Source: a virus | Taxonomy: Duplodnaviria; Caudoviricetes | Length of the DNA: 64,000 bases | Direction: 5' to 3' (one strand) | Virus record (IMG/VR): IMGVR_UViG_3300043104_000334 | In this document: piece after piece, positions 1 to 64,000 of the stretch | How positions within the stretch are numbered: the first letter of the stretch is position 1 | Layout: the number at the start of each line of letters is the position of its first letter | Notes under the pieces: model-generated | What the model saw: only the letters and a program-made list of their open reading frames with translations | Database searches by the model: none | Told to the model about the DNA's origin: nothing | Translations under genes and position numbers: made by a program

Positions 1-9169: not shown

Positions 9170-10046
9170 CTTCTGTTTCCTCCTCTACTGTACTGAGCAG
9201 TGTCATATACTCTTCCTCAGACAAATAGGAATCCGGTTTATCAAACCACTTTAATTCACTTGTTGAGAATGTAACTTCGTAAATAGTAACGTTCTCATTG
9301 TATGTTGGCACTTCTATTTCAGCATCATCAGAAGTATCATAGAAGATTTCAATATCTTCGCCGTTTGCCACTTTATCATAGTTCACATCAGACACAGCAT
9401 AGGACACAATTCCCATAGGCATATAATCTGATGTACGGATAAATAGCTGTTCGTACATAGACTCATAATCATCTGAACTTCCAAGAATCTCATAAACATA
9501 ACACTCTGTATCAGTGCCATACCAACACTCTGTTTCATCAGCTAAAGTGTAGTCATTGATATTACTCAAAATATCCCACACATTATCTGTGACCGGAACG
9601 GTATCATAGGATGTCTTCACCCACACTTCATAATCCGTGTCATAGACATAGACATCATAGTTACCGTTCTCCTCATTCTCCTCCCAGTACTCATACAACT
9701 CTGTTCCATCAGAGTCGGAATACACATAGGAAGATTCTGTAGTGTTTCTTCCACATGTGTACACATAGTTGTACACATCAGAACCCTCACCTGCAACTGT
9801 ATCTTCAATACTCAATGTGAGAAGTGCATAGTCACAGGATTCTACTGCTTCCTCAGCTTTCTCGATAATCTCCGCAGAGTTAAGCTGAGAGGCTGTAAAC
9901 AACTTGGCACCATCAAACTTAATAAATAGTGTCAATGCACCAATTACTAATGCACATGCAAATGTTGCACATGCAATAGTGATTGTTCTTCTTGAGATGC
10001 CACTCTTTTTCTCTTTGTCTTTTTTCTTACCCATTCTTATTCTCAC
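9159..10046 (-). CDS. Membrane-anchored acidic extracellular protein (possibly LolA-like fold)
   Basis: Basic N-terminus, one TM, D/E/Y-rich beta-type ectodomain. Confidence 0.65.
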   Translation of the reverse strand: MRIRMGKKKDKEKKSGISRRTITIACATFACALVIGALTLFIKFDGAKLFTASQLNSAEIIEKAEEAVESCDYALLTLSIEDTVAGEGSDVYNYVYTCGRNTTESSYVYSDSDGTELYEYWEENEENGNYDVYVYDTDYEVWVKTSYDTVPVTDNVWDILSNINDYTLADETECWYGTDTECYVYEILGSSDDYESMYEQLFIRTSDYMPMGIVSYAVSDVNYDKVANGEDIEIFYDTSDDAEIEVPTYNENVTIYEVTFSTSELKWFDKPDSYLSEEEYMTLLSTVEEETEDED

Positions 10047-11452
10047 TTTCTCAATTCTTGTCTAAAGATAGATACAGATAAATCTGTACTCAATAGTACA
10101 TTTCTGAATCCCTTTGCACCACGAACACCCGCAGTCGATAAAGTTCGCACTCCTGCAAGTTCCTGCTCTTCAGTAAAGGTCATATGCATATCATAGTCAG
10201 TATGTCTTTGAACAATATGGCCACCCTGTACATAACCAGACCGAATAGCTTTTCCTGCATAAGCAGCCTCAATACCCTTGTCATTGTACTGGTTAATGCA
10301 TAATGCCGCAACATTCAACCGCTTTACAATCTTACGTGTAATTTCATAGGCATCCGTAATTATTTCATATTGCTCTCTACGCCTTGCCCATTTATCTGAT
10401 GGTACAGAACTACACAAGCCCATGTAGTCAATTACAACTAAGCCAAGATTAGTATATACTTTTGCAACACTCTCCGCTTCATCATAATAATCTTCTACGA
10501 CTAAATCTTCCTTGAAGATGAACTTACCGTAGTTACCTGATTCAAATAAATCAATCCTAGCAGACTCATAAATCTGTTTCTGTTCATCCGTCATTTCATC
10601 ATACTTGTTCATGATATTATCAGGTATCTTTATTCTGCCACCATACACACGTGTGATGTGATAAGCAATAAGAATATTCTCTGTCTGCGCTTTACTAAGC
10701 TCAAGTTCATACCAAAGCACATCTTTCTTTGCTTCAGTTAAAACTCTATAAGCAAAATGTACTTCACCAAATCTTGTTTTACCACCTTTAGGCTGAGAAG
10801 TGAATGTATAGATAAGTCTTGTGTAAATGCCACCGATGTCTCCATCAATACATGGAATTCCTGTTTTACAGATGAACTCCATTTTTCCCTCTTCTTCTTC
10901 CGTAGTTGAGTAATCTACATCTCTGATTTTCTCAGTGTTGTAAACATCATCCAATTCCGCCAAACTACTCCTAAGTCCTGCCGATACCTCATTTATATCA
11001 GACCCATCCATAAGCTTAGGATAAGCACTTAGCATAACATCCTGAATACTGTCAGAACGTTTACTAGACATAAAGTCATATATGTCTACTTTGAAATCTC
11101 TTCCAGTAAGGTCAGGCTGTATATAGGTATCATACGCAGCCTGTGTAGCCTCAGATATAATCTGATAAGCCTCCTCTAACTGTGAAGCTTCTCTGTAGTC
11201 AAGAGAAGTCATTGTCTCAGTCTTAACATTATATTTCTTAATGTCCTGCTTTCCATCAACTTTAAGGTAAGCAGTCAAGAACTCTTTTCTAGGAACAATT
11301 GATAACCGTGCGCAATACTTCAGGAAACACACGAGAAGTCTATCAACTCCATTAAAGTTCTTAGGCTCAAAGTATCTAGCGAACCAGTTTGTATAAATGC
11401 CAGCACGCGGGTCTTCACCCTCATGCGTGAACCATTTAAAAACTCGTTCCAT
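10043..11452 (-). CDS. DnaB-like (SF4) replicative helicase
   Basis: Walker A SQPKGGKT, catalytic ELE, VVIDYMGL (Walker B), INQYN motif. Confidence 0.82.
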   Translation of the reverse strand: MERVFKWFTHEGEDPRAGIYTNWFARYFEPKNFNGVDRLLVCFLKYCARLSIVPRKEFLTAYLKVDGKQDIKKYNVKTETMTSLDYREASQLEEAYQIISEATQAAYDTYIQPDLTGRDFKVDIYDFMSSKRSDSIQDVMLSAYPKLMDGSDINEVSAGLRSSLAELDDVYNTEKIRDVDYSTTEEEEGKMEFICKTGIPCIDGDIGGIYTRLIYTFTSQPKGGKTRFGEVHFAYRVLTEAKKDVLWYELELSKAQTENILIAYHITRVYGGRIKIPDNIMNKYDEMTDEQKQIYESARIDLFESGNYGKFIFKEDLVVEDYYDEAESVAKVYTNLGLVVIDYMGLCSSVPSDKWARRREQYEIITDAYEITRKIVKRLNVAALCINQYNDKGIEAAYAGKAIRSGYVQGGHIVQRHTDYDMHMTFTEEQELAGVRTLSTAGVRGAKGFRNVLLSTDLSVSIFRQELRK

Positions 11453-11481
11453 TATAATTCTCCTTTTCGGATTATTTGTAT

Positions 11482-11742
11482 TTAAATACGATTAAGGTAT
11501 ACTTCGAGATAATCATCCTTAGTCAATGCAATATCAATGTCAGAGCTTTCAAGAGTATTATTGTAGTACTCTTTAACCTTGTCATTGAGTTCACTAACAA
11601 GCCTGTCAGTTAATGCACCAAGAATCTTGTCGGTTTCATTCGGTAACGGCAGGTGCCGATACTTCTTGAAGAGCTCTTCAAGAATTCTGTCACTAAGGAT
11701 ACTCTTAACATTCTTATCAAGGCTTGATGATGTTAGCATCAT
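11482..11742 (-). CDS. Hypothetical protein
   Basis: 86-aa ORF with AAGGAG RBS inside the replication cluster. Confidence 0.7.
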   Translation of the reverse strand: MMLTSSSLDKNVKSILSDRILEELFKKYRHLPLPNETDKILGALTDRLVSELNDKVKEYYNNTLESSDIDIALTKDDYLEVYLNRI

Positions 11743-11757
11743 AGTAACTTGCTCCTT

Positions 11758-12261
11758 TCATAAATTTATAAGCTTATCTAAATTGCAGATAGGGATATTC
11801 TTTCCCTTACAATAAGACATGTCATATGCCGCTGTACGGTCGGCATATGTATTGCCGGCGTTATCAGCATGTCCCTTAACCCAGATATAATTTATCTTAA
11901 GATTAGGAACCTGCTCAAGGATATCCCTTACAGATTTAACAAACCATTGTGTAGCCGGCTTATTTGTCTTCCACCCGCCTGTAAGCCATTCACCAACTCC
12001 CTTGTAATCATAGATAAGGTCAAGCTGGTAAGTATCCATCAATTCTTCGTTCTTCTTCTGTACGTTAGCAGCCACAGACGTAATAGCGGACCAAGCTGCA
12101 AGCACCTCTCCACCAACATTTCGCATAGACACAAATGCAGGGTTTGTACACTTAATGTGAATCTGGCTTACTGGAGCATTGCCATTCCAAAATACGATTC
12201 CGCCGTGCACCTCACCGTTGTCTCCAAAACTACCATCTGTGTAAGCAATATACTTTTGCAT
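11758..12261 (-). CDS. rnhA: Ribonuclease HI
   Basis: AYTDGS, RNVGGE, YDYKG, WVKGH..N.GN..AD catalytic motifs. Confidence 0.9.
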   Translation of the reverse strand: MQKYIAYTDGSFGDNGEVHGGIVFWNGNAPVSQIHIKCTNPAFVSMRNVGGEVLAAWSAITSVAANVQKKNEELMDTYQLDLIYDYKGVGEWLTGGWKTNKPATQWFVKSVRDILEQVPNLKINYIWVKGHADNAGNTYADRTAAYDMSYCKGKNIPICNLDKLINL

Positions 12262-12273
12262 ATGATATCTCCT

Positions 12274-12900
12274 TTACCAAAATGATTTTATACAAACCGT
12301 ATTGTAAGCACCCGTACCCCTCAGATACTTTAGCTTGTCAAACTTGTCTACTACCTTTAAATCCTGTTCTGAACCACCGAACATAAAGATAGTGAAACCA
12401 TTAGACCGAACCCTGCGCTCAATGATATAACCGATGGTATCGAACATCCAAAACTGGACATCACGAGGTATACGTATCACGGCACATCTAGCATCCGAAT
12501 AAAGCTGTGTCATTTCTTTGTCCGTATAGGAATTTAAAATATTCCTTACTTCAGTCACATCCTTTAAGGGCGGCATATCGAACCCTTTAGACGTAATCAA
12601 AGAATACAGGTTATAGGCCCACACAGTTTTACCGGAGTTTGGTCTAGAACATATAATCATGTTCTTTTGGTAAAATGCAATATCATTGACTATGGTAGTC
12701 ATAAGCTCTTCCATGAACGTACCATAATCTTTTTGTTCTTTATCAGGTAGAAAGCTCTTATCAAACTTTAGTCCCTGATACTGAGCTGGTACACCATACA
12801 CAATAGGCACCATGCTTGTTTGTTCTTTCATACAGTCTGGACACGGCTCTCCACTTACAAGCCTGCCAGTTCCACCACACTTGATACATACCGAACTCAC
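12274..12900 (-). CDS. DnaC/IstB-like helicase loader with N-terminal Zn finger
   Basis: CIKCGG..CPDC, GVP..Y...F, Walker A SRPNSGKT, YIIERR; near the DnaB-like gene. Confidence 0.65.
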   Translation of the reverse strand: MSSVCIKCGGTGRLVSGEPCPDCMKEQTSMVPIVYGVPAQYQGLKFDKSFLPDKEQKDYGTFMEELMTTIVNDIAFYQKNMIICSRPNSGKTVWAYNLYSLITSKGFDMPPLKDVTEVRNILNSYTDKEMTQLYSDARCAVIRIPRDVQFWMFDTIGYIIERRVRSNGFTIFMFGGSEQDLKVVDKFDKLKYLRGTGAYNTVCIKSFW

Positions 12901-12955
12901 TTTAACACACTCCTAACTTTACGTTATATTCCTGCTTATGCAGTGTCATATTTCT

Positions 12956-13333
12956 TTACATAAGATTATCCGCAATCTTATAGTACTTGCTTGGCAGAGC
13001 TTTTGTTTGCAGGTCCATAAGTATCTGGTCCATAATTGCTCCCATGCAGTCATCCGGATATCCTGTGACGTAAGCATTTCTGAATTTAAGGAAACTCAGA
13101 TGATCCGGAAACGTTTTCTTGTAAGCATCACTCACATCAGACGAATGCTGCTTAAGCATAGCCTCGTTAACCAGTATGCAGGACAGGAAGAATGTATACT
13201 GCATTACATCCATCTCAGAACCGAGGTTACATTTGCCAATCCGGTTCACGAAGCTGTCAATTGCATTCTGAAGCTCAGTTTCCTTTGTGTTGCCCTGCAC
13301 ACTCTGCGCAGCCTTTAATAATTCTTCACTCAT
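12956..13333 (-). CDS. Hypothetical protein (N-terminal ELLKAAQ)
   Basis: 125-aa ORF with AGGAGG RBS. Confidence 0.75.
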   Translation of the reverse strand: MSEELLKAAQSVQGNTKETELQNAIDSFVNRIGKCNLGSEMDVMQYTFFLSCILVNEAMLKQHSSDVSDAYKKTFPDHLSFLKFRNAYVTGYPDDCMGAIMDQILMDLQTKALPSKYYKIADNLM

Positions 13334-13348
13334 TACTTAATCCTCCTT

Positions 13349-13801
13349 TTAATAGAACTGTTCCCAACAGTACTGTTTCTTCATACTTTCTATAAGCTGG
13401 TTGAAATCGTCCTTACTTCGGATGTACGTAAACCTAAGCTCGGCTGACCTGTCTCTGTAAAGTTCACATAGCAAGCTAACAGCATGTGGAGTTATTTCTC
13501 CAACAACCCTAGGTATTACTTTTGTTGTTTTAAGTAATGGCTGAAGATATCCAATATCAATCTTGTCATTAAGGTCTATAACAACCTCATCAAATCGTGA
13601 GCTTGCAATAAACGGGTGACTGGTAATTTTATTGAACTCAATGCTTGACATAACAACTGTGTCAAATGAAACTTCATTCATTACTATGTCTGTAACCAAT
13701 AATCGCATACTTAATCCTCCTGTATCACAGCTTGTCACCGAGATATAAGATTTCTGAGATAGCCGCCACAAGTTCATTAAGTCCAAACTCGTAAGCAACA
13801 A
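13349..13801 (-). CDS. Hypothetical protein (start may be the internal MRLLV after GGAGG)
   Basis: ORF track; RBS precedes internal Met. Confidence 0.65.
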   Translation of the reverse strand: MLLTSLDLMNLWRLSQKSYISVTSCDTGGLSMRLLVTDIVMNEVSFDTVVMSSIEFNKITSHPFIASSRFDEVVIDLNDKIDIGYLQPLLKTTKVIPRVVGEITPHAVSLLCELYRDRSAELRFTYIRSKDDFNQLIESMKKQYCWEQFY

Positions 13802-14270
13802 TCATAACAAGAATGAACTTTTTCTCCATACAATTGTTGACAGAACCGAACTTACGCTTAATAGCGGAAATCGCTGTCTCGATACTTGGCATCGTAGAAG
13901 ACCCCATAGCAGCCATGAAAAAGCTCTGTAATGCCTTCCGCTCAAATCCCATGTAGTTGATGTTGGATACACGGATTGTAACGATTTTGTTATATCTCAC
14001 AATCTGCAGGTATCCACACAATCTTGCATGTAATGCCGCGGCATTCTCAACGAAGAGCACAGCCTGACTCCGGGACTTTCCACTGTAGAGTGAATCATCA
14101 TTTATCTTCTTATCATGCAGGTCAATCTGATACTGCCGAATGATTCTGTTACGAATGTTTTCAAGAATATCTTCAACATCCTTTTCACTGTAGTCTTTAC
14201 CATCAATAAGTAAAGCTGCTTCGATGTCAAGCATAATCTTGTTGATATCATAGAAATCTGATATTACCAT
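13725..14270 (-). CDS. Hypothetical protein (start revised to MVISDFY)
   Basis: AAGGAG RBS before ATG at 14270; avoids long overlap with the upstream gene. Confidence 0.7.
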   Translation of the reverse strand: MVISDFYDINKIMLDIEAALLIDGKDYSEKDVEDILENIRNRIIRQYQIDLHDKKINDDSLYSGKSRSQAVLFVENAAALHARLCGYLQIVRYNKIVTIRVSNINYMGFERKALQSFFMAAMGSSTMPSIETAISAIKRKFGSVNNCMEKKFILVMIVAYEFGLNELVAAISEILYLGDKL

Positions 14271-14284
14271 AATTATTCTTCTCC

Positions 14285-14632
14285 TTATTTTGTTAACGCA
14301 ATATAAACCTTGTCTCGTATACCGGATGGAAAATACGTATATATTACATCTGCGTATTCTTTGATATTTTCCAAATCTCTGCATAACTTATCAATACTCT
14401 CACTATGCGCAAATGCATTACGATATTCATACATAGCCACACTGAATACAAAGTTGCTAGTTATGTTCATTCTGTTTGGAGTATGCACATCTGATAATGA
14501 TGCTGCCAAATACTTAAAATATTCACATACAACAAACACAATAAATAATTTGTCAGTACACATGCCAGACCTGAGCGTCAGTAAGCAATTATCTATCTTA
14601 CTGTCTAATTCGTCCAATGACATTATACTCAT
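14285..14632 (-). CDS. Small HEPN-like protein (putative RNase)
   Basis: All-helical 115 aa with VCE and RNAFAH (RX4H) motif. Confidence 0.5.
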   Translation of the reverse strand: MSIMSLDELDSKIDNCLLTLRSGMCTDKLFIVFVVCEYFKYLAASLSDVHTPNRMNITSNFVFSVAMYEYRNAFAHSESIDKLCRDLENIKEYADVIYTYFPSGIRDKVYIALTK

Positions 14633-15036
14633 TTCTGTACCTCCAAGTTATTATGCAGATCGTAATATATACCACCATGTGAATTCTCAAATTCATCATC
14701 TGTTATACCACACTCAAGCATTATACCAAAATACTCTTTTGCTATAGCTTTATGCTCTTTTGTTCCAAGCTCAGTACAAACAACCGACTTGCTTGTAAGG
14801 ATAAGCTTTGACACAGGAAACCCACCATCTTCTACCTCGGTTTTATAAGACTCGAAAGCGCCGGTTGAGACAAGTTTATTTCCTAAGGATTCAAGCTTTA
14901 TTTTGAATCGTTCAAACTTTGTTTTCGGGGCTATAACACCTGCAGCTGATACTAATGTCTCAACCATATTATATCTCTCCATTCTGTTGCAACTCTTTAT
15001 CATATCCAAAATAGAACCCATTGTCCATGCAAGCAT
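14629..15036 (-). CDS. Hypothetical protein, ATGA-coupled to the HEPN-like gene
   Basis: 4-bp overlap; true start probably internal (MVETL). Confidence 0.65.
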   Translation of the reverse strand: MLAWTMGSILDMIKSCNRMERYNMVETLVSAAGVIAPKTKFERFKIKLESLGNKLVSTGAFESYKTEVEDGGFPVSKLILTSKSVVCTELGTKEHKAIAKEYFGIMLECGITDDEFENSHGGIYYDLHNNLEVQK

Positions 15037-15424
15037 CTACAATATGCCGAAGTACATCTGTTTTAGTCATAGCCCACGTAAATTCGTGGTCCATATAGAA
15101 CTTTCCAGCAAACAAATACAACCTCGTAAGAGCATTGTCTAATCTGCCAACAATAAGCTCCTTCGTTTCGGCATCTGTTTCTACAAAGGTATCATCAGCC
15201 GTGACATCTTCAATAAGCTGAAGAACTTCCATGATAGGCGTAAGGACCAACGGGTCTTTACAGTCTTTCACAAGCTGTCTTAACACCATACTCAATGACT
15301 GCTCAACCTGCCCGAGCTGTTGCTTCCGAATAGTTTCTCGTGTGTTTGCATGTAATCGCGGAATTACTCTCTCAAGTAATATGACCGCGCTCAACACTTC
15401 ATTGTTGTCCTGACTCATCTTCAA
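14969..15424 (-). CDS. Hypothetical helical protein
   Basis: ORF with GGAGG RBS. Confidence 0.7.
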   Translation of the reverse strand: MKMSQDNNEVLSAVILLERVIPRLHANTRETIRKQQLGQVEQSLSMVLRQLVKDCKDPLVLTPIMEVLQLIEDVTADDTFVETDAETKELIVGRLDNALTRLYLFAGKFYMDHEFTWAMTKTDVLRHIVDACMDNGFYFGYDKELQQNGEI

Positions 15425-15761
15425 TTACCTCCTCCATGCTATCCTCTTCGACGTCCTCGTTACTGTAGGTAAATCTTGTGGCAACACCCTTTACCTTTGT
15501 CAAACTACTTGTTATAGATGACCGTGTAGATGAGTCGATAAGCGTTATAATGCCTAATAGAATCACACAAGTCAAAGCTTCCTGCCAGTCTACAAATGTC
15601 GACAACTCAAATATCTTAGCTACAACTGACCAAGCAAGAAATATAAGTGATACGAAAAAGGCGTCTAGTGTATACCGCTGTGTTGGTACGATAAGCGCGT
15701 CAAAGAATTCTTCAAGCGCATCCATTATACCATCAATGAGTATTTTTAAGAAATCATTCAT
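15399..15761 (-). CDS. Small two-TM membrane protein with acidic tail
   Basis: Hydrophobic segments; GAGGTG RBS. Confidence 0.7.
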   Translation of the reverse strand: MNDFLKILIDGIMDALEEFFDALIVPTQRYTLDAFFVSLIFLAWSVVAKIFELSTFVDWQEALTCVILLGIITLIDSSTRSSITSSLTKVKGVATRFTYSNEDVEEDSMEEVIEDESGQQ

Positions 15762-15772
15762 TAAGATTCACC

Positions 15773-16168
15773 TCAATCTCTTCTTTCAATTATATATGAA
15801 AGTCCAGTATAACTGTTTTCATATTCTGAACAGAAAAATGTTATTTTACATTCAGGATACGTAAAGTAGTATCTGTAAGATGGACAATTATCTTTAGTAA
15901 AGCTCACGTCAATATAGGAAGAAGTTATATCCTCTGAATAAACAGAATAACCATCTGCTTTCATATTAACGTAAACATTACTAATACCATTTATTGTGGT
16001 AAGCCCAACATTGTCAGATAATACTTCATAGTAGGTATCAGTGTACTCATCAACAAGATAAACTGTGCCATTTGTTTCAATAGGCACATTGTTAATATTG
16101 TACGCCGTGATACCTACACATAAGACAGTTGCTACTGTGAATAATAATTTACGTAATATTCTTATCAT
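15773..16168 (-). CDS. Secreted or membrane-anchored hypothetical protein
   Basis: Signal-peptide-like N-terminus. Confidence 0.7.
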   Translation of the reverse strand: MIRILRKLLFTVATVLCVGITAYNINNVPIETNGTVYLVDEYTDTYYEVLSDNVGLTTINGISNVYVNMKADGYSVYSEDITSSYIDVSFTKDNCPSYRYYFTYPECKITFFCSEYENSYTGLSYIIERRD

Positions 16169-16179
16169 AGCAGTCTCCG

Positions 16180-16638
16180 TTACTTAACCCAACGTTCTAC
16201 TTCCTCACCATTATAGTAGAGGTGCAGAACTTTGTTTCCATCAGAATCTTTCTTGATATCAATTGTAAATCCGATGGTACTAAGAGCATCCAGATTCTCC
16301 TGCTTATAGAAATCAGCTGGTTCCCACGTAAGGTAAATACGCCCAAACTCAATACGGATTTCATCGTCGGTTTTATACCACTTGATGTCCGTTTCCGGGT
16401 CATGCATGCCAAGCTTATTTGAATAATCATTAAGCTTCCCGGAACTCGTCATAAAACTTCTGATATATTCGATATTCGTTTCGGTAGAGTTCTGATTGTT
16501 AACATACCAGATAAGGTATACACAAGTTGCAATTACTACAATTGCACAGGGAATGAGAATATATTTCATTGTTCCCGCTCCCTGCATAAAATCTTTCTTC
16601 TTTGTTACTTTCCCAAGTTTACGTTTTGCCATAATCAT
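16180..16638 (-). CDS. Membrane-anchored hypothetical protein
   Basis: Basic N-terminus plus single TM. Confidence 0.7.
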   Translation of the reverse strand: MIMAKRKLGKVTKKKDFMQGAGTMKYILIPCAIVVIATCVYLIWYVNNQNSTETNIEYIRSFMTSSGKLNDYSNKLGMHDPETDIKWYKTDDEIRIEFGRIYLTWEPADFYKQENLDALSTIGFTIDIKKDSDGNKVLHLYYNGEEVERWVK

Positions 16639-16892
16639 TCACCTCCATTAGTTTTCTTACTTCGTTCACTTTCAAGCCAAGCCTCAATCTCTTCATCACT
16701 AAGCCCTTCAACATTGTAAGCACTAATTTCTCCGTCATCTTCTGTGAGCTCGTATGAAACAGAATTAGCTTCCCTTGCTTCTTTCTGCAATTCATCAACA
16801 ACAATAAGAGTTCCCATAATGAGAACAATTGTTACAAATACACTTGATACTACAATCAATGTTTTGTTTTTGTGCCACAGATACTTAATCAT
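16635..16892 (-). CDS. Small membrane-anchored acidic protein
   Basis: Single TM then E/D-rich tail. Confidence 0.65.
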   Translation of the reverse strand: MIKYLWHKNKTLIVVSSVFVTIVLIMGTLIVVDELQKEAREANSVSYELTEDDGEISAYNVEGLSDEEIEAWLESERSKKTNGGE

Positions 16893-17306
16893 TTATTTCC
16901 TCCTGTCAACGAGATACATCTCACTCATAAAATTATCCTCCTCAATCAGAAGAAAATCATATAAAGCACCGTCCTCAAGGTCTTTAAAGCAAACAGTACT
17001 CTTGCTTAAACTAAACCCTATGAACTGCAACGTTTTGAATGAATCTTGCAATTCCAGTTTGTAATCACAGATTACACGCAACATCCAAACCGGAATTTCT
17101 AATTCCATTGTCTCAGCATTTATGATAAGATCACGTAGCCCGAACATATCTCCCATAGGCTCAGGTGACTTCTTTCTTTTTCTTTTGTCTTTCATCACAA
17201 GTGCTGTTACACCACTTACCATTGTTACCATTGCTGTTACAAAAACTAGTTTTTTGTTCTTCATAAAAATTTCCATCCTTACTTTATTTGTGTTTCCATT
17301 GAGCAT
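16893..17306 (-). CDS. Membrane-anchored hypothetical protein (start probably MKNKK)
   Basis: Hydrophobic segment followed by a basic patch. Confidence 0.6.
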   Translation of the reverse strand: MLNGNTNKVRMEIFMKNKKLVFVTAMVTMVSGVTALVMKDKRKRKKSPEPMGDMFGLRDLIINAETMELEIPVWMLRVICDYKLELQDSFKTLQFIGFSLSKSTVCFKDLEDGALYDFLLIEEDNFMSEMYLVDRRK

Positions 17307-19023
17307 ATAGCTTTATTGTTTTGTTGTTCTTTGTAGTTAAATTCTTTATCTTTGTTTCATCACTGTAGCTTATACCTGTACCATCCGCTTTAGTGTTCCA
17401 ACCAATAAATATGTAGTTCTTTCTAGTAAAGCTGCATGTAGGTAATCTATATGATTTTCCATACTTGCATACTTTGCTACTCATCGTTCCAGAACCACTA
17501 TTTGAATAAAATTTTATTTTATACGTATTTGGCATCCATTTCGCGTATAGTATATAATTCTTCTTTTTATTCTTTTGTATCTTAGTGACAGCCTTTGTCA
17601 AATCTTTGTCACTATACCATCCATCAAATGTGTAACCTAAACGTTCAGGCACCAACAATTTTGAGCCGGTAGATGGTAGATAATATTTAGTCTTACTCCC
17701 ATTATTGCTACCATCATTCATGTTATATTTTATTTTATAAGCACGTTCTGCAGATGTGATGCTACTATTTAGCTTGCCTTGTGTTGCTGCAACTGCCCTA
17801 ACCTTTGTATAATCGGTCACCGTAATCTTTCCACTATAAATGTAGGATTTACTACTCGCTACACTTGGAGTTGTTCCGTCGGTTGTATAATATATGATTG
17901 AATTGTTAGTCTTACAAGACATGGAAATACTATAACTAGTAATAATCTTTTTACCAGTCTTAGTGTCACTACTGTACACGGGAATAGCCTTTATTGTAAC
18001 ATTCTTTGTAACATCTGTTACTGCTGACAATGTACCAACATCATATTCATAACTATCTGTATCCATAGTACACTCAGGTAAGTACCCATCCCAATAAGAC
18101 AACGCTGTGTGATTCTCAACAGTATCTTTATACTTGCTATAGGCATAATCACTTCTTGCAAAATAAGTATAGTATGGTTCATCTTCTGATTCTTGATCAT
18201 CAAAAGTACAATCAACATTATACCATGAGCCATTCATTAAAACCTTATTCCACTCATGATTATACCCTGTTACAGATATACAGTCTACACCAATTGCATT
18301 ACACAACATTTCAAATACATGAGCATAACCAGCACACACAGTGCTATTAAAGCAAAGTGCACTATACGCACTTTGTGTTAAGTATATGTCATCCTTTTCA
18401 TTGTCTACCATTTTGTTTTCATCAAGCACATCATGATTGTATGTTATGTTTTCGCAAACTAAATCGTGTATTGACTTAACAGTATTTAAAACATCTGTAG
18501 TATCAATTTCGATCTCATTAATCCATGACTCGATAGCGTCTTTAAATAAAGCTGTAGCTTCAGCACGTTCAACACCATTTGCAAAACTACTATAGGACAC
18601 TAAGTAAATTCCATTGTGATTATCAAGATGCCCTGTCAGCACTGATGTCTGCAAATAGTAATATTGTGGATTAGAATATCTGAACATCCTTTCAACAAAT
18701 ACCTGTTGCTCTAATGTAAGTTCATCAGAATATATAAAATCAGAAATATAACGAGAGTTATATTCTGTAAAGTCCTTATTCGTATTCATGTATGTTAAAC
18801 ATAAGTTATTCAGCCTATCCCAGAAATCACGCTCAGGTTCATCAAGTTGATTGTAGAAATAGTATGTGGAAAATTTGTCCCAATAGGATGTATATGTTTC
18901 AGCCCGTTTAAATGTATTAACATACTGTATGTTTGTGCTACTACTCGCATATGCTATATTTGAACTACTAGTCAATGATAGCATTAGTACAAGTATTAAG
19001 CACTTCTTCAAATTTAAAAACAC
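17284..19023 (-). CDS. Secreted transglutaminase-like protein with FN3/chitobiase-like and InlB B-repeat (Listeria-Bacteroides) domains; start revised to GTG 19023
   Basis: VCAGYA, HEWN, VDCTFDD catalytic triad; IYYTTDGTTP; GYTFDGWY...LYAKW and FIGWNTKADG...LYAQW repeats; AAGGGAG RBS. Confidence 0.85.
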   Translation of the reverse strand: MFLNLKKCLILVLMLSLTSSSNIAYASSSTNIQYVNTFKRAETYTSYWDKFSTYYFYNQLDEPERDFWDRLNNLCLTYMNTNKDFTEYNSRYISDFIYSDELTLEQQVFVERMFRYSNPQYYYLQTSVLTGHLDNHNGIYLVSYSSFANGVERAEATALFKDAIESWINEIEIDTTDVLNTVKSIHDLVCENITYNHDVLDENKMVDNEKDDIYLTQSAYSALCFNSTVCAGYAHVFEMLCNAIGVDCISVTGYNHEWNKVLMNGSWYNVDCTFDDQESEDEPYYTYFARSDYAYSKYKDTVENHTALSYWDGYLPECTMDTDSYEYDVGTLSAVTDVTKNVTIKAIPVYSSDTKTGKKIITSYSISMSCKTNNSIIYYTTDGTTPSVASSKSYIYSGKITVTDYTKVRAVAATQGKLNSSITSAERAYKIKYNMNDGSNNGSKTKYYLPSTGSKLLVPERLGYTFDGWYSDKDLTKAVTKIQKNKKKNYILYAKWMPNTYKIKFYSNSGSGTMSSKVCKYGKSYRLPTCSFTRKNYIFIGWNTKADGTGISYSDETKIKNLTTKNNKTIKLYAQWKHK

Positions 19024-19207
19024 AGCATACTCCCTTTCGCTATTTGCAGTGCTCATATAATATAAACAATCTCTAATGAGCACTGTAATAGTCAGTTGAA
19101 CAGTCAATGCCTATTCCGCATAATGTATACGAATATTACTGTGAATACACCAGAGAATATCGTTATAGCAATATCCAGAATAGTATTGATTGTATGTAAA
19201 CATTCTA

Positions 19208-19651
19208 TCATTTTAACATCTCCACAAATGTTATAAGATATTGAATCCTATCGTGAATAGTAAATCTATTACGATAGAAAAAGTGACATATAAGAATAGC
19301 AATTAAAATAGACATCATAATATTCTCAGATTTTGTAATCTTTAATTGCTTTCCTAAAATCCATGATATCCATGTTCGTATCACTATGATTCCAATAATT
19401 GGTGACATTATAAATAAAGCAGCATTACTGCTATATGCTGTCTCCCAGTCAAAGTGAGCCATAGCAATTAACATATGACTCACTCCACACCCTGGGCATA
19501 ACAATCCAGTTATCACATTAAACAAACATGGTATCCCAATATTAAATTTTGATACCGTAATCGCCTGTAATGACATTACAATGCATAAGCATGCAGTAAG
19601 TAACAGCCGCTGCTTCGGTGACTTAAGCCGTAGCGTTTGCATTGAGCTCAT
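19208..19651 (-). CDS. DUF2752 family membrane protein
   Basis: GIPCLF..ITGLLCPGCG.S motif. Confidence 0.85.
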   Translation of the reverse strand: MSSMQTLRLKSPKQRLLLTACLCIVMSLQAITVSKFNIGIPCLFNVITGLLCPGCGVSHMLIAMAHFDWETAYSSNAALFIMSPIIGIIVIRTWISWILGKQLKITKSENIMMSILIAILICHFFYRNRFTIHDRIQYLITFVEMLK

Positions 19652-19958
19652 TCTGCATAATGCAGTAGTTCACAATACCAAGACCGAAAATGGCAAGAAT
19701 CAAGAATAAGATGGTATTGTTTCCACCCTTGATGCTGTCCATCTTTACACCCATTTTGTAATTCCAGTACCACCCATAGATACCGCAGGTGATAATAGTA
19801 AACAGGAATGCTTTCCCTCCGGTTGTCTGATAGTCATCATCCGGTGTAAGAGTATTCATGTCATTCGTGATACATACGAACCAATAGATTCCATAGATAC
19901 CACACGTGATGATACTCAATATGATCTGCACTACAATGTTACGATTTTTAATTTCCAT
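19623..19958 (-). CDS. DUF4234 family membrane protein
   Basis: Duplicated IITCGIY..YW motifs. Confidence 0.85.
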   Translation of the reverse strand: MEIKNRNIVVQIILSIITCGIYGIYWFVCITNDMNTLTPDDDYQTTGGKAFLFTIITCGIYGWYWNYKMGVKMDSIKGGNNTILFLILAIFGLGIVNYCIMQNELNANATA

Positions 19959-20034
19959 GTTTTTTAATTACCTTTCTTTTATACTTAACTCCTTAAAATA
20001 TGCTCAGGGATTCATATCTAAGAAATTAGTTACC

Positions 20035-20397
20035 TTATAATTCGATTGTAAATAACTCGTTAGTTGATAAGATACCGAATGTGTATGTATTCTCATCATA
20101 ATCGTCAAGATACAGTGTGTCATCTGATATATTGTTTTCGATACAATATTCATAGCACCTTTCTGTAAGAATATCGAGAACACTCTCAGATAAACTTTCA
20201 GTGTCAATGATGCTTACGCTAATGTTACTAAGCGACAGCACATTATCTTCATGCGAGAAACCATCCTCTTGTATCACTGAATCCTCTGTATCGCTTACAT
20301 AAGATTCATATTCAGCAGAAGATTTCTTGCTGTACAGATATACACACAGTATCATCATAACAACCACAAGTAAACATAACAAGACTTTCTTCTTCAT
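20035..20397 (-). CDS. Cassette 4 partner: small membrane-anchored acidic protein (putative immunity/adaptor)
   Basis: TM then EYESYVSDTEDS; 8 bp downstream of the M15 gene. Confidence 0.7.
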   Translation of the reverse strand: MKKKVLLCLLVVVMMILCVYLYSKKSSAEYESYVSDTEDSVIQEDGFSHEDNVLSLSNISVSIIDTESLSESVLDILTERCYEYCIENNISDDTLYLDDYDENTYTFGILSTNELFTIEL

Positions 20398-20405
20398 AAT
20401 TCACC

Positions 20406-21425
20406 TCAATGATTAAACACTGAGAAGTGCATTGGGTCACATGAACTCTTTCCCCAGTTACCTCTCCAGTATAATCCGTATTTTTCAAATATTTGCATTA
20501 TTGTACACCCCTTATATATGCAAGTGTATTTGTACTGGTTATCAGTCAGCTTGGACCAATTCTCATAAGACCTTGGATATGGTCTATCAGACGAGCCATT
20601 GTTTGTATTCCAATTCCAAGATACCTCATTTCCTTTTTGGTCACTATAGTTTATATCTATAGTACCACCATACGAATGAGTTGAAGTTGAATGACTGCTG
20701 CTAGAATTATTCATCTCTCTTACACAATATCCACCAGCAACAGTAATCACAGGTTGATCAGCGCTTTCATATATCTCTTTAAAAATCTGCTTTATGATAG
20801 GTTGCAATGTAGTACAACACTGAACATTTATTGTAGCCGATACCTTAGTAAGATCTGTACTCGTCGGATTAGGGTTTGCCCATTGCCAAACATCAACCTG
20901 AATAGAACTCATAGCCTGACTATTCAAACTCCTAATGGTACTACCAGTTATACTATCACCTTGCCACTGTTTCAAGTCTGAATACGTATATGATGAGTTT
21001 GGATATAACAATGCAAATACTGCATTACAAGACTTTGTACTTCCACTACTACTACCAGCAGCTTGAGCTGTTTGCACAGCAGCTAATAACTCATTCAAGT
21101 CTGTTGGAACATCTGCAGATATTGTTGCTGAACCTGTTGAACCAATTGAACTAGCCAAATTATATGAACCTGATGCCATTTCGTCAGCATCATCCTCTGA
21201 CATACCAATAGACAAGGCTAAACTTGTGTCCCCAGTTAGACCTGTATAGGACTGTACAAATATAAGATTCTTAGATAAACCTGAAGTACTATCAGGTTTA
21301 ATAGAGTCATACGTTTCGAGAATGCTATCATTTGATGATGTACCAATAAGCAGATATATAGCAACCACAAACCCTATAAGAGTTACCAAGAATCTGAACA
21401 GTTTAAATAATGATTTAGTATTCAT
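20406..21425 (-). CDS. Cassette 4 hydrolase: type-B N-terminal anchor plus M15-family peptidoglycan peptidase
   Basis: KPDSTSGLSK...SYTGLTGDTSLALS shared with 21846 gene; GYCVR, STHSYGGTIDIN, DPMHF Zn-peptidase motifs. Confidence 0.82.
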   Translation of the reverse strand: MNTKSLFKLFRFLVTLIGFVVAIYLLIGTSSNDSILETYDSIKPDSTSGLSKNLIFVQSYTGLTGDTSLALSIGMSEDDADEMASGSYNLASSIGSTGSATISADVPTDLNELLAAVQTAQAAGSSSGSTKSCNAVFALLYPNSSYTYSDLKQWQGDSITGSTIRSLNSQAMSSIQVDVWQWANPNPTSTDLTKVSATINVQCCTTLQPIIKQIFKEIYESADQPVITVAGGYCVREMNNSSSSHSTSTHSYGGTIDINYSDQKGNEVSWNWNTNNGSSDRPYPRSYENWSKLTDNQYKYTCIYKGCTIMQIFEKYGLYWRGNWGKSSCDPMHFSVFNH

Positions 21426-21459
21426 AGTGTCTCCTTATAGAATTTGTAAATGCGAAATG

Positions 21460-21843
21460 CTAATTTCTAAATATTGTATAGTACAAGTTTTCCTCTGCGT
21501 CATACAAGATATCCTGCTCCTTATCACCAATCAAGCACTCAATTGTTTTTGTATCTTCATCAAAAGAAACAAAGGTACAGTTACTCCAATCAATTGCTTC
21601 ATCCGGAAATGTGTTTATGAATACTTCAAGATATTCCGGATCGATTGCACTGACTGCATCTTCATTGTTGACGAATACTTTATTTGATGTCATCTCAGAA
21701 ATAGCGACACCGTCCTCCGAATCATAGGATTCAGTGTCATTTTTAATATATTGTTCATAACTTGCATCCTTACTCATTAGTATGACAACAACAGCGCAAA
21801 CTAATACAATAGTAGTAATGAGCAACGGAATTATTTTCTTCAT
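21460..21843 (-). CDS. Cassette 3 partner: small membrane-anchored acidic protein
   Basis: TM then SYEQYIKNDTES; 2 bp downstream of the C39-like gene. Confidence 0.7.
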   Translation of the reverse strand: MKKIIPLLITTIVLVCAVVVILMSKDASYEQYIKNDTESYDSEDGVAISEMTSNKVFVNNEDAVSAIDPEYLEVFINTFPDEAIDWSNCTFVSFDEDTKTIECLIGDKEQDILYDAEENLYYTIFRN

Positions 21844-21845
21844 GC

Positions 21846-22775
21846 TTACCCAACCTTTCTTATTACCCAGTATCCCTTGAAATGATAATTGTATCCTTTG
21901 TGGGATGTTGCGAGGTTTCCGCTGGAGTCATATAATGGATAGTCATAAGTACTCACTGTATCATACGATACGCTGAGATGATTCTTTGCCTTAGTAGAAC
22001 TATCTGCTACATGAAATGATTTTCCATCATCACTCAAATCAGTTATACAAATTATATGACCACCATCAGTAAATAATCCACTACTTGAACTGACAAGGAT
22101 AGCAGTATTAGCATCACCCGCATATTTTTCAATTGCTCGCATTACAACTGAACAACCCACTGTGCTCGATGAATACTCAACCATTTCATATGTGCCATAT
22201 GTTCCTTTACTATTTAGTTCCGTAACAAATGTTGTTGGACCATCCCAACCCATACCATTTGAGTTACCCCACCCAGCTCTTACAGTACTAGGGAATTGAC
22301 TTTTGAAATCTGGTGGAGAAATAATTGTTCCGGACAACTCAGCTATAACGAATGTCATACTACAAAGTCCACAGCCATTATTACTAATATTACCACTTGG
22401 CCCAAGTGATGTACTAGCATAATTTGATTGTTGTACCTGATAATGATTATGATTAGAACTATCATGGGGTGAATTACCTGCAGTGTCATTTGCATTCTTA
22501 CTCACTGAACCATAGGTGCCCGCAGCCATTTCTTGTGCATCAGATTCTGATACACCAACCGATAAAGCAAGACTTGTATCTCCTGTAAGACCAGTATACG
22601 ACTTTAGGAAAACAAGTGTCTTAGATAATCCTGAAGTACTATCTGGTTTAAGAGAATTATACGTTGCAATTATACTACTATCCGATGATGCACCAATCAT
22701 AAGATACACAGCAATAACAAATCCCAGTATTATCATAAGGAATTTAAATATCTTTGCTAATATCCTACCACGCAT
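21846..22775 (-). CDS. Cassette 3 hydrolase: type-B N-terminal anchor plus C39-like cysteine peptidase
   Basis: Q...GCGLCSM, GGHIIC, VADS papain-like triad; N-terminus paralogous to 20406 gene. Confidence 0.78.
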   Translation of the reverse strand: MRGRILAKIFKFLMIILGFVIAVYLMIGASSDSSIIATYNSLKPDSTSGLSKTLVFLKSYTGLTGDTSLALSVGVSESDAQEMAAGTYGSVSKNANDTAGNSPHDSSNHNHYQVQQSNYASTSLGPSGNISNNGCGLCSMTFVIAELSGTIISPPDFKSQFPSTVRAGWGNSNGMGWDGPTTFVTELNSKGTYGTYEMVEYSSSTVGCSVVMRAIEKYAGDANTAILVSSSSGLFTDGGHIICITDLSDDGKSFHVADSSTKAKNHLSVSYDTVSTYDYPLYDSSGNLATSHKGYNYHFKGYWVIRKVG

Positions 22776-22783
22776 AATTCCTC

Positions 22784-23842
22784 CTATAATCCAGATGTGT
22801 AATAGTACTTATAGAATATATATCTAAGCACATGTGATATTGTATAGTTGCCTTTGTTGGTTCTGCCAACGCCACCATGATAAGATGAGAAATCGATTCC
22901 TGTAATATTCTCAAGTTGTGTTACATAAGTCTTAACGTTGATATCGTCTAAGGTTATCTCTCTGTTATAAGCTTTCTCCCTAGCATCAACAAACATCTGG
23001 TATCCTACCTGATATATTGCATCTTGTACGTCTTGTCTGTTAATAACGTTAATAAGCTTTTTACCGAAGTCATACGTAATAAGTGCACATCCTTGCTGAG
23101 CTAAAGCCCAACAAGCATACACCGTAATATCACTAATAGGGTCAATTCCACAATTTATCCATGTAGTACTATATTGCCTAAGCGATGTTGTATAACTCCA
23201 AATAGGATTAACTCTATTATCTAAATGACTTTCATCCCAGTCATATGTAGTTATCTGGAATGGACCAACACCAAGTCCTGTCATAGCAGACGTTACCCTG
23301 CTTCCACTTCTAGGGGATTGCAATAACGCCACCGGAATACGATAACATTTGCCATCCTCGTTTGTATTGTAATTGGACTCAGTGTTTGCCATATACCAAG
23401 CACTGTCTACCTGTTCAAGATTTTTGGTAAGAGTAATCCAATCAATTTCCTTGTTATAAGTAGCTGGATTAAAATCCATTACATTTGTTAGACTGATGCC
23501 TTTATAGTCGGAATCAATTTCACCCCACATAGTAGCAAGGGCCATGCATGGGTTAATAGTTTCCAAAGCCATCTTATACATAGCAGTATTCTTGTCGCCG
23601 TATATTTCCTTAAGAGTCTGCGAATTAACACTCGCTAATGAGTAGTAAATGTTTTCATCAACTGTTGTAAGGTATTCACCAAACACATCATCAATAGCTA
23701 CAACAGACTGTGTTGTAAGCGTAACCTTATTGACAGTACTCTTAGTACTCGTATCAGCCACAGCTTCGTTAGGCTTGATACAAGCACACACAAGCAACGC
23801 TAACACTTGTATTACAACAAATAATTTGACTACTTCTTTCAT
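22784..23842 (-). CDS. Secreted protein, possibly lysozyme-like fold
   Basis: Signal/TM; ATMWGE and GLGVGPFQIT resemble lysozyme/transglycosylase motifs. Confidence 0.45.
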   Translation of the reverse strand: MKEVVKLFVVIQVLALLVCACIKPNEAVADTSTKSTVNKVTLTTQSVVAIDDVFGEYLTTVDENIYYSLASVNSQTLKEIYGDKNTAMYKMALETINPCMALATMWGEIDSDYKGISLTNVMDFNPATYNKEIDWITLTKNLEQVDSAWYMANTESNYNTNEDGKCYRIPVALLQSPRSGSRVTSAMTGLGVGPFQITTYDWDESHLDNRVNPIWSYTTSLRQYSTTWINCGIDPISDITVYACWALAQQGCALITYDFGKKLINVINRQDVQDAIYQVGYQMFVDAREKAYNREITLDDINVKTYVTQLENITGIDFSSYHGGVGRTNKGNYTISHVLRYIFYKYYYTSGL

Positions 23843-24954
23843 TATAAATCATGCTCCGTAAAATACTTATAGATAGCATTTGCATATTTAAGACGCTTAC
23901 TACCACTACACGAACTCTGTACGAGGTAATACTTATTACCGGACTTACTCCACTGATCTTTGCAGTTCTTGTAATTCTCATATGTAATTGCTACACGACC
24001 AGTAGCATCCTCTATTGTTGTTGCGTCATAAATATTGTCAAATACATTATAGACTTTTAATTCCTCAATAATCATACAGCACTCAGCTGTAATCATAGTG
24101 GCTTCAAAGTCACTTGGGAACTGTTCATTTGCAAGCTCGTAGTACTCGAGCAAGGATTGCTGTCTTCTTGAATAAGTCCATTGTACACAGCCATACCCAT
24201 ACTTTCCACCACGACAGGTATCCCTAACCTGCTCCATATTTGTACTGCATTCATAGGAACCTTGCTTCATTGCGAAACACCCCTCTACGTAAATGTTCCC
24301 TAAGATACCAGCAGCATTCTCAGCAGGAACACCTTGTTGATTTACCAAGAAATCCCATAAGACTGCAATGGTGTTAATCTTATCTTTACAATCCCAATCA
24401 GGGGTTTCGTATTCAGTATTGTAAATCTCAACAAGTCTCTCAGTGTTAATGTTTACAGGTTCACTGTCATAAAGTGTACATCCACGGTCCTCAAGTTTTA
24501 TACTTCCGATAATAACTGAACTATCATAATAAGGAGAACTGAGAACATCATTCTCTTCATCAATAATTGTAGCCAGCTCATTCAGGTTAACCGTGCCAGA
24601 CTTAGCATCTTCATTATCAAGAGCTTTTACTTCGGTATCCCTAAGTTTGTAGAATGTACTAGATACACCGGCAACAGGAATATCAGATACACTGTTAAGT
24701 AGTTTAGCCTCACTGTAAATATTGATAAGGCGCAACGATACCCCTGCCGTTGTTTCTGCAGATTGACTTACCTCAATAAGCTCAATTACATCAGTGCCAG
24801 AGTCATCACACAAATTGTATAAATCACTTAATGAGGCAAGACTGCTACAGAATACATAAAGGTTCAACACAAATATCAACACGATAATCGTGTTACCAAC
24901 CTTTGCCAACGCGCTTCCATGTTTCATTACTACATCACTCAGTTTCTTAATCAT
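23842..24954 (-). CDS. Membrane-anchored phage-tail-lysozyme (Phage_lysozyme2)-domain protein
   Basis: AAGILGNIYVEG, GYGCVQWTYSRR, R..YA..IY. Confidence 0.8.
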   Translation of the reverse strand: MIKKLSDVVMKHGSALAKVGNTIIVLIFVLNLYVFCSSLASLSDLYNLCDDSGTDVIELIEVSQSAETTAGVSLRLINIYSEAKLLNSVSDIPVAGVSSTFYKLRDTEVKALDNEDAKSGTVNLNELATIIDEENDVLSSPYYDSSVIIGSIKLEDRGCTLYDSEPVNINTERLVEIYNTEYETPDWDCKDKINTIAVLWDFLVNQQGVPAENAAGILGNIYVEGCFAMKQGSYECSTNMEQVRDTCRGGKYGYGCVQWTYSRRQQSLLEYYELANEQFPSDFEATMITAECCMIIEELKVYNVFDNIYDATTIEDATGRVAITYENYKNCKDQWSKSGNKYYLVQSSCSGSKRLKYANAIYKYFTEHDL

Positions 24955-24986
24955 CTTTTCGATTCTCCCATCTTTTCGATTTGATT

Positions 24987-25412
24987 TTATTCTTCAGCAT
25001 AGCTTCGATAAATAGTGCTAAGCATTTTCATTGCAGTCTCATTTAAGAACGTTCCTGCATCATAGTCAAACACATAATCGAAGTTGTACGTGAATTTGTT
25101 TCCATTATACATGGCAGATACAATAGGTTGCCCACCCTGCAACTTAGCCCGAACTTTCATAAGAGCAATACCAACGAAGTTCTTTGCAATCTTATGTTTG
25201 CACCGTTCACAATAGCAACATCCAAGCATCGAGTCATGTATGTGTGTCGAGTCATAGACAAGCATAGACTCACCGGTTTCGAGAAGTTCATTCCGATACT
25301 TTTCGTTACCAAGACACTTAAGGTAAACTACCCTAATAATGTCCTTGACATTTGTGTACTTGTCAAACTCACCATCATGAACCAATGTTTTACTTACTTT
25401 AACTATGTTCAT
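24987..25412 (-). CDS. N-terminally truncated or degenerate NADAR-like protein
   Basis: K....LLETG..MLV.....D..LG......NFVG.ALM.VR..L matches the NADAR C-terminal half. Confidence 0.6.
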   Translation of the reverse strand: MNIVKVSKTLVHDGEFDKYTNVKDIIRVVYLKCLGNEKYRNELLETGESMLVYDSTHIHDSMLGCCYCERCKHKIAKNFVGIALMKVRAKLQGGQPIVSAMYNGNKFTYNFDYVFDYDAGTFLNETAMKMLSTIYRSYAEE

Positions 25413-25423
25413 CAGATCCTCCT

Positions 25424-25822
25424 TTAATAATCATATTTATCACCTGCATTGACTGTAAGCTTACCATCAGAATCAATTGTGATAGAGTACATTCTACTAT
25501 TATAATAGAACAATGCACTATACCCATTTTCCTCTGTGTAGTACACCCAATTACACTCAGCAGCTACATCATAAGGGATACCATAGACTTCAAGAACTTT
25601 CTCATTTTCTGTAAGCACACTCGCAATGAAATTATCATCCGCATCCGTTGTACTTGTGATGTCAATCTGATTAGCCTCAGTGTCTTCTGCTACATAATCA
25701 GCATACTGATTTCTCTGCTTCGATTGATAAACCCATAAAGCAAAACAGATAGTCGCAAATACAAGAAATACGATGATATCCCTTATTACTTTTGTATTCA
25801 ATCTAATTTCTTTACGTTCCAT
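25424..25822 (-). CDS. Cassette 2 partner: small membrane-anchored acidic protein (start revised to MERKEI)
   Basis: AAGGAG RBS; TM then QYADYVAEDTEA. Confidence 0.7.
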   Translation of the reverse strand: MERKEIRLNTKVIRDIIVFLVFATICFALWVYQSKQRNQYADYVAEDTEANQIDITSTTDADDNFIASVLTENEKVLEVYGIPYDVAAECNWVYYTEENGYSALFYYNSRMYSITIDSDGKLTVNAGDKYDY

Positions 25823-25836
25823 ATTTCCTGTTCTCC

Positions 25837-27105
25837 TTACTTTAATATATTCTCGTACACAAATATTGCTATACCACACCGCTTCTCCCAGCCACCAATT
25901 TCTTCACGTTCGTCATAACTAACCTGACTTGCGCAATAATGTGTCCTGCCGCGTTTGTACTGAGATTTAAGTGCACACCGCTCATCCTTACTTGCAAAAT
26001 AATATGTAGCCTGTTCAACACTATTGGCATTTTCATTAAACGTTTTAGCATCACTTGCCTGATAACTAGCTTTCATATACGTCAATATATATTCACATTG
26101 AAAGTTTGCATCGTACCACTGTACTCCTTTATCAATTGCCGCTTGAACTATTTCCTTTGCAGTTCCTCCATCCCACTGTAATACACCTATCGCTTTGCCA
26201 TTCTTAAAATCACCAGTTATCTTATTATTAACTATTTTAGCAGCTCCTCCACTCGCCCAATTAACTACTTCCTCATTTGACATTGGGCCATTGCTGCTAG
26301 GTGTTTCTTCTGCACCTTGTCTACATCCCATATAGTACCCACACTCAGCATAGAAGTTACCAAGAACCCCGGCTATAGCATTTTTATTATATCCAGCAGC
26401 AGCTAACGTATTTGTGACAGCTACCATATTTTTTATTAAATCTGTCGCACCGTCTGGCGCTACAAGCAGTGACGTCATATAATCCTGACCGTTATCATCT
26501 ACTGTAGCACCATGTAACGTATTTGTTTGATACAACCCAGGATATTTACTATCCCAATTTGTATTAGTAAATGAAATTGTTATAGGGTCTCCTGTAAGTC
26601 CAGAGAAATCACCAACGCCAAGACTTGTACCACCTGATGAAACAGTTGATGAAGAACTGGTACCGGCTTCCGCAGTAGCCATATCAGCATCTTCCTGCTG
26701 AACATCACTGCTCATAGTAAGCGTAACAGTTGTTGTGCCATCAGCATTTACTGTCACGTAAAATAACTTTTTATCAAATCCATTCTTTGAATTGCTAACA
26801 CGAGCCGTAAGAGACGTATACTGGTCTACAAGTTTGTCCAATGAGACATTGGCGGACACAATAAGGTATATTGTTATGACTACAATCAATCCAACAACTA
26901 CTAAGCTGATAGTCGGATTAAATAATATAAATGTCAGTATACTAGGCTTATGCTTTGTTGGACCTTTTTCAGCTATCTTAGCATCCCTAGCAGCCTTTCT
27001 CGCTTGTGCTCTCTTTTCCCACTTTGAATAAACCTTTACAGACTCGGTTATTGTCTCCTCACCGTGGTCAGTCATGGTAGTGACTTGTCTCATTTCATAC
27101 TTCAT
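25837..27105 (-). CDS. Cassette 2 hydrolase: type-A N-terminal anchor plus phage-tail-lysozyme domain
   Basis: KNGFDKKLFYVTVNADGTTT...QQED..ATAEAGT shared with 27911 gene; AIAGVLGNFYAEC, IGVLQWD. Confidence 0.8.
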   Translation of the reverse strand: MKYEMRQVTTMTDHGEETITESVKVYSKWEKRAQARKAARDAKIAEKGPTKHKPSILTFILFNPTISLVVVGLIVVITIYLIVSANVSLDKLVDQYTSLTARVSNSKNGFDKKLFYVTVNADGTTTVTLTMSSDVQQEDADMATAEAGTSSSSTVSSGGTSLGVGDFSGLTGDPITISFTNTNWDSKYPGLYQTNTLHGATVDDNGQDYMTSLLVAPDGATDLIKNMVAVTNTLAAAGYNKNAIAGVLGNFYAECGYYMGCRQGAEETPSSNGPMSNEEVVNWASGGAAKIVNNKITGDFKNGKAIGVLQWDGGTAKEIVQAAIDKGVQWYDANFQCEYILTYMKASYQASDAKTFNENANSVEQATYYFASKDERCALKSQYKRGRTHYCASQVSYDEREEIGGWEKRCGIAIFVYENILK

Positions 27106-27113
27106 ATTATCAC

Positions 27114-27464
27114 CTATTTATTCAGCAGACTACGGTACATTATCTCTAATGTAGTAAGCCTTCTGTTGTCATCGACTGATGGATTTACAAACGTACTTGG
27201 TGAGTATGTAACAGCATCTAAGAATCCATTCTTAGAGATAGACCTGACAAGCGCTGATGCTGTTTCTTCATTTGTAACAATACAAATGTCAAGCGCTTCA
27301 TCATAAGCTGCGATAAAATGTACAACAGCCGGAAATGTATAATCGGACACTTCTTCCAACTTACATGTGTCATCGTAGACCGTAAGCTTTTTGTTTATGT
27401 ACACACCAGAAATTTCATAAGCCGCTAATTTCTGCGTATCATCATTCCTTAATAGTATTCTCAT
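27114..27464 (-). CDS. Hypothetical protein
   Basis: 116-aa ORF with RBS between cassettes 1 and 2. Confidence 0.7.
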   Translation of the reverse strand: MRILLRNDDTQKLAAYEISGVYINKKLTVYDDTCKLEEVSDYTFPAVVHFIAAYDEALDICIVTNEETASALVRSISKNGFLDAVTYSPSTFVNPSVDDNRRLTTLEIMYRSLLNK

Positions 27465-27485
27465 ATAGTTGCCCTCATCCCTTAA

Positions 27486-27914
27486 TTATTCTGCATTAGT
27501 GAGTTCGTTTATTGTATCAGAGTCGCCAATATATTCATCATCGACATATAGCATTGCATAGAACTTATCATCAGTTATCCAGAAACTAGCATATGCATCG
27601 TTATCAAAGATTAGCATACCGTTTACTGTATTATCATCGTTGCTTTCTCTAACATTAGATATTTGCACAAATGAGTATCCATAAAGTGAGCTAACATTGT
27701 TTATGAAGTCACTAACATCCTGTCTGCCTTTTATGGAATCAGCCTCTAAACTATCGTAATAATTGAATGTGTCTGTTGTGCTGTCTTCACTTGATATGTA
27801 TGCATCATATGTATTTTTATACTCACAATATTTGTGGTAGCATATGACTATAGCAATTATATTAAGTACCATAAGGATACCCAATATAACTAGACTCTTG
27901 TACTTGTCTTTCAT
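27486..27914 (-). CDS. Cassette 1 partner: small membrane-anchored acidic protein
   Basis: TM then TYDAYISSEDST; ATGA overlap with upstream gene. Confidence 0.7.
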   Translation of the reverse strand: MKDKYKSLVILGILMVLNIIAIVICYHKYCEYKNTYDAYISSEDSTTDTFNYYDSLEADSIKGRQDVSDFINNVSSLYGYSFVQISNVRESNDDNTVNGMLIFDNDAYASFWITDDKFYAMLYVDDEYIGDSDTINELTNAE

Positions 27915-28777
27915 ACGTAAGACCCCCTGACTATCTTTACAATCTTACCCTTCCATTCTGGATGGCATACAGATGTTCCAGGATTACCGTGCCATGAACC
28001 TGTACCACTTGGATACCATGTAGGAACACTTGTATTGTTTTTGTTTACGAGAAACTCTATTGTATTCATAGTGTCTGCACTCGCTTCATGTCCCCATACT
28101 GTCCAGTTGCTATCACCACTACTTTTTATTTCACCCACTACACATGGTATTATTACAGTGCCATTAGACGTCTCAACATAAACATCAATTGTCTGTCCGA
28201 CATCAGCTATGCCACCATTATCAATCCATGATACTGCAACAACATACCTACCATCAACGACACCAAACCCTTCATCATCAAAAGCTGTTACATCACCGAT
28301 CGTACTATCCCAATTAGGATATTTACTTTTTCGCCATATGTACTGTGGGGATGATTGACTTGTTATCATCTGCCAACCCATATACGTATAACAAAACTTG
28401 CTGTAAGGACAGCTACTAAAGTCTATTGTATCACCATCTACGATAAGTTTGGTGTCACCTGAACTAGATTCAGTAGTACCAGCTTCCGCAGTAGCTGTAT
28501 CAATATCTTCCTGTTGTATATCACTACTACTTGAGGTAAGTGTCAATGTTGTAGTTCCATCAGCATTTACCGTAACATAGAATAATTTCTTATTAAATCC
28601 ATTCTTTGAACTAGTAGGCTTACTCGTCAATGACGTGTACTTTTCGATTAGAGTGGAGTCTTTCACCTGTATGGAGCAAACTAAAGCAATATATGCAGCT
28701 CCTAATATTAAGACTAATAATACAAGCCTTATTAAAATAGGAGACACTTTATGCTTTCCATTATTTTGATTATTCAT
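27911..28777 (-). CDS. Cassette 1 protein: type-A N-terminal anchor plus putative double-psi-barrel (3D/RlpA-like) wall-lytic domain
   Basis: Shared type-A N-terminus; TYM..IT..SSPQY, DGRYVVAV, G..IDV, IPCVVGEIK, IEFLV; domain call tentative. Confidence 0.55.
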   Translation of the reverse strand: MNNQNNGKHKVSPILIRLVLLVLILGAAYIALVCSIQVKDSTLIEKYTSLTSKPTSSKNGFNKKLFYVTVNADGTTTLTLTSSSSDIQQEDIDTATAEAGTTESSSGDTKLIVDGDTIDFSSCPYSKFCYTYMGWQMITSQSSPQYIWRKSKYPNWDSTIGDVTAFDDEGFGVVDGRYVVAVSWIDNGGIADVGQTIDVYVETSNGTVIIPCVVGEIKSSGDSNWTVWGHEASADTMNTIEFLVNKNNTSVPTWYPSGTGSWHGNPGTSVCHPEWKGKIVKIVRGSYV

Positions 28778-28848
28778 ATTTGTACCATAGAATGCAATGC
28801 ATTTCCTTTATACGCAATTGAATAGACTATTTAACAATAACCTACTCA

Positions 28849-28869
28849 ATAGGGAGAAATTCTCCCTAT
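28849..28869 (-). terminator. Hairpin overlapping the VirB4-like stop codon
   Basis: ATAGGGAGA-AAT-TCTCCCTAT. Confidence 0.5.
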
Positions 28870-30950
28870 GAACCGGACATAACATTTTTCTCTTTTACCG
28901 GTGTATTTACTTTATACTTCTTAAACTTGCCATCATCGTTCTTTTCAACCTCGACCTGAATAATAGGATAAAGATTCTTGTTCTGCATATTGTTAATAAA
29001 CACAAAACAGTTCTTGTACCTGTTTGAACTTCCGGGTATCTTTATGTGGTCCTCGAGATGCTTAAGCCCAAACTGCTCAATAACAACTTTACGTGCATCA
29101 AGCGTAAGCTCACCAACAAACAGTCCTCTTGTATTTTCAATAAGAGGCTTGGCAATTTCACTATTCTGCAATGCCTGTACTGAATTACCCAAGAGCAAGG
29201 TATCCTGATTCTGTGACCGTCTAAGCGTATACTCCTGAACGTACATCTTCATGATTTCATCAGAAACAACCTGTGACTCTTCAAGTATTTTAAATGTACG
29301 CTTACCCTCAGCATACTTTCTTGTTGTGAACTCACCATTAAGCTTTGACATATACAGAAACTTAAGTCGGAATAAATCCTCATCAATGTCTGAAATTGTT
29401 GCATCTCCAAGGATACCAAAGTCAAATGCTAATGTGTCACTGTGCAGGATTTTGGCGTAATCAAACTCACGCTTAAACACATAAGACTTTGAACCTGTTG
29501 CAGACATAAACATCCTGAGTGTTCCGATAACAGTCTTATGAATGTTATACTGAGCACGCTTCTGTGGAGTAAGGTATTTCTCAAACCTATCAAACACTTC
29601 ATAAGGATTCAACGATTCCGTTGTGTTCCATGAGTTCATGTTTGTAGGTATCGCACCAATCGAGATGTACAATGTATCCAAGAATTCATCAAGCAATTCT
29701 TCAAGTTCAAGAAGCGTTTCTCTATCCCGAACACCAGATAAGATAATCATCTGTTCCTTTGAGAACTTTACTCTTGATTTGAAATAGGCTTCTGCATTAT
29801 CCTGCGATGTATCTTCCTTGTGCATAACGAAACTGTTGATATACTCAGTTGACATAGGACGCAATGATACTGTATAGCCATTTGTAGCGTTGATGAAATT
29901 GGTATACTCATTACCTTTAATATCCATCATAACACAAGCAGAACCATTTTCATAAGCTGACTGTGCCATATTCATTGCGAGGACAGTCTTACCAACACCT
30001 GATGGCGCTACACAATACATATTACGTGCAACAGTTATCTCACTAAAGTCAATATAGTAAGGCGTACCATTAAGCACATTCTGTCCGACATAATATCCTG
30101 TCTTATCGTTGTATGAGCCGCAGTTGGGAACAATCTGTGACAAAATGACATTTGTTGTCATAACAGGTGTTGTACCCTTGAGGTCATAGTTCTTTCCACC
30201 AAACATTGAAATGTACTCAAGGTCACTACGAATAGAACCATGTGCTGGCATATAGATACATCCCATGGAACCAAGCATATCGAAGATAATCTTCTCTGCG
30301 TTGTTAAGGGTTTGAATATCTTTAGCCCGAACAATAAGGTACATTCGAGTGTTCTTCAGTTGTTTGCCAGACTCAGCAACTTTTACTGTATATAGACACC
30401 TCGCTGACCTTTCACGCATTCTCTTTGATGTAAGGTCAGAATCAAGGTTATTTTCCCACATGTTAATACGACTTTTTAAACCGGAATTATTAGGGTCATA
30501 ATCATAATTACTATTCTTGAATGTTGCATCAAGTATAGCTCGATTGCCCCTATCACGAAGAGCAGAGTTAAGCACTCCTAAAAGTGTAATAGGAGTGCTT
30601 GTTCCCAACTCATAGATTTGTATGATTGTTGACATGTACAGCTTTGTAACATACATGTTATTCGTAATAAGAATCCTGTCTCCGATGTTATCTGGAATCT
30701 TACCTCTGTCTTTCATCGTAAGACTAACGAGATAAGAAATCCACATCTTCACCCATAAGAATCTATCGGGCTTTACTTTGCCCTCATTACGAATCTCAGC
30801 AGCTTTCCTAACTGATTTCCGTATGTTCTTCTGAGTCTTTTCTGCGTCTACTTCGCCATACTCGTCATAGGCAACCTCAACTTTAGAAGCCTCTTCAATG
30901 TTATTACTCCTCTGCTTTGAGTCAGCCTTTAACTCATCCCTAAGCGCCAT
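28866..30950 (-). CDS. VirB4/TraE(TrsE)-like conjugation/T4SS ATPase (start revised to MALRDEL)
   Basis: RNMYCVAPSGVGKT Walker A, MDIKGNEY, IN motif, ILEESQ Walker B variant; about 700 aa. Confidence 0.8.
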   Translation of the reverse strand: MALRDELKADSKQRSNNIEEASKVEVAYDEYGEVDAEKTQKNIRKSVRKAAEIRNEGKVKPDRFLWVKMWISYLVSLTMKDRGKIPDNIGDRILITNNMYVTKLYMSTIIQIYELGTSTPITLLGVLNSALRDRGNRAILDATFKNSNYDYDPNNSGLKSRINMWENNLDSDLTSKRMRERSARCLYTVKVAESGKQLKNTRMYLIVRAKDIQTLNNAEKIIFDMLGSMGCIYMPAHGSIRSDLEYISMFGGKNYDLKGTTPVMTTNVILSQIVPNCGSYNDKTGYYVGQNVLNGTPYYIDFSEITVARNMYCVAPSGVGKTVLAMNMAQSAYENGSACVMMDIKGNEYTNFINATNGYTVSLRPMSTEYINSFVMHKEDTSQDNAEAYFKSRVKFSKEQMIILSGVRDRETLLELEELLDEFLDTLYISIGAIPTNMNSWNTTESLNPYEVFDRFEKYLTPQKRAQYNIHKTVIGTLRMFMSATGSKSYVFKREFDYAKILHSDTLAFDFGILGDATISDIDEDLFRLKFLYMSKLNGEFTTRKYAEGKRTFKILEESQVVSDEIMKMYVQEYTLRRSQNQDTLLLGNSVQALQNSEIAKPLIENTRGLFVGELTLDARKVVIEQFGLKHLEDHIKIPGSSNRYKNCFVFINNMQNKNLYPIIQVEVEKNDDGKFKKYKVNTPVKEKNVMSGS

Positions 30951-31042
30951 AAATATAGCCTCCTTCAAAAACAATTCTTAGCTGAATAATCCAATAGCAC
31001 TGTGCTCATCTCATCAGCAAATTCGTATTCATGTTCTAAGCT

Positions 31043-31657
31043 TCATAAAGCTTCATCAAATTCTTTAATGTCTAAGTTGCCAGCCAGAATATGATTTCCG
31101 CCGACCCAAGAACTTCCATGAACTTTCACGTTTTCAGATAAACGTGCAAACTCATGTATTTGGGCGTCTTCAGAAACTTCTGCATTGTCAGAAACCTTAG
31201 CATAATCGTACACCCATGCATAGCCGGATACCTTTGCATTACCGGATACTTTTGCATGTCCAAACACAGCAGCGCCATCTGACACGACTGCTGAACCATA
31301 GACATGTGCATCACCGTCAACCAGTGTCTTGTCTGTCACATGTGCAGAATCACTGATGTATGCACTTCCCCATACTCTTGCATCACCATCAACACATCCA
31401 CCGGAAATCATAGCTTTACCACGTACTTCCGCATTACCAGCAACTATAGCATTGTCAAATACTGTTGCAGACTCGTAGACCCAGCAGTTTCCACTCTGGC
31501 TGAGATTACTTGGCGACTCAATGTATCCGCCTATATCCCCATCCATAACGTCTTTGAAATTCTTTACCGCCTGAATCTGATAGAGCGTACGATTGCCAAT
31601 TGTCAAGGTTCTGTCCTTTAATAAAACGTACTTGATATCTCCACTAATTTTACTCAT
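31043..31657 (-). CDS. LbH hexapeptide-repeat protein 11 (no N-terminal tag)
   Basis: GDIGGYIES..NLSQSGNCW plus hexapeptides. Confidence 0.9.
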   Translation of the reverse strand: MSKISGDIKYVLLKDRTLTIGNRTLYQIQAVKNFKDVMDGDIGGYIESPSNLSQSGNCWVYESATVFDNAIVAGNAEVRGKAMISGGCVDGDARVWGSAYISDSAHVTDKTLVDGDAHVYGSAVVSDGAAVFGHAKVSGNAKVSGYAWVYDYAKVSDNAEVSEDAQIHEFARLSENVKVHGSSWVGGNHILAGNLDIKEFDEAL

Positions 31658-31779
31658 TGCTTTGTACCTCCACTGTACAATAATTGCTATTACGTTATCA
31701 TTATTTCCTTATCATTTATATATGCTCATTTTGGTATATACCTTTCAGTAGCATAAATTATTTTTGTGAGTTCCTGCTT

Positions 31780-32772
31780 TTATTTCTTAAGTGTATTCTC
31801 GTAAAATGCCTTAGCTGCATCCTCATGCTGCTTATAACCACTGAAGCTGAAGAAATAGGATGGAATCATCTCGTATATCATTTCCTTTTGCCAAGGTGTA
31901 AGACTGCCAAAATTCTTGTCCTCGAATAGTCCATGTACAATTGTGCATACTACACAGTCGTAAGCTTTTCTATCAGGGTACTTATCGTACTTATGATACC
32001 GCTCACATATTGTCTCATACTTACACTGTTCAAAGTAAAGCTCATCGTAATCACAGGTATCACCAGGCATTTCAAGGACACAAGCACACTCAACGATATA
32101 TAGATTCTTATTATGCAATCCATTAATAAGCGATGCTACGTGTGCATCCTTATTTAAGGATAACAGTCTCTTCGCACGTTCCATTCCGTCCGAAAGTGTT
32201 CTAGGTGATACCAACTTGATAAGCTCACTTCTACCAATCAACTTGAGATAATTCATGAACGCTATATGCTCTTTAGTCACGTAATTTGATAGGTCATGCT
32301 CCGGAGCAACAATGATATATGTTGGATCATTAACTATCTTTGTAGAACCACTGGGCGGGTACGCTGTAAAGATAAGTTCTCTTGTACCAGTCATCTCTGG
32401 ACAATTGATAAGTCTTCCACCATTAATAAGCTCCACAACAGGATACTCCTCATAATTGTAAGCACCAATCGAGAAGTTTTCGTTTTTGTTAATGAACATA
32501 ACCTGTGTTCCATCGATAATGATCTTCTTAAGCTTGTTACTAGGGGACTCCGACCACCGACCATAAGACAATCCATCATTTGTCTCCGGTCCGATACAAG
32601 GCTGTCTGCTCTCTCCATATATTGTAAGTGCACCACCACCAAATATCTTAATGACTTCTGCATTACCAGTGTAAATTGGACCTACCTTCACTTGCTCTCC
32701 GAACGTATTATAAGTCATGACTTTACCGTCGATTGCACTGGCAGCACCTAAAAGTGTATTCATACTTGACAT
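31780..32772 (-). CDS. Non-LbH hypothetical protein carrying the array's N-terminal tag
   Basis: MSSMNTLLGAASAID then unrelated sequence. Confidence 0.8.
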   Translation of the reverse strand: MSSMNTLLGAASAIDGKVMTYNTFGEQVKVGPIYTGNAEVIKIFGGGALTIYGESRQPCIGPETNDGLSYGRWSESPSNKLKKIIIDGTQVMFINKNENFSIGAYNYEEYPVVELINGGRLINCPEMTGTRELIFTAYPPSGSTKIVNDPTYIIVAPEHDLSNYVTKEHIAFMNYLKLIGRSELIKLVSPRTLSDGMERAKRLLSLNKDAHVASLINGLHNKNLYIVECACVLEMPGDTCDYDELYFEQCKYETICERYHKYDKYPDRKAYDCVVCTIVHGLFEDKNFGSLTPWQKEMIYEMIPSYFFSFSGYKQHEDAAKAFYENTLKK

Positions 32773-32805
32773 AGCTGTTTACCTCCATTTAACTATAATC
32801 AATCC

Positions 32806-34284
32806 TTACTGTAATATCCAGTCAGCAATGTTATTACTCATGATCTGCATATTCCCAAGAAATACTGTGCTACCACCTTGGTCTGCATTCCCGTATATCT
32901 GAGCATTTTCGTATACATTAGTTTCGCCGTGTACTTTAGCGTTACCATAAACCTTAGCACCACCATCAATGACAGCATTATCGTAAACCTCAGCGCTACC
33001 AAATACTTCTGCGTTACCACTTATTTTAGCACTGCCATGAATTTTAGCAACACCACGGACTACAGCATCATCAGAAATCTCAGCGTTATCGAAAATATTA
33101 GCATTGTCAAAAATCCTAGCATTTCCACAAATTACGGCCTCACCTGTAACATTAGCTTTCCAAGACACTTCTGCATTATCAGTTATAACACATTCCCCAC
33201 CAATATATGCTTCACCAAATATTTTAGCTTCACCACTAATGCAAACCGCTCCACCAATGCTAGCCTTTTCATAGACCTTAGCATTGTTACACACATCACC
33301 ATTGTAGACGCTAGCATCATCATAAATCTTGGCATTATCATGTACTAATGAATCACCACTTATTTTAGCATTATTGTATATTATAGCATTGTCATATACC
33401 GCAGCATTGCCTTCAACAATAGCACGGCCATAAACCTTAGCCTTATTATATATCTTAGCTGACCGTTTTACTACAGTTTTGCCAAAGACTTGAGCATCAC
33501 CATACACCTCTGCTTGATCATAGACATGAGCATTATCAAAGACTTTAGCATTATCGTGAATATAAGCTTCATCAAATACTCTTGCGTCTCCAAAAACGCA
33601 TGCATTGCCATCCACCCAACAACTCCCCTCATGAGAAAGATTTTCCTCATTCTCTATCCATCCACCATGTCTTCCTTCTACAACCGCTAGTTTATTATCC
33701 CACGTCCTCCAGACGTTTTTTAATGCTCTTATTTCATGTAAGATATGACCATCTACCTCTTTAATTGCACCAGTGAATTCATATTTCTTAGTTACTTCAC
33801 CTCTTTTGAATGGAGTATCGTATACACTGTCTGTACCACACAGTAACAGTTTATCTACCCGAGCTCTACCATAAACTTGAGCTTGATCACAAACTTGAGC
33901 GCCATCATAGACTTTAGCATCATCATAGACTTTAGCCGAACCAAACACCCGTGCATTACCCCGGACTTGAGCATCACCATAAACTTGAGCATCATCTGAT
34001 ACTTGAGCGCTACCAGAAACCTTAGCATTACCATACACCATAGCATCATCAAATACCCAGCAAGTGCCTTCTTGAGCAAGATTGCCCTCGTGTTCTACCC
34101 AACCACCCATATCACCAATCTTAACTTCTCTGCCATTACAATTAAAATCCTTTAAAGATTTTATTCTGCTGCATATACGTTCAAGTGTCACACTCTTATA
34201 ATCAGATAATTCGTATTTCTTATTTACATCCTTATTAGTATCAACTTTACCTGCTGCCCTTAAGAGCATATTCATATCAGCCAT
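32806..34284 (-). CDS. LbH protein 10, two fused units (start revised to MADMN)
   Basis: Two KKYE..GGW..NL..EG.CW heads; GGAGG RBS. Confidence 0.9.
   Translation of the reverse strand: MADMNMLLRAAGKVDTNKDVNKKYELSDYKSVTLERICSRIKSLKDFNCNGREVKIGDMGGWVEHEGNLAQEGTCWVFDDAMVYGNAKVSGSAQVSDDAQVYGDAQVRGNARVFGSAKVYDDAKVYDGAQVCDQAQVYGRARVDKLLLCGTDSVYDTPFKRGEVTKKYEFTGAIKEVDGHILHEIRALKNVWRTWDNKLAVVEGRHGGWIENEENLSHEGSCWVDGNACVFGDARVFDEAYIHDNAKVFDNAHVYDQAEVYGDAQVFGKTVVKRSAKIYNKAKVYGRAIVEGNAAVYDNAIIYNNAKISGDSLVHDNAKIYDDASVYNGDVCNNAKVYEKASIGGAVCISGEAKIFGEAYIGGECVITDNAEVSWKANVTGEAVICGNARIFDNANIFDNAEISDDAVVRGVAKIHGSAKISGNAEVFGSAEVYDNAVIDGGAKVYGNAKVHGETNVYENAQIYGNADQGGSTVFLGNMQIMSNNIADWILQ
33971..34038. repeat. 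68-bp exact repeat, copy 1 (copy 2 at 42853..42920)
   Basis: gcatcaccataaacttgagcatcatctgatacttgagcgctaccagaaaccttagcattaccatacac is identical at both sites. Confidence 0.9.
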
Positions 34285-34288
34285 AAGT

Positions 34289-35014
34289 TTACCTCCATTT
34301 ATCATTTACATATTCACAAATATCAGTGTCACCATGAATACATTCAGGTTCATTAATTTTAACATTACCATGAACTCTAGCATTACCGCACACTAGTACC
34401 TGATTACCTATATCTGCGTTGTCATAGACCTGAGCCTTGTCACATACAGTACCAGTTACTATAGCATTGTTATAAATTTTAGCATCATCATGTACCTTAG
34501 CCATACCACGGACTTCAGTGCCACCATAGATTTTAACCCTGCCGCTAACTACTGCTGTTCCATGAACCTCAGCATTATCATAGATTTTGGCTTCCCCAAA
34601 AATCTTAGTAGAGTCATAAACCCGCGCAGAATTAAAGACTTGAGCATTACCGAAGACTCTAGCGTCATGACAAACTTGAGCATTATCATATATTTGAGCT
34701 TCATCAAATACCTCAGCATGTTCACTAATTTCAGCACCATCATAAACTCTAGCTTTACCCCAAACTTTAGCATTATCGAATACCCAACAATTCCCTTCCT
34801 GAGAAAGATTAGTTTCACTCTCAACAAATCCACCTAATTCACCGATTTTAATTTCTGAGTCCATACCCCATTTAATACTCTTTAAAGCCTTTATCCTATG
34901 AAGAGTATGACCAAACATTTCGCATGTTTTATCTGTAAGTTCATATTTCTTATCTGATTCCTTATTAGTATCAACCTTTCCAGCTGCTCTCAAGAGTTCG
35001 CTTATATCATTCAT
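34289..35014 (-). CDS. LbH protein 9 (start revised to MNDISE)
   Basis: Head domain plus hexapeptides. Confidence 0.9.
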   Translation of the reverse strand: MNDISELLRAAGKVDTNKESDKKYELTDKTCEMFGHTLHRIKALKSIKWGMDSEIKIGELGGFVESETNLSQEGNCWVFDNAKVWGKARVYDGAEISEHAEVFDEAQIYDNAQVCHDARVFGNAQVFNSARVYDSTKIFGEAKIYDNAEVHGTAVVSGRVKIYGGTEVRGMAKVHDDAKIYNNAIVTGTVCDKAQVYDNADIGNQVLVCGNARVHGNVKINEPECIHGDTDICEYVNDKWR

Positions 35015-35055
35015 AATTTTCTCCATCCTACTTCATAGATTTATTGCTGTTTTGG

Positions 35056-35080
35056 GGGGTTGGATATTGCACCCAACCCC
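35056..35080. terminator. GC-rich hairpin between LbH genes
   Basis: GGGGTTGG...CCAACCCC. Confidence 0.5.
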
Positions 35081-35095
35081 AACAGGTTTACTTAA

Positions 35096-35953
35096 TTAAC
35101 AAAGTTCATCTGACGCCATGATATGCATATCACCAGTTACAGAAGTTTTACCAGCAACATCTGAGCTACCACTGATAAATGCATGTCCATCGACATAAGC
35201 ATCTCCATGTACTGTGACAAATTTATTTATAATAGTATTACCCGTCACAATAGCTTTTTCATAGATACATGCACCTCCTGAAACCTTTGCATTACATCTC
35301 ACTTGAGCAGCATCATGTACACGTGCATCTCCGCATACTAATGCATTGTCAGCAATAATTGCTGCACCATAGACCTCAGCATTATCTTTAACTGTTGCAT
35401 GGTTGCAAAGAAAGGCTTTACCATATACCCGCGCGCTACCATCAACACTTGCATTGTCATTCATTTGGGCATCTTCAAATATAGCCGTTTCGCCACTGAC
35501 AATGCAATCATTATCAATAATAGCATTGTCATAAATCTGTGCATGACCTCTTACAATTACATGACCATCCACAGAAGCATCGCCATAAATCTTGGCTGCA
35601 CCACATATAACTGCATTGCCGTCGACCTTTGCATTGTCATAAACCCATGCATCATCCATGACAAGTGCATCACCAGCAATCAACGCGTCTCCAAATACGA
35701 AAGCTTTACCTGTCACCCAGCACGTTCCGTACTGTGGCAAGTTCTCTTCACTTTCAATAAATCCGCCAAGGTCTCCCGGATGCACATCTTTCCAGTGTGT
35801 CCTGAAGTACCCAAGAGCTTTGATACGATGAAGAATTATGCCCTTATAATTGTATGTTTCGTCAGTAAGTTCATATTTCTTACCTAACCCCTTAGTAGTA
35901 TCAATCTTCCCAGCTGCATCCAACAGTGTATTCATATTAACCGTATTATTCAT
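35096..35953 (-). CDS. LbH protein 8
   Basis: Head domain plus hexapeptides. Confidence 0.9.
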   Translation of the reverse strand: MNNTVNMNTLLDAAGKIDTTKGLGKKYELTDETYNYKGIILHRIKALGYFRTHWKDVHPGDLGGFIESEENLPQYGTCWVTGKAFVFGDALIAGDALVMDDAWVYDNAKVDGNAVICGAAKIYGDASVDGHVIVRGHAQIYDNAIIDNDCIVSGETAIFEDAQMNDNASVDGSARVYGKAFLCNHATVKDNAEVYGAAIIADNALVCGDARVHDAAQVRCNAKVSGGACIYEKAIVTGNTIINKFVTVHGDAYVDGHAFISGSSDVAGKTSVTGDMHIMASDELC

Positions 35954-35992
35954 ATCAAATATACTCCTTATCTCGATTTTTATTTTTAACTG

Positions 35993-36649
35993 TTACCTTT
36001 TACTAAACTGTAAGAATTTTTCATACTCCGACCTTTTCTTAGACTCAGCTATGTATGTTATATTCTCATACACCATGTTGTCATCGTAATCATTAGTATG
36101 CTCCATATCCATATTGACACCAAGACAACCAATGCCTCTCAGTATTGAATGACCGGTGACCTTTACGTTGCCACCAACAATGAAAGTTCCATGAATAGTA
36201 ATATTACCATTCACTTCAGCATTTCCTTTTACGCAGGTACAGATCTCAAGAACTGATGAACCAAAGACTTTAGCATTCTCATTAACACATGACTGCCCAC
36301 TCATCCATGTTTCACCACCAACAACCGCATTGTTGAATAGATGACTAAGACCACACATAAAAGCATTATCTTTGAGCACTGCACTATGTGTGACAAGTGA
36401 CTTTCCACACATCTTAGCATTGTTCATAACTTTAGCATGAGCAAACACTTGAGCATCCTCGTAAACTTCTGCATCATCATACACCCAGCAATTGTCTATT
36501 GTATCAAGATTATGTTCCGATTGAATATAGCCACCTAAGTCACCTTTTTTCACATCCCCAAAATCTTTTAACGCAACAATCCGATGTAGTACCAATCCGT
36601 TGGTAAGTACCTTGGTATTGTTTGTAAGTGCATATTTATCATTATTCAT
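35993..36649 (-). CDS. LbH protein 7 (start revised to MNNDK; no N-terminal tag)
   Basis: Head domain plus divergent hexapeptides. Confidence 0.85.
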   Translation of the reverse strand: MNNDKYALTNNTKVLTNGLVLHRIVALKDFGDVKKGDLGGYIQSEHNLDTIDNCWVYDDAEVYEDAQVFAHAKVMNNAKMCGKSLVTHSAVLKDNAFMCGLSHLFNNAVVGGETWMSGQSCVNENAKVFGSSVLEICTCVKGNAEVNGNITIHGTFIVGGNVKVTGHSILRGIGCLGVNMDMEHTNDYDDNMVYENITYIAESKKRSEYEKFLQFSKR

Positions 36650-36662
36650 ATTACTTGACCCC

Positions 36663-37205
36663 TTATCTACCCTTAGCATGTATGGAAGCATTACCACATA
36701 TACATGTTGAACTCACTACCTCAACATTATATATGGATGCATTTCCGTATACTCTTGCATCATCATGAACCTCTGCCCCACACACTATTGCATTGCAATA
36801 AACCATAGCATTATCATATACTTCTGCAAGACCAGATACTTCTGCAGCTCCAAATACCTTGGCATTATTATATACCTCAGAATTACCAGATATTTTAGCG
36901 TCTTCGTATACCATAGCGTCGTCACGTACACTGGCACCAAAGAAACACATAGCATTATCGAATATCCAGCAGTTACCATCCTGCGATAAATTTTCCTCAC
37001 ATTCAACAAACCCACCAAGGTCTCCAGCTTTAACAAATCTATCTCCACAATTAAAGCTTTTGAGTGCCTTGATTCTATGGAATGCATACTTCTTGTTATC
37101 CCCATACTCAATGGTTTCATCAGATAATACATATTTCTTATCTGTATTCTCTTTGTCACCATACACAGTATTTGCTGCATTCACAAGTGCTTTCATATCT
37201 GTCAT
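36663..37205 (-). CDS. LbH protein 6 (start revised to MTDMK)
   Basis: Head domain plus hexapeptides; AAAGGA RBS. Confidence 0.88.
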   Translation of the reverse strand: MTDMKALVNAANTVYGDKENTDKKYVLSDETIEYGDNKKYAFHRIKALKSFNCGDRFVKAGDLGGFVECEENLSQDGNCWIFDNAMCFFGASVRDDAMVYEDAKISGNSEVYNNAKVFGAAEVSGLAEVYDNAMVYCNAIVCGAEVHDDARVYGNASIYNVEVVSSTCICGNASIHAKGR

Positions 37206-37241
37206 AGTATCAATCCTTTCTACATCATACATTCAGTATAC

Positions 37242-38057
37242 TCATTCAAATATACCATTTTCAATATTGTCACTGTCACAAATAAATGCCGAGCCACGTA
37301 TTTCTGACCACCCACTTATTACTGCATCGTCACAAACTATAGCGCTTCCATGTACCCGTGCATTACCCAAAATCTTAGCATTATCGAATACTCTTGCATT
37401 CCCGTTAATTTTTGAGTTATTACATATCTGGGCATTCCCGCATACAAAAGCATGGTCACTGACTTCAACATTATCACGGACTTGCGCATGGTCATAAACA
37501 CATGCACCGCCTGTAACCCTAGCATGTCCATAAACTGTGGCATTGCCGAATATAATAGCATCATGCATAATGGTAGCATAGTCATAAACTCTGGCATTGT
37601 CAAATATCCTAACGTTGTCATATATCTCAGCACTACCACAAACAAAAGCGTCATCATATACTCTAACATTATTGTATAATGTAGCATCTTCATACACCTT
37701 TGCATTACCATAGACTCTGACAGAAGAATCAAGGTAAGCATTGTCAAGCACTCGTGCATTGTCATAAACGTATGCAAAGTCTCCAATATGTGCATCACCG
37801 TACACTTTGGCATTGCCATATATGCATGCTCCCTTATATGCCCAACAACTGCCATCCTGTGATAGGTTACTCTCAGACTCAAGCCATCCACCTAAATCTC
37901 CGGCTTTTATATCACCATATCTAGTACTGAATGAACGTAAAGCTTGTATACGATGAAGTACATGACCATTTACTTCTCTAACCTCATCTGTAAGCTTGTA
38001 CTTATCTTTAGGTTCACACATGCTAGCAGCTCTCAATATCTTATTTATATTAGTCAT
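37242..38057 (-). CDS. LbH protein 5
   Basis: Head domain plus hexapeptides. Confidence 0.9.
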   Translation of the reverse strand: MTNINKILRAASMCEPKDKYKLTDEVREVNGHVLHRIQALRSFSTRYGDIKAGDLGGWLESESNLSQDGSCWAYKGACIYGNAKVYGDAHIGDFAYVYDNARVLDNAYLDSSVRVYGNAKVYEDATLYNNVRVYDDAFVCGSAEIYDNVRIFDNARVYDYATIMHDAIIFGNATVYGHARVTGGACVYDHAQVRDNVEVSDHAFVCGNAQICNNSKINGNARVFDNAKILGNARVHGSAIVCDDAVISGWSEIRGSAFICDSDNIENGIFE

Positions 38058-38130
38058 AATTCACCTCACCTAATACTCTAACGATACCACAAACTATAGG
38101 AACATAGCTAAATCAGCATTTGAACACACT

Positions 38131-38766
38131 TTAGTATTGACATATTCTTGTACTGCCAAAGACCTGAGCAGAATCACCAACCTTAGCATTACCATATACG
38201 CTGGCACTAGCGCCAACCTTAGCGTTACCATACACTCTAGCATTATTAGAAATCTCAGCATTATTACTTACACTAGCATTGCCATATACTCTAGCATCAT
38301 CGAAGACTCTGGTATGGCCAGAGACCTTGGCATTACCAGATACCTTAGCATGACCAGATACCTTAGCACTGCCGAATACTTTGGCATGGCACGAGACTTG
38401 AGCATGACTGGTCACTATAGCATCACAGCTAACCCTAGCATTATCAAAGACTCTAGCCTCGTTATCAACCTTAGCATTATCACAGACTCTAGCCTCATCA
38501 AAAACCTTAGCGTCATCAAATACCCAGGCGGTACACAACTGAGCGAGATTAGTCTCGCTCTCTATCCAACCACCCAGGTCACCAGCCTTAACCTCTCTAT
38601 CTTGACATGGAAAGTCCATTAGAGCTTTTACTCTATGAAGAGTATGACCATCCATCTCAATAGTTTCATCAGTGAGTTCATACTTCTTCTTATCTGTTTC
38701 CTCAGTAGTATTAACCTTTTCAGCTGCTTTTCCAGCTGCTTTTAATAGTGTATTTACATTAGACAT
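38131..38766 (-). CDS. LbH protein 4
   Basis: Head domain plus hexapeptides. Confidence 0.9.
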   Translation of the reverse strand: MSNVNTLLKAAGKAAEKVNTTEETDKKKYELTDETIEMDGHTLHRVKALMDFPCQDREVKAGDLGGWIESETNLAQLCTAWVFDDAKVFDEARVCDNAKVDNEARVFDNARVSCDAIVTSHAQVSCHAKVFGSAKVSGHAKVSGNAKVSGHTRVFDDARVYGNASVSNNAEISNNARVYGNAKVGASASVYGNAKVGDSAQVFGSTRICQY

Positions 38767-38791
38767 AATTTCTTACCTCCATTTATTATAT

Positions 38792-39640
38792 TCAACTAGA
38801 GACTCTGGCATTTCCACAGATTACAGCATCACCATGGATGTGGGCTTTATCACACACTATAGTATTACCAGCGATTTTAACATTACCATGCACGAGAGCA
38901 TTATTACAGACCACAGCCTGATCATAGACCTGAGCACTGTCATAGACTTGAACCATGCCGGAAACTATTGTTTTACCATAGACTTGAGCATCACCAAGAA
39001 TACAAGCTTTGTCAGATACTCTTGCATAATCATAAACCTGTGCATTACCGTAAACCTGAACATTGTCAGAGACTTTAGCACTACCATAGACCTTAGCATT
39101 ACCATAAATCCGAACATTATCAGAAACTTTAGCATCACCATAGACTTTAGCGCTATCACCAATCAAAACGTTATCATAGACTTTAACAGAACCATAGACT
39201 ACAGCACGATCAAAGACCTTAGCAAAACAATAGATTTCTCCACCATAAACTCGAGCTTCACCAAAAACTTTAACATTACCATAGACTCTAGCATCACCAT
39301 GGACTTTAGCATCACCGTAAACTTTGGTATTGCCATAAATCATAGCTTCATCGAATACTTCTGCATTATCATCAATTTTGGCATTACCATAAACTTGAGC
39401 ATTGTCAAAAACCCAACAATTACCTTCATGAGACAGATTATCTTCATTCTCAATAAATCCGCCTAGGTCTCCAGCTTTGACTCCTCTGCCTTGACAATTA
39501 AAATCTTTTAAAGATTTTATTCTGTAGAGTGTGTTACCATCAATTTCTTTAGTCTCGTTAGTGAATTCATACTTTTTATCCGATTCCTCTTTAGGGGCAA
39601 CCCTTTCAGCTGCCCCTAAAAGTGTGTTGATATCTGCCAT
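38792..39640 (-). CDS. LbH protein 3
   Basis: Head domain plus hexapeptides. Confidence 0.9.
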   Translation of the reverse strand: MADINTLLGAAERVAPKEESDKKYEFTNETKEIDGNTLYRIKSLKDFNCQGRGVKAGDLGGFIENEDNLSHEGNCWVFDNAQVYGNAKIDDNAEVFDEAMIYGNTKVYGDAKVHGDARVYGNVKVFGEARVYGGEIYCFAKVFDRAVVYGSVKVYDNVLIGDSAKVYGDAKVSDNVRIYGNAKVYGSAKVSDNVQVYGNAQVYDYARVSDKACILGDAQVYGKTIVSGMVQVYDSAQVYDQAVVCNNALVHGNVKIAGNTIVCDKAHIHGDAVICGNARVSS

Positions 39641-39666
39641 AATATTTTATCTCCATATTTCTCAAA

Positions 39667-39680
39667 TATTAACATATTAA
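39667..39680. promoter_or_regulatory. 14-bp motif TATTAACATATTAA, copy 1 of 3 (also 43540..43553 and 61049..61062)
   Basis: Exact copies, all at or in intergenic gaps. Confidence 0.4.
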
Positions 39681-41431
39681 AAGACTTCAGTATACCCATA
39701 AACTTTGGCATGACCACCGACCGTGGCTTTGCCATAAACTTTAGCACTACCATAGACTATAGCATTTTTATATACCTGAGCATTGCCATAGACTTGAGCA
39801 TAGTTAGAGATATTTGTGTCACCATAGACTTGAGCATTATCAAAGACTTTAGCATATCCACTAACAATAGCATGCTCGAAAACTTGAGCATCTTTATAAA
39901 CTTCAGCATTACCACATATACAAGCATTGTCATAAACTGCAGCGTTATCATGTACTCGAGCTTTGCTACCGATTTTGGCATTACCAGAGACCTGAGCATG
40001 ATCAGATACTTCAGCATTATTATAAACCGAAGCATTACCATATACTTGAGCACTATCACATACTACGGTATTATCATATACCTCAGACTTACCATAAACT
40101 GTAGCGTATCCTCCCACCATAGCATCAAAAGCTATGCTGGCATCGTCATAGACCCTAGCACTACCACTAATAGCAGCATTATCATGTACACCAGCATTAC
40201 CAAAAATCTTGGCTTCGTCTATTACACAAGCACTACAAGTGACCGAAGCATTCCCGCTGACCGAAGCATTATCACATACTTTAGCATTGTCAAATATCCA
40301 GCAAGTGTCGTTGTGAGAAAGATTATCCTCGCTCTCAACAAAACCACCTAAATCACCAGCTTTGACTTCTTTACCTTGACACGTAAAGTTTTTCAGGGCT
40401 TTTATTCTGTGAAGTATGCACTCTTCAAAGTCAATTGTTTCATCTGTTAATTCGTACTTCTTACCCTGCTCTTCAGTAGTATTAGTATGCACTCCACCAT
40501 GTACTTTAGCATTACTGTAGACTTTGGCGTTACTACAGACACTAATACTACTATCATAGACTCGAGCGTTATCATAGACCTGTGCATCACCATAGACTTG
40601 TGCTTTACCGTAGACTTGAGCGTTATCAAAGAGCTGAGCGTTATCATACACCTCAGCATAATCACATACACTAGCCTTATTATAAATCTGAGCATTACCA
40701 TACACCTGAGCCGCATCGAATACAACAGCATAGTCATATACCTTAGCATTGCCGTATACCTTAGCATGACAACTAATATCAGCCTTGTCACAGATTTCAG
40801 CCATGTCATAGACTTCAGCATTTCCATAGACATGTGCATCGCCGTAGACCTGAGCATTGTCACTAACTTTAGCTGTATCATATATTCTAGCATTATCAGA
40901 TACTATAGCATTGCCACATACTAGTGCATTATCATAGATTTTAGCGGCGTCATAAACTTCGGCCTTATCACATACCCAAGCATCATCATAAATCTGAGCA
41001 TTATCATAAACTTCAGCATCATCGTAGACTTGAGCATTGCCATAGACTTGAGCATTACCACATACCTGAGCATCATCATATACTTCAGCCTCGTCATACA
41101 CCAGTGAATCACCATAGACCTGGGCATCTCCATATAGGCCAGCATTGTTACTTACCTTAGCATTACCGTATACCTTAGCATCATCAAATATCCAACAAGT
41201 GCCTTTTTGATCAAGATTAGTTTCACTTTCTACCCATCCGCCCAAACTACCGGCTTTGACCTCTCTCTCCTGACACTTAAATTCTTTTAATGCTCTTATT
41301 CTGTGAAGTGTATGACCCTCTGCCTCAATTGTTTCATCTGTAAGTTCATACTTCTTCTCATCCTTATCCGTTACTTGTTTGGTAGGGACAGCCTTTCCAG
41401 CTGCTCCCAGTAACATATCAAGATTACTCAT
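39677..41431 (-). CDS. LbH protein 2, two fused units
   Basis: Second head after ...HTNTTEEQGKKYEL. Confidence 0.9.
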   Translation of the reverse strand: MSNLDMLLGAAGKAVPTKQVTDKDEKKYELTDETIEAEGHTLHRIRALKEFKCQEREVKAGSLGGWVESETNLDQKGTCWIFDDAKVYGNAKVSNNAGLYGDAQVYGDSLVYDEAEVYDDAQVCGNAQVYGNAQVYDDAEVYDNAQIYDDAWVCDKAEVYDAAKIYDNALVCGNAIVSDNARIYDTAKVSDNAQVYGDAHVYGNAEVYDMAEICDKADISCHAKVYGNAKVYDYAVVFDAAQVYGNAQIYNKASVCDYAEVYDNAQLFDNAQVYGKAQVYGDAQVYDNARVYDSSISVCSNAKVYSNAKVHGGVHTNTTEEQGKKYELTDETIDFEECILHRIKALKNFTCQGKEVKAGDLGGFVESEDNLSHNDTCWIFDNAKVCDNASVSGNASVTCSACVIDEAKIFGNAGVHDNAAISGSARVYDDASIAFDAMVGGYATVYGKSEVYDNTVVCDSAQVYGNASVYNNAEVSDHAQVSGNAKIGSKARVHDNAAVYDNACICGNAEVYKDAQVFEHAIVSGYAKVFDNAQVYGDTNISNYAQVYGNAQVYKNAIVYGSAKVYGKATVGGHAKVYGYTEVF

Positions 41432-41462
41432 AATTACTACCTCTCTTTAAATTATGTTTTAT

Positions 41463-43394
41463 TTACTCGTAGACTTCAGTATCACCATAGATTTCAGTAT
41501 TACAAACTCTAGCATTACCATGGACTTTAGCTTTGCCATAAACCTTTGCATTCTCGAAAACCGTGGCCCTACCATAAATTTGAGCATCACCACATACTAA
41601 TACATTTTCACAAACTTTAGCATGCTCATAAACGCGTGCATTGTAGCATACTTTAGCATCGTTGCATACTATAGCATTACCATATACCTGAGCGTAATGA
41701 TATACCTGAGCATCATTATATATTTTAGCATAGTCATAGATTTTAGCATAGTCATAGACTTTTGCACTACCATAGACTTCTGCATGGTCATATACTGTAG
41801 TCTTGTCATCTAGTGCAGCACTACCATAAACTTTAGCACTACCATAAACCTCAACGTCTCCACGCACTTCAGCATTACCATAAACTTGAGCAGTATCCAG
41901 AACTTGAGCATCACCATATACCTTTGCATCACCATACACTTCGGCACCATTATACACTCGAGCAGTACCGTAGATTTCCGCACAACCATAAACACTGGCG
42001 TAGCAATCTACTCTAGCCTCACCAAAGACCTCAGCATTATCAAATACTTGTGCTTTATCAAATACCCAGCAAGTATCTTTGTGAGAAAGATTCTTATCTT
42101 CCTCTACAAAACCGCCTAAGTCACCAATTTTAACATCTCTGCCTTGACAATCAAAGTCCTTTAAAGATTTTATTCTGTGAAGAGTGTGACCATCTATCAT
42201 GATTATCTCATCAGTAAATTCATACTTCTTACCGACTATTTCTGTGTTAGCATCTACCGCTCTTAATGTCTCAAGTTCACGACTAGTACTAATCTCCTCA
42301 TCGAAGACTAGTAAATCACCACAAACGTGAGTATGATAGTTAATCAAGGAACGGCCACAGACTTTAGCATTACCACTGACTTGAGCATCACTCAATAGTA
42401 AAGCCTTACCAAAGACCATACCGTAGCCACTTACTTGGGCATCATCCCTGATTTCGGCCTTGTCATAAACATGGGCACGGTCAAAGACCTTAGCACACCC
42501 ATGAATATTAGCATTTTTATATACATGAGCAGTACCATAAACTTGAGCGTCGTCATAAACTTGAGCATCCCCACTAATCATGCTAAAGTCATAGACTTTA
42601 GCCATGCCATAAACTTGAGCATTATCATAAACCTGAGCATTACCGTAAACCTGAGCTTTATTAAAGATATTAGCGGTGCCGTACACTCTAGCCATAGCGT
42701 AAAGTCTGGATATACCATGGATAATAGCGTCAGCAAAAACTGCTGCTTCATCATAGACTGAAGCATTGTCGTAAACTTTAGCGCTACCGAAAATACTAGC
42801 CTCCCCATAGATTCGTGCATCATCATATACTTGAGCATTTTCAAATATATGCGCATCACCATAAACTTGAGCATCATCTGATACTTGAGCGCTACCAGAA
42901 ACCTTAGCATTACCATACACTTTAGCGCCCATATAAACTTTTGCTTTACCCCAGATATTTGCACTCTCGTAGATTTCGGCCCAATCACAAACCGCAGCAT
43001 TGTCATGAACAGTAGCTTTATCAAATACTTTAACTGACCCGCCTACTTTAGCCCTGTCGAAGACTTGAGCATTATCAGAAACTCTAGCGTCATCATACAC
43101 TTTAGCATCGCCGAAGACTTGTGCTTCATCAAATACCCAGCAAGCATCTTCTTGTGATAGGTTACTCTCACTTTCAACCCAACCACCTAAGTCACCAACT
43201 CTTACATCTCTACCCTGACAAGTAAAATTCTTTAGAGATTTTATTCTATGGACAATATGGCTACCTGCTATGAGAACGACACGGTTATCTACTCTTGTTG
43301 TCTCGTCCGTTAATTCATATTTTTTCTCTACTTCCTTATTGCTAGTGTCAGAACATCTAAATGCTGCCCCTAGCAGTTCATCTAAACTACTCAT
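41463..43394 (-). CDS. LbH protein 1, two fused units
   Basis: Second head after ...LETLRAVDANTEIVGKKYEF. Confidence 0.9.
   Translation of the reverse strand: MSSLDELLGAAFRCSDTSNKEVEKKYELTDETTRVDNRVVLIAGSHIVHRIKSLKNFTCQGRDVRVGDLGGWVESESNLSQEDACWVFDEAQVFGDAKVYDDARVSDNAQVFDRAKVGGSVKVFDKATVHDNAAVCDWAEIYESANIWGKAKVYMGAKVYGNAKVSGSAQVSDDAQVYGDAHIFENAQVYDDARIYGEASIFGSAKVYDNASVYDEAAVFADAIIHGISRLYAMARVYGTANIFNKAQVYGNAQVYDNAQVYGMAKVYDFSMISGDAQVYDDAQVYGTAHVYKNANIHGCAKVFDRAHVYDKAEIRDDAQVSGYGMVFGKALLLSDAQVSGNAKVCGRSLINYHTHVCGDLLVFDEEISTSRELETLRAVDANTEIVGKKYEFTDEIIMIDGHTLHRIKSLKDFDCQGRDVKIGDLGGFVEEDKNLSHKDTCWVFDKAQVFDNAEVFGEARVDCYASVYGCAEIYGTARVYNGAEVYGDAKVYGDAQVLDTAQVYGNAEVRGDVEVYGSAKVYGSAALDDKTTVYDHAEVYGSAKVYDYAKIYDYAKIYNDAQVYHYAQVYGNAIVCNDAKVCYNARVYEHAKVCENVLVCGDAQIYGRATVFENAKVYGKAKVHGNARVCNTEIYGDTEVYE
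42853..42920. repeat. 68-bp exact repeat, copy 2
   Basis: Identical to 33971..34038. Confidence 0.9.
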
Positions 43395-43572
43395 AACTTA
43401 TCTTTCCTTTCATCAAATTATATTATTCTTTATAGATTTTAGCTGCAATCCTAGTATTTGCATTATCGCGAAATGGAATATAATAATCTATTATACCTGC
43501 ATCAATATTCTTATTAACTACTTCTGTGGTCTTAGCTGGTATTAACATATTAATATCAATTATAATGACTAC

Positions 43573-43594
43573 CTTTCAATTATCTTTCAATTAT
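43573..43594. promoter_or_regulatory. Tandem 11-bp direct repeat upstream of the LbH array
   Basis: CTTTCAATTAT x2. Confidence 0.4.
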
Positions 43595-43655
43595 ATATGA
43601 TATTTCCATGCTACGGGTTTCAGTTTGCTACTATTATTAAATTACTCAAAACATA

Positions 43656-43689
43656 TAGCCCTAGTGTATATTAATATACACTAGGGCTA
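43656..43689 (-). terminator. Rho-independent terminator / 34-bp perfect palindrome
   Basis: TAGCCCTAGTGTATATT|AATATACACTAGGGCTA 4 bp after a stop codon, followed on the minus strand by TATGTTTT. Confidence 0.75.
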
Positions 43690-43693
43690 ATCG

Positions 43694-44818
43694 TCATTTT
43701 CTTTCAAGTAACGCAATAATGTTCTTTACAATACTCATAGAAGAATACTCACTTATTCTCGCAGATGTATCAAGCTTTTCAAAATCTTTAATGTACTTAA
43801 TAAACTGCGTTGTATTCTCATAAGAAATGATTCTTCCAAGCGGAATATCCGCGGGTGCATCTTTTAAATCGGATACTGTGTACATAACTTCTACGTTTGG
43901 TCCAACAACATGAGGCACTGAGTATCCACCTCTGTCAAGAATTATCAGAATAGAGATATTAGACGAATTCTTTAAGACATCCTGCATAATGTTAGGCTGC
44001 ATACCAAGCATAAGAATATCACCTTGTATTACGTCACGCTCGATAAGATTGTGATGCGGAACAAGGTTGGGATAAAGCGGAATCTTACCATCTGCATAAT
44101 ACCCCTCAATAACAAGTATTCTTGTAGGCATCGCGTAAAGAGTCTTCATAATCTCTTTCAGATAGTACACAAGTGTATCTGTATACTGAACTCTTGAAAT
44201 CTCCTTTATGTAAAGAATCTTATCGTAAGAATTCTTGTCAACCTGAAACAGTTTATTCTTATCAACACCTGCATTATACTGATAATTGATACGGGATATA
44301 AGTGCATGAAACTTTGACTGATAGGAAAGCTTATTTGCACTCTCCAGCTGGATTGTGTAGTCCTTATCATCAATCTCCGCTTGCATACCCTCTACAATAG
44401 ACTGAAGTCGCGACACCTGATTTGAGTAAGCAAGCATCTGCTTAAAGTAATCATTGTTCCTATCGGTGAGATACTTGAGTGTATCCATGAATTCCTTTTC
44501 ATGTGCACCAAGCAGCATTATGATTTCACTAACATCCCGACACTCAGCAATCTTCTGAACCATTTTGTCCTGAGTAAGTACCTCATCCTCTAAATCAAGC
44601 TCGATTACAAGATTATAGTTAATCCTCCGGACATTTTCAATGTACTTCATAAGACCAGTAGGCGTGAAGAACTCATGCGCGAAATCCTGCCGAATAACAA
44701 CTTTATTAGAGGATAAATTATCTACAGCAATTTTGTCCAACTCAGACTTGGTATGAATAAATTTATATCCATCAACCTTGTCTTTCGTTTCCTCTACTAA
44801 TGATGCTAAATACATCAT
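43694..44818 (-). CDS. Hypothetical protein with central coiled coil and possible degenerate P-loop fold
   Basis: Heptad region QVSRLQSIVEGMQAEI; alpha/beta C-terminus. Confidence 0.65.
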   Translation of the reverse strand: MMYLASLVEETKDKVDGYKFIHTKSELDKIAVDNLSSNKVVIRQDFAHEFFTPTGLMKYIENVRRINYNLVIELDLEDEVLTQDKMVQKIAECRDVSEIIMLLGAHEKEFMDTLKYLTDRNNDYFKQMLAYSNQVSRLQSIVEGMQAEIDDKDYTIQLESANKLSYQSKFHALISRINYQYNAGVDKNKLFQVDKNSYDKILYIKEISRVQYTDTLVYYLKEIMKTLYAMPTRILVIEGYYADGKIPLYPNLVPHHNLIERDVIQGDILMLGMQPNIMQDVLKNSSNISILIILDRGGYSVPHVVGPNVEVMYTVSDLKDAPADIPLGRIISYENTTQFIKYIKDFEKLDTSARISEYSSMSIVKNIIALLERK

Positions 44819-45998
44819 AGACGATTTCCTCCCCTCTCAAGTTAATTCCATTTGCTTCAACGACTTCCGCAATAAGGTTACTCTTATCAAGAACGACCCG
44901 CACGATATCAGTCATCTCAGTTGATGTAATGTTACATTCATTCTTCTTATTCATACGCATACCAACCAAGATTACCTTTGTTGGGTCAACATCATAAAGG
45001 AGTGAGTTGCAGCATTCAAGAACATCCGGTACTGTATCAGCACACACAATACTATAGTATGAACCATAGGGAGTCTGCGTAAAATCACACTCCTTTATGA
45101 AGTAATCAACATAGCCGAGTAAGTTGCTGCTGAGAATGTCGAATACAAAATCATAGTTAAATATAATTCTGTTCTTGCATCCAATAACAATAAGCCGGGC
45201 TGAGCTTGCTTTAATATCCTGCACGATTTTTGTAGGGTTAACCATGAACTCCTCAAGGTCAATAAACTCATAATCAACTGATGACTTAAGCACCATATCA
45301 GTCAACCGGTGATATTGAATGTCACTCTCAACAATAAGCGTTTTTCCTGTCAATGCAAGATACTGTGCCTCAATGAATGTAAAGAGCGTACGCTCAACTG
45401 ACTGCTTCCCAACAACATAGTATGTGCTAGACAAAATGTCTACGCTAGGAATTTGAATTTCCGGCTCTGCCATTTGTGGTATAGCAGACAGCTGTTCTTC
45501 ATCTGTTTCATAATCATTCTCATCAGTCTCGTACTTCTTAATATTTTGTGCAACTGCATATTCAGAAGCACGCATACGATAAGTGATTACTTCAGTCTCC
45601 GACTCATCAGCAATACGTGCTGCTCCTGATACAATATCAGAAATAAATCTTGACGATAAATCTCCCTGATAGAATGTGATGGTTGTAATACCATTATCTT
45701 CAAGGAATGAACTTACGGCATCACTTGACGTTGTCTCACTAATGAGATAAATACAACTTCCAGTAAGCTTCAAAAATGGCGCTGAAAGCAAATCCAGAAG
45801 TCTCGCCATATTTGTACTTGTAAAGGGAAGTTCCTTTTCTGAGATAACGATAGAACCAAGTACAATAGGTGTGGTGTTAATATACTCCTCGAACTTTATG
45901 AAGTCGGGAAATATACTTATATCATATACCGGAGTGACACTCTTTATTGAGTCATCAATGTTACCGGCAACAATAAACATTCTTTCCTTAGAAATCAT
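44772..45998 (-). CDS. Putative degenerate MinD/ParA (CpaE/TadZ-like) protein
   Basis: VVGKQSVERT..AQYLA..GKTLIVESD mimics GKGGVGKT..A..LA..GKVLLVD.D without the catalytic Lys. Confidence 0.45.
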   Translation of the reverse strand: MISKERMFIVAGNIDDSIKSVTPVYDISIFPDFIKFEEYINTTPIVLGSIVISEKELPFTSTNMARLLDLLSAPFLKLTGSCIYLISETTSSDAVSSFLEDNGITTITFYQGDLSSRFISDIVSGAARIADESETEVITYRMRASEYAVAQNIKKYETDENDYETDEEQLSAIPQMAEPEIQIPSVDILSSTYYVVGKQSVERTLFTFIEAQYLALTGKTLIVESDIQYHRLTDMVLKSSVDYEFIDLEEFMVNPTKIVQDIKASSARLIVIGCKNRIIFNYDFVFDILSSNLLGYVDYFIKECDFTQTPYGSYYSIVCADTVPDVLECCNSLLYDVDPTKVILVGMRMNKKNECNITSTEMTDIVRVVLDKSNLIAEVVEANGINLRGEEIVYDVFSIISRGNERQG

Positions 45999-46906
45999 GA
46001 TTGTCTCCTCTCCTCAAGACTTGATGTTTCCTCAGCAGGTACAAGCTCCTTTGGAACGTTATCATCATACCAGAGTACCTTGGAAGCATAATACTCATCG
46101 TTATCATACTTCTTGATAAGCATATTCTTAAGGTCGGCAAATCCACAGATATCTCTGTTGAATAGTTCAATAACGTCATCATAATCACAAACTTTTATTT
46201 CATTAAATAAAAGAGCAATTTCTGACGATGTTAACTCACCCATATGAGCGATAAGCTTTTTCCAAGCATACTTGGCAGACGTTACCAAGAACGTTACTCT
46301 GTATAATCCAGTATGCTCACGAGACCATTCATCCTGATATGCATAGAACCCGATTCGTTCCTGTATTACTTCATTGTCTTTATACCGTTTAAGGTTTGGC
46401 AGAGTATCTTCACATAACAGTTCATCTACCGTATTGTGTAACATCATATCCCACTGCCAACCACCATTGTCTAATTCGTTCATAAAATTTTCCATATCAA
46501 CGGAAAGTTTATCTTCCGTAAGATACTCTCTTAAGTACCCAGAAATCAAGAGACCTACTCTACCATTATCAAATTCAATAAGACCATTCTCATGAACATG
46601 ATTAACATGTATGAGTTCATCTGCCGATTTATACTCATCATTTCTTTGCTGCTCATAGAACTGCATTTTTACTTTTTCCTTACCAAGAATGATGAGAGCC
46701 ATTCTCCCCGTAAAAAGAAGATCAAATATACAAACCCACCAGAACTTAATAGGCGTACCCTGCAATAAGAATAACCATATAAGTAATGGTAAAGCAGCAC
46801 AGGCAAGAGTAAGCACAATAGGTAATACTCTACCCTCATACTCACCAAATACGCTATCTATATTCAATAGCGTATTTATGTTTTCTTTTCCTTTAAACCT
46901 CTTCAT
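45995..46906 (-). CDS. Two-TM membrane protein, possible VirB3/PrgI-like transfer component (start revised to MKRFK)
   Basis: Two N-terminal TMs then soluble domain; position in the membrane-gene block. Confidence 0.45.
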   Translation of the reverse strand: MKRFKGKENINTLLNIDSVFGEYEGRVLPIVLTLACAALPLLIWLFLLQGTPIKFWWVCIFDLLFTGRMALIILGKEKVKMQFYEQQRNDEYKSADELIHVNHVHENGLIEFDNGRVGLLISGYLREYLTEDKLSVDMENFMNELDNGGWQWDMMLHNTVDELLCEDTLPNLKRYKDNEVIQERIGFYAYQDEWSREHTGLYRVTFLVTSAKYAWKKLIAHMGELTSSEIALLFNEIKVCDYDDVIELFNRDICGFADLKNMLIKKYDNDEYYASKVLWYDDNVPKELVPAEETSSLEERRQS

Positions 46907-46960
46907 ACAATCACCTTTCATAAATGTGGGTTTGGCATTTAACCAAACCCACATAATTTC

Positions 46961-49900
46961 TTAAATAGGACTATACGTTCCATTCTCCTCACGCTCTTCG
47001 TCTCTTGCAAGCATATCATCAACAGAGTTACTGTCATAATCATCAGAACTATATCTTCTGGATGTTCTTGAATCTCCATAAGCATTATTCTGCTTAGACA
47101 GAATTTTCTCTGCAATAACATTCTGAGCATGTAGAAGACCAGATGTAATGGAACTGCCAATGTGTGCCCATTCACTAAATCCATTATTTTGCCAATCTTT
47201 AATCTCAATGTAGACAATTCCACATAAACCAAAAATGTAAGCTATTTGCGTAAGCAACCCAACAGTCAATGCCAACACCGAACCAAATCCATACTCAGAA
47301 ATTGATAAGGATAATTTAAGCATTCCTGCATAAGCATAATTTACCATGACAAGGCAAGCACAGCCTATTAGGTAACCCTCAACGCACTTACTGTCTTTCC
47401 TAAATAGGACTTTCCTGAATACGGAATTTATGAGCAATAGTGCTATAATGATTATCAAACAAATAGGTTTCATCATACTTGTGAGCCACAATAGAACAAG
47501 ATAGAATGCTGTAAGGATTACACCAATTGTTCCAGACTCCTCATAAGCAAATCTTGCAAAACTGTAAGAGTAATACTTGTACACAGAACCTCTATCAGCT
47601 ATCATAAGCCGAATGATGTCTCGTGTATCAATATTCATAATCTCAATAGCATTACCAGTATGAATATTGAATACCTGATTGAACTTGATTGATAACTGCA
47701 GTGCAAAAACCTTTAAGAACACTTCATCCGGAATCTTTCCAAGTACGCTCTTATTAGCTGCAATATAGTTTCTTGCATACTCATAAATTTCATTTATCTT
47801 AGTCTGCGTTGAATCATCCTCAGTTGTACCGGTTGGATACCATCTTGACTGTTTCATCTTGCTTATTTGTTCATCCGTAAATGTACCAGACGTATAAGAC
47901 ATAAGATTTGTTCCAGTCTGCAGAACTTCATTGAGTCCAAGAATATCATAACCATCGTCCAAGAACTCACTAGAGGTGAGATAAGGTGAGATAATATCAT
48001 AAGTCATGATATGACCATTCGAGCCAACATCCCAAGAATATGCAGTAATATCCTTTGATGTATTATACTCATCAATATTAGCTACAAGCTTATCAAGAAA
48101 TACATAATAAGGGATAGTAAATGAAACTACACTGTCCTTATCGCCAGCTGTACCACTACCGGAACTGCTCGAGTAAGCAATATTAGACAACTGATTCTGT
48201 GTCGGATAATACACTATACTTGTAGAGTCAAAGATACTTTGAACGTTCATATAGAGTCCATCACCCTTTAACTCAACATTGTCCTGTAATGCCATTGCAT
48301 TATCAGTTAGCTGACTTTCATACAATTCCGTAACTGTACTGTATGTATTATTGAATAGCACCTCACTAATAATTTCCCACCAGTTGACAGATACATCATC
48401 CAACTTAACATAAAGCTCGGTTGTTGTCTCAGGAGTAGTAACACTTGTAATTCCAATTTCGGCACCATCAAAACTCTTAACATAGTTAAGCATCATGATG
48501 TATCCAGACTCACTCGCTAGGAGCTGTTTATTAGCCTTATAGTAAGACCAACTAATAAGGTTAGGAACTACAGTAAGTACAACTAAAACAAGCATACATG
48601 TGAATATAAACTTACCTACGCTCTTGATTCCAAGATGGTTCTTTACTGCATCTAGATATAAGCTTATTGCTAAACCTACAAGCATCAATGCAAATACAAC
48701 CTTGAACACATAAAGAACAATGTACTCAATACCAGTCACAAATGCAAGATTAGGAATAGTTACGATTGAGTTACCACCAGTCTCAGAACCGTTAGCACTA
48801 ACCACTAAGGCATCGGTTAATTCTTCAAGCTTATAAGCCATATAAACTCCAGCTTTAGAAATATCCGTTGCTCCTGATAATCCCTCATAATCATAATCAA
48901 TATATTCGATAGGCGCACCACGCAAAGTTTCTACAACGAGATTTACAAGTGTTTTAGAATATATTGCTCCAGACGCAGCCTTATTGAAATAGGCATCATT
49001 ATAAAACAGCTCTTTGACAATAGTAGAATTCTTGTTAAGATTCTCCCACTGAATAATTGCAGATGATGACTGACCTGATAGAGATGATGTTCTCAACGTA
49101 AGCACACCGGACCTGTCAACAATCATATAGCCACCAGCATTCTCACGCTTTACCTCTTCACCGTACTGTCCAACACTCGTTGTATCTGACGCAGTAATTG
49201 TAGACGTTGTATAGATTGGATTTCCGTCATCATCATATCCGCTAATGTACTGAACCTGCTGAGTAGTTTCTCCGTTTGACTCATAGGATACACCAGTAAG
49301 CCATTCGTACACTTCATCGGAGAATTCACCAGTAACAAGCTTGTTTCCATTATTATAATACTCCGACCATCCTACTGTATTAGGATTCCAGTTAGTACCG
49401 CATAACGTAGCATTGCAAGCTGCTGGAATAATGACAAGACCAGATTCGGTAATAATGTTTCCAAACAAGTCACAGAAGATAGGCGCATCCAAATCTAATG
49501 CGGAAGCAGAATCATTCTTCATTTGGTCTTCCAGATTTGCTAACATACAATAATTGTATATACTCCGCCAGTCAGAAGAAGTCGTACCCGGAGTAGAACA
49601 AATTGCCTTACTTGATTTGAAGATTGCATTATCTGACGCAAGTGCACGTAAGCATTCATTGTAGAGTTCTGCACTCCTGTATACAGCAGATACTACACCA
49701 TAGGACTGCTTTACTGAATACTCATACTCATTAAACACACTGTTCTCACCAATAAGGTCATCATCAGAAAGAACATAAACATCAGCAATACTGGATGTCA
49801 ACGTAGGTGTGCCTCCAAGCTTTGTTACACTATTCGCAAGTGTACTTGAATAGTATGTGTTTGAGCCAGTCTTAAGTATCTGTTCAGCACTCAGGTCAAA

Positions 49901-52801
49901 TAAATCACCAACCCAATTCTTGAGTGAATCCCAAGTGTTATCAGTGTTTGTACTTGAACCATTTCGTACAGCTGTGTAATCGAGACTTCCTATAACAGAG
50001 CTAATATCTTTAGCATTGTAAAAGTTATCATCAACAGTAAGAATGATATCTCTGTCATAGTTTAACAAATCTCTTAACGTAGCAACACGAGTACCTGACA
50101 CCTCACCTGATACTTTTGCATTTACAATAGCAGAGTTATCAGTGTTGATATAGAGTGCTTTTCTATAGAATGCGTATTTATAATAGAAATCAGAAATAAA
50201 GTCTGTGTCACTAATGTACGAAATTGATTCAGCATCATAAAGATTTGTCTCTAACGGAACATACAATGCAGACACTGCAAATCCTTTACACCACTGGTCA
50301 GACATTGACTTATCTTCAATGTTGAAGAAGATGCCAAGAGGTTCATCTATAGAGGACTCTCCTGTAGTGGCTTGTGTATAAATATATGGATTATTTCTCA
50401 GCTCATTAAAGAATTCTTCATGGTCAGAATATATTCCAAGATATTCTTGTATTGCTGTTGTCCATCCACCAGTTTCTGCACTATTCAGAATATCAAGAAA
50501 TTCACAAAGGTCATGTAATTCGATAATAGACCTAAGCATGTTTATAGATACTTCATCACCATTTACTTGTAACGTTTCTCCGTCAAGTGAGTCTACTGAA
50601 TTACCAGTAAACCATGAAAACTGTCCATCGATATTACTCACGTAATTAGAATCGCTTGATGAATAATCGCCACCCTTAAAATATTCACGAAGGCCAGCTG
50701 GGTCATACTTATTTTCTTCGCCACCCTCACTAAATGCAGCTACATCAAATGCATAAGACACATCATAAAGTAAACATACAAATTTTGAAAGACCTCCCGC
50801 TGTTGATTCGAGGACTCCAAGATTTTCCATATTACTTCCAAATAATGTAATACCATCTGGAAGATTTAATGGCCAATATGTATCGTTTAGTCCATCGGAA
50901 AATTGTCCTATACTTTCTAGTATGCTAGCCAATGTTTGATCATATATATTGTAGATACTAGAGCTGTCTTCTGACCCAACACCATATAACTGCGTACCGA
51001 TAAGATACTGTACAAGTGTATTACAATTTCTAGCTACATTGTAAACAGAATTTGTATCACGAAGACTGGAGTCTCTATTATTTACTGTTTCAGATATCGT
51101 ATCTAGTATATTACTATTTTCACTAGCAAACGACGTTCCAATATTGGATGAATACTGCTCAGTTGGCACATACCCTGTTAATAATGGTAACAGCTCATTA
51201 GAGTTCAATGCATCATTGTCATCAATAAACGAACTATATGCAACACCAAGTAAATCTTGTTGAGCAGAAGTAAGACTATCCCATATGTCTTTAATACTAC
51301 TTTCAGTATCAGTATCTTTTTTCGTCCAATTGGTGTACATATATACCCTTTTATCTGAACCATAAACAATATACTTACCAGAATTAAAATTATCACTCGA
51401 GCTGCCTGCACAGTATATGTTATACCCCAAAATAAACGACATTATAATAAATGAATCTTCACTATTTATTTCTTTATAATCACCTTCAACCTGAATTTGT
51501 TCACCAAATTCTTGACTTAATCTTGTCGATTCACTTCGAGATACAAATTCATCAGCGTAATACCCTAATATCGAACCTAAATCTGGTGCACAATTTTTAA
51601 CTAAATTACAAAAATTTGGTAAGTAGGTCTTAAAGTCAGAGACACTAACATCAGTCTCACATAAATCACAGAATAAACCCATGAAAAACTGTGTAACATA
51701 ACCAATAGACGTATCGTCACTACTAGTTGACGTTAGTGCACTGACACTTGTATCACCGAAGTCTATAAAATCATCCAGTTCAATATCCTTTGGCATACTT
51801 ACATTATTTTTTAATAACCCTCTTGGATTATCTTCATCTTCTTCGTATTGCACAGTAATTGTATTTTCGTCTGTAGTCAGCTTCAATGTATATGGCGTAG
51901 ATACCATAATGCTCTGAGCTGAATCATCCCATGTTATGTATTCATTTAAATCAGTATATGTACCAATACTAGATAATGATTGACCATTAAAATCCTGTTG
52001 AAAAGCTTCCTTATCATATTTAGACTCAAGTAATAACCTTACTGCTGCTTCATCCAATATTACGCTACCATCGGAATTCATATTAGTATTACCTGACCAG
52101 TTTGTTACAACTGTATCGTTACACGTAATAAGAAAGAAATCTTTTGACTTAAGCGTAAGAAATGCAAAATCATCTTGTTTAGTAGCAATCTTTCCATATT
52201 GCAGCACGTATACAATTACATAACAGTAAAGCTTGTCTTCTGCATTATAATCACATGACACAATTAATTGGGAAGCTTGATTACTGTCAGACTGATTTGT
52301 ATAATACCAATAAATACCAGTAGTTGTTCCAAACTCCTCTTGTAACTCTGACTTTTCAGGTAGCCCAGATTCTTTTATATCAACATACCCACCACTTTTT
52401 ATTTTTATATTAGTAATCCGCTGATATATGATATCATAACATGTAGTGCTTGTTCCGTAATCTGAACCATCTGAATTCACAATCAGAGAACCATTTGACT
52501 TACCGTTCGAATCTTTTAAATTACCATCAGTTGTATCCATATACACACTCAGGTCACTTACTGACTTTACTGTAGGGCCGACTGAATTATCAGATTGATA
52601 TTTTGTCTTATCTGATAATGAATATAGCCCAAAATCAACATTCATTCTATCGACGCTTGCAGATTTAGGATCTATTGTATATTCACTAGGTAAATAGGTG
52701 GCTGCTTCAACAGTAACAGCTTCAGCAAGAATAGGCAGTATCATCATTATAATAATTATGACAATCATTACCCAGCTTATAAGTCTCTTAAATTTTCCCA
52801 T
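46961..52801 (-). CDS. Giant 1946-aa membrane protein, possible VirB6/TraG-like mating-pair component
   Basis: Signal peptide, long acidic ectodomain, two clusters of TM helices in the C-terminal third. Confidence 0.6.
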   Translation of the reverse strand: MGKFKRLISWVMIVIIIIMMILPILAEAVTVEAATYLPSEYTIDPKSASVDRMNVDFGLYSLSDKTKYQSDNSVGPTVKSVSDLSVYMDTTDGNLKDSNGKSNGSLIVNSDGSDYGTSTTCYDIIYQRITNIKIKSGGYVDIKESGLPEKSELQEEFGTTTGIYWYYTNQSDSNQASQLIVSCDYNAEDKLYCYVIVYVLQYGKIATKQDDFAFLTLKSKDFFLITCNDTVVTNWSGNTNMNSDGSVILDEAAVRLLLESKYDKEAFQQDFNGQSLSSIGTYTDLNEYITWDDSAQSIMVSTPYTLKLTTDENTITVQYEEDEDNPRGLLKNNVSMPKDIELDDFIDFGDTSVSALTSTSSDDTSIGYVTQFFMGLFCDLCETDVSVSDFKTYLPNFCNLVKNCAPDLGSILGYYADEFVSRSESTRLSQEFGEQIQVEGDYKEINSEDSFIIMSFILGYNIYCAGSSSDNFNSGKYIVYGSDKRVYMYTNWTKKDTDTESSIKDIWDSLTSAQQDLLGVAYSSFIDDNDALNSNELLPLLTGYVPTEQYSSNIGTSFASENSNILDTISETVNNRDSSLRDTNSVYNVARNCNTLVQYLIGTQLYGVGSEDSSSIYNIYDQTLASILESIGQFSDGLNDTYWPLNLPDGITLFGSNMENLGVLESTAGGLSKFVCLLYDVSYAFDVAAFSEGGEENKYDPAGLREYFKGGDYSSSDSNYVSNIDGQFSWFTGNSVDSLDGETLQVNGDEVSINMLRSIIELHDLCEFLDILNSAETGGWTTAIQEYLGIYSDHEEFFNELRNNPYIYTQATTGESSIDEPLGIFFNIEDKSMSDQWCKGFAVSALYVPLETNLYDAESISYISDTDFISDFYYKYAFYRKALYINTDNSAIVNAKVSGEVSGTRVATLRDLLNYDRDIILTVDDNFYNAKDISSVIGSLDYTAVRNGSSTNTDNTWDSLKNWVGDLFDLSAEQILKTGSNTYYSSTLANSVTKLGGTPTLTSSIADVYVLSDDDLIGENSVFNEYEYSVKQSYGVVSAVYRSAELYNECLRALASDNAIFKSSKAICSTPGTTSSDWRSIYNYCMLANLEDQMKNDSASALDLDAPIFCDLFGNIITESGLVIIPAACNATLCGTNWNPNTVGWSEYYNNGNKLVTGEFSDEVYEWLTGVSYESNGETTQQVQYISGYDDDGNPIYTTSTITASDTTSVGQYGEEVKRENAGGYMIVDRSGVLTLRTSSLSGQSSSAIIQWENLNKNSTIVKELFYNDAYFNKAASGAIYSKTLVNLVVETLRGAPIEYIDYDYEGLSGATDISKAGVYMAYKLEELTDALVVSANGSETGGNSIVTIPNLAFVTGIEYIVLYVFKVVFALMLVGLAISLYLDAVKNHLGIKSVGKFIFTCMLVLVVLTVVPNLISWSYYKANKQLLASESGYIMMLNYVKSFDGAEIGITSVTTPETTTELYVKLDDVSVNWWEIISEVLFNNTYSTVTELYESQLTDNAMALQDNVELKGDGLYMNVQSIFDSTSIVYYPTQNQLSNIAYSSSSGSGTAGDKDSVVSFTIPYYVFLDKLVANIDEYNTSKDITAYSWDVGSNGHIMTYDIISPYLTSSEFLDDGYDILGLNEVLQTGTNLMSYTSGTFTDEQISKMKQSRWYPTGTTEDDSTQTKINEIYEYARNYIAANKSVLGKIPDEVFLKVFALQLSIKFNQVFNIHTGNAIEIMNIDTRDIIRLMIADRGSVYKYYSYSFARFAYEESGTIGVILTAFYLVLLWLTSMMKPICLIIIIALLLINSVFRKVLFRKDSKCVEGYLIGCACLVMVNYAYAGMLKLSLSISEYGFGSVLALTVGLLTQIAYIFGLCGIVYIEIKDWQNNGFSEWAHIGSSITSGLLHAQNVIAEKILSKQNNAYGDSRTSRRYSSDDYDSNSVDDMLARDEEREENGTYSPI

Positions 52802-52846
52802 TATTCCTTACCTCTCTATTGTAAATATTTAAATAGTTACAATAAT

Positions 52847-52874
52847 ATTGGGGATGTAAACATACATCCCCAAT
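52847..52874 (-). terminator. Rho-independent terminator-like hairpin
   Basis: ATTGGGGATGTA-AACA-TACATCCCCAAT with AT-rich flanks. Confidence 0.65.
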
Positions 52875-52914
52875 TGTGTTGTTTGTTATTTTGTCTTTGA
52901 TTTCATCGTAATTG

Positions 52915-54462
52915 CTAGTTCATACTTGATTTCTTAAGCGTATCTGCACTTAGTGTTTTAACTCCAACACACGTTGTTGTATCAACATCAGTCCATGTGC
53001 TTAATAAGTATGTCGGGTTACTGTCAGCTGACTTCGTGAGTCTGAATTCTGTAACACGAACGGTAGTACTTGACTTTCCACTATCACTAGTTATAGCAAC
53101 TGACCAATCACCAACCAAGCTAACTTTTAAGTATGCAAACTTTTGATCTGTACTCATAGCCTTAGATAATCTTTCACGGTCTGATGAACTAAACGATAAT
53201 AATGGTGTTGCGCTACTCGTCTGTGATACAGATGCTGTCTGCAATGTAGCATTAAAAGAAGCAATATCATTACCGTCTGTATCAATTGCGGTAACAGTCA
53301 CAACTTTTCCAAGTGTTCCCTTTATGTCCCCAGTACCGTCACCTACCTTGATTGCATTTATAGTCAAGGTAAATGCACCATTGGCTACTTCTGGAACACT
53401 ACTTATACCACCACATACAATAAGGTTAGCAGAACTAATATTTGCAACGGCAACAGGAGTAGCAGTGATTGACCATACCATGTAGTCATCAGAACTTAAC
53501 AGTGTAGTATGCTGGCTAGTGAGAATGCTACTTGCCTGTATCCAATATTTATAGCTCATTGTACCATTGGTCGCTTGCGCCGAATATACACCACCATCAA
53601 TCAGCTTATACGAATTTGATACAGACACAGCACTAGACTGAATTGTAGCATTTATAGATACAGAGTAACCCTCATTTGCACCAAGTACTGTTCTACAAGT
53701 TTCATTGTCAAATGCATCAATAAGGTTCTGTTCAATAACATATGCAACATTCTGAACATTACTCTTATCCATATCACTGTACTTAGTTGCCATGACAGAA
53801 ACCATATCACTAGCCATTGTGTTGATATTCTGTTCAAGTGCATCCTGTGAACCGTCTGTTGACAATGTATAGACTGTAAAGTTATCACTGATGCCTGATA
53901 CAACCTGTACAGGGTCAACGTTATTGATTACGGCTGATAAGGCATATGTTGCACCCGAGCCAATCCAGTTTGCAATCTTTGCAGGATAGCCAAAGAAGAT
54001 AAGCATACCTATGAAAATCTGTGCCACAAGAAGTGGAATAGACTTCATGAAATATTGTTTCTTATCAACAGGTGCACCATCTTCAAAATCAGTAAGCTGC
54101 TTTATATTGGGAATAAGTCCCAATACGAATGTAAGCAATCCACCGAGTTTCTGTACAGCTGCATTACCACGCCCGGGCACGTTGATACCCTGAATCGTAC
54201 CAGTAACACCAGCTACAGCCTGATTCTTTACATCATCAACCTTATCCCAAAAAGCCGGGTTGACAACATAAAGGCCGGACATAGCATTCTTAAGAATTGA
54301 GAAAATTACGATTCCAAATCCAACAATAGAGATTACCCAACATGAGAACGTTCCAAGGGCACTCACGATATCATTAATTTGATACAGATTACCCTCTGTC
54401 CAAGCTTCACTGAACAAGTTCTGGCTGGCATCTACTGTGGAAGCTACAGTTGTGAAGTTCAT
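52915..54462 (-). CDS. Membrane protein with S/T-rich beta ectodomain
   Basis: 2-3 N-terminal TMs; GGAGG RBS. Confidence 0.75.
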   Translation of the reverse strand: MNFTTVASTVDASQNLFSEAWTEGNLYQINDIVSALGTFSCWVISIVGFGIVIFSILKNAMSGLYVVNPAFWDKVDDVKNQAVAGVTGTIQGINVPGRGNAAVQKLGGLLTFVLGLIPNIKQLTDFEDGAPVDKKQYFMKSIPLLVAQIFIGMLIFFGYPAKIANWIGSGATYALSAVINNVDPVQVVSGISDNFTVYTLSTDGSQDALEQNINTMASDMVSVMATKYSDMDKSNVQNVAYVIEQNLIDAFDNETCRTVLGANEGYSVSINATIQSSAVSVSNSYKLIDGGVYSAQATNGTMSYKYWIQASSILTSQHTTLLSSDDYMVWSITATPVAVANISSANLIVCGGISSVPEVANGAFTLTINAIKVGDGTGDIKGTLGKVVTVTAIDTDGNDIASFNATLQTASVSQTSSATPLLSFSSSDRERLSKAMSTDQKFAYLKVSLVGDWSVAITSDSGKSSTTVRVTEFRLTKSADSNPTYLLSTWTDVDTTTCVGVKTLSADTLKKSSMN

Positions 54463-54493
54463 TCTTCTACCTCCATTATGTCTACACTAACCA

Positions 54494-57400
54494 TTATAAT
54501 GTCTTTGCCCATTTCATTATTGTACCGTACCACTCTGCGCCCCACATAATTATTCTTATAAGATTTCCATTTAAGAATAGTGCGAATGCTAAGTACAATA
54601 GTATACATGGTAGAAGAACTTTTCTCCAGTTCCAATTGGCTATATTGCGTCCACCAAATGTAAGAACACGAACCGGGTCAATGAACTTGTCACAAAGAAT
54701 TTGTACTATTTTAATATCCCCAACAAAACTTAATCCAATAAGAATTGTCATAAGGATAATACCAATCATAGGTAATACCTTAAATGCAAATATGATAAGG
54801 AAAGACGCTCCCGTATCTATTGCAGTTAAGATGTCTGATGTTCCTAAGCCATCCAACCAGTCTTCCAGTGGATTAGTATAGTAATCATCAATTTCAATTT
54901 CACTTACTCCTGAACCATAATCAACCGTGATTCCACTAGGCTCAATGATAAGTACATCATAGGCTGACGAACGATATACTCTATACGCTTTTGTAGCGCC
55001 ATCAAGTGCTATAGGATTATACTTGGTTGATACAAAGTTAAATAATTTAGTAGTCGAGTCCGATGTACTTGAATTAAGCTTAACTTGCGTTGAACCATAA
55101 TAAACCTTTGTTGCATCAGTTACATATTGAGTAATATCATTTATCTCGATAGTCTCTAACGAGTTACCACCAAACTTATTATAAATACCAGTTGGTGCAG
55201 GAATGAAATAGTTTACAGAACTTGAGTCTTCATATGTTGTTGTTACACCTAATGAAGTATCAAACTTCTGTAAGAACGGTAAGATATTTGTTGTTGTCTC
55301 GGCATCAGTATACTGATCACCAAGTTTTGCCACATCACTTGTGGTTATACCTTTATAGGCTGTTCCATCAATACGTATGTAAGGTGAATCTGACTTATCA
55401 GATAATGTAACACCATACGGCAAAGACTTACCAGTTTTCCTAGTATTGTCTTTGAACTTTACTGCTGTACCATAATAGTTAAGATTATAGTTAATAATCT
55501 TAGGGTTAGCACTATTTGACGTATCCAGAGCCAATGGCAATAGGTATTCGCCCTCAAGATATTTCTTTAAGGTGAATTCTGAGTTGCTAGGTAGATTGTA
55601 AATATATCCAATACTATCCACCCAGTATATAGCACCCGCATCATTTGATGTAAGAGCAACATTCGTATTACCAGTCTCATCAGTGGTATTCCAACCACAA
55701 CAGTTTGAAATAGACTGGTCGGTGAGATCAAATCTACGAATCACATAATCTGCTGAGAAATAATACTTACCAGTGTAAGAATAGAGATTAGCAATTGCAT
55801 CATAAGTCATCTTAAGATACCATGGCATACTCTCATCATCAGCATCATATCCATAGACATTTTTTAACTGTTGTTTTAGAGAAACGGTTGACGAAGTATA
55901 TGACAAGGATGCTTCTTCAACCTTGGATGCCAAATCACTCCATCGTGTATCAGCATCCTCAGGTGCACTCACTTTTTGTTTAGTGTCACTGCCCTTGTCA
56001 ACAAATCCATTCTCGAACGCAGTTCTTAAATAATAAACATATAGTTGTGCTACTGCACCATCTTCTGTATCTTTTATGAAACATAGGTAGTTTGCAGTAG
56101 GTACAAATGTTGATAAACGCAATCTGGAGATATCACTTGAATCTTCCCAATAGGTATATCCATCAAGAGATTCACCATCGTAGATTGTGCTCTTAATCAT
56201 ATTAAGAGAACAAGCTGCACTTGTAGATACAGCATCGGAAGTAGTGATACTACTTACTTCCGGATAATTGTAGCAAGCAACATCAACAGTATTGAACCAG
56301 TCACTTGAAACACCACTTGTATCAAGGTCATAGATAACACAATCTGCAACACCAAGATTACTCTGGAAAGTTTCGGTCTTAGTGTCATTAACTGTGTAAC
56401 TATTTCTAACGATACCCATTACACAGCGGTAATCAAAGTACATCTCATTATCCTGTTCACTATCAATGTAAACAAGAGTAGGAGCTGAACCATTGTCATA
56501 CATAAGGTCATACAGAGTATTACCAATCTGTATAGTATGCTGTGTATCATTTACAATAACCTGACCCTCAGTAGTCATGAAATAGTAAGCACCATTATCA
56601 CGTAATTTTGGCTGTCCATCAGATGTAGTAACTACAACATAGCCAGATGCTACCATATCACTCCATGAAATAAGAATCTGTTGATTCCTATCCATGATAG
56701 TTGTTGTTGCAACTGATGTTTCAATAGATGTTGCAGACTCACTAGTATCTGCATCTGTAGATGTGTCAGCAGCGATTTCTCCTAAGTCCTCACTAACGGC
56801 TTTTAACGCAGATTCAGTACCGTATACTGTATAGGCAGAACCATTATACGTTGCACCAATAATACCCTGCGAAATAAGATTGGAAATATATGTATCGTCT
56901 GAAGAACTGTAAAACTTTGTAAGATTCTCTTTTAAAAATGCTTTATAATCTCCGCTCACTGCTGCACTATAATTGGTCGAATCAAACGCAACAGATACTT
57001 GTTGATTGTTACTGTTATCCGTGTAGTCAGCCATATAAGACTCTGGGTACATGCCAAGCAGAAATTGGGTAAGAAAAGTATTATACGTTTTCTCCACAGT
57101 GTATGCATCTACATTTGACGTTCTACGTGTACTCGACGAAAAAGATGACTTACTTTTTTCACGCAATGTATCCCAAAACTTAGAATTAAGACTAGTTGAA
57201 TCATCTGCATGAAAGTAAGCCTGAAATCCAGTAAGCAGTGAATTAGACATCAGACTAGACTGTATAAATGAAACCATCGTACCATTGTTATCACCAATGT
57301 AATTAAATTTCATTCTTGTACCATATTCATATATGGTACTGAGTCTATTTAATAGCTTAACATCTGCAGACGATGGTATACTCACAGTACTATTCGTAAC

Positions 57401-59896
57401 AAATGCACTATCAGACGTATACCCAGTAATTAAATTATATTTTACAGGATTGTAGTCAGCTAGTGATGTTAAAGTCTGTTTTGATGTACTATTTACATTT
57501 GCATTAGCAGCATAAATCTGAACTCTCCAGCTAGCCTCGGATGAATAATGTACCAACTGTGCATCATCGTCATCTATACTTAGCGTGGCAGCATTTACAG
57601 ACATCGGCGTAGTCAGCGCAGTCAACTTTGCAGACAGTGTCTCCAACACTGTAGCATTCGAAGACGTCTCTGTTGACGCTTTAGGTTTATCTTCTCCTGC
57701 TCTGATATAGTCAGTACAGTTCCTTGTAGCATACTCAGACTTCTTATCAAATGTAAGATAATATCCTGAGTCAAGTGTTACTGTTGCAACCTTGTTATCA
57801 TCATCACCGCTTATAGTGTATTTTGAGAAATATCCACCACCGAGTGCACTACTAGGAATCTCCAGATAAGTAACAGTGTTATCTTGCATTGTTGTGTCAC
57901 CCTCAACATGCATGGTAACATAGAAGTTTCCTGTATACGTTTTTGGAACTGATACTTTATACCATTCTGTTCCATCAGTAAGAGTTATTGTTGAGACACT
58001 TACTGCTGAGCCATCGATCATCTCACTTATATCAGTGCTCTGCTTCGACATTACAACTGGAGTTCCAGTTGTGCCTAATGTTACCTCATTTGTTTTGCAG
58101 AGTAAATAATCATATGTAGATGATGCCGCATGGTCATACGTTGAACTTGTTGCAAACTGACCATTTGAAATGCTCATATCATAAACAGGATAGTAATAAT
58201 CTTCCTGCATAACATCACTTAAGTTAAGGACAATATCAATTGTCTTATAATCCGTTCTTGAATCTTCATCGGCAATTCGCATAGCCATTGTAAGCAGCTG
58301 GTCACGCGTGATATAACCTGTATAAGATATATCATAGAGGATTGATTCGTTACCCTCAGTGTATTCATTGAAATCAAGAATTCCACGAGCAGCAAGATAG
58401 GCCCATGCATCTGCAATATCAGTACCGAGCTGAATAGGATAGTGAGTACCGTAAACCTGTAATAAAGCCTTGAGCTCACTATCATTCATGACAGGTTCAC
58501 CATAAGCCTGCATCATCCTCGTTGCAAGCTGGAAGAACTCTGAAAATGTAATAGGCTCTCTAGCTGATTCAGCATACTCACTAGGGATAAACCCTGCATT
58601 AATTGCTTTGCTCCAATAGATATAGTCCATTGTAGCAGTGCCAGAATCTTCACCAGATTTTGCTATTGTCTTAGAAATGATATTAGACCGTGACATAAAC
58701 ATATAGAAGTCCCAGCCATTATATCCATCATCCCCAGCGACTGGATTTGATAATCCAGTAAATACAGGCGAAGACTCAGGAGTAATAGTTGTATCCTTGG
58801 ACATAAAACTTTGATACGAAATTTGCTCCTGTCCAAGTGCACGATAAAGTACTGTTACAGCATCAATCCAACAAATATTATCCTCCGGAATAAGTTCCTG
58901 ATAATAGGAAAGAATACTTGCAGTAGCAGATTCGCCATCAGTGGCGACATATGACTGATTGTTACCAGATAATCCAGTAGCAGTTGTATCAGCCTCAGCA
59001 ACGTTTGTCTGTAAAATCAATCCCTCTGCTCTAACAATAATATCATATCCAAGAATCTCTTGTGCACGTGTAGTACGTGAATTATTTGGATTGTTAAGTG
59101 TAGTAATGCCGGTGTCCCAATAGCCGGTATACACACTCGCAAATTTCCCTGTAACAGTGACAAAATCCTCAAGATAAGGAATATCTGATGATGCAGGCTT
59201 CCATAAGCAATTTGAATACGTGTTATTTAATGAATATACATGTGCAACTTTATAGTTATGTTGCATATTCTCAATAACCTGAGTCATATCATCAAGCTGC
59301 TTAGATATAGTGGATAAGCTAGTATCCATGTTTCCAGATATCTCGATAATAGATTCCATATTACCATTAACAGTCTGGAATTCAAGTTGCAGATTCTGTT
59401 TAAAGTTGCTGTTGATAGAGGTAGCAGCATCCGATATCGCAGTAGTGATACTTGTAGCAGCATCCCCGACAGCTTCACTCACCTTGTCATCATCACTACT
59501 CAAAGTTGAATTTATGGAATTAAGTGTTGACTGAATCCCACTCAAATCCGTATTTGTTGTTCCTATTGCATCTTTGATTGCAGTAGCGTTATTGTTGAGG
59601 TCCGCCATCGTAATGCTACCAGTGCCCATGATAGTACTGATAGCGTCCGTAGCGTCACACTCAAATGTATATGTACTGCCAAGAGAATTGTCATCATCCT
59701 CAGAAGCAGAAGCAGTTACATTGCCACTATTCCGCGCAAGATAGATAAGGTTATCCTTTATGATACCACATTTATCAACGATACCACTATCAGCAATTGC
59801 ACCACATATTGTAGCAACCGGATTAACGTTAAGCGTAAAACTTAAAATGAAACAAGCTGTACCGGCAAGAATCCTTTTTCTTCTTTGTCTATTCAT
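54494..59896 (-). CDS. Giant 1800-aa surface protein with SLH-like motifs and C-terminal TMs
   Basis: Signal peptide, coiled coil, ICWIDAVTVLYRALG / ITFSEFFQLATRMM / ITRDQLLTMAMR (SLH-like), two C-terminal TMs. Confidence 0.65.
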   Translation of the reverse strand: MNRQRRKRILAGTACFILSFTLNVNPVATICGAIADSGIVDKCGIIKDNLIYLARNSGNVTASASEDDDNSLGSTYTFECDATDAISTIMGTGSITMADLNNNATAIKDAIGTTNTDLSGIQSTLNSINSTLSSDDDKVSEAVGDAATSITTAISDAATSINSNFKQNLQLEFQTVNGNMESIIEISGNMDTSLSTISKQLDDMTQVIENMQHNYKVAHVYSLNNTYSNCLWKPASSDIPYLEDFVTVTGKFASVYTGYWDTGITTLNNPNNSRTTRAQEILGYDIIVRAEGLILQTNVAEADTTATGLSGNNQSYVATDGESATASILSYYQELIPEDNICWIDAVTVLYRALGQEQISYQSFMSKDTTITPESSPVFTGLSNPVAGDDGYNGWDFYMFMSRSNIISKTIAKSGEDSGTATMDYIYWSKAINAGFIPSEYAESAREPITFSEFFQLATRMMQAYGEPVMNDSELKALLQVYGTHYPIQLGTDIADAWAYLAARGILDFNEYTEGNESILYDISYTGYITRDQLLTMAMRIADEDSRTDYKTIDIVLNLSDVMQEDYYYPVYDMSISNGQFATSSTYDHAASSTYDYLLCKTNEVTLGTTGTPVVMSKQSTDISEMIDGSAVSVSTITLTDGTEWYKVSVPKTYTGNFYVTMHVEGDTTMQDNTVTYLEIPSSALGGGYFSKYTISGDDDNKVATVTLDSGYYLTFDKKSEYATRNCTDYIRAGEDKPKASTETSSNATVLETLSAKLTALTTPMSVNAATLSIDDDDAQLVHYSSEASWRVQIYAANANVNSTSKQTLTSLADYNPVKYNLITGYTSDSAFVTNSTVSIPSSADVKLLNRLSTIYEYGTRMKFNYIGDNNGTMVSFIQSSLMSNSLLTGFQAYFHADDSTSLNSKFWDTLREKSKSSFSSSTRRTSNVDAYTVEKTYNTFLTQFLLGMYPESYMADYTDNSNNQQVSVAFDSTNYSAAVSGDYKAFLKENLTKFYSSSDDTYISNLISQGIIGATYNGSAYTVYGTESALKAVSEDLGEIAADTSTDADTSESATSIETSVATTTIMDRNQQILISWSDMVASGYVVVTTSDGQPKLRDNGAYYFMTTEGQVIVNDTQHTIQIGNTLYDLMYDNGSAPTLVYIDSEQDNEMYFDYRCVMGIVRNSYTVNDTKTETFQSNLGVADCVIYDLDTSGVSSDWFNTVDVACYNYPEVSSITTSDAVSTSAACSLNMIKSTIYDGESLDGYTYWEDSSDISRLRLSTFVPTANYLCFIKDTEDGAVAQLYVYYLRTAFENGFVDKGSDTKQKVSAPEDADTRWSDLASKVEEASLSYTSSTVSLKQQLKNVYGYDADDESMPWYLKMTYDAIANLYSYTGKYYFSADYVIRRFDLTDQSISNCCGWNTTDETGNTNVALTSNDAGAIYWVDSIGYIYNLPSNSEFTLKKYLEGEYLLPLALDTSNSANPKIINYNLNYYGTAVKFKDNTRKTGKSLPYGVTLSDKSDSPYIRIDGTAYKGITTSDVAKLGDQYTDAETTTNILPFLQKFDTSLGVTTTYEDSSSVNYFIPAPTGIYNKFGGNSLETIEINDITQYVTDATKVYYGSTQVKLNSSTSDSTTKLFNFVSTKYNPIALDGATKAYRVYRSSAYDVLIIEPSGITVDYGSGVSEIEIDDYYTNPLEDWLDGLGTSDILTAIDTGASFLIIFAFKVLPMIGIILMTILIGLSFVGDIKIVQILCDKFIDPVRVLTFGGRNIANWNWRKVLLPCILLYLAFALFLNGNLIRIIMWGAEWYGTIMKWAKTL

Positions 59897-59897
59897 T

Positions 59898-60290
59898 TTA
59901 GGTCACCTTCCTCCTGATTTTCACTATAAACATATAGTCTACATTTATAGGTAAATCCTGTTTGAATATCTCAAATGTGTAGTATCTTCCAAGCCCTCTC
60001 ACAGGATGTATTACTTCATCCAAGTAAGGTATATATTTGGATGATACGGACAGGGTTACCGAATCATGCTCACCACTTTCAAGCTGTTGCGCAGCTGTCC
60101 TAAGCAACTTTGTTAGGGATGCTTCCATTCGTAATTGCATACTCGATAATTTCTCCGCGGCATCAAGTTCAGCAACATCATCGTTATTAAACTTGTGTAC
60201 CAAAAGCTTAAGCTGGTCTAACCAAGACAACTTGGCTAGCGTCGTATTTTCCGTAGCTTTAATATGCGAACTAACTATTTCACCGTCCAT
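59898..60290 (-). CDS. Hypothetical protein (start revised to MDGEIV)
   Basis: AAAGGA RBS; 1 bp from the giant gene. Confidence 0.7.
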   Translation of the reverse strand: MDGEIVSSHIKATENTTLAKLSWLDQLKLLVHKFNNDDVAELDAAEKLSSMQLRMEASLTKLLRTAAQQLESGEHDSVTLSVSSKYIPYLDEVIHPVRGLGRYYTFEIFKQDLPINVDYMFIVKIRRKVT

Positions 60291-60303
60291 ACTTAAGTTC
60301 CTT

Positions 60304-60963
60304 TCAATTATAATCACTAAGCAACGCATTACACGTTTTTACTGAGTCAGCATAGAGATTATCATAAAATGATTTATCTCTGATGACTAGCGGTAAGAGA
60401 TAATCTTTCACCATCGTATCATCGTTAACACGTTCTGTTGCAACTTCAATTTCATGTGGCACAACATTTATCAACTCAGAAGCACCACTCACATTATCCG
60501 GATTAATCGTACTTACATCTGGTAATGTATAAGAATAAGTACGCAAATCAGATAAGACAAGTAGTGTAACTTGTTCTGCGGTTGGTATAATCATTTTACC
60601 CTCGCTTGTAAATAATGAGTAATGTCCATCCTGCAACGACTCAATTATCTTATTATATGCCACATTAAAAATATTATCTGTGATAAGATGCGTAAGGACC
60701 CCTTTACCCATGTCAGTATTAAGCATCTCACGATATTCATCAAGATACTCATCATAAGCTGGTTCACCCATGAGCTTCTCAGGAGTTCTTTCCACAAAGT
60801 GTAATTTGTCCTTTAACTCTGGTTTTCGTAACCAAACCTCTTTAATCCATGGAGCGTCAGGCAATACTGCACCAAATAAGTATTCATCCTTATTCTCAAT
60901 ATTCAGGTCTCTATTTCTAGCAATTTCCTCTGCGACTGCTATGTGTAATCTCCAATTAGGCAT
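60304..60963 (-). CDS. Zinc-dependent phospholipase C family protein
   Basis: MP...H, GAVLPD, LHF, G.LTHLITD motifs. Confidence 0.75.
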   Translation of the reverse strand: MPNWRLHIAVAEEIARNRDLNIENKDEYLFGAVLPDAPWIKEVWLRKPELKDKLHFVERTPEKLMGEPAYDEYLDEYREMLNTDMGKGVLTHLITDNIFNVAYNKIIESLQDGHYSLFTSEGKMIIPTAEQVTLLVLSDLRTYSYTLPDVSTINPDNVSGASELINVVPHEIEVATERVNDDTMVKDYLLPLVIRDKSFYDNLYADSVKTCNALLSDYN

Positions 60964-61065
60964 TATAGCCTCCTAACTGTCCAATCAACAAAGTACATAC
61001 GTAAACATATCTTATAAGATTGAACTATATTTTATTTACAGGATAGTATATTAACATATTAAGGA

Positions 61066-61278
61066 CTACTTATCAGACTTAAGAGCATTCCTTAATCTTT
61101 TTAAGAATGAACGTTCATACCTTTTCTTTACGCAATATATAGTATACAGTCCATCTTTATACATGGACTGATTATAAATGCATACGCCACATTTGTTACA
61201 ACCAAAGTAACACATGTCAGTAGAACAGTCTATTCTTTCATCAGATTTTATATAGGTACAACTTTCCTGTTTTATCAT
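61066..61278 (-). CDS. Small Cys-rich protein
   Basis: C..C...C..C..C cluster; overlaps the AAA gene end; start may be internal. Confidence 0.45.
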   Translation of the reverse strand: MIKQESCTYIKSDERIDCSTDMCYFGCNKCGVCIYNQSMYKDGLYTIYCVKKRYERSFLKRLRNALKSDK

Positions 61279-62125
61279 CTATACCAACCTTTACACGTAA
61301 AGAGTCCATAAAGAAATTATAAATGTCTGATTCGTTAATCTGTTCACTACCCTGTATGATTGCAATCTTCTCAGCGCGCTCAACCCAAGTTTCAATCTCG
61401 TAGTAAGATAAGGCTGTATACTCACGTGCATGATAAAGAAGAATCTCTTTTATATCTCCCTGCATATCATTGTTTAAGGTGAATGCTGGAAGCATAAACT
61501 TTCGTATTGTATCCTCAAGATTTTCAAGAGGCGGAATTTCAAATTTAAGTTTCACGTTAAAACGACGAATAAAAGCTGGGTCAAGTTCTGTATACAGGTT
61601 TGTAGCCGCAACAAATATACACTCAGGATTCATCCTATCTAATAACTGAAATAGAGCATTGTTTGCTCTTCGTACGTTGGGGTCCTCTGGGACAGACTTA
61701 TCAGACCTGTCCCTAGCAATAGCATCACACTCATCCAAAAAGATGATTGCTTTACCAATATGATTCCCTAACTTGAATATATCCTCTAAGGCCACAGCAG
61801 CGTTTCCAGTTGATAAAGCATTAGCAATATCAATAGCCAACAGTTCGTAATTAAAATTTGCTGCTAAGCACTTTGTAAGGAATGTCTTACCAGTACCGGA
61901 CGCACCGTAGTTAATCATCCGGTTTACTGGCTTAAGACCATAATGAATAAACTTATCTTTATACTCAGTCTCAACTAAGAAGTCATTCACTTTCTTTCTA
62001 TTCTCATCTGACAGGATTACAGAGTCCATTGTCAATCCTGATAAATCATCAGGTAGGCAATATCTGTTGTAAATATCTTGTAATTCATCTGATAATGAAT
62101 TATACAATTCAATGTTCATGTACAC
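61241..62125 (-). CDS. AAA+ ATPase (classical AAA clade)
   Basis: YGASGTGKT, IIFLDECD, AATN...LDPAFIRRF (SRH). Confidence 0.92.
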   Translation of the reverse strand: MYMNIELYNSLSDELQDIYNRYCLPDDLSGLTMDSVILSDENRKKVNDFLVETEYKDKFIHYGLKPVNRMINYGASGTGKTFLTKCLAANFNYELLAIDIANALSTGNAAVALEDIFKLGNHIGKAIIFLDECDAIARDRSDKSVPEDPNVRRANNALFQLLDRMNPECIFVAATNLYTELDPAFIRRFNVKLKFEIPPLENLEDTIRKFMLPAFTLNNDMQGDIKEILLYHAREYTALSYYEIETWVERAEKIAIIQGSEQINESDIYNFFMDSLRVKVGIDDKTGKLYLYKI

Positions 62126-62171
62126 CTCACAATATGTAACATAGTATAAGTGTATAGAATAAAGAATTGTT

Positions 62172-62744
62172 TTACTCTTTACACTTTGTAATAATTTCCT
62201 GCACTTTCAAAATCGGAGCATGGTGCTCTCTTGCAATATCTTCGATGGTCCAATGTGCTCTACGTAAAGCTAAGATACCGTCGATATCCATGCCGGCGTA
62301 GGCTTCATCTTCTTTTACCGAAGTAGAAGCAGAAGTAGAAACATTATTTCTTTTCTGCAGCTGAACTGTGATGCTCCTCTTAAGACCACTCGGTTTACGA
62401 TGCATTGTTCTTGCAATATCGAGAACATCCATACCTGAATCATAGAGGTCGAGTAACATCTTTATCTCGGCATCATTAAGCGGCCCATTCTTCAACTCTC
62501 CCGGCGCCGTAATCTCATCTTCTACTTTCTTTACCGTAGTACGCTTAAGTACCTCAGTTCCTTGTTTTTCAAATAACTTAAGATACGCTGCTTCAATCTG
62601 TGCGTAACAGTCTGCACAGAAATCCTTGGAAATCTTCTCCACTTTTTGACCACAGTTAACCCTCTGAGTGACAAGCTGTACAACATTGTTTCTATCACAC
62701 TTCTTACCACATCTATCACATGAATACGTAATATGTTTCATCAA
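62172..62744 (-). CDS. Zn-ribbon plus HTH putative DNA-binding protein
   Basis: CDRCG...DFCADC; G.DV.DIAR.M.R and W.IEDIARE HTH-like segments. Confidence 0.65.
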   Translation of the reverse strand: MMKHITYSCDRCGKKCDRNNVVQLVTQRVNCGQKVEKISKDFCADCYAQIEAAYLKLFEKQGTEVLKRTTVKKVEDEITAPGELKNGPLNDAEIKMLLDLYDSGMDVLDIARTMHRKPSGLKRSITVQLQKRNNVSTSASTSVKEDEAYAGMDIDGILALRRAHWTIEDIAREHHAPILKVQEIITKCKE

Positions 62745-62790
62745 TACTCTCCTTTATAAACAGACCTAGATAATTCTAGATTCTATTCCA

Positions 62791-62816
62791 TGGGGAGACA
62801 AATTGACATCTCCCCA
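62791..62816. terminator. Intergenic hairpin
   Basis: TGGGGAGA...TCTCCCCA. Confidence 0.5.
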
Positions 62817-62827
62817 GCTACAGTTTA

Positions 62828-63616
62828 TTATTTCTTGATTTTGAATTTGATTGTTCTTGTATTACCAGCTTTATCAGTTACCTTTAATGTATAAGACCCA
62901 GCCTTTGTTACTTTCTTACCAGTCTTTATCGTCTTACCATTTAAGGTTGCTTTCTTGATACCACTCGTTTCATCAGAAAACTTAATTGTCACAGCCTTTG
63001 AATACGTTTTCCCATTTTTAACCCCGGATACAGTTGGCTTTGTACTGTCAACCTTTACAGTAAATGTTTTCTTTGCATTCACTGTTTTAACGGTAACCTT
63101 ATGACTTCCATCGGACAATTTTACTGATACAGGTGTATCTGTATCTTTCACTTTTGCAGTCTTCCCATCAACCTTAACACTCTTGATTTCATCAACCGAA
63201 TCAATGTGAATAGTCTTTGTTTTGAGCCATCTAGATTTACATAACTCCTGAACACAAATAGTGTCAGTTGATTCAACTGTGTAGACATTGAGTTCTCCAG
63301 AATTCGTATTACTATCTGGATATGTATATGTCTCATGACCCGGTGTTAGCCATGGTGGTAATACTGGTGTATAGTCTGTTACCACACCTTCAGTTGGTTC
63401 AATGTAATCATACGGCGGATCCCACTCTTCATTACCCCAGTCATCATCATCTATTGCGGTTGACTCATCACAAGTTTCTTCATCCGCTGTTATAAGCTCA
63501 GTCGACTTCGTATCCTCTATGACACAGATATTATTTACTGTAGGACTACACTCTGTTCCATAACCCGGCAAGCATAATGCTGCAATGAGTATGGCTATTG
63601 AATTATACACTCTCAT
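62828..63616 (-). CDS. Secreted protein with C-terminal Ig-like domains
   Basis: Signal peptide; DSTKPTVSGV...SGIK...TDKAGN Ig-like motif. Confidence 0.75.
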   Translation of the reverse strand: MRVYNSIAILIAALCLPGYGTECSPTVNNICVIEDTKSTELITADEETCDESTAIDDDDWGNEEWDPPYDYIEPTEGVVTDYTPVLPPWLTPGHETYTYPDSNTNSGELNVYTVESTDTICVQELCKSRWLKTKTIHIDSVDEIKSVKVDGKTAKVKDTDTPVSVKLSDGSHKVTVKTVNAKKTFTVKVDSTKPTVSGVKNGKTYSKAVTIKFSDETSGIKKATLNGKTIKTGKKVTKAGSYTLKVTDKAGNTRTIKFKIKK

Positions 63617-63643
63617 TACATTAACCCCACTAACATTTGTATA

Positions 63644-63671
63644 CTCCCTAGTACGTAATTATACTAGGGAG
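63644..63671. terminator. Intergenic hairpin
   Basis: CTCCCTAGTA-8 nt-TACTAGGGAG. Confidence 0.55.
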
Positions 63672-63679
63672 CTTTGGTA

Positions 63680-64000
63680 CTATTTCTTCTTACTGGTCTT
63701 AGTCTTAGCCTTAGCTTTCTTGATAGTGAATTTCACTGTCTTGGTGTTGCCAGACTTGTCAGTGACCTTTAAGGTGTGAGAACCTTTCTTGGAAACGGTA
63801 TAGCCAGACTGTGCTTTCTTGACACTGATTTTCTTACCATCAAGAGTTACAGATTTAATACCAGACTGCTTATCACTTACTTTGAACTTAACAGACTTGG
63901 TGTATGTCTTGTTGTTCTTGATACCGGATACAGTTGGCTTGGTCGTATCCTGTGCCTTTAACTGTACTGCAAAGGATACACCGAACTTTTTTGTGAGATA
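63680..64000 (-). CDS. 3' end of an Ig-like-domain protein paralogous to 62828..63616 (5' end outside the window); not in ORF track
   Basis: Manual translation DTTKPTVSGIKNNKTY...SGIKSV...TDKSGNTKTVKFTIKKAKAKTKTSKKK*. Confidence 0.75.
   Translation of the reverse strand, partial: YLTKKFGVSFAVQLKAQDTTKPTVSGIKNNKTYTKSVKFKVSDKQSGIKSVTLDGKKISVKKAQSGYTVSKKGSHTLKVTDKSGNTKTVKFTIKKAKAKTKTSKKK

Follow-up and report, generated by a model that had tools for sequence, protein, structure and literature searches.

Polymorphic toxin systems are defined by a constant N-terminal part, which is joined to unrelated C-terminal domains across a sharp recombination junction, and by a downstream small gene that is exchanged with the C-terminal domain; several cassettes can be found per locus (PMC3482391; for LXG proteins, PMC5555719). 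Similarly, the X-Tfe/X-Tfi pairs are T4SS-linked modular wall-degrading proteins with adjacent cognate immunity genes (PMC6759196, PMC11253643). In their diderm hosts, these proteins are recognised through XVIPCD, a conserved soluble domain at the C-terminus. Gram-positive VirB1-type hydrolases, e.g., PrgK (pCF10), TcpG (pCW3), TraG (pIP501), and CwlT/Orf14, possess an N-terminal anchor and an extracellular hydrolase and are encoded just 3' of VirB4. They combine glycan and peptide cutting, and two or three domains (SLT, CHAP, NlpC/P60, LytM) are fused per protein. Finally, phages carry wall-cutting domains within virion proteins, where NlpC/P60 or ELLD domains are fused to them; examples are tail lysins and the Phage_lysozyme2 domain (PF18013) found in tape-measure and tail proteins.

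The locus described here lies in a window of 64,000 nucleotides, the whole stretch of DNA that was analysed. It resembles polymorphic toxin-immunity loci in all the traits listed above. In contrast to them, its N-part is a TM with an ecto-module of ~55 aa that belongs to no family, and not a T5, T6, or T7 trafficking domain. Its repertoire seems restricted to wall enzymes, the locus is placed inside a VirB4-type operon, and toxicity and immunity are putative. The predicted anchor and extracellular hydrolase, the gene position 3' of VirB4, and the combination of glycan and peptide cutting are shared with the VirB1-type hydrolases. However, each protein carries one domain behind a shared adaptor and has its own partner; the domain families are lysozyme2, DPBB-like, C39-like, and M15, and the cassettes recombine, unlike known VirB1-type hydrolases. 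Unlike in the X-Tfe proteins, the conserved part here spans the membrane and stands at the N-terminus, in a monoderm host. A C-terminal conserved domain of the XVIPCD type is absent, the C-termini being the variable part in the 150 hits listed of 198. The phage domains are here grafted onto a TM adaptor: the N-terminal domain of tail lysins such as that of Eggerthella phage LE1-1 is 38-46% identical to one catalytic domain (A1), and PF18013 is found in another (A2) and in a conserved core protein.

Genes and setting of the locus

The initial annotation had proposed four two-gene cassettes, each with a hydrolase and a small partner. All four are present, with a spacing of -4 to 14 bases, and the minus strand is used throughout, including the core pair and the interspersed small genes.

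28866..30950, minus strand: VirB4-like P-loop ATPase, 694 aa from ATG (the ORF reaches a TTG at 30974)
27911..28777, minus strand: A1 hydrolase, 288 aa; TM, type-A N-module (about 28475-28750), S/G/T linker, tail-lysin-type domain with a probable double-psi barrel
27486..27914, minus strand: A1 partner, 142 aa; N-terminal TM, juxtamembrane YxxY[IV], net charge -16
27114..27464, minus strand: soluble acidic protein, 116 aa; no family; between cassettes, outside any pair
25837..27105, minus strand: A2 hydrolase, 422 aa; cytoplasmic tail, TM, type-A N-module (about 26659-26952), linker, Phage_lysozyme2
25424..25822, minus strand: A2 partner, 132 aa from ATG; TM, net charge -11
24987..25412, minus strand: NADAR-like protein, 141 aa, no TM; PF08719 at 4e-8 (34.1 bits, cut-off 35.1)
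23842..24954, minus strand: core TM-anchored Phage_lysozyme2 protein, 370 aa; PF18013 at 3e-19
22784..23842, minus strand: secreted protein, 352 aa
21846..22775, minus strand: B1 hydrolase, 309 aa; TM, type-B N-module (about 22506-22763), linker, C39-like Cys/His peptidase
21460..21843, minus strand: B1 partner, 127 aa; TM, net charge -18
20406..21425, minus strand: B2 hydrolase, 339 aa; TM, type-B N-module (about 21156-21413), linker, M15_4 metallopeptidase
20035..20397, minus strand: B2 partner, 120 aa; TM, net charge -18

The two A1 ORFs overlap by 4 bases, and the gaps between hydrolase and partner are 2 bases in B1, 8 in B2, and 14 in A2 when the ATG start of the metagenome gene calls (L001/L002) is used. 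The A2 partner gene adjoins its hydrolase as proposed, but the GTG start first assigned to it, at 25879, is probably too long compared with this ATG. All four partners have a single N-terminal TM and a net charge of -11 to -18.

A fifth TM-anchored lysozyme, the 352-aa secreted protein, and two unrelated small genes had been overlooked in the initial annotation. The lysozyme and the 352-aa protein form a conserved core across all related elements examined. Orthologs of the lysozyme are found at 30-48% identity in L004, L005, L006, L007, L009, and L010, and those of the 352-aa protein, always 3' of the core lysozyme, at 43-62% identity in 6 loci. The 352-aa protein had no Pfam match and no PDB match by sequence or profile; reading an SLT-like motif into it is unsupported by Pfam or PDB profiles. 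The NADAR-like gene is probably unrelated cargo.

The ATPase matched VirB4-type models only (Pfam PF19044, 2.9e-7; NCBIfam VirB4_plasma, 1.6e-11, CD1110 VirB4-like, 6.6e-9, and VirB4_CagE, 5e-5). This much of the suggested T4SS link stands; the NCBIfam scores, at 20-43 bits against cut-offs of 325-643, are all far below, and the protein appears to be only a distant VirB4 relative. It has more than 248 homologs with 52-85% identity, which are encoded on contigs of 150-290 kb. No relative was found in IMG/VR or among 50,697 phage records, the sole plasmid match was a Chryseobacterium TraG (25% identity), and sequence and profile searches of the PDB gave no significant match. In family searches of the Pfam/NCBIfam type, VirD4 and relaxase were missing from the window, and neither VirB6 nor VirB8 was recognisable. 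The genomic context includes sortase, Cna_B pilin, and VirB4-like genes, and giant secreted multi-TM proteins are encoded upstream. Promoter and terminator scans stayed at chance level, PADLOC returned zero matches, and PHROGs gave lysozyme-type matches only.

The source of the window is given as an uncharacterised mobile element of ~200 kb from gut/rumen Firmicutes. Elements with related loci measure about 150-295 kb, come from gut, rumen, and bioreactor sources, and form a widespread group. Relatives whose ATPase shares 33-85% identity with the one here keep the locus in the same place, 3' of the VirB4-like gene. Such elements were not found described in the literature searched. The "Hodor" gut megaplasmids combine a T4SS with a surface module, as the element here may do, but exceed 300 kb, and RNA polymerase goes unmentioned in the paper on them (PMC12934698).

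A constant N-module before variable catalytic domains

The N-modules of A1 and A2, and those of B1 and B2, share 70-85% aa identity, which gives way to noise beyond the linker. The paired cassettes are old paralogs and no recent duplication, since the first 300 nt of the paired hydrolase genes have only 63-65% DNA identity. Types A and B had been noted to share a weak pattern. Once the TM was removed, hhalign aligned the two ecto-modules over 51 columns (Prob 94.7%, E 5.6e-8), so that the pattern can be upgraded to probable homology. A cytoplasmic tail is conserved among the long type-A forms, with a motif in the A2 tail that is common to its relatives, and the type-A hydrophobic segment is long and preceded by 50-80 charged residues.

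Searches with an N-module HMM retrieved 198 protein clusters at 50% identity, mostly of proteins of 260-520 aa, and the module was N-terminal in every one of the 150 hits listed of these 198. Behind it, the C-regions fell into 13 BLAST clusters, i.e., about 13 unrelated domain types. N-parts that are 90-100% identical join different C clusters (100% over 114 aa for P0136 and P0137), and the nearest N-part neighbour belongs to another C cluster in 83/143 representatives. The similarity detected by hhalign stops exactly after 87 N-module columns. Homologs carry other C-domains along with adjacent small genes, and the pairing of N-part and C-domain is not fixed. The N-module alignment proved too variable to yield a DNA search pattern. 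The N-part itself matched nothing in the Pfam, NCBIfam, or PHROG families and is not a recognised trafficking domain.

All C-types that were identified are wall enzymes: lysozyme2, M15, C39-like, an NlpC/P60-like motif, and a GDSL esterase with Hydrolase_2. The A2 domain, cluster 1 of the 13, was confirmed as a phage-tail lysozyme (PF18013, 1.5e-19; 71 bits against a gathering cut-off of 28.2, with 70 bits for the core protein). B2 likewise proved to be an M15 peptidase (PF13539 Peptidase_M15_4, 2e-10; 41.5 bits, cut-off 25); its metal and catalytic motifs SxHxxGxxxD and DxxH are intact and invariant in 7 sequences, and an ortholog in L007 is 53% identical. B1 has a putative C39-like Cys/His dyad: Cys135 and His240 are invariant in its relatives, as are the motifs GCG..S and GGHII across 5 of them. 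The score for PF13529 (Peptidase_C39_2, 5.2e-4) is 21 bits, below the cut-off of 24, while the relative P0268 is above it with 27.3 bits.

No Pfam family covers the A1 C-domain, which shares 37.7% identity (E 1e-22) with the N-terminal part of an Eggerthella phage tail lysin. For the double-psi barrel proposed for it, fold scores were weak. An AF2 model built on 17 sequences (pLDDT 64) gave a VIA-align top 50 of nearly all DPBB folds, including expansin (Z 4.3) and five MltA-type structures (Z 3.0-3.4). All Z values remained below 5, and Foldseek found nothing in the PDB at E 0.001 or below. An Atlas structure reached a TM of 0.66-0.73 to one phage-lysin domain. AF2 of full-length A1 without an alignment was unusable (pLDDT 38). 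The A1 C-domain is of tail-lysin type, with a probable double-psi barrel. PDB sequence and profile searches with A1, B1, and C-domain clusters 2, 3, 4, and 8 gave nothing significant. As for the earlier claim that the C-domains are aimed at different peptidoglycan bonds, every identifiable one is predicted by its family to be cell-wall-active.

Joint exchange of catalytic domains and partner genes

A small single-TM acidic ORF lies directly 3' of 32/39 N-module genes, compared with 62/759 ORFs overall. Similar partner ectodomains went with a shared catalytic type of the hydrolase in 9/9 pairs, the ninth relying on Pfam matches for the shared type. In the M15 cassettes, the partners are 29-32% identical, and the enzymes 60-61%. 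The decisive evidence for co-exchange of C-domain and partner gene comes from L049 and L050. These loci have 97% DNA identity on both flanks of a replaced block of ~1 kb, which extends from 156 codons into the hydrolase gene, with the breakpoint directly 3' of the N-module, to beyond the partner gene. The block contains lysozyme2 and its partner in one case, and an unknown domain with a different partner in the other. This swap, together with the near-identical N-parts that precede unrelated C-domains, bears out the initially described layout of constant N-part, swapped C-domain, and adjacent small gene. An architecture of polymorphic enzyme and cognate partner is well supported by the sequence comparisons.

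The window contains no orphan C-domain or partner cassettes, and an extra partner-like gene follows a cassette in L005, L006, L010, and L072. Pfam/NCBIfam-type, PADLOC, and Atlas searches matched the partners to no known inhibitor family. In the Atlas search of one partner, scores did not exceed 0.81 and the TM stayed below 0.5; speculatively, the partner tail may be PepSY-like. Complex prediction of the B2 and partner ectodomains gave 0.01, 0.60, and 0.01 in three runs, a result that is neutral on binding. A Tyr-containing motif just outside the TM is conserved in both partners and N-modules. That partners are truncated N-module paralogs is unsupported, as the hhalign match is limited to the TM and one Tyr (Prob 62%); iterated N-module HMMs drifted onto the partners via the TM.

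Possible roles and significance

We lean towards regulated wall opening over interbacterial killing because of the membrane anchor, the repertoire of wall enzymes, and the fixed operon position. The cassettes would serve a T4SS-like envelope machine as its module for cutting the wall, and the partners would hold the enzymes in check, a tentative but quite plausible reading. The hydrolases have a single hydrophobic segment within the first 10-75 residues, followed by the hydrolase domain. They would be type-II membrane proteins with, in long type-A forms, a cytoplasmic tail, then one TM, the ~55-aa ecto-module, a low-complexity linker, and one catalytic domain. The constant N-part may serve as an adaptor by which the enzyme is held in the membrane, probably where the machine sits. 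Lysozyme and tail-lysin/DPBB domains would cut glycan strands, M15 and Cys peptidase domains peptide stems. The partner ectodomain, predicted to face the same membrane side, would bind and restrain its cognate catalytic domain, which would keep cutting local and spare the carrier cell from lysis. Recombination right after the N-module moves catalytic domain and partner jointly and equips elements with different enzyme sets, perhaps matched to donor or recipient wall chemistry.

Several points weaken regulated wall opening: the absence of VirD4, relaxase, VirB6, and VirB8 from the window, the distant ATPase, and partners outside any inhibitor family. Swapping of a domain with a neighbour gene is the signature of antagonistic toxin-immunity loci, and we know of no housekeeping T4SS hydrolase that does so. 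To our knowledge, four to five hydrolases also exceed the need of any conjugation system. A precedent exists, nonetheless, in PrgK of pCF10, a TM-anchored multi-domain hydrolase that binds PrgL, the product of the next gene, and in which the additional domains down-regulate the muramidase (PMC11323569).

Alternatively, the proteins may be polymorphic antibacterial effectors, with the N-part as a new trafficking module of the VirB4 machine, or with release by signal peptidase, and the partners as immunity proteins on the outer face that would shield the carrier and its kin. This explanation is possible but rather unlikely. It accounts for the block exchange, the faster evolution of partners relative to enzymes, and the extra partner-like genes, and the type-A tail could be recognised by a cytoplasmic ATPase. 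Yet no nuclease, deaminase, ART, or pore-former is found among the about 13 C-types, and these dominate true polymorphic toxin families. The type-A hydrophobic segment with its charged residues resembles an anchor more than an export signal, and the M15 cassette keeps its synteny between distant elements, as a core part would. We are also aware of no T4SS killing system in Gram-positive bacteria. Elsewhere, wall-degrading effectors with immunity proteins are T4SS-delivered in Xanthomonadales (PMC6759196), and the immunity protein TipC of the surface-acting toxin TelC bears a signal sequence (PMC5555719), both in favour of effectors. It is doubtful that the locus represents the first polymorphic effector-immunity system of a VirB4-type machine in monoderms, with tail, TM, and ecto-module as a new trafficking domain, through which giant elements would send exchangeable wall-degrading enzymes against their neighbours, and with surface-displayed immunity partners.

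The partners could instead be targeting or assembly factors that dock the enzymes to the machine or stabilise them in the course of export and inhibit nothing, their co-variation reflecting domain-specific folding help. The Tyr-containing motif common to partners and N-modules is in keeping with this, as is PrgL, a small TM protein that probably targets PrgK to the T4SS (PMC11323569). Nevertheless, this role is improbable: partner ectodomains have neither the length nor the constancy for a VirB8/NTF2-like domain, match no family, and follow the variable C-domain, whereas a docking factor would be expected to follow the constant N-part. Release through host lysis, by several signal-anchored endolysins and small membrane regulators of a virus-like giant element, is very improbable despite the two phage-type domains (Phage_lysozyme2 and the one common to podophage tail lysins), given an ATPase without relatives in IMG/VR or the phage records, partners whose one N-terminal TM and large acidic ectodomain are unlike holins or spanins, and the sortase, pilin, and VirB4-like gene context.

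The N-module represents an unannotated protein family of 198 clusters without a database name. It comes with a clear rule that can be tested: the membrane adaptor stays constant, the wall enzyme can be swapped, and the partner is swapped along with it. The conserved backbone and variable hot spot can be used to classify the about 150-295-kb elements, which phage and plasmid databases lack. Should the partners prove to be specific inhibitors, they would make up a new set of peptidoglycan-hydrolase inhibitors directed at several classes of enzyme. Enzymes acting as weapons would extend T4SS-mediated killing to Firmicutes, and enzymes serving the machine would show how a transfer apparatus can adapt to different Gram-positive walls.

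Gene order around the cassettes

All credible genes between 19 and 31 kb of the window are encoded on the minus strand. The four hydrolase and partner cassettes (A1, A2, B1 and B2, the letter giving the type of N-module, i.e., the TM segment and ~55-aa ecto-module at the hydrolase N-terminus) are located at 20035-28777.

Genes of the cassette region in transcription order
28866-30950, minus strand: ATPase, 694 aa, with the cassette stretch downstream
Minus strand, first after the ATPase: A1, 288 aa, and its partner, 142 aa
Minus strand, between the A1 and A2 pairs: soluble protein, 116 aa
Minus strand, after the 116-aa protein: A2, 422 aa, and its partner, 132 aa
Minus strand, between the A2 pair and the core lysozyme: NADAR-like protein
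23842-24954 and 22784-23842, minus strand, after the NADAR-like protein: core TM-anchored Phage_lysozyme2 protein, 370 aa, then a secreted protein, 352 aa
Minus strand, after the 352-aa protein: B1, 309 aa, and its partner, 127 aa
Minus strand, last pair: B2, 339 aa, and its partner, 120 aa

The four pairs of the initial annotation were recovered, together with the core lysozyme, its 352-aa neighbor and two unrelated small genes, all of which it had missed. The intra-pair spacing agreed with its values (A1 -4, A2 14, B1 2 and B2 8 bases), and each hydrolase is indeed followed by a small acidic protein with one N-terminal hydrophobic helix (net charge -11 to -18 each). Directly 3' of the last cassette, at 17284-19958, lie genes for DUF4234 and DUF2752 membrane proteins and for a 607-aa transglutaminase-core protein bearing Listeria-Bacteroides repeats. 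Their order is kept in identical metagenome contigs.

The description of the ATPase as VirB4-like was partly borne out: only VirB4-type models were matched in NCBIfam, but all scores were far below the cut-offs. No relative was found in IMG/VR or phage records, and the sole match in plasmids was TraG (25% identity). More than 248 homologs were found on contigs of 150-290 kb, and one homolog is located in a Lachnospiraceae MAG. A metagenome scan added 42 loci, some from the human gut, in which the ATPase is as little as 31% identical. An identical copy of A1 was found on 17 metagenome contigs, which measure up to 200 kb.

Relatives have a backbone in common, which starts with a giant secreted multi-TM protein (~1950-2170 aa), genes of ~300, ~408 and ~375 aa, and the ATPase. 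The variable cassette stretch and the core lysozyme with its ~350-aa neighbor come next, and a sortase and a Cna_B giant further on. Upstream of the ATPase, the window (43694-59896) encodes two secreted proteins (1800 and 1946 aa) whose C-terminal regions contain multiple TMs, a membrane protein of 515 aa, another protein of 319 aa with two TMs, and soluble proteins of 408 and 374 aa. None has a Pfam family, and all their genes are syntenic in relatives with ATPases 52-81% identical. Around nine YdcK-type beta-solenoid paralogs (31043-43394) separate the ~375-aa gene from the ATPase. Since the array is missing in three related loci (L006, L009 and L010), where the ATPase directly follows the ~375-aa gene, it represents an insertion or expansion that is specific to this lineage and located in the operon of the machine. 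The 352-aa secreted protein always follows the core lysozyme (43-62% identity across elements). It contains numerous invariant residues (Trp, Tyr and Gly) and the stretch GLGVGPxQIT, and Pfam and PDB profile searches returned nothing for it. Fic-domain proteins, one of them fused to DUF5131, recur between ATPase and cassettes in related loci (L004:3342-3974, L005:18523-19956, L049:12521-13111); the window has none at this place.

Catalytic domains and the common N-module

The lysozyme domain of A2 was confirmed by PF18013 (1.5e-19), which also matched the core lysozyme (3e-19). The assignment of B2 to the M15 peptidases likewise held, with a PF13539 match at 2e-10 and the motifs SxHxxGxxxD and DxxH unvarying across seven relatives. 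For B1, proposed as a C39-like peptidase, the cysteine of GCGxxS and the histidine of GGHII are invariant in relatives, but the PF13529 score reached only 21 bits (cut-off 24). This cut-off is passed by another member of the family.

The A1 C-domain matched no Pfam family. The tail lysin of Eggerthella phage LE1-1 has a similar N-terminal domain (37.7% identity, E 1e-22), and the A1 C-domain has 26 relatives in IMG/VR and 5 genomic ones. An AF2 model built from 17 sequences (pLDDT 64, pTM 0.68) gave no significant Foldseek match. An exhaustive VIA-align search with it returned almost only double-psi-barrel proteins, namely expansins, barwin, cerato-platanin, five MltA-type lytic transglycosylases, Cel45 and designed DPBBs. 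As these matches dominate but reach Z values of 4.3 at most, the double-psi barrel first suggested for A1 is plausible, not secure.

The N-module consists of the TM, a helix with an invariant Tyr and a short beta-hairpin-like stretch (..Y.sL....SK..F.KkL.F......G..tL), followed by the low-complexity linker. The weak pattern reported for both types probably reflects homology: without their TM, the modules of types A and B align with Prob 94.7% and E 5.6e-8. Identity between the window's paralogs is highest inside the N-module (70-85%) and falls to noise past it. The paralogs are old, because DNA identity over the first 300 nt is just 63-65%. Long type-A proteins also have a conserved N-terminal tail predicted to be cytoplasmic, M[KR]YE..VT..T..GG.E..TE..PVY[NS][KR], which is nearly identical on proteins with differing catalytic domains. 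The tail of A2 (residues 1-51, 26953-27105) is shared by four related proteins (P0131, P0132, P0135 and P0140); it may serve for docking or be recognized as a peptide signal.

A 16-sequence N-module profile matched 198 clusters at E <=1e-3 (72 at E <=1e-10) among 1.84 billion representatives, N-terminally in all of the 150 matches listed and mostly in proteins of 260-520 aa. The C-regions of the best 143 of these 198 fell into 13 BLAST clusters, A1 being a singleton. The largest (44 members) is lysozyme2; of two clusters with 26 members, one has a Cys..HW pattern and is partly alignable with the C39-like group, and the other has an NlpC/P60-like RCCS...GHV pattern. Clusters of 15, 7, 6 (M15), 6 and 5 (C39-like) and small groups make up the rest. 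GDSL esterases combined with Hydrolase_2 or with lysozyme2 were found as additional types. All identifiable C-domain types are, by sequence, predicted to be cell-wall-active. On one short contig (L087:1425-4249), an N-module lysozyme (P0136) directly follows an FtsH-like AAA+/M41 protease, a neighbor unlike the window's.

Block exchange and partners

The constant N-terminus with a swapped C-terminus was corroborated. Many protein pairs have N-parts 90-100% identical and C-regions of different clusters, and in 83 of the best 143 of 198 proteins the nearest N-part neighbor bears another C-domain type. Moreover, profile-profile similarity of two clusters ends exactly past the 87 N-module columns. 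The exchange can be followed at the DNA level in two related loci, L049 and L050, which are 97.2% identical across 14,368 bases and 96.7% across the subsequent 6.5 kb, with ~1 kb without detectable match in between. The breakpoint lies 156 codons inside the hydrolase gene, immediately past the N-module, and the replaced block terminates just past the partner gene. In L049 the block encodes lysozyme2 together with one partner; in L050 it encodes a cluster-5 domain, and the partner is a different one. Their exchange as one block strongly indicates that catalytic domain and partner form one functional unit. A ~600-aa TM-anchored lysozyme directly after the ATPase forms a second recombination hot spot: between L052 (12223-13745) and L053/L009, elements 94-97% identical, its first 80 residues are 95-100% identical, the remainder only 31-56%. 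No small partner adjoins it.

As the initially proposed architecture had it, N-module homologs carry adjacent small genes besides these other C-domains. Across 51 loci, a small single-TM net-acidic ORF directly follows the N-module gene in 32 of 39 cases, several of the misses being ORF-calling faults, against a background of 62/759 ORFs. Besides the TM, partners have little in common except a juxtamembrane [YF]xx[YF] motif. Where their ectodomains are detectably similar, the adjoining hydrolases are of the same catalytic type (9/9 pairs), much of which may simply be orthology. In M15 cassettes, partners diverge faster than enzymes (29-32% versus 60-61% identity). Distant elements (ATPase 33-38% identical) have the same architecture with a different N-module, ..FDRT.VTT. 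For instance, L072:13662-21690 (ATPase 38% identical) encodes four TM-anchored paralogs of 309-502 aa with this module, and one or two highly acidic TM proteins (net charge -22 to -41) directly after each of them. The simplest reading of the block exchange is that the partner would bind its enzyme specifically, on the outer side of the membrane where both are located, as an inhibitor or "immunity" protein.

Possible roles and relation to known systems

Wall opening with cognate regulators is tentatively favored. The hydrophobic segment, which is long and resembles an anchor, the charges on the cytoplasmic tails, a repertoire of wall enzymes throughout and the constant position after the VirB4-like gene all argue for it, as does the precedent of PrgK/PrgL (PMC11323569). 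Use of the cassettes as a weapon for killing is rather unlikely, yet it is suggested by the recombination pattern itself, the fast evolution of the partners and the extra partner genes seen now and then. It also has precedents in T4SS-delivered wall effectors (PMC6759196) and in extracellular immunity proteins of Firmicutes (PMC5555719). That the partners are targeting factors is improbable, and a lysis module is very improbable.

The cassettes have the same recombination logic as polymorphic toxin systems and occupy the same gene position as Gram-positive VirB1-type hydrolases. What is new is the combination of toxin-type recombination with a VirB1-type position, together with the family of partners and the adaptor module. 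None of the three has a name in the databases, and literature searches found no paper describing them.

What the first reader, a model, noticed from the sequence alone, without database searches (positions are those of the whole stretch)
31780..43394. Portable N-terminal peptide tag (LLxAAxK[VIA]) on ten array proteins
Seen: N-termini MSSLDELLGAAFR, MSNLDMLLGAAGKAV, MADINTLLGAAERV, MSNVNTLLKAAGKA, MTNINKILRAASM, MTDMKALVNAANTV, MNTLLDAAGKIDT, MNDISELLRAAGKVDT, MADMNMLLRAAGKVDT (nine LbH genes) and MSSMNTLLGAASAID (unrelated protein). In the LbH proteins the tag precedes a variable linker. Two LbH genes (31043, 35993) lack it, so it is separable from the fold. Inference: a short amphipathic helix acting as a sorting signal. 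Candidates are a T4SS substrate signal for delivery into recipients, a cargo-loading peptide analogous to encapsulin/microcompartment/capsid-targeting peptides, or a shared docking/degradation tag.
Basis: partly seen in the sequence, partly recalled or inferred. Interest (0 to 1): 0.85.

Follow-up and report, generated by a model that had tools for sequence, protein, structure and literature searches.

The report
Portable N-terminal address tag on cargo
A giant uncultured gut or rumen DNA element puts the same 12-residue peptide at the very front of many unrelated proteins, several of them toxin-like enzymes; it is most likely an address label read by one of the element's own machines, but which machine is not shown.

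Summary
Ten genes at 31780-43394 start with M-x-[ND]-[LIM]-[ND]-x-L-L-x-A-A-[GSN]-K. Nine are YdcK-type beta-solenoid (LbH) paralogs and one is an unrelated 330-aa protein.

- **Not part of the fold.** None of the top 120 of 4,215 database homologs has the tag. Phage and plasmid homologs and the YdcK crystal sequence lack it too. Second units inside two-unit proteins also lack it.
- **Selected as a peptide.** Leu-Leu and Ala-Ala are about as conserved as the fold's own best motif. The linker is not conserved, and the Leu codons differ.
- **Portable.** Elsewhere in this element the tag heads a Fic protein, a 246-aa protein and two more LbH proteins. In relatives it heads an AbiEii toxin-like protein in the same slot next to the VirB4-like ATPase.
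- **Lineage-specific.** A 216-kb relative has no LbH genes, yet about eight unrelated proteins carry its own version, AI-x-A-M-S-G.

The sorting-signal idea is plausible. The destination (a T4SS- or FtsK-type motor, a particle, or an AAA+ handle) is unresolved, because the one complex prediction never ran.

This scan had already noted the same tag elsewhere in this genome. It has also noted different shared leaders in huge phages.

The parts
41463..43394 (-). Two-unit LbH protein, 643 aa. Tag MSSLDELLGAAFR at residues 1-13 (43356-43394).
   Evidence: The second head, at residue 389, has no tag.
39677..41431 (-). Two-unit LbH protein, 584 aa. Tag MSNLDMLLGAAGK (41393-41431).
   Evidence: The internal head at residue 324 is untagged.
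38792..39640 (-). LbH protein, 282 aa. Tag MADINTLLGAAER.
   Evidence: (phrog_7964 and phrog_5070 match only from residue 9-21 onwards).
38131..38766 (-). LbH protein, 211 aa. Tag MSNVNTLLKAAGK. This is the protein that was modelled.
   Evidence: AF2 model with pLDDT 93.9: helix 3-19, coil 20-28, then head and beta-helix. PDB YdcK 2f9c, E 5e-18, aligned from residue 43.
37242..38057 (-). LbH protein, 271 aa. Tag MTNINKILRAASM.
36663..37205 (-). LbH protein, 180 aa from the inner start. Tag MTDMKALVNAANT, the weakest copy.
   Evidence: (23.2 bits). The start could instead be 37232.
35993..36649 (-). LbH-like protein without a tag. It starts MNNDKYAL.
   Evidence: No Pfam hit at E 0.01, but the head motif is present.
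35096..35953 (-). LbH protein, 285 aa. Tag (MNNTVN)MNTLLDAAGK.
34289..35014 (-). LbH protein, 241 aa. Tag MNDISELLRAAGK.
32806..34284 (-). Two-unit LbH protein, 492 aa. Tag MADMNMLLRAAGK.
   Evidence: The internal head at residue 166 is untagged.
31780..32772 (-). Non-LbH protein, 330 aa, no known family. Tag MSSMNTLLGAASA.
   Evidence: No hit in Pfam, PHROG or NCBIfam. Homologs at 26-39% identity lack the tag, and the 49% homolog has a decayed one. It scores 22.1 bits with the LbH-only matrix.
31043..31657 (-). LbH protein, 204 aa, without a tag.
   Evidence: Its counterpart in L002 has a decayed N-terminal extension.
12956..13333 (-). Candidate extra tagged protein, 125 aa, no family. Starts MSEELLKAAQS.
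   Evidence: perfect ribosome-binding site; 7.6 bits, p about 0.004. A weak case.
14629..14982 (-). Candidate extra tagged protein, 117 aa. Contains (MERYN)MVETLVSAAGV.
   Evidence: 10.0 bits, p about 0.002. A weak case with an uncertain start.
28866..30950 (-). VirB4-like ATPase immediately downstream of the cargo slot. One candidate part of the machine that reads the tag.
   Evidence: PF19044 at E 3e-7. NCBIfam VirB4 models match at E 1e-11 to 2e-4, all far below their cut-offs. The family is rare: 181 representatives among 1.84 billion proteins.
43694..46906 (-). Three conserved genes upstream of the slot: a 303-aa two-TM protein, a 408-aa protein and a 374-aa protein.
   Evidence: Same order in L002, L012 and L064. 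No family hits.
61241..62119 (-). Classic-clade AAA ATPase, 292 aa. A candidate unfoldase or handle reader.
   Evidence: PF00004 at E 7e-22. Nearest NCBIfam models are IteA, PAN, Cdc48 and FtsH, all below cut-off. In the MAG relative a tagged gene abuts its ortholog.

Best explanation
The peptide is a self-contained module: a short N-terminal helix (M-x-[ND]-hydrophobic-[ND]-x-L-L-x-A-A-small-K) followed by a 10-25 residue flexible polar linker. The element family attaches it to the front of a changing set of cytoplasmically made cargo proteins. The cargo includes LbH/YdcK-like proteins, toxin-type enzymes (Fic, AbiEii, and in a relative a kinase-like P-loop protein and a weakly HipA-like protein) and proteins of unknown family.

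I read it as an address label that docks cargo onto one element-encoded partner, and that partner changes together with the tag between lineages. The most likely partner is part of an envelope translocation machine. Candidates are the T4SS-like block (giant membrane proteins, VirB4-like ATPase, wall hydrolases) in which the main cargo slot sits, or the membrane FtsK/EssC-like motor. On this reading, tagged proteins are exported or delivered into another cell, N-terminus first.

Shown: the tag is real, N-terminal only, separable, portable, selected at the peptide level and lineage-specific. Inferred: that it is a docking signal. Speculative: which machine reads it, and that the cargo leaves the cell.
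For: 1. **Separable from the fold.**
   - None of the top 120 of 4,215 LbH homologs has it; they start M(x0-3)KKYEL.
   - The S. salivarius plasmid array and three phage homologs lack it.
   - PDB YdcK aligns only from residue 43.
   - Internal heads of four two-unit proteins lack it.
2. **Selected as a peptide.** Among 11 LbH paralogs M is 11/11, LL 10/11 and AA 11/11. The linker is 3-6/11 and KKYELTDE 9-11/11. The Leu-Leu codons differ in nearly every copy.
3. **Portable.**
   - It heads the 330-aa protein, whose 26-39% homologs lack it.
   - It heads Fic (PF02661), a 246-aa protein and two distant LbH genes of the same element.
   - It heads AbiEii (PF08843) in five relatives and in L002.
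4. **Context.** In three lineages the tagged genes fill a variable slot between the 374-aa gene and the VirB4-like gene. The slot is empty in L064.
5. **Lineage-specific version.** The 216-kb MAG relative has no LbH genes. About eight unrelated proteins there start with [DE]-A-I-x-[AK]-M-[SAV]-[GP]. My regex gives 6 hits in 66,000 residues, 5 of them N-terminal.
6. **Free extension.** In the AbiEii model the tag is a helix at residues 2-12 followed by 26 residues of low-confidence coil before the domain. In the LbH model it is a helix at 3-19 followed by coil.
7. **Cargo looks cytoplasmic.** There is no signal peptide. The array proteins are acidic and have 2-18 Cys each. AbiEii is followed by an untagged small partner gene, the toxin-then-immunity order.
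8. **No virion genes recognised.** Three Pfam models for the HK97 capsid, large terminase and portal find nothing significant in the complete relative.
Against: - No receptor was identified, and no binding test was obtained.
- Known T4SS signals are C-terminal. Known T7SSb signals are long helical LXG or WXG domains (abstracts of PMC13560087 and PMC10801868), not 12-residue N-terminal peptides.
- The WXG100-like pair next to the FtsK-type motor carries no tag.
- Many tagged genes (Fic, the 246-aa protein, the second LbH pair, most MAG cases) are far from any secretion gene.
- The VirB4-like assignment rests on weak matches far below the curated cut-offs.
- Toxin-like cargo with a neighbouring partner gene could equally be ordinary addiction or defence modules that act inside the cell.
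- The LbH model gives the tag helix pLDDT 89, so docking of the helix back onto its own protein is not excluded. I could not inspect the coordinates.
Confidence: 0.42

Rival explanations
1. Particle-loading tag. The element is an unrecognised virus or makes some other container, and the peptide loads cargo into it. This would work as the T4 capsid targeting sequence does for internal proteins, so that the cargo travels with the DNA.
For: - The design matches the T4 CTS: a short N-terminal peptide on diverse, fast-changing proteins that have only the tag in common (PMC3012670).
- The hydrophobic spacing at positions 4, 7 and 8 resembles MKTYQEFIAE (my own knowledge of that sequence).
- The element has phage-like replication and transcription genes: RNA polymerase, DNA polymerase A, DnaB, ligase and peptide deformylase.
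- A VirB4-like or FtsK-HerA-type ATPase could be a packaging motor.
- This scan has several analogous tags in huge phages.
Against: - No capsid, portal or terminase was found with PF05065, PF03237 or PF04860 in the complete relative. The only hit is 15.9 bits.
- The window proteins tested gave no structural PHROG hits.
- Neither the VirB4-like protein nor the tag pattern was found in IMG/VR.
- The tag shows no conserved protease cutting motif: the residues after A-A vary.
- The element is rich in lipoproteins, giant surface proteins and pilus-like genes, which points to a cell-bound lifestyle.
Confidence: 0.15
2. Intracellular control handle. The tag is read inside the producing cell by a common regulator, for example the element's classic-clade AAA ATPase, a protease adaptor or a shared inhibitor or chaperone. 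All tagged toxins and LbH proteins would then be unfolded, degraded, held inactive or released together.
For: - A strictly terminal tag followed by an unstructured linker is what AAA+ unfoldases need in order to engage a substrate (established knowledge of ClpX, PAN and Mpa).
- The element encodes a 292-aa PF00004 AAA protein in the same long operon.
- In the MAG relative a tagged 350-aa gene abuts that AAA gene with a 4-base gap.
- The tagged cargo includes TA-toxin-type enzymes whose activity must be controlled.
Against: - In toxin-antitoxin systems the unstable partner is usually the antitoxin, yet here the toxin-like protein is tagged and its partner is not.
- Only one tagged gene lies next to the AAA gene.
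- The main array sits inside the secretion-like block.
- Nothing links LbH proteins to regulated turnover.
Confidence: 0.2
3. No common function. The motif is an inherited N-terminal extension of one paralog family, and the few matches in other proteins come from chance or from recombination at gene 5' ends.
For: - Nine of the ten window copies are paralogs.
- Three genes, including the 330-aa gene, share a similar ribosome-binding-site context, AAATGGAGGTAA. This fits 5'-end exchange.
- Some extra cases are weak: Fic at 5.3 bits and the 125-aa protein at 7.6 bits.
Against: - The core is as conserved as the fold's best motif while the linker drifts, and synonymous sites are scrambled.
- The tag is kept on at least four unrelated families and in several lineages.
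- A distant relative keeps a diverged version on about eight unrelated proteins and has no LbH gene at all.
- It never occurs at internal heads.
Confidence: 0.05
4. A nucleic-acid or translation feature. The conserved 5' coding region serves RNA structure, translation initiation or co-regulation rather than the peptide.
For: It always lies at the start codon. Several copies have similar upstream sequence.
Against: Amino acids are conserved while codons are not: Leu-Leu is written CTG CTA, TTA CTG, CTT TTA, CTA TTA, ATA TTG, CTC TTG and so on.
Confidence: 0.03

Closest known systems
Capsid targeting sequence (CTS) of phage T4 internal proteins IPI, IPII, IPIII and Alt
   Same: A roughly 10-residue N-terminal peptide is the only shared feature of diverse, fast-evolving proteins, and it can be moved to foreign proteins (PMC3012670). 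The hydrophobic spacing is similar.
   Different: The sequences are not similar. The conserved L/I-x-E cutting site of the T4 prohead protease is absent. No capsid, scaffold or prohead protease was recognised in this element.
Encapsulation peptides of bacterial microcompartments (PduD, PduP, EutC type) and encapsulin cargo-loading peptides
   Same: The architecture is the same: a short amphipathic N-terminal helix, then a poorly conserved flexible linker, then any folded enzyme (my own knowledge of these systems). Compare.
   Different: The precomputed Pfam lists of about 175 kb of the element show no shell protein (BMC, EutN or encapsulin families). The cargo is toxin-like rather than metabolic.
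N-terminal packing signals of payloads of extracellular contractile injection systems (Photorhabdus PVC), loaded with help of an AAA+ ATPase
   Same: An N-terminal, unstructured or helical leader marks unrelated toxin payloads encoded next to the machine, and an AAA ATPase takes part (my own knowledge, not checked in papers here).
   Different: Those leaders are about 50 residues long and are not a fixed motif. No sheath, tube or baseplate genes were seen here.
T7SSb substrates with N-terminal LXG domains and helical partner proteins
   Same: They are N-terminal, helical, attached to polymorphic toxin domains and followed by immunity genes. They occur in Bacillota, and the motor is an FtsK-family ATPase with WXG100-like neighbours (abstracts of PMC13560087, PMC10801868, PMC11217815).
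   Different: LXG domains are about 200 residues long and need partner proteins to form the signal. The tag here is about 12 residues. The motor lacks several EssC features, and an earlier follow-up judged it not to be a true EssC.
Type IV secretion and conjugation substrate signals
   Same: The cargo genes sit inside a T4SS-like gene block, and Fic-type effectors are classic T4SS cargo in other bacteria.
   Different: Known signals are C-terminal or internal and are read by a VirD4 coupling protein. No canonical VirD4 or relaxase was seen, and the VirB4 assignment is weak.

Membership tests
YdcK-type beta-solenoid / LbH (PF18836) - the cargo fold, not the tag | YdcK solenoid repeats and hexapeptide repeats above the Pfam cut-off | tested here: met
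   PF18836 scores 40-115 bits (cut-off 30) in 10 of the 12 array LbH genes. The gene at 36663 scores 28.7 and the gene at 35993 gets no hit. PDB YdcK 2f9c matches at E 5e-18.
YdcK-type beta-solenoid / LbH (PF18836) | The tag belongs to the family's N-terminal head | tested here: not met
   None of 120 top homologs and no phage, plasmid or PDB member has it.
T4-type capsid targeting sequence | Short N-terminal peptide shared by otherwise unrelated proteins | tested here: met
T4-type capsid targeting sequence | Prohead-protease cleavage motif (L/I-x-E) ending the tag | tested here: not met
   The residues after A-A are G/S/N/E/F/T/K/Q followed often by K. No fixed Glu is present.
T4-type capsid targeting sequence | Capsid, scaffold, portal and terminase encoded by the same genome | tested here: not met
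   PF05065 and PF03237 find nothing, and PF04860 scores 15.9 bits in the complete relative. There are no structural PHROG hits. Divergent folds cannot be excluded.
T7SSb LXG-type substrates | N-terminal helical LXG domain of about 200 residues | tested here: not met
   The tag helix is 11-17 residues long and is followed by coil. No LXG Pfam hit was found.
T7SSb LXG-type substrates | FtsK/EssC-family motor and WXG100-like proteins in the same genome | tested here: inconclusive
   A 1189-aa membrane protein with PF01580 is followed by 99- and 125-aa helical proteins. Membership in EssC was doubted by an earlier follow-up.
Sec or Tat signal peptide | Hydrophobic core of 10 or more residues (plus a twin-arginine motif for Tat) and a signal-peptidase site | tested here: not met
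   Mean hydrophobicity is 0.02-0.41 on the Eisenberg scale, with only 3-4 hydrophobic residues and no RR.
Double-glycine leader of peptidase-containing ABC transporters | Leader ending in GG/GA/GS, with hydrophobic residues at -4, -7 and -12, and a C39-ABC transporter gene | tested here: not met
   Counting back from the conserved A-G, the hydrophobic residues fall at -5, -6 and -9. No C39 or ABC exporter appears in the Pfam lists of about 175 kb of the element. The consensus itself is from my own knowledge.
Type IV secretion substrate | C-terminal or internal translocation signal read by a VirD4 coupling protein | not testable with these tools
   The signal here is N-terminal and no canonical VirD4 was seen. 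Only gene neighbourhood supports a link.

The most novel reading that the evidence does not exclude
A family of 150-290 kb non-viral elements of Lachnospiraceae uses a previously unknown 12-residue N-terminal signal. The signal co-evolves with its receptor between lineages. It feeds a swappable arsenal of TA-toxin-type enzymes (Fic, AbiEii, kinase-like) and beta-solenoid proteins into an atypical T4SS/FtsK-type envelope machine, which delivers them into neighbouring cells. That would be a new class of secretion signal and effector system in Gram-positive bacteria.
Probability: 0.22. Interest if true: 0.85.

Novelty: new variant of a known kind. Interest (0 to 1): 0.68.

Why it matters
Short portable address peptides are rare and useful. 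Each known one (the T4 CTS, microcompartment and encapsulin peptides, PVC payload leaders) revealed how a machine chooses its cargo and then became an engineering handle.

This tag marks roughly 7-10% of the genes of an uncatalogued family of giant gut and rumen elements. It therefore gives a direct list of the element's probable effectors, including toxin-type enzymes and a large array of beta-solenoid proteins of unknown role. Two lineage-specific versions exist, which offers a built-in specificity test for finding the receptor.

If the receptor turns out to be the T4SS-like or FtsK-type machine, this would be a new kind of secretion signal for Bacillota.

Tried and rejected
1. **Complex prediction.** I sent complex prediction (FtsK/EssC-like P0304 residues 250-1189 with tag residues 1-40) ten times. 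The machine was unreachable every time, so there is no result of any kind.
2. **Tree of LbH head units**. My motif extraction caught only 15 units and every branch was unresolved, so I dropped it. I cannot say whether the two untagged LbH genes lost the tag or never had it.
3. **IMG/VR scan for DNA encoding N-T-L-L-x-A-A-G-K**. It gave 33 hits, none N-terminal and all unrelated.
4. **The 'NINTLL' stretch** at the N-terminus of the 303-aa two-TM protein looked like the tag. It is conserved as NINTLMNVD in the MAG relative, whose tag is different. I reject it as coincidence.
5. **Other signal types.** I rejected a double-glycine leader, a Sec or Tat signal and a membrane-anchoring helix on spacing and hydrophobicity. 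I rejected the Fic inhibitory helix because the [ST]-x-x-x-E-[GN] motif is absent from the Fic tag (the motif is from my own knowledge).
6. **Related-element searches.**
   - VirB4-like in viral contigs: none.
   - VirB4-like in phages: none.
   - VirB4-like in plasmids: only a 25%-identity Bacteroidota TraG.
   - Other Lachnospiraceae genomes: 0 of 400 carry the FtsK-type motor.
7. **Papers on YdcK function**: nothing relevant.
8. **The 330-aa protein.** A sequence search of solved structures was not attempted for it. The Atlas model is poor, with only faint beta-helix resemblance.

Full report
**What is there.** The window is coded almost entirely on the minus strand. Between 31043 and 43394 lie thirteen genes. 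Twelve are paralogs with a conserved head (KKYELTDE...HRIKAL...GDLGGW.E.E.NLS..G.CWV) followed by hexapeptide repeats. Ten of these reach the Pfam cut-off of the YdcK beta-solenoid family (PF18836), with weaker Hexapep and Bactofilin matches. One of them matches the crystal sequence of YdcK (2f9c/2pig) at E 5e-18. The thirteenth gene (31780-32772, 330 aa) has no hit in Pfam, PHROGs or NCBIfam.

The genes at 31043 and 35993 do not.

**Is it more than chance?** A matrix built from the ten tags scores them at 23-38 bits, while the best of 38,891 other six-frame positions scores 14 bits. That test is circular and the LbH copies are paralogs, so I rebuilt the matrix from the nine LbH tags alone. 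I then scored the N-termini of 158 genes (46,195 residues) from the window and from other parts of the same element. Controls were 5,093 internal blocks of the same proteins.

| Protein | Score (bits) | Empirical p |
|---|---|---|
| 330-aa protein | 22.1 (internal maximum 16.0) | beyond all internal blocks |
| 246-aa protein | 14.1 | 8e-4 |
| 117-aa protein | 10.0 | 2e-3 |
| 125-aa protein | 7.6 | 4e-3 |
| Fic protein | 5.3 | 9e-3 |

That is five non-LbH N-termini at p below 0.01, where about 1.4 are expected.

**Is it part of the LbH fold?** No.
- Of 4,215 database homologs at E below 1e-10, none of the 120 best has the motif. They start M, then zero to three residues, then KKYEL.
- The five LbH genes of the S. 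salivarius linear plasmid pIKMIN-B502 and the homologs in Bacteroides phage BF10P2, Streptococcus phage Javan246 and a Liberibacter phage also start directly at the head.
- Four element proteins contain two head-plus-solenoid units. In all four the second head is preceded by unrelated sequence.

So the tag occurs once per polypeptide, at the N-terminus only.

**Is it under selection as a peptide?**
- Among eleven LbH paralogs that are 40-68% identical to each other, M1 is 11/11, L-L 10/11 and A-A 11/11. The following linker is 3-6/11, and the head motif KKYELTDE is 9-11/11.
- The two Leu codons differ in nearly every copy. This rules out recent gene conversion and an RNA-level explanation.
- Structure prediction gives a helix at residues 3-19, coil to residue 28, then the head and beta-helix (pLDDT 93.9 overall, 89 and 78 for the first two ten-residue blocks).
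- For a tagged AbiEii protein it gives a helix at 2-12, 26 residues of low-confidence coil, and the domain from residue 39.
- The tag is weakly amphipathic and far too polar for a Sec signal or a membrane anchor.

**Is it portable?** Yes, by three lines of evidence.

1. *The 330-aa family.* Its 49% homolog has a decayed version (MNVNDMLNSFG). The homologs at 39%, 31% and 26% identity have unrelated N-termini.
2. *Relatives of the element.* These have the same gene order: giant membrane protein, 303-aa two-TM protein, 408-aa protein, 374-aa protein, a slot, then the VirB4-like ATPase.
   - In the 186-189 kb relatives (VirB4-like protein 84-86% identical) the slot holds no LbH genes. It holds an AbiEii-family protein (PF08843, E 4e-16) that starts MANLNALLGAAKKG, followed by an untagged 148-aa gene.
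   - In L002 the slot holds a tagged AbiEii (GTG start, MNDKINKMLEAAQ), its partner, a tagged LbH (MSDISMLLDAANK) and the 325-aa homolog.
3. *Elsewhere in the same element.* Walking along it by exact-protein look-ups found a Fic protein (PF02661; MSGELFNAAN), a 246-aa protein (MNMNQLLSAAT) and two more LbH genes (MGLDKLLSAAS and ..GLDSLMEAAG) about 30-37 kb beyond the window end. This confirms part of an earlier first-reader note.

**A second version of the tag.** The only genome-collection hit for the VirB4-like protein is a 215,949-bp contig binned with a Lachnospiraceae MAG, at 53% identity. It is coded on one strand like the window.
- It has the same core block, but the cargo slot is empty.
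- It has no LbH gene.
- About eight unrelated proteins start with [DE]-A-I-x-[AK]-M-[SAV]-[GP] within their first 7-20 residues. A regex for it hits six times in 66,000 residues, five of them N-terminal.
- They include a cytidylate-kinase-like P-loop protein, a weakly HipA-like protein and a DUF1232 protein.

The pattern (two hydrophobic residues, x, Ala, Ala or Met, small, Gly or Lys) is the same as L-L-x-A-A-G-K. I read the two as diverged versions of one system, which implies an element-encoded reader that changes with the tag.

**What reads it?** This is not shown.

*Points towards a translocation machine:*
- The main cargo slot lies inside a T4SS-like block in three lineages.
- The cargo is made without signal peptides.
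- The array proteins are acidic and have 2-18 Cys each, as expected for proteins that work in a cytoplasm.
- Several cargo domains are toxin or effector types.
- AbiEii is followed by an untagged partner gene, as in secreted toxin-immunity pairs.
- The element also has a membrane FtsK/EssC-like motor with two WXG100-like neighbours, with homologs on more than 100 contigs of 140-290 kb. In the MAG relative, small FtsK-like ATPases lie beside three tagged genes.

*Points against:*
- Known T4SS and T7SS signals look different.
- The WXG-like proteins are untagged.
- Many tagged genes lie far from secretion genes.
- The VirB4 assignment is weak.

*Rivals:*
- A particle-loading tag of the T4 CTS type (PMC3012670). 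It lacks any recognised capsid gene and any cutting motif.
- A handle for the element's classic AAA ATPase or another intracellular regulator.

**Novelty and verdict.** Short portable N-terminal address peptides are a known kind of thing. This one has a new sequence, a new carrier and a new cargo set. The carrier is an uncatalogued family of giant, apparently non-viral Lachnospiraceae elements with no close relative in the phage or plasmid collections. The cargo is LbH arrays plus TA-toxin-type enzymes. The tag also has two lineage-specific versions. Its destination is open.

The same tag was already noted by this scan elsewhere in this genome, and analogous but unrelated tags were noted in huge phages.

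Noticed in passing
window 31043-43394; L012:8574-9914; L002:7693-11507; L064:8859-10001: The interval between the conserved 374-aa gene and the VirB4-like gene is a variable cargo slot. It holds 13 genes here, a tagged AbiEii plus its partner in 85%-identity relatives, a mixed set in L002, and nothing in the 53%-identity MAG relative.
   Followed up: partly
G001:C5 (L065-L075), reverse-strand coordinates 139, 10464, 11346, 14275, 20088, 29705, 31285, 82184: A distant relative carries its own N-terminal tag, [DE]-A-I-x-[AK]-M-[SAV]-[GP], on about eight unrelated proteins. These include a cytidylate-kinase-like protein and a weakly HipA-like protein.
   Followed up: partly
G001:C5 reverse-strand 1512-2486, 12179-13090, 28975-29685; L076:21941-22756: Small single-domain FtsK-like ATPases (236-324 aa, PF01580) lie next to tagged genes. 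In the window's lineage one is followed by a NERD protein starting MSSLDNSVNNLLGRM, which looks like a tag with a 3-residue insertion.
   Followed up: no
window 32700-32772 and L059:9182-9250: The 330-aa protein and the Fic protein share more than the tag. After A-A both continue with I-x-x-K-V-x-T-Y-[ND], which suggests a second tag-plus-linker class or an exchange of 5' ends.
   Followed up: no
L055:429-1757 (inside the 653-aa gene L057:7618-9579): An internal Met preceded by a perfect AGGAGG site opens METVTELLKAAETAG. It follows a long acidic low-complexity stretch and may give a shorter tagged isoform.
   Followed up: no
window 503-1492 and 1513-2673 (minus strand): Two neighbouring paralogs share a C-terminal motif, GS-x-NPLIRAA-x-KAD-x-KIK, about 15 residues from their ends. 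It resembles the tag core but sits at the other terminus.
   Followed up: no
L060 (S. salivarius plasmid pIKMIN-B502, record 52326-57256): This cultured linear plasmid has an array of five LbH paralogs without the tag. Two of them and a neighbouring non-LbH gene share a different N-terminal extension, MANE..KQ..GKLE.
   Followed up: no
window 45995-46906; L012:5272-6186; L064:6793-7701: The 303-aa two-TM protein upstream of the slot has a conserved N-terminus, (R/K)FKGK-x-NINTL(L/M)N(I/V)D. The FKG recalls VirB3 proteins (my own knowledge), and the NINTLL resemblance to the tag is coincidental.
   Followed up: partly
window 20406-21425 (minus), residue about 110: The best internal match to the tag matrix (16 bits) is TDLNELLAAVQTAQAAG, inside one of the membrane-anchored wall-hydrolase cassette proteins.
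   Followed up: no
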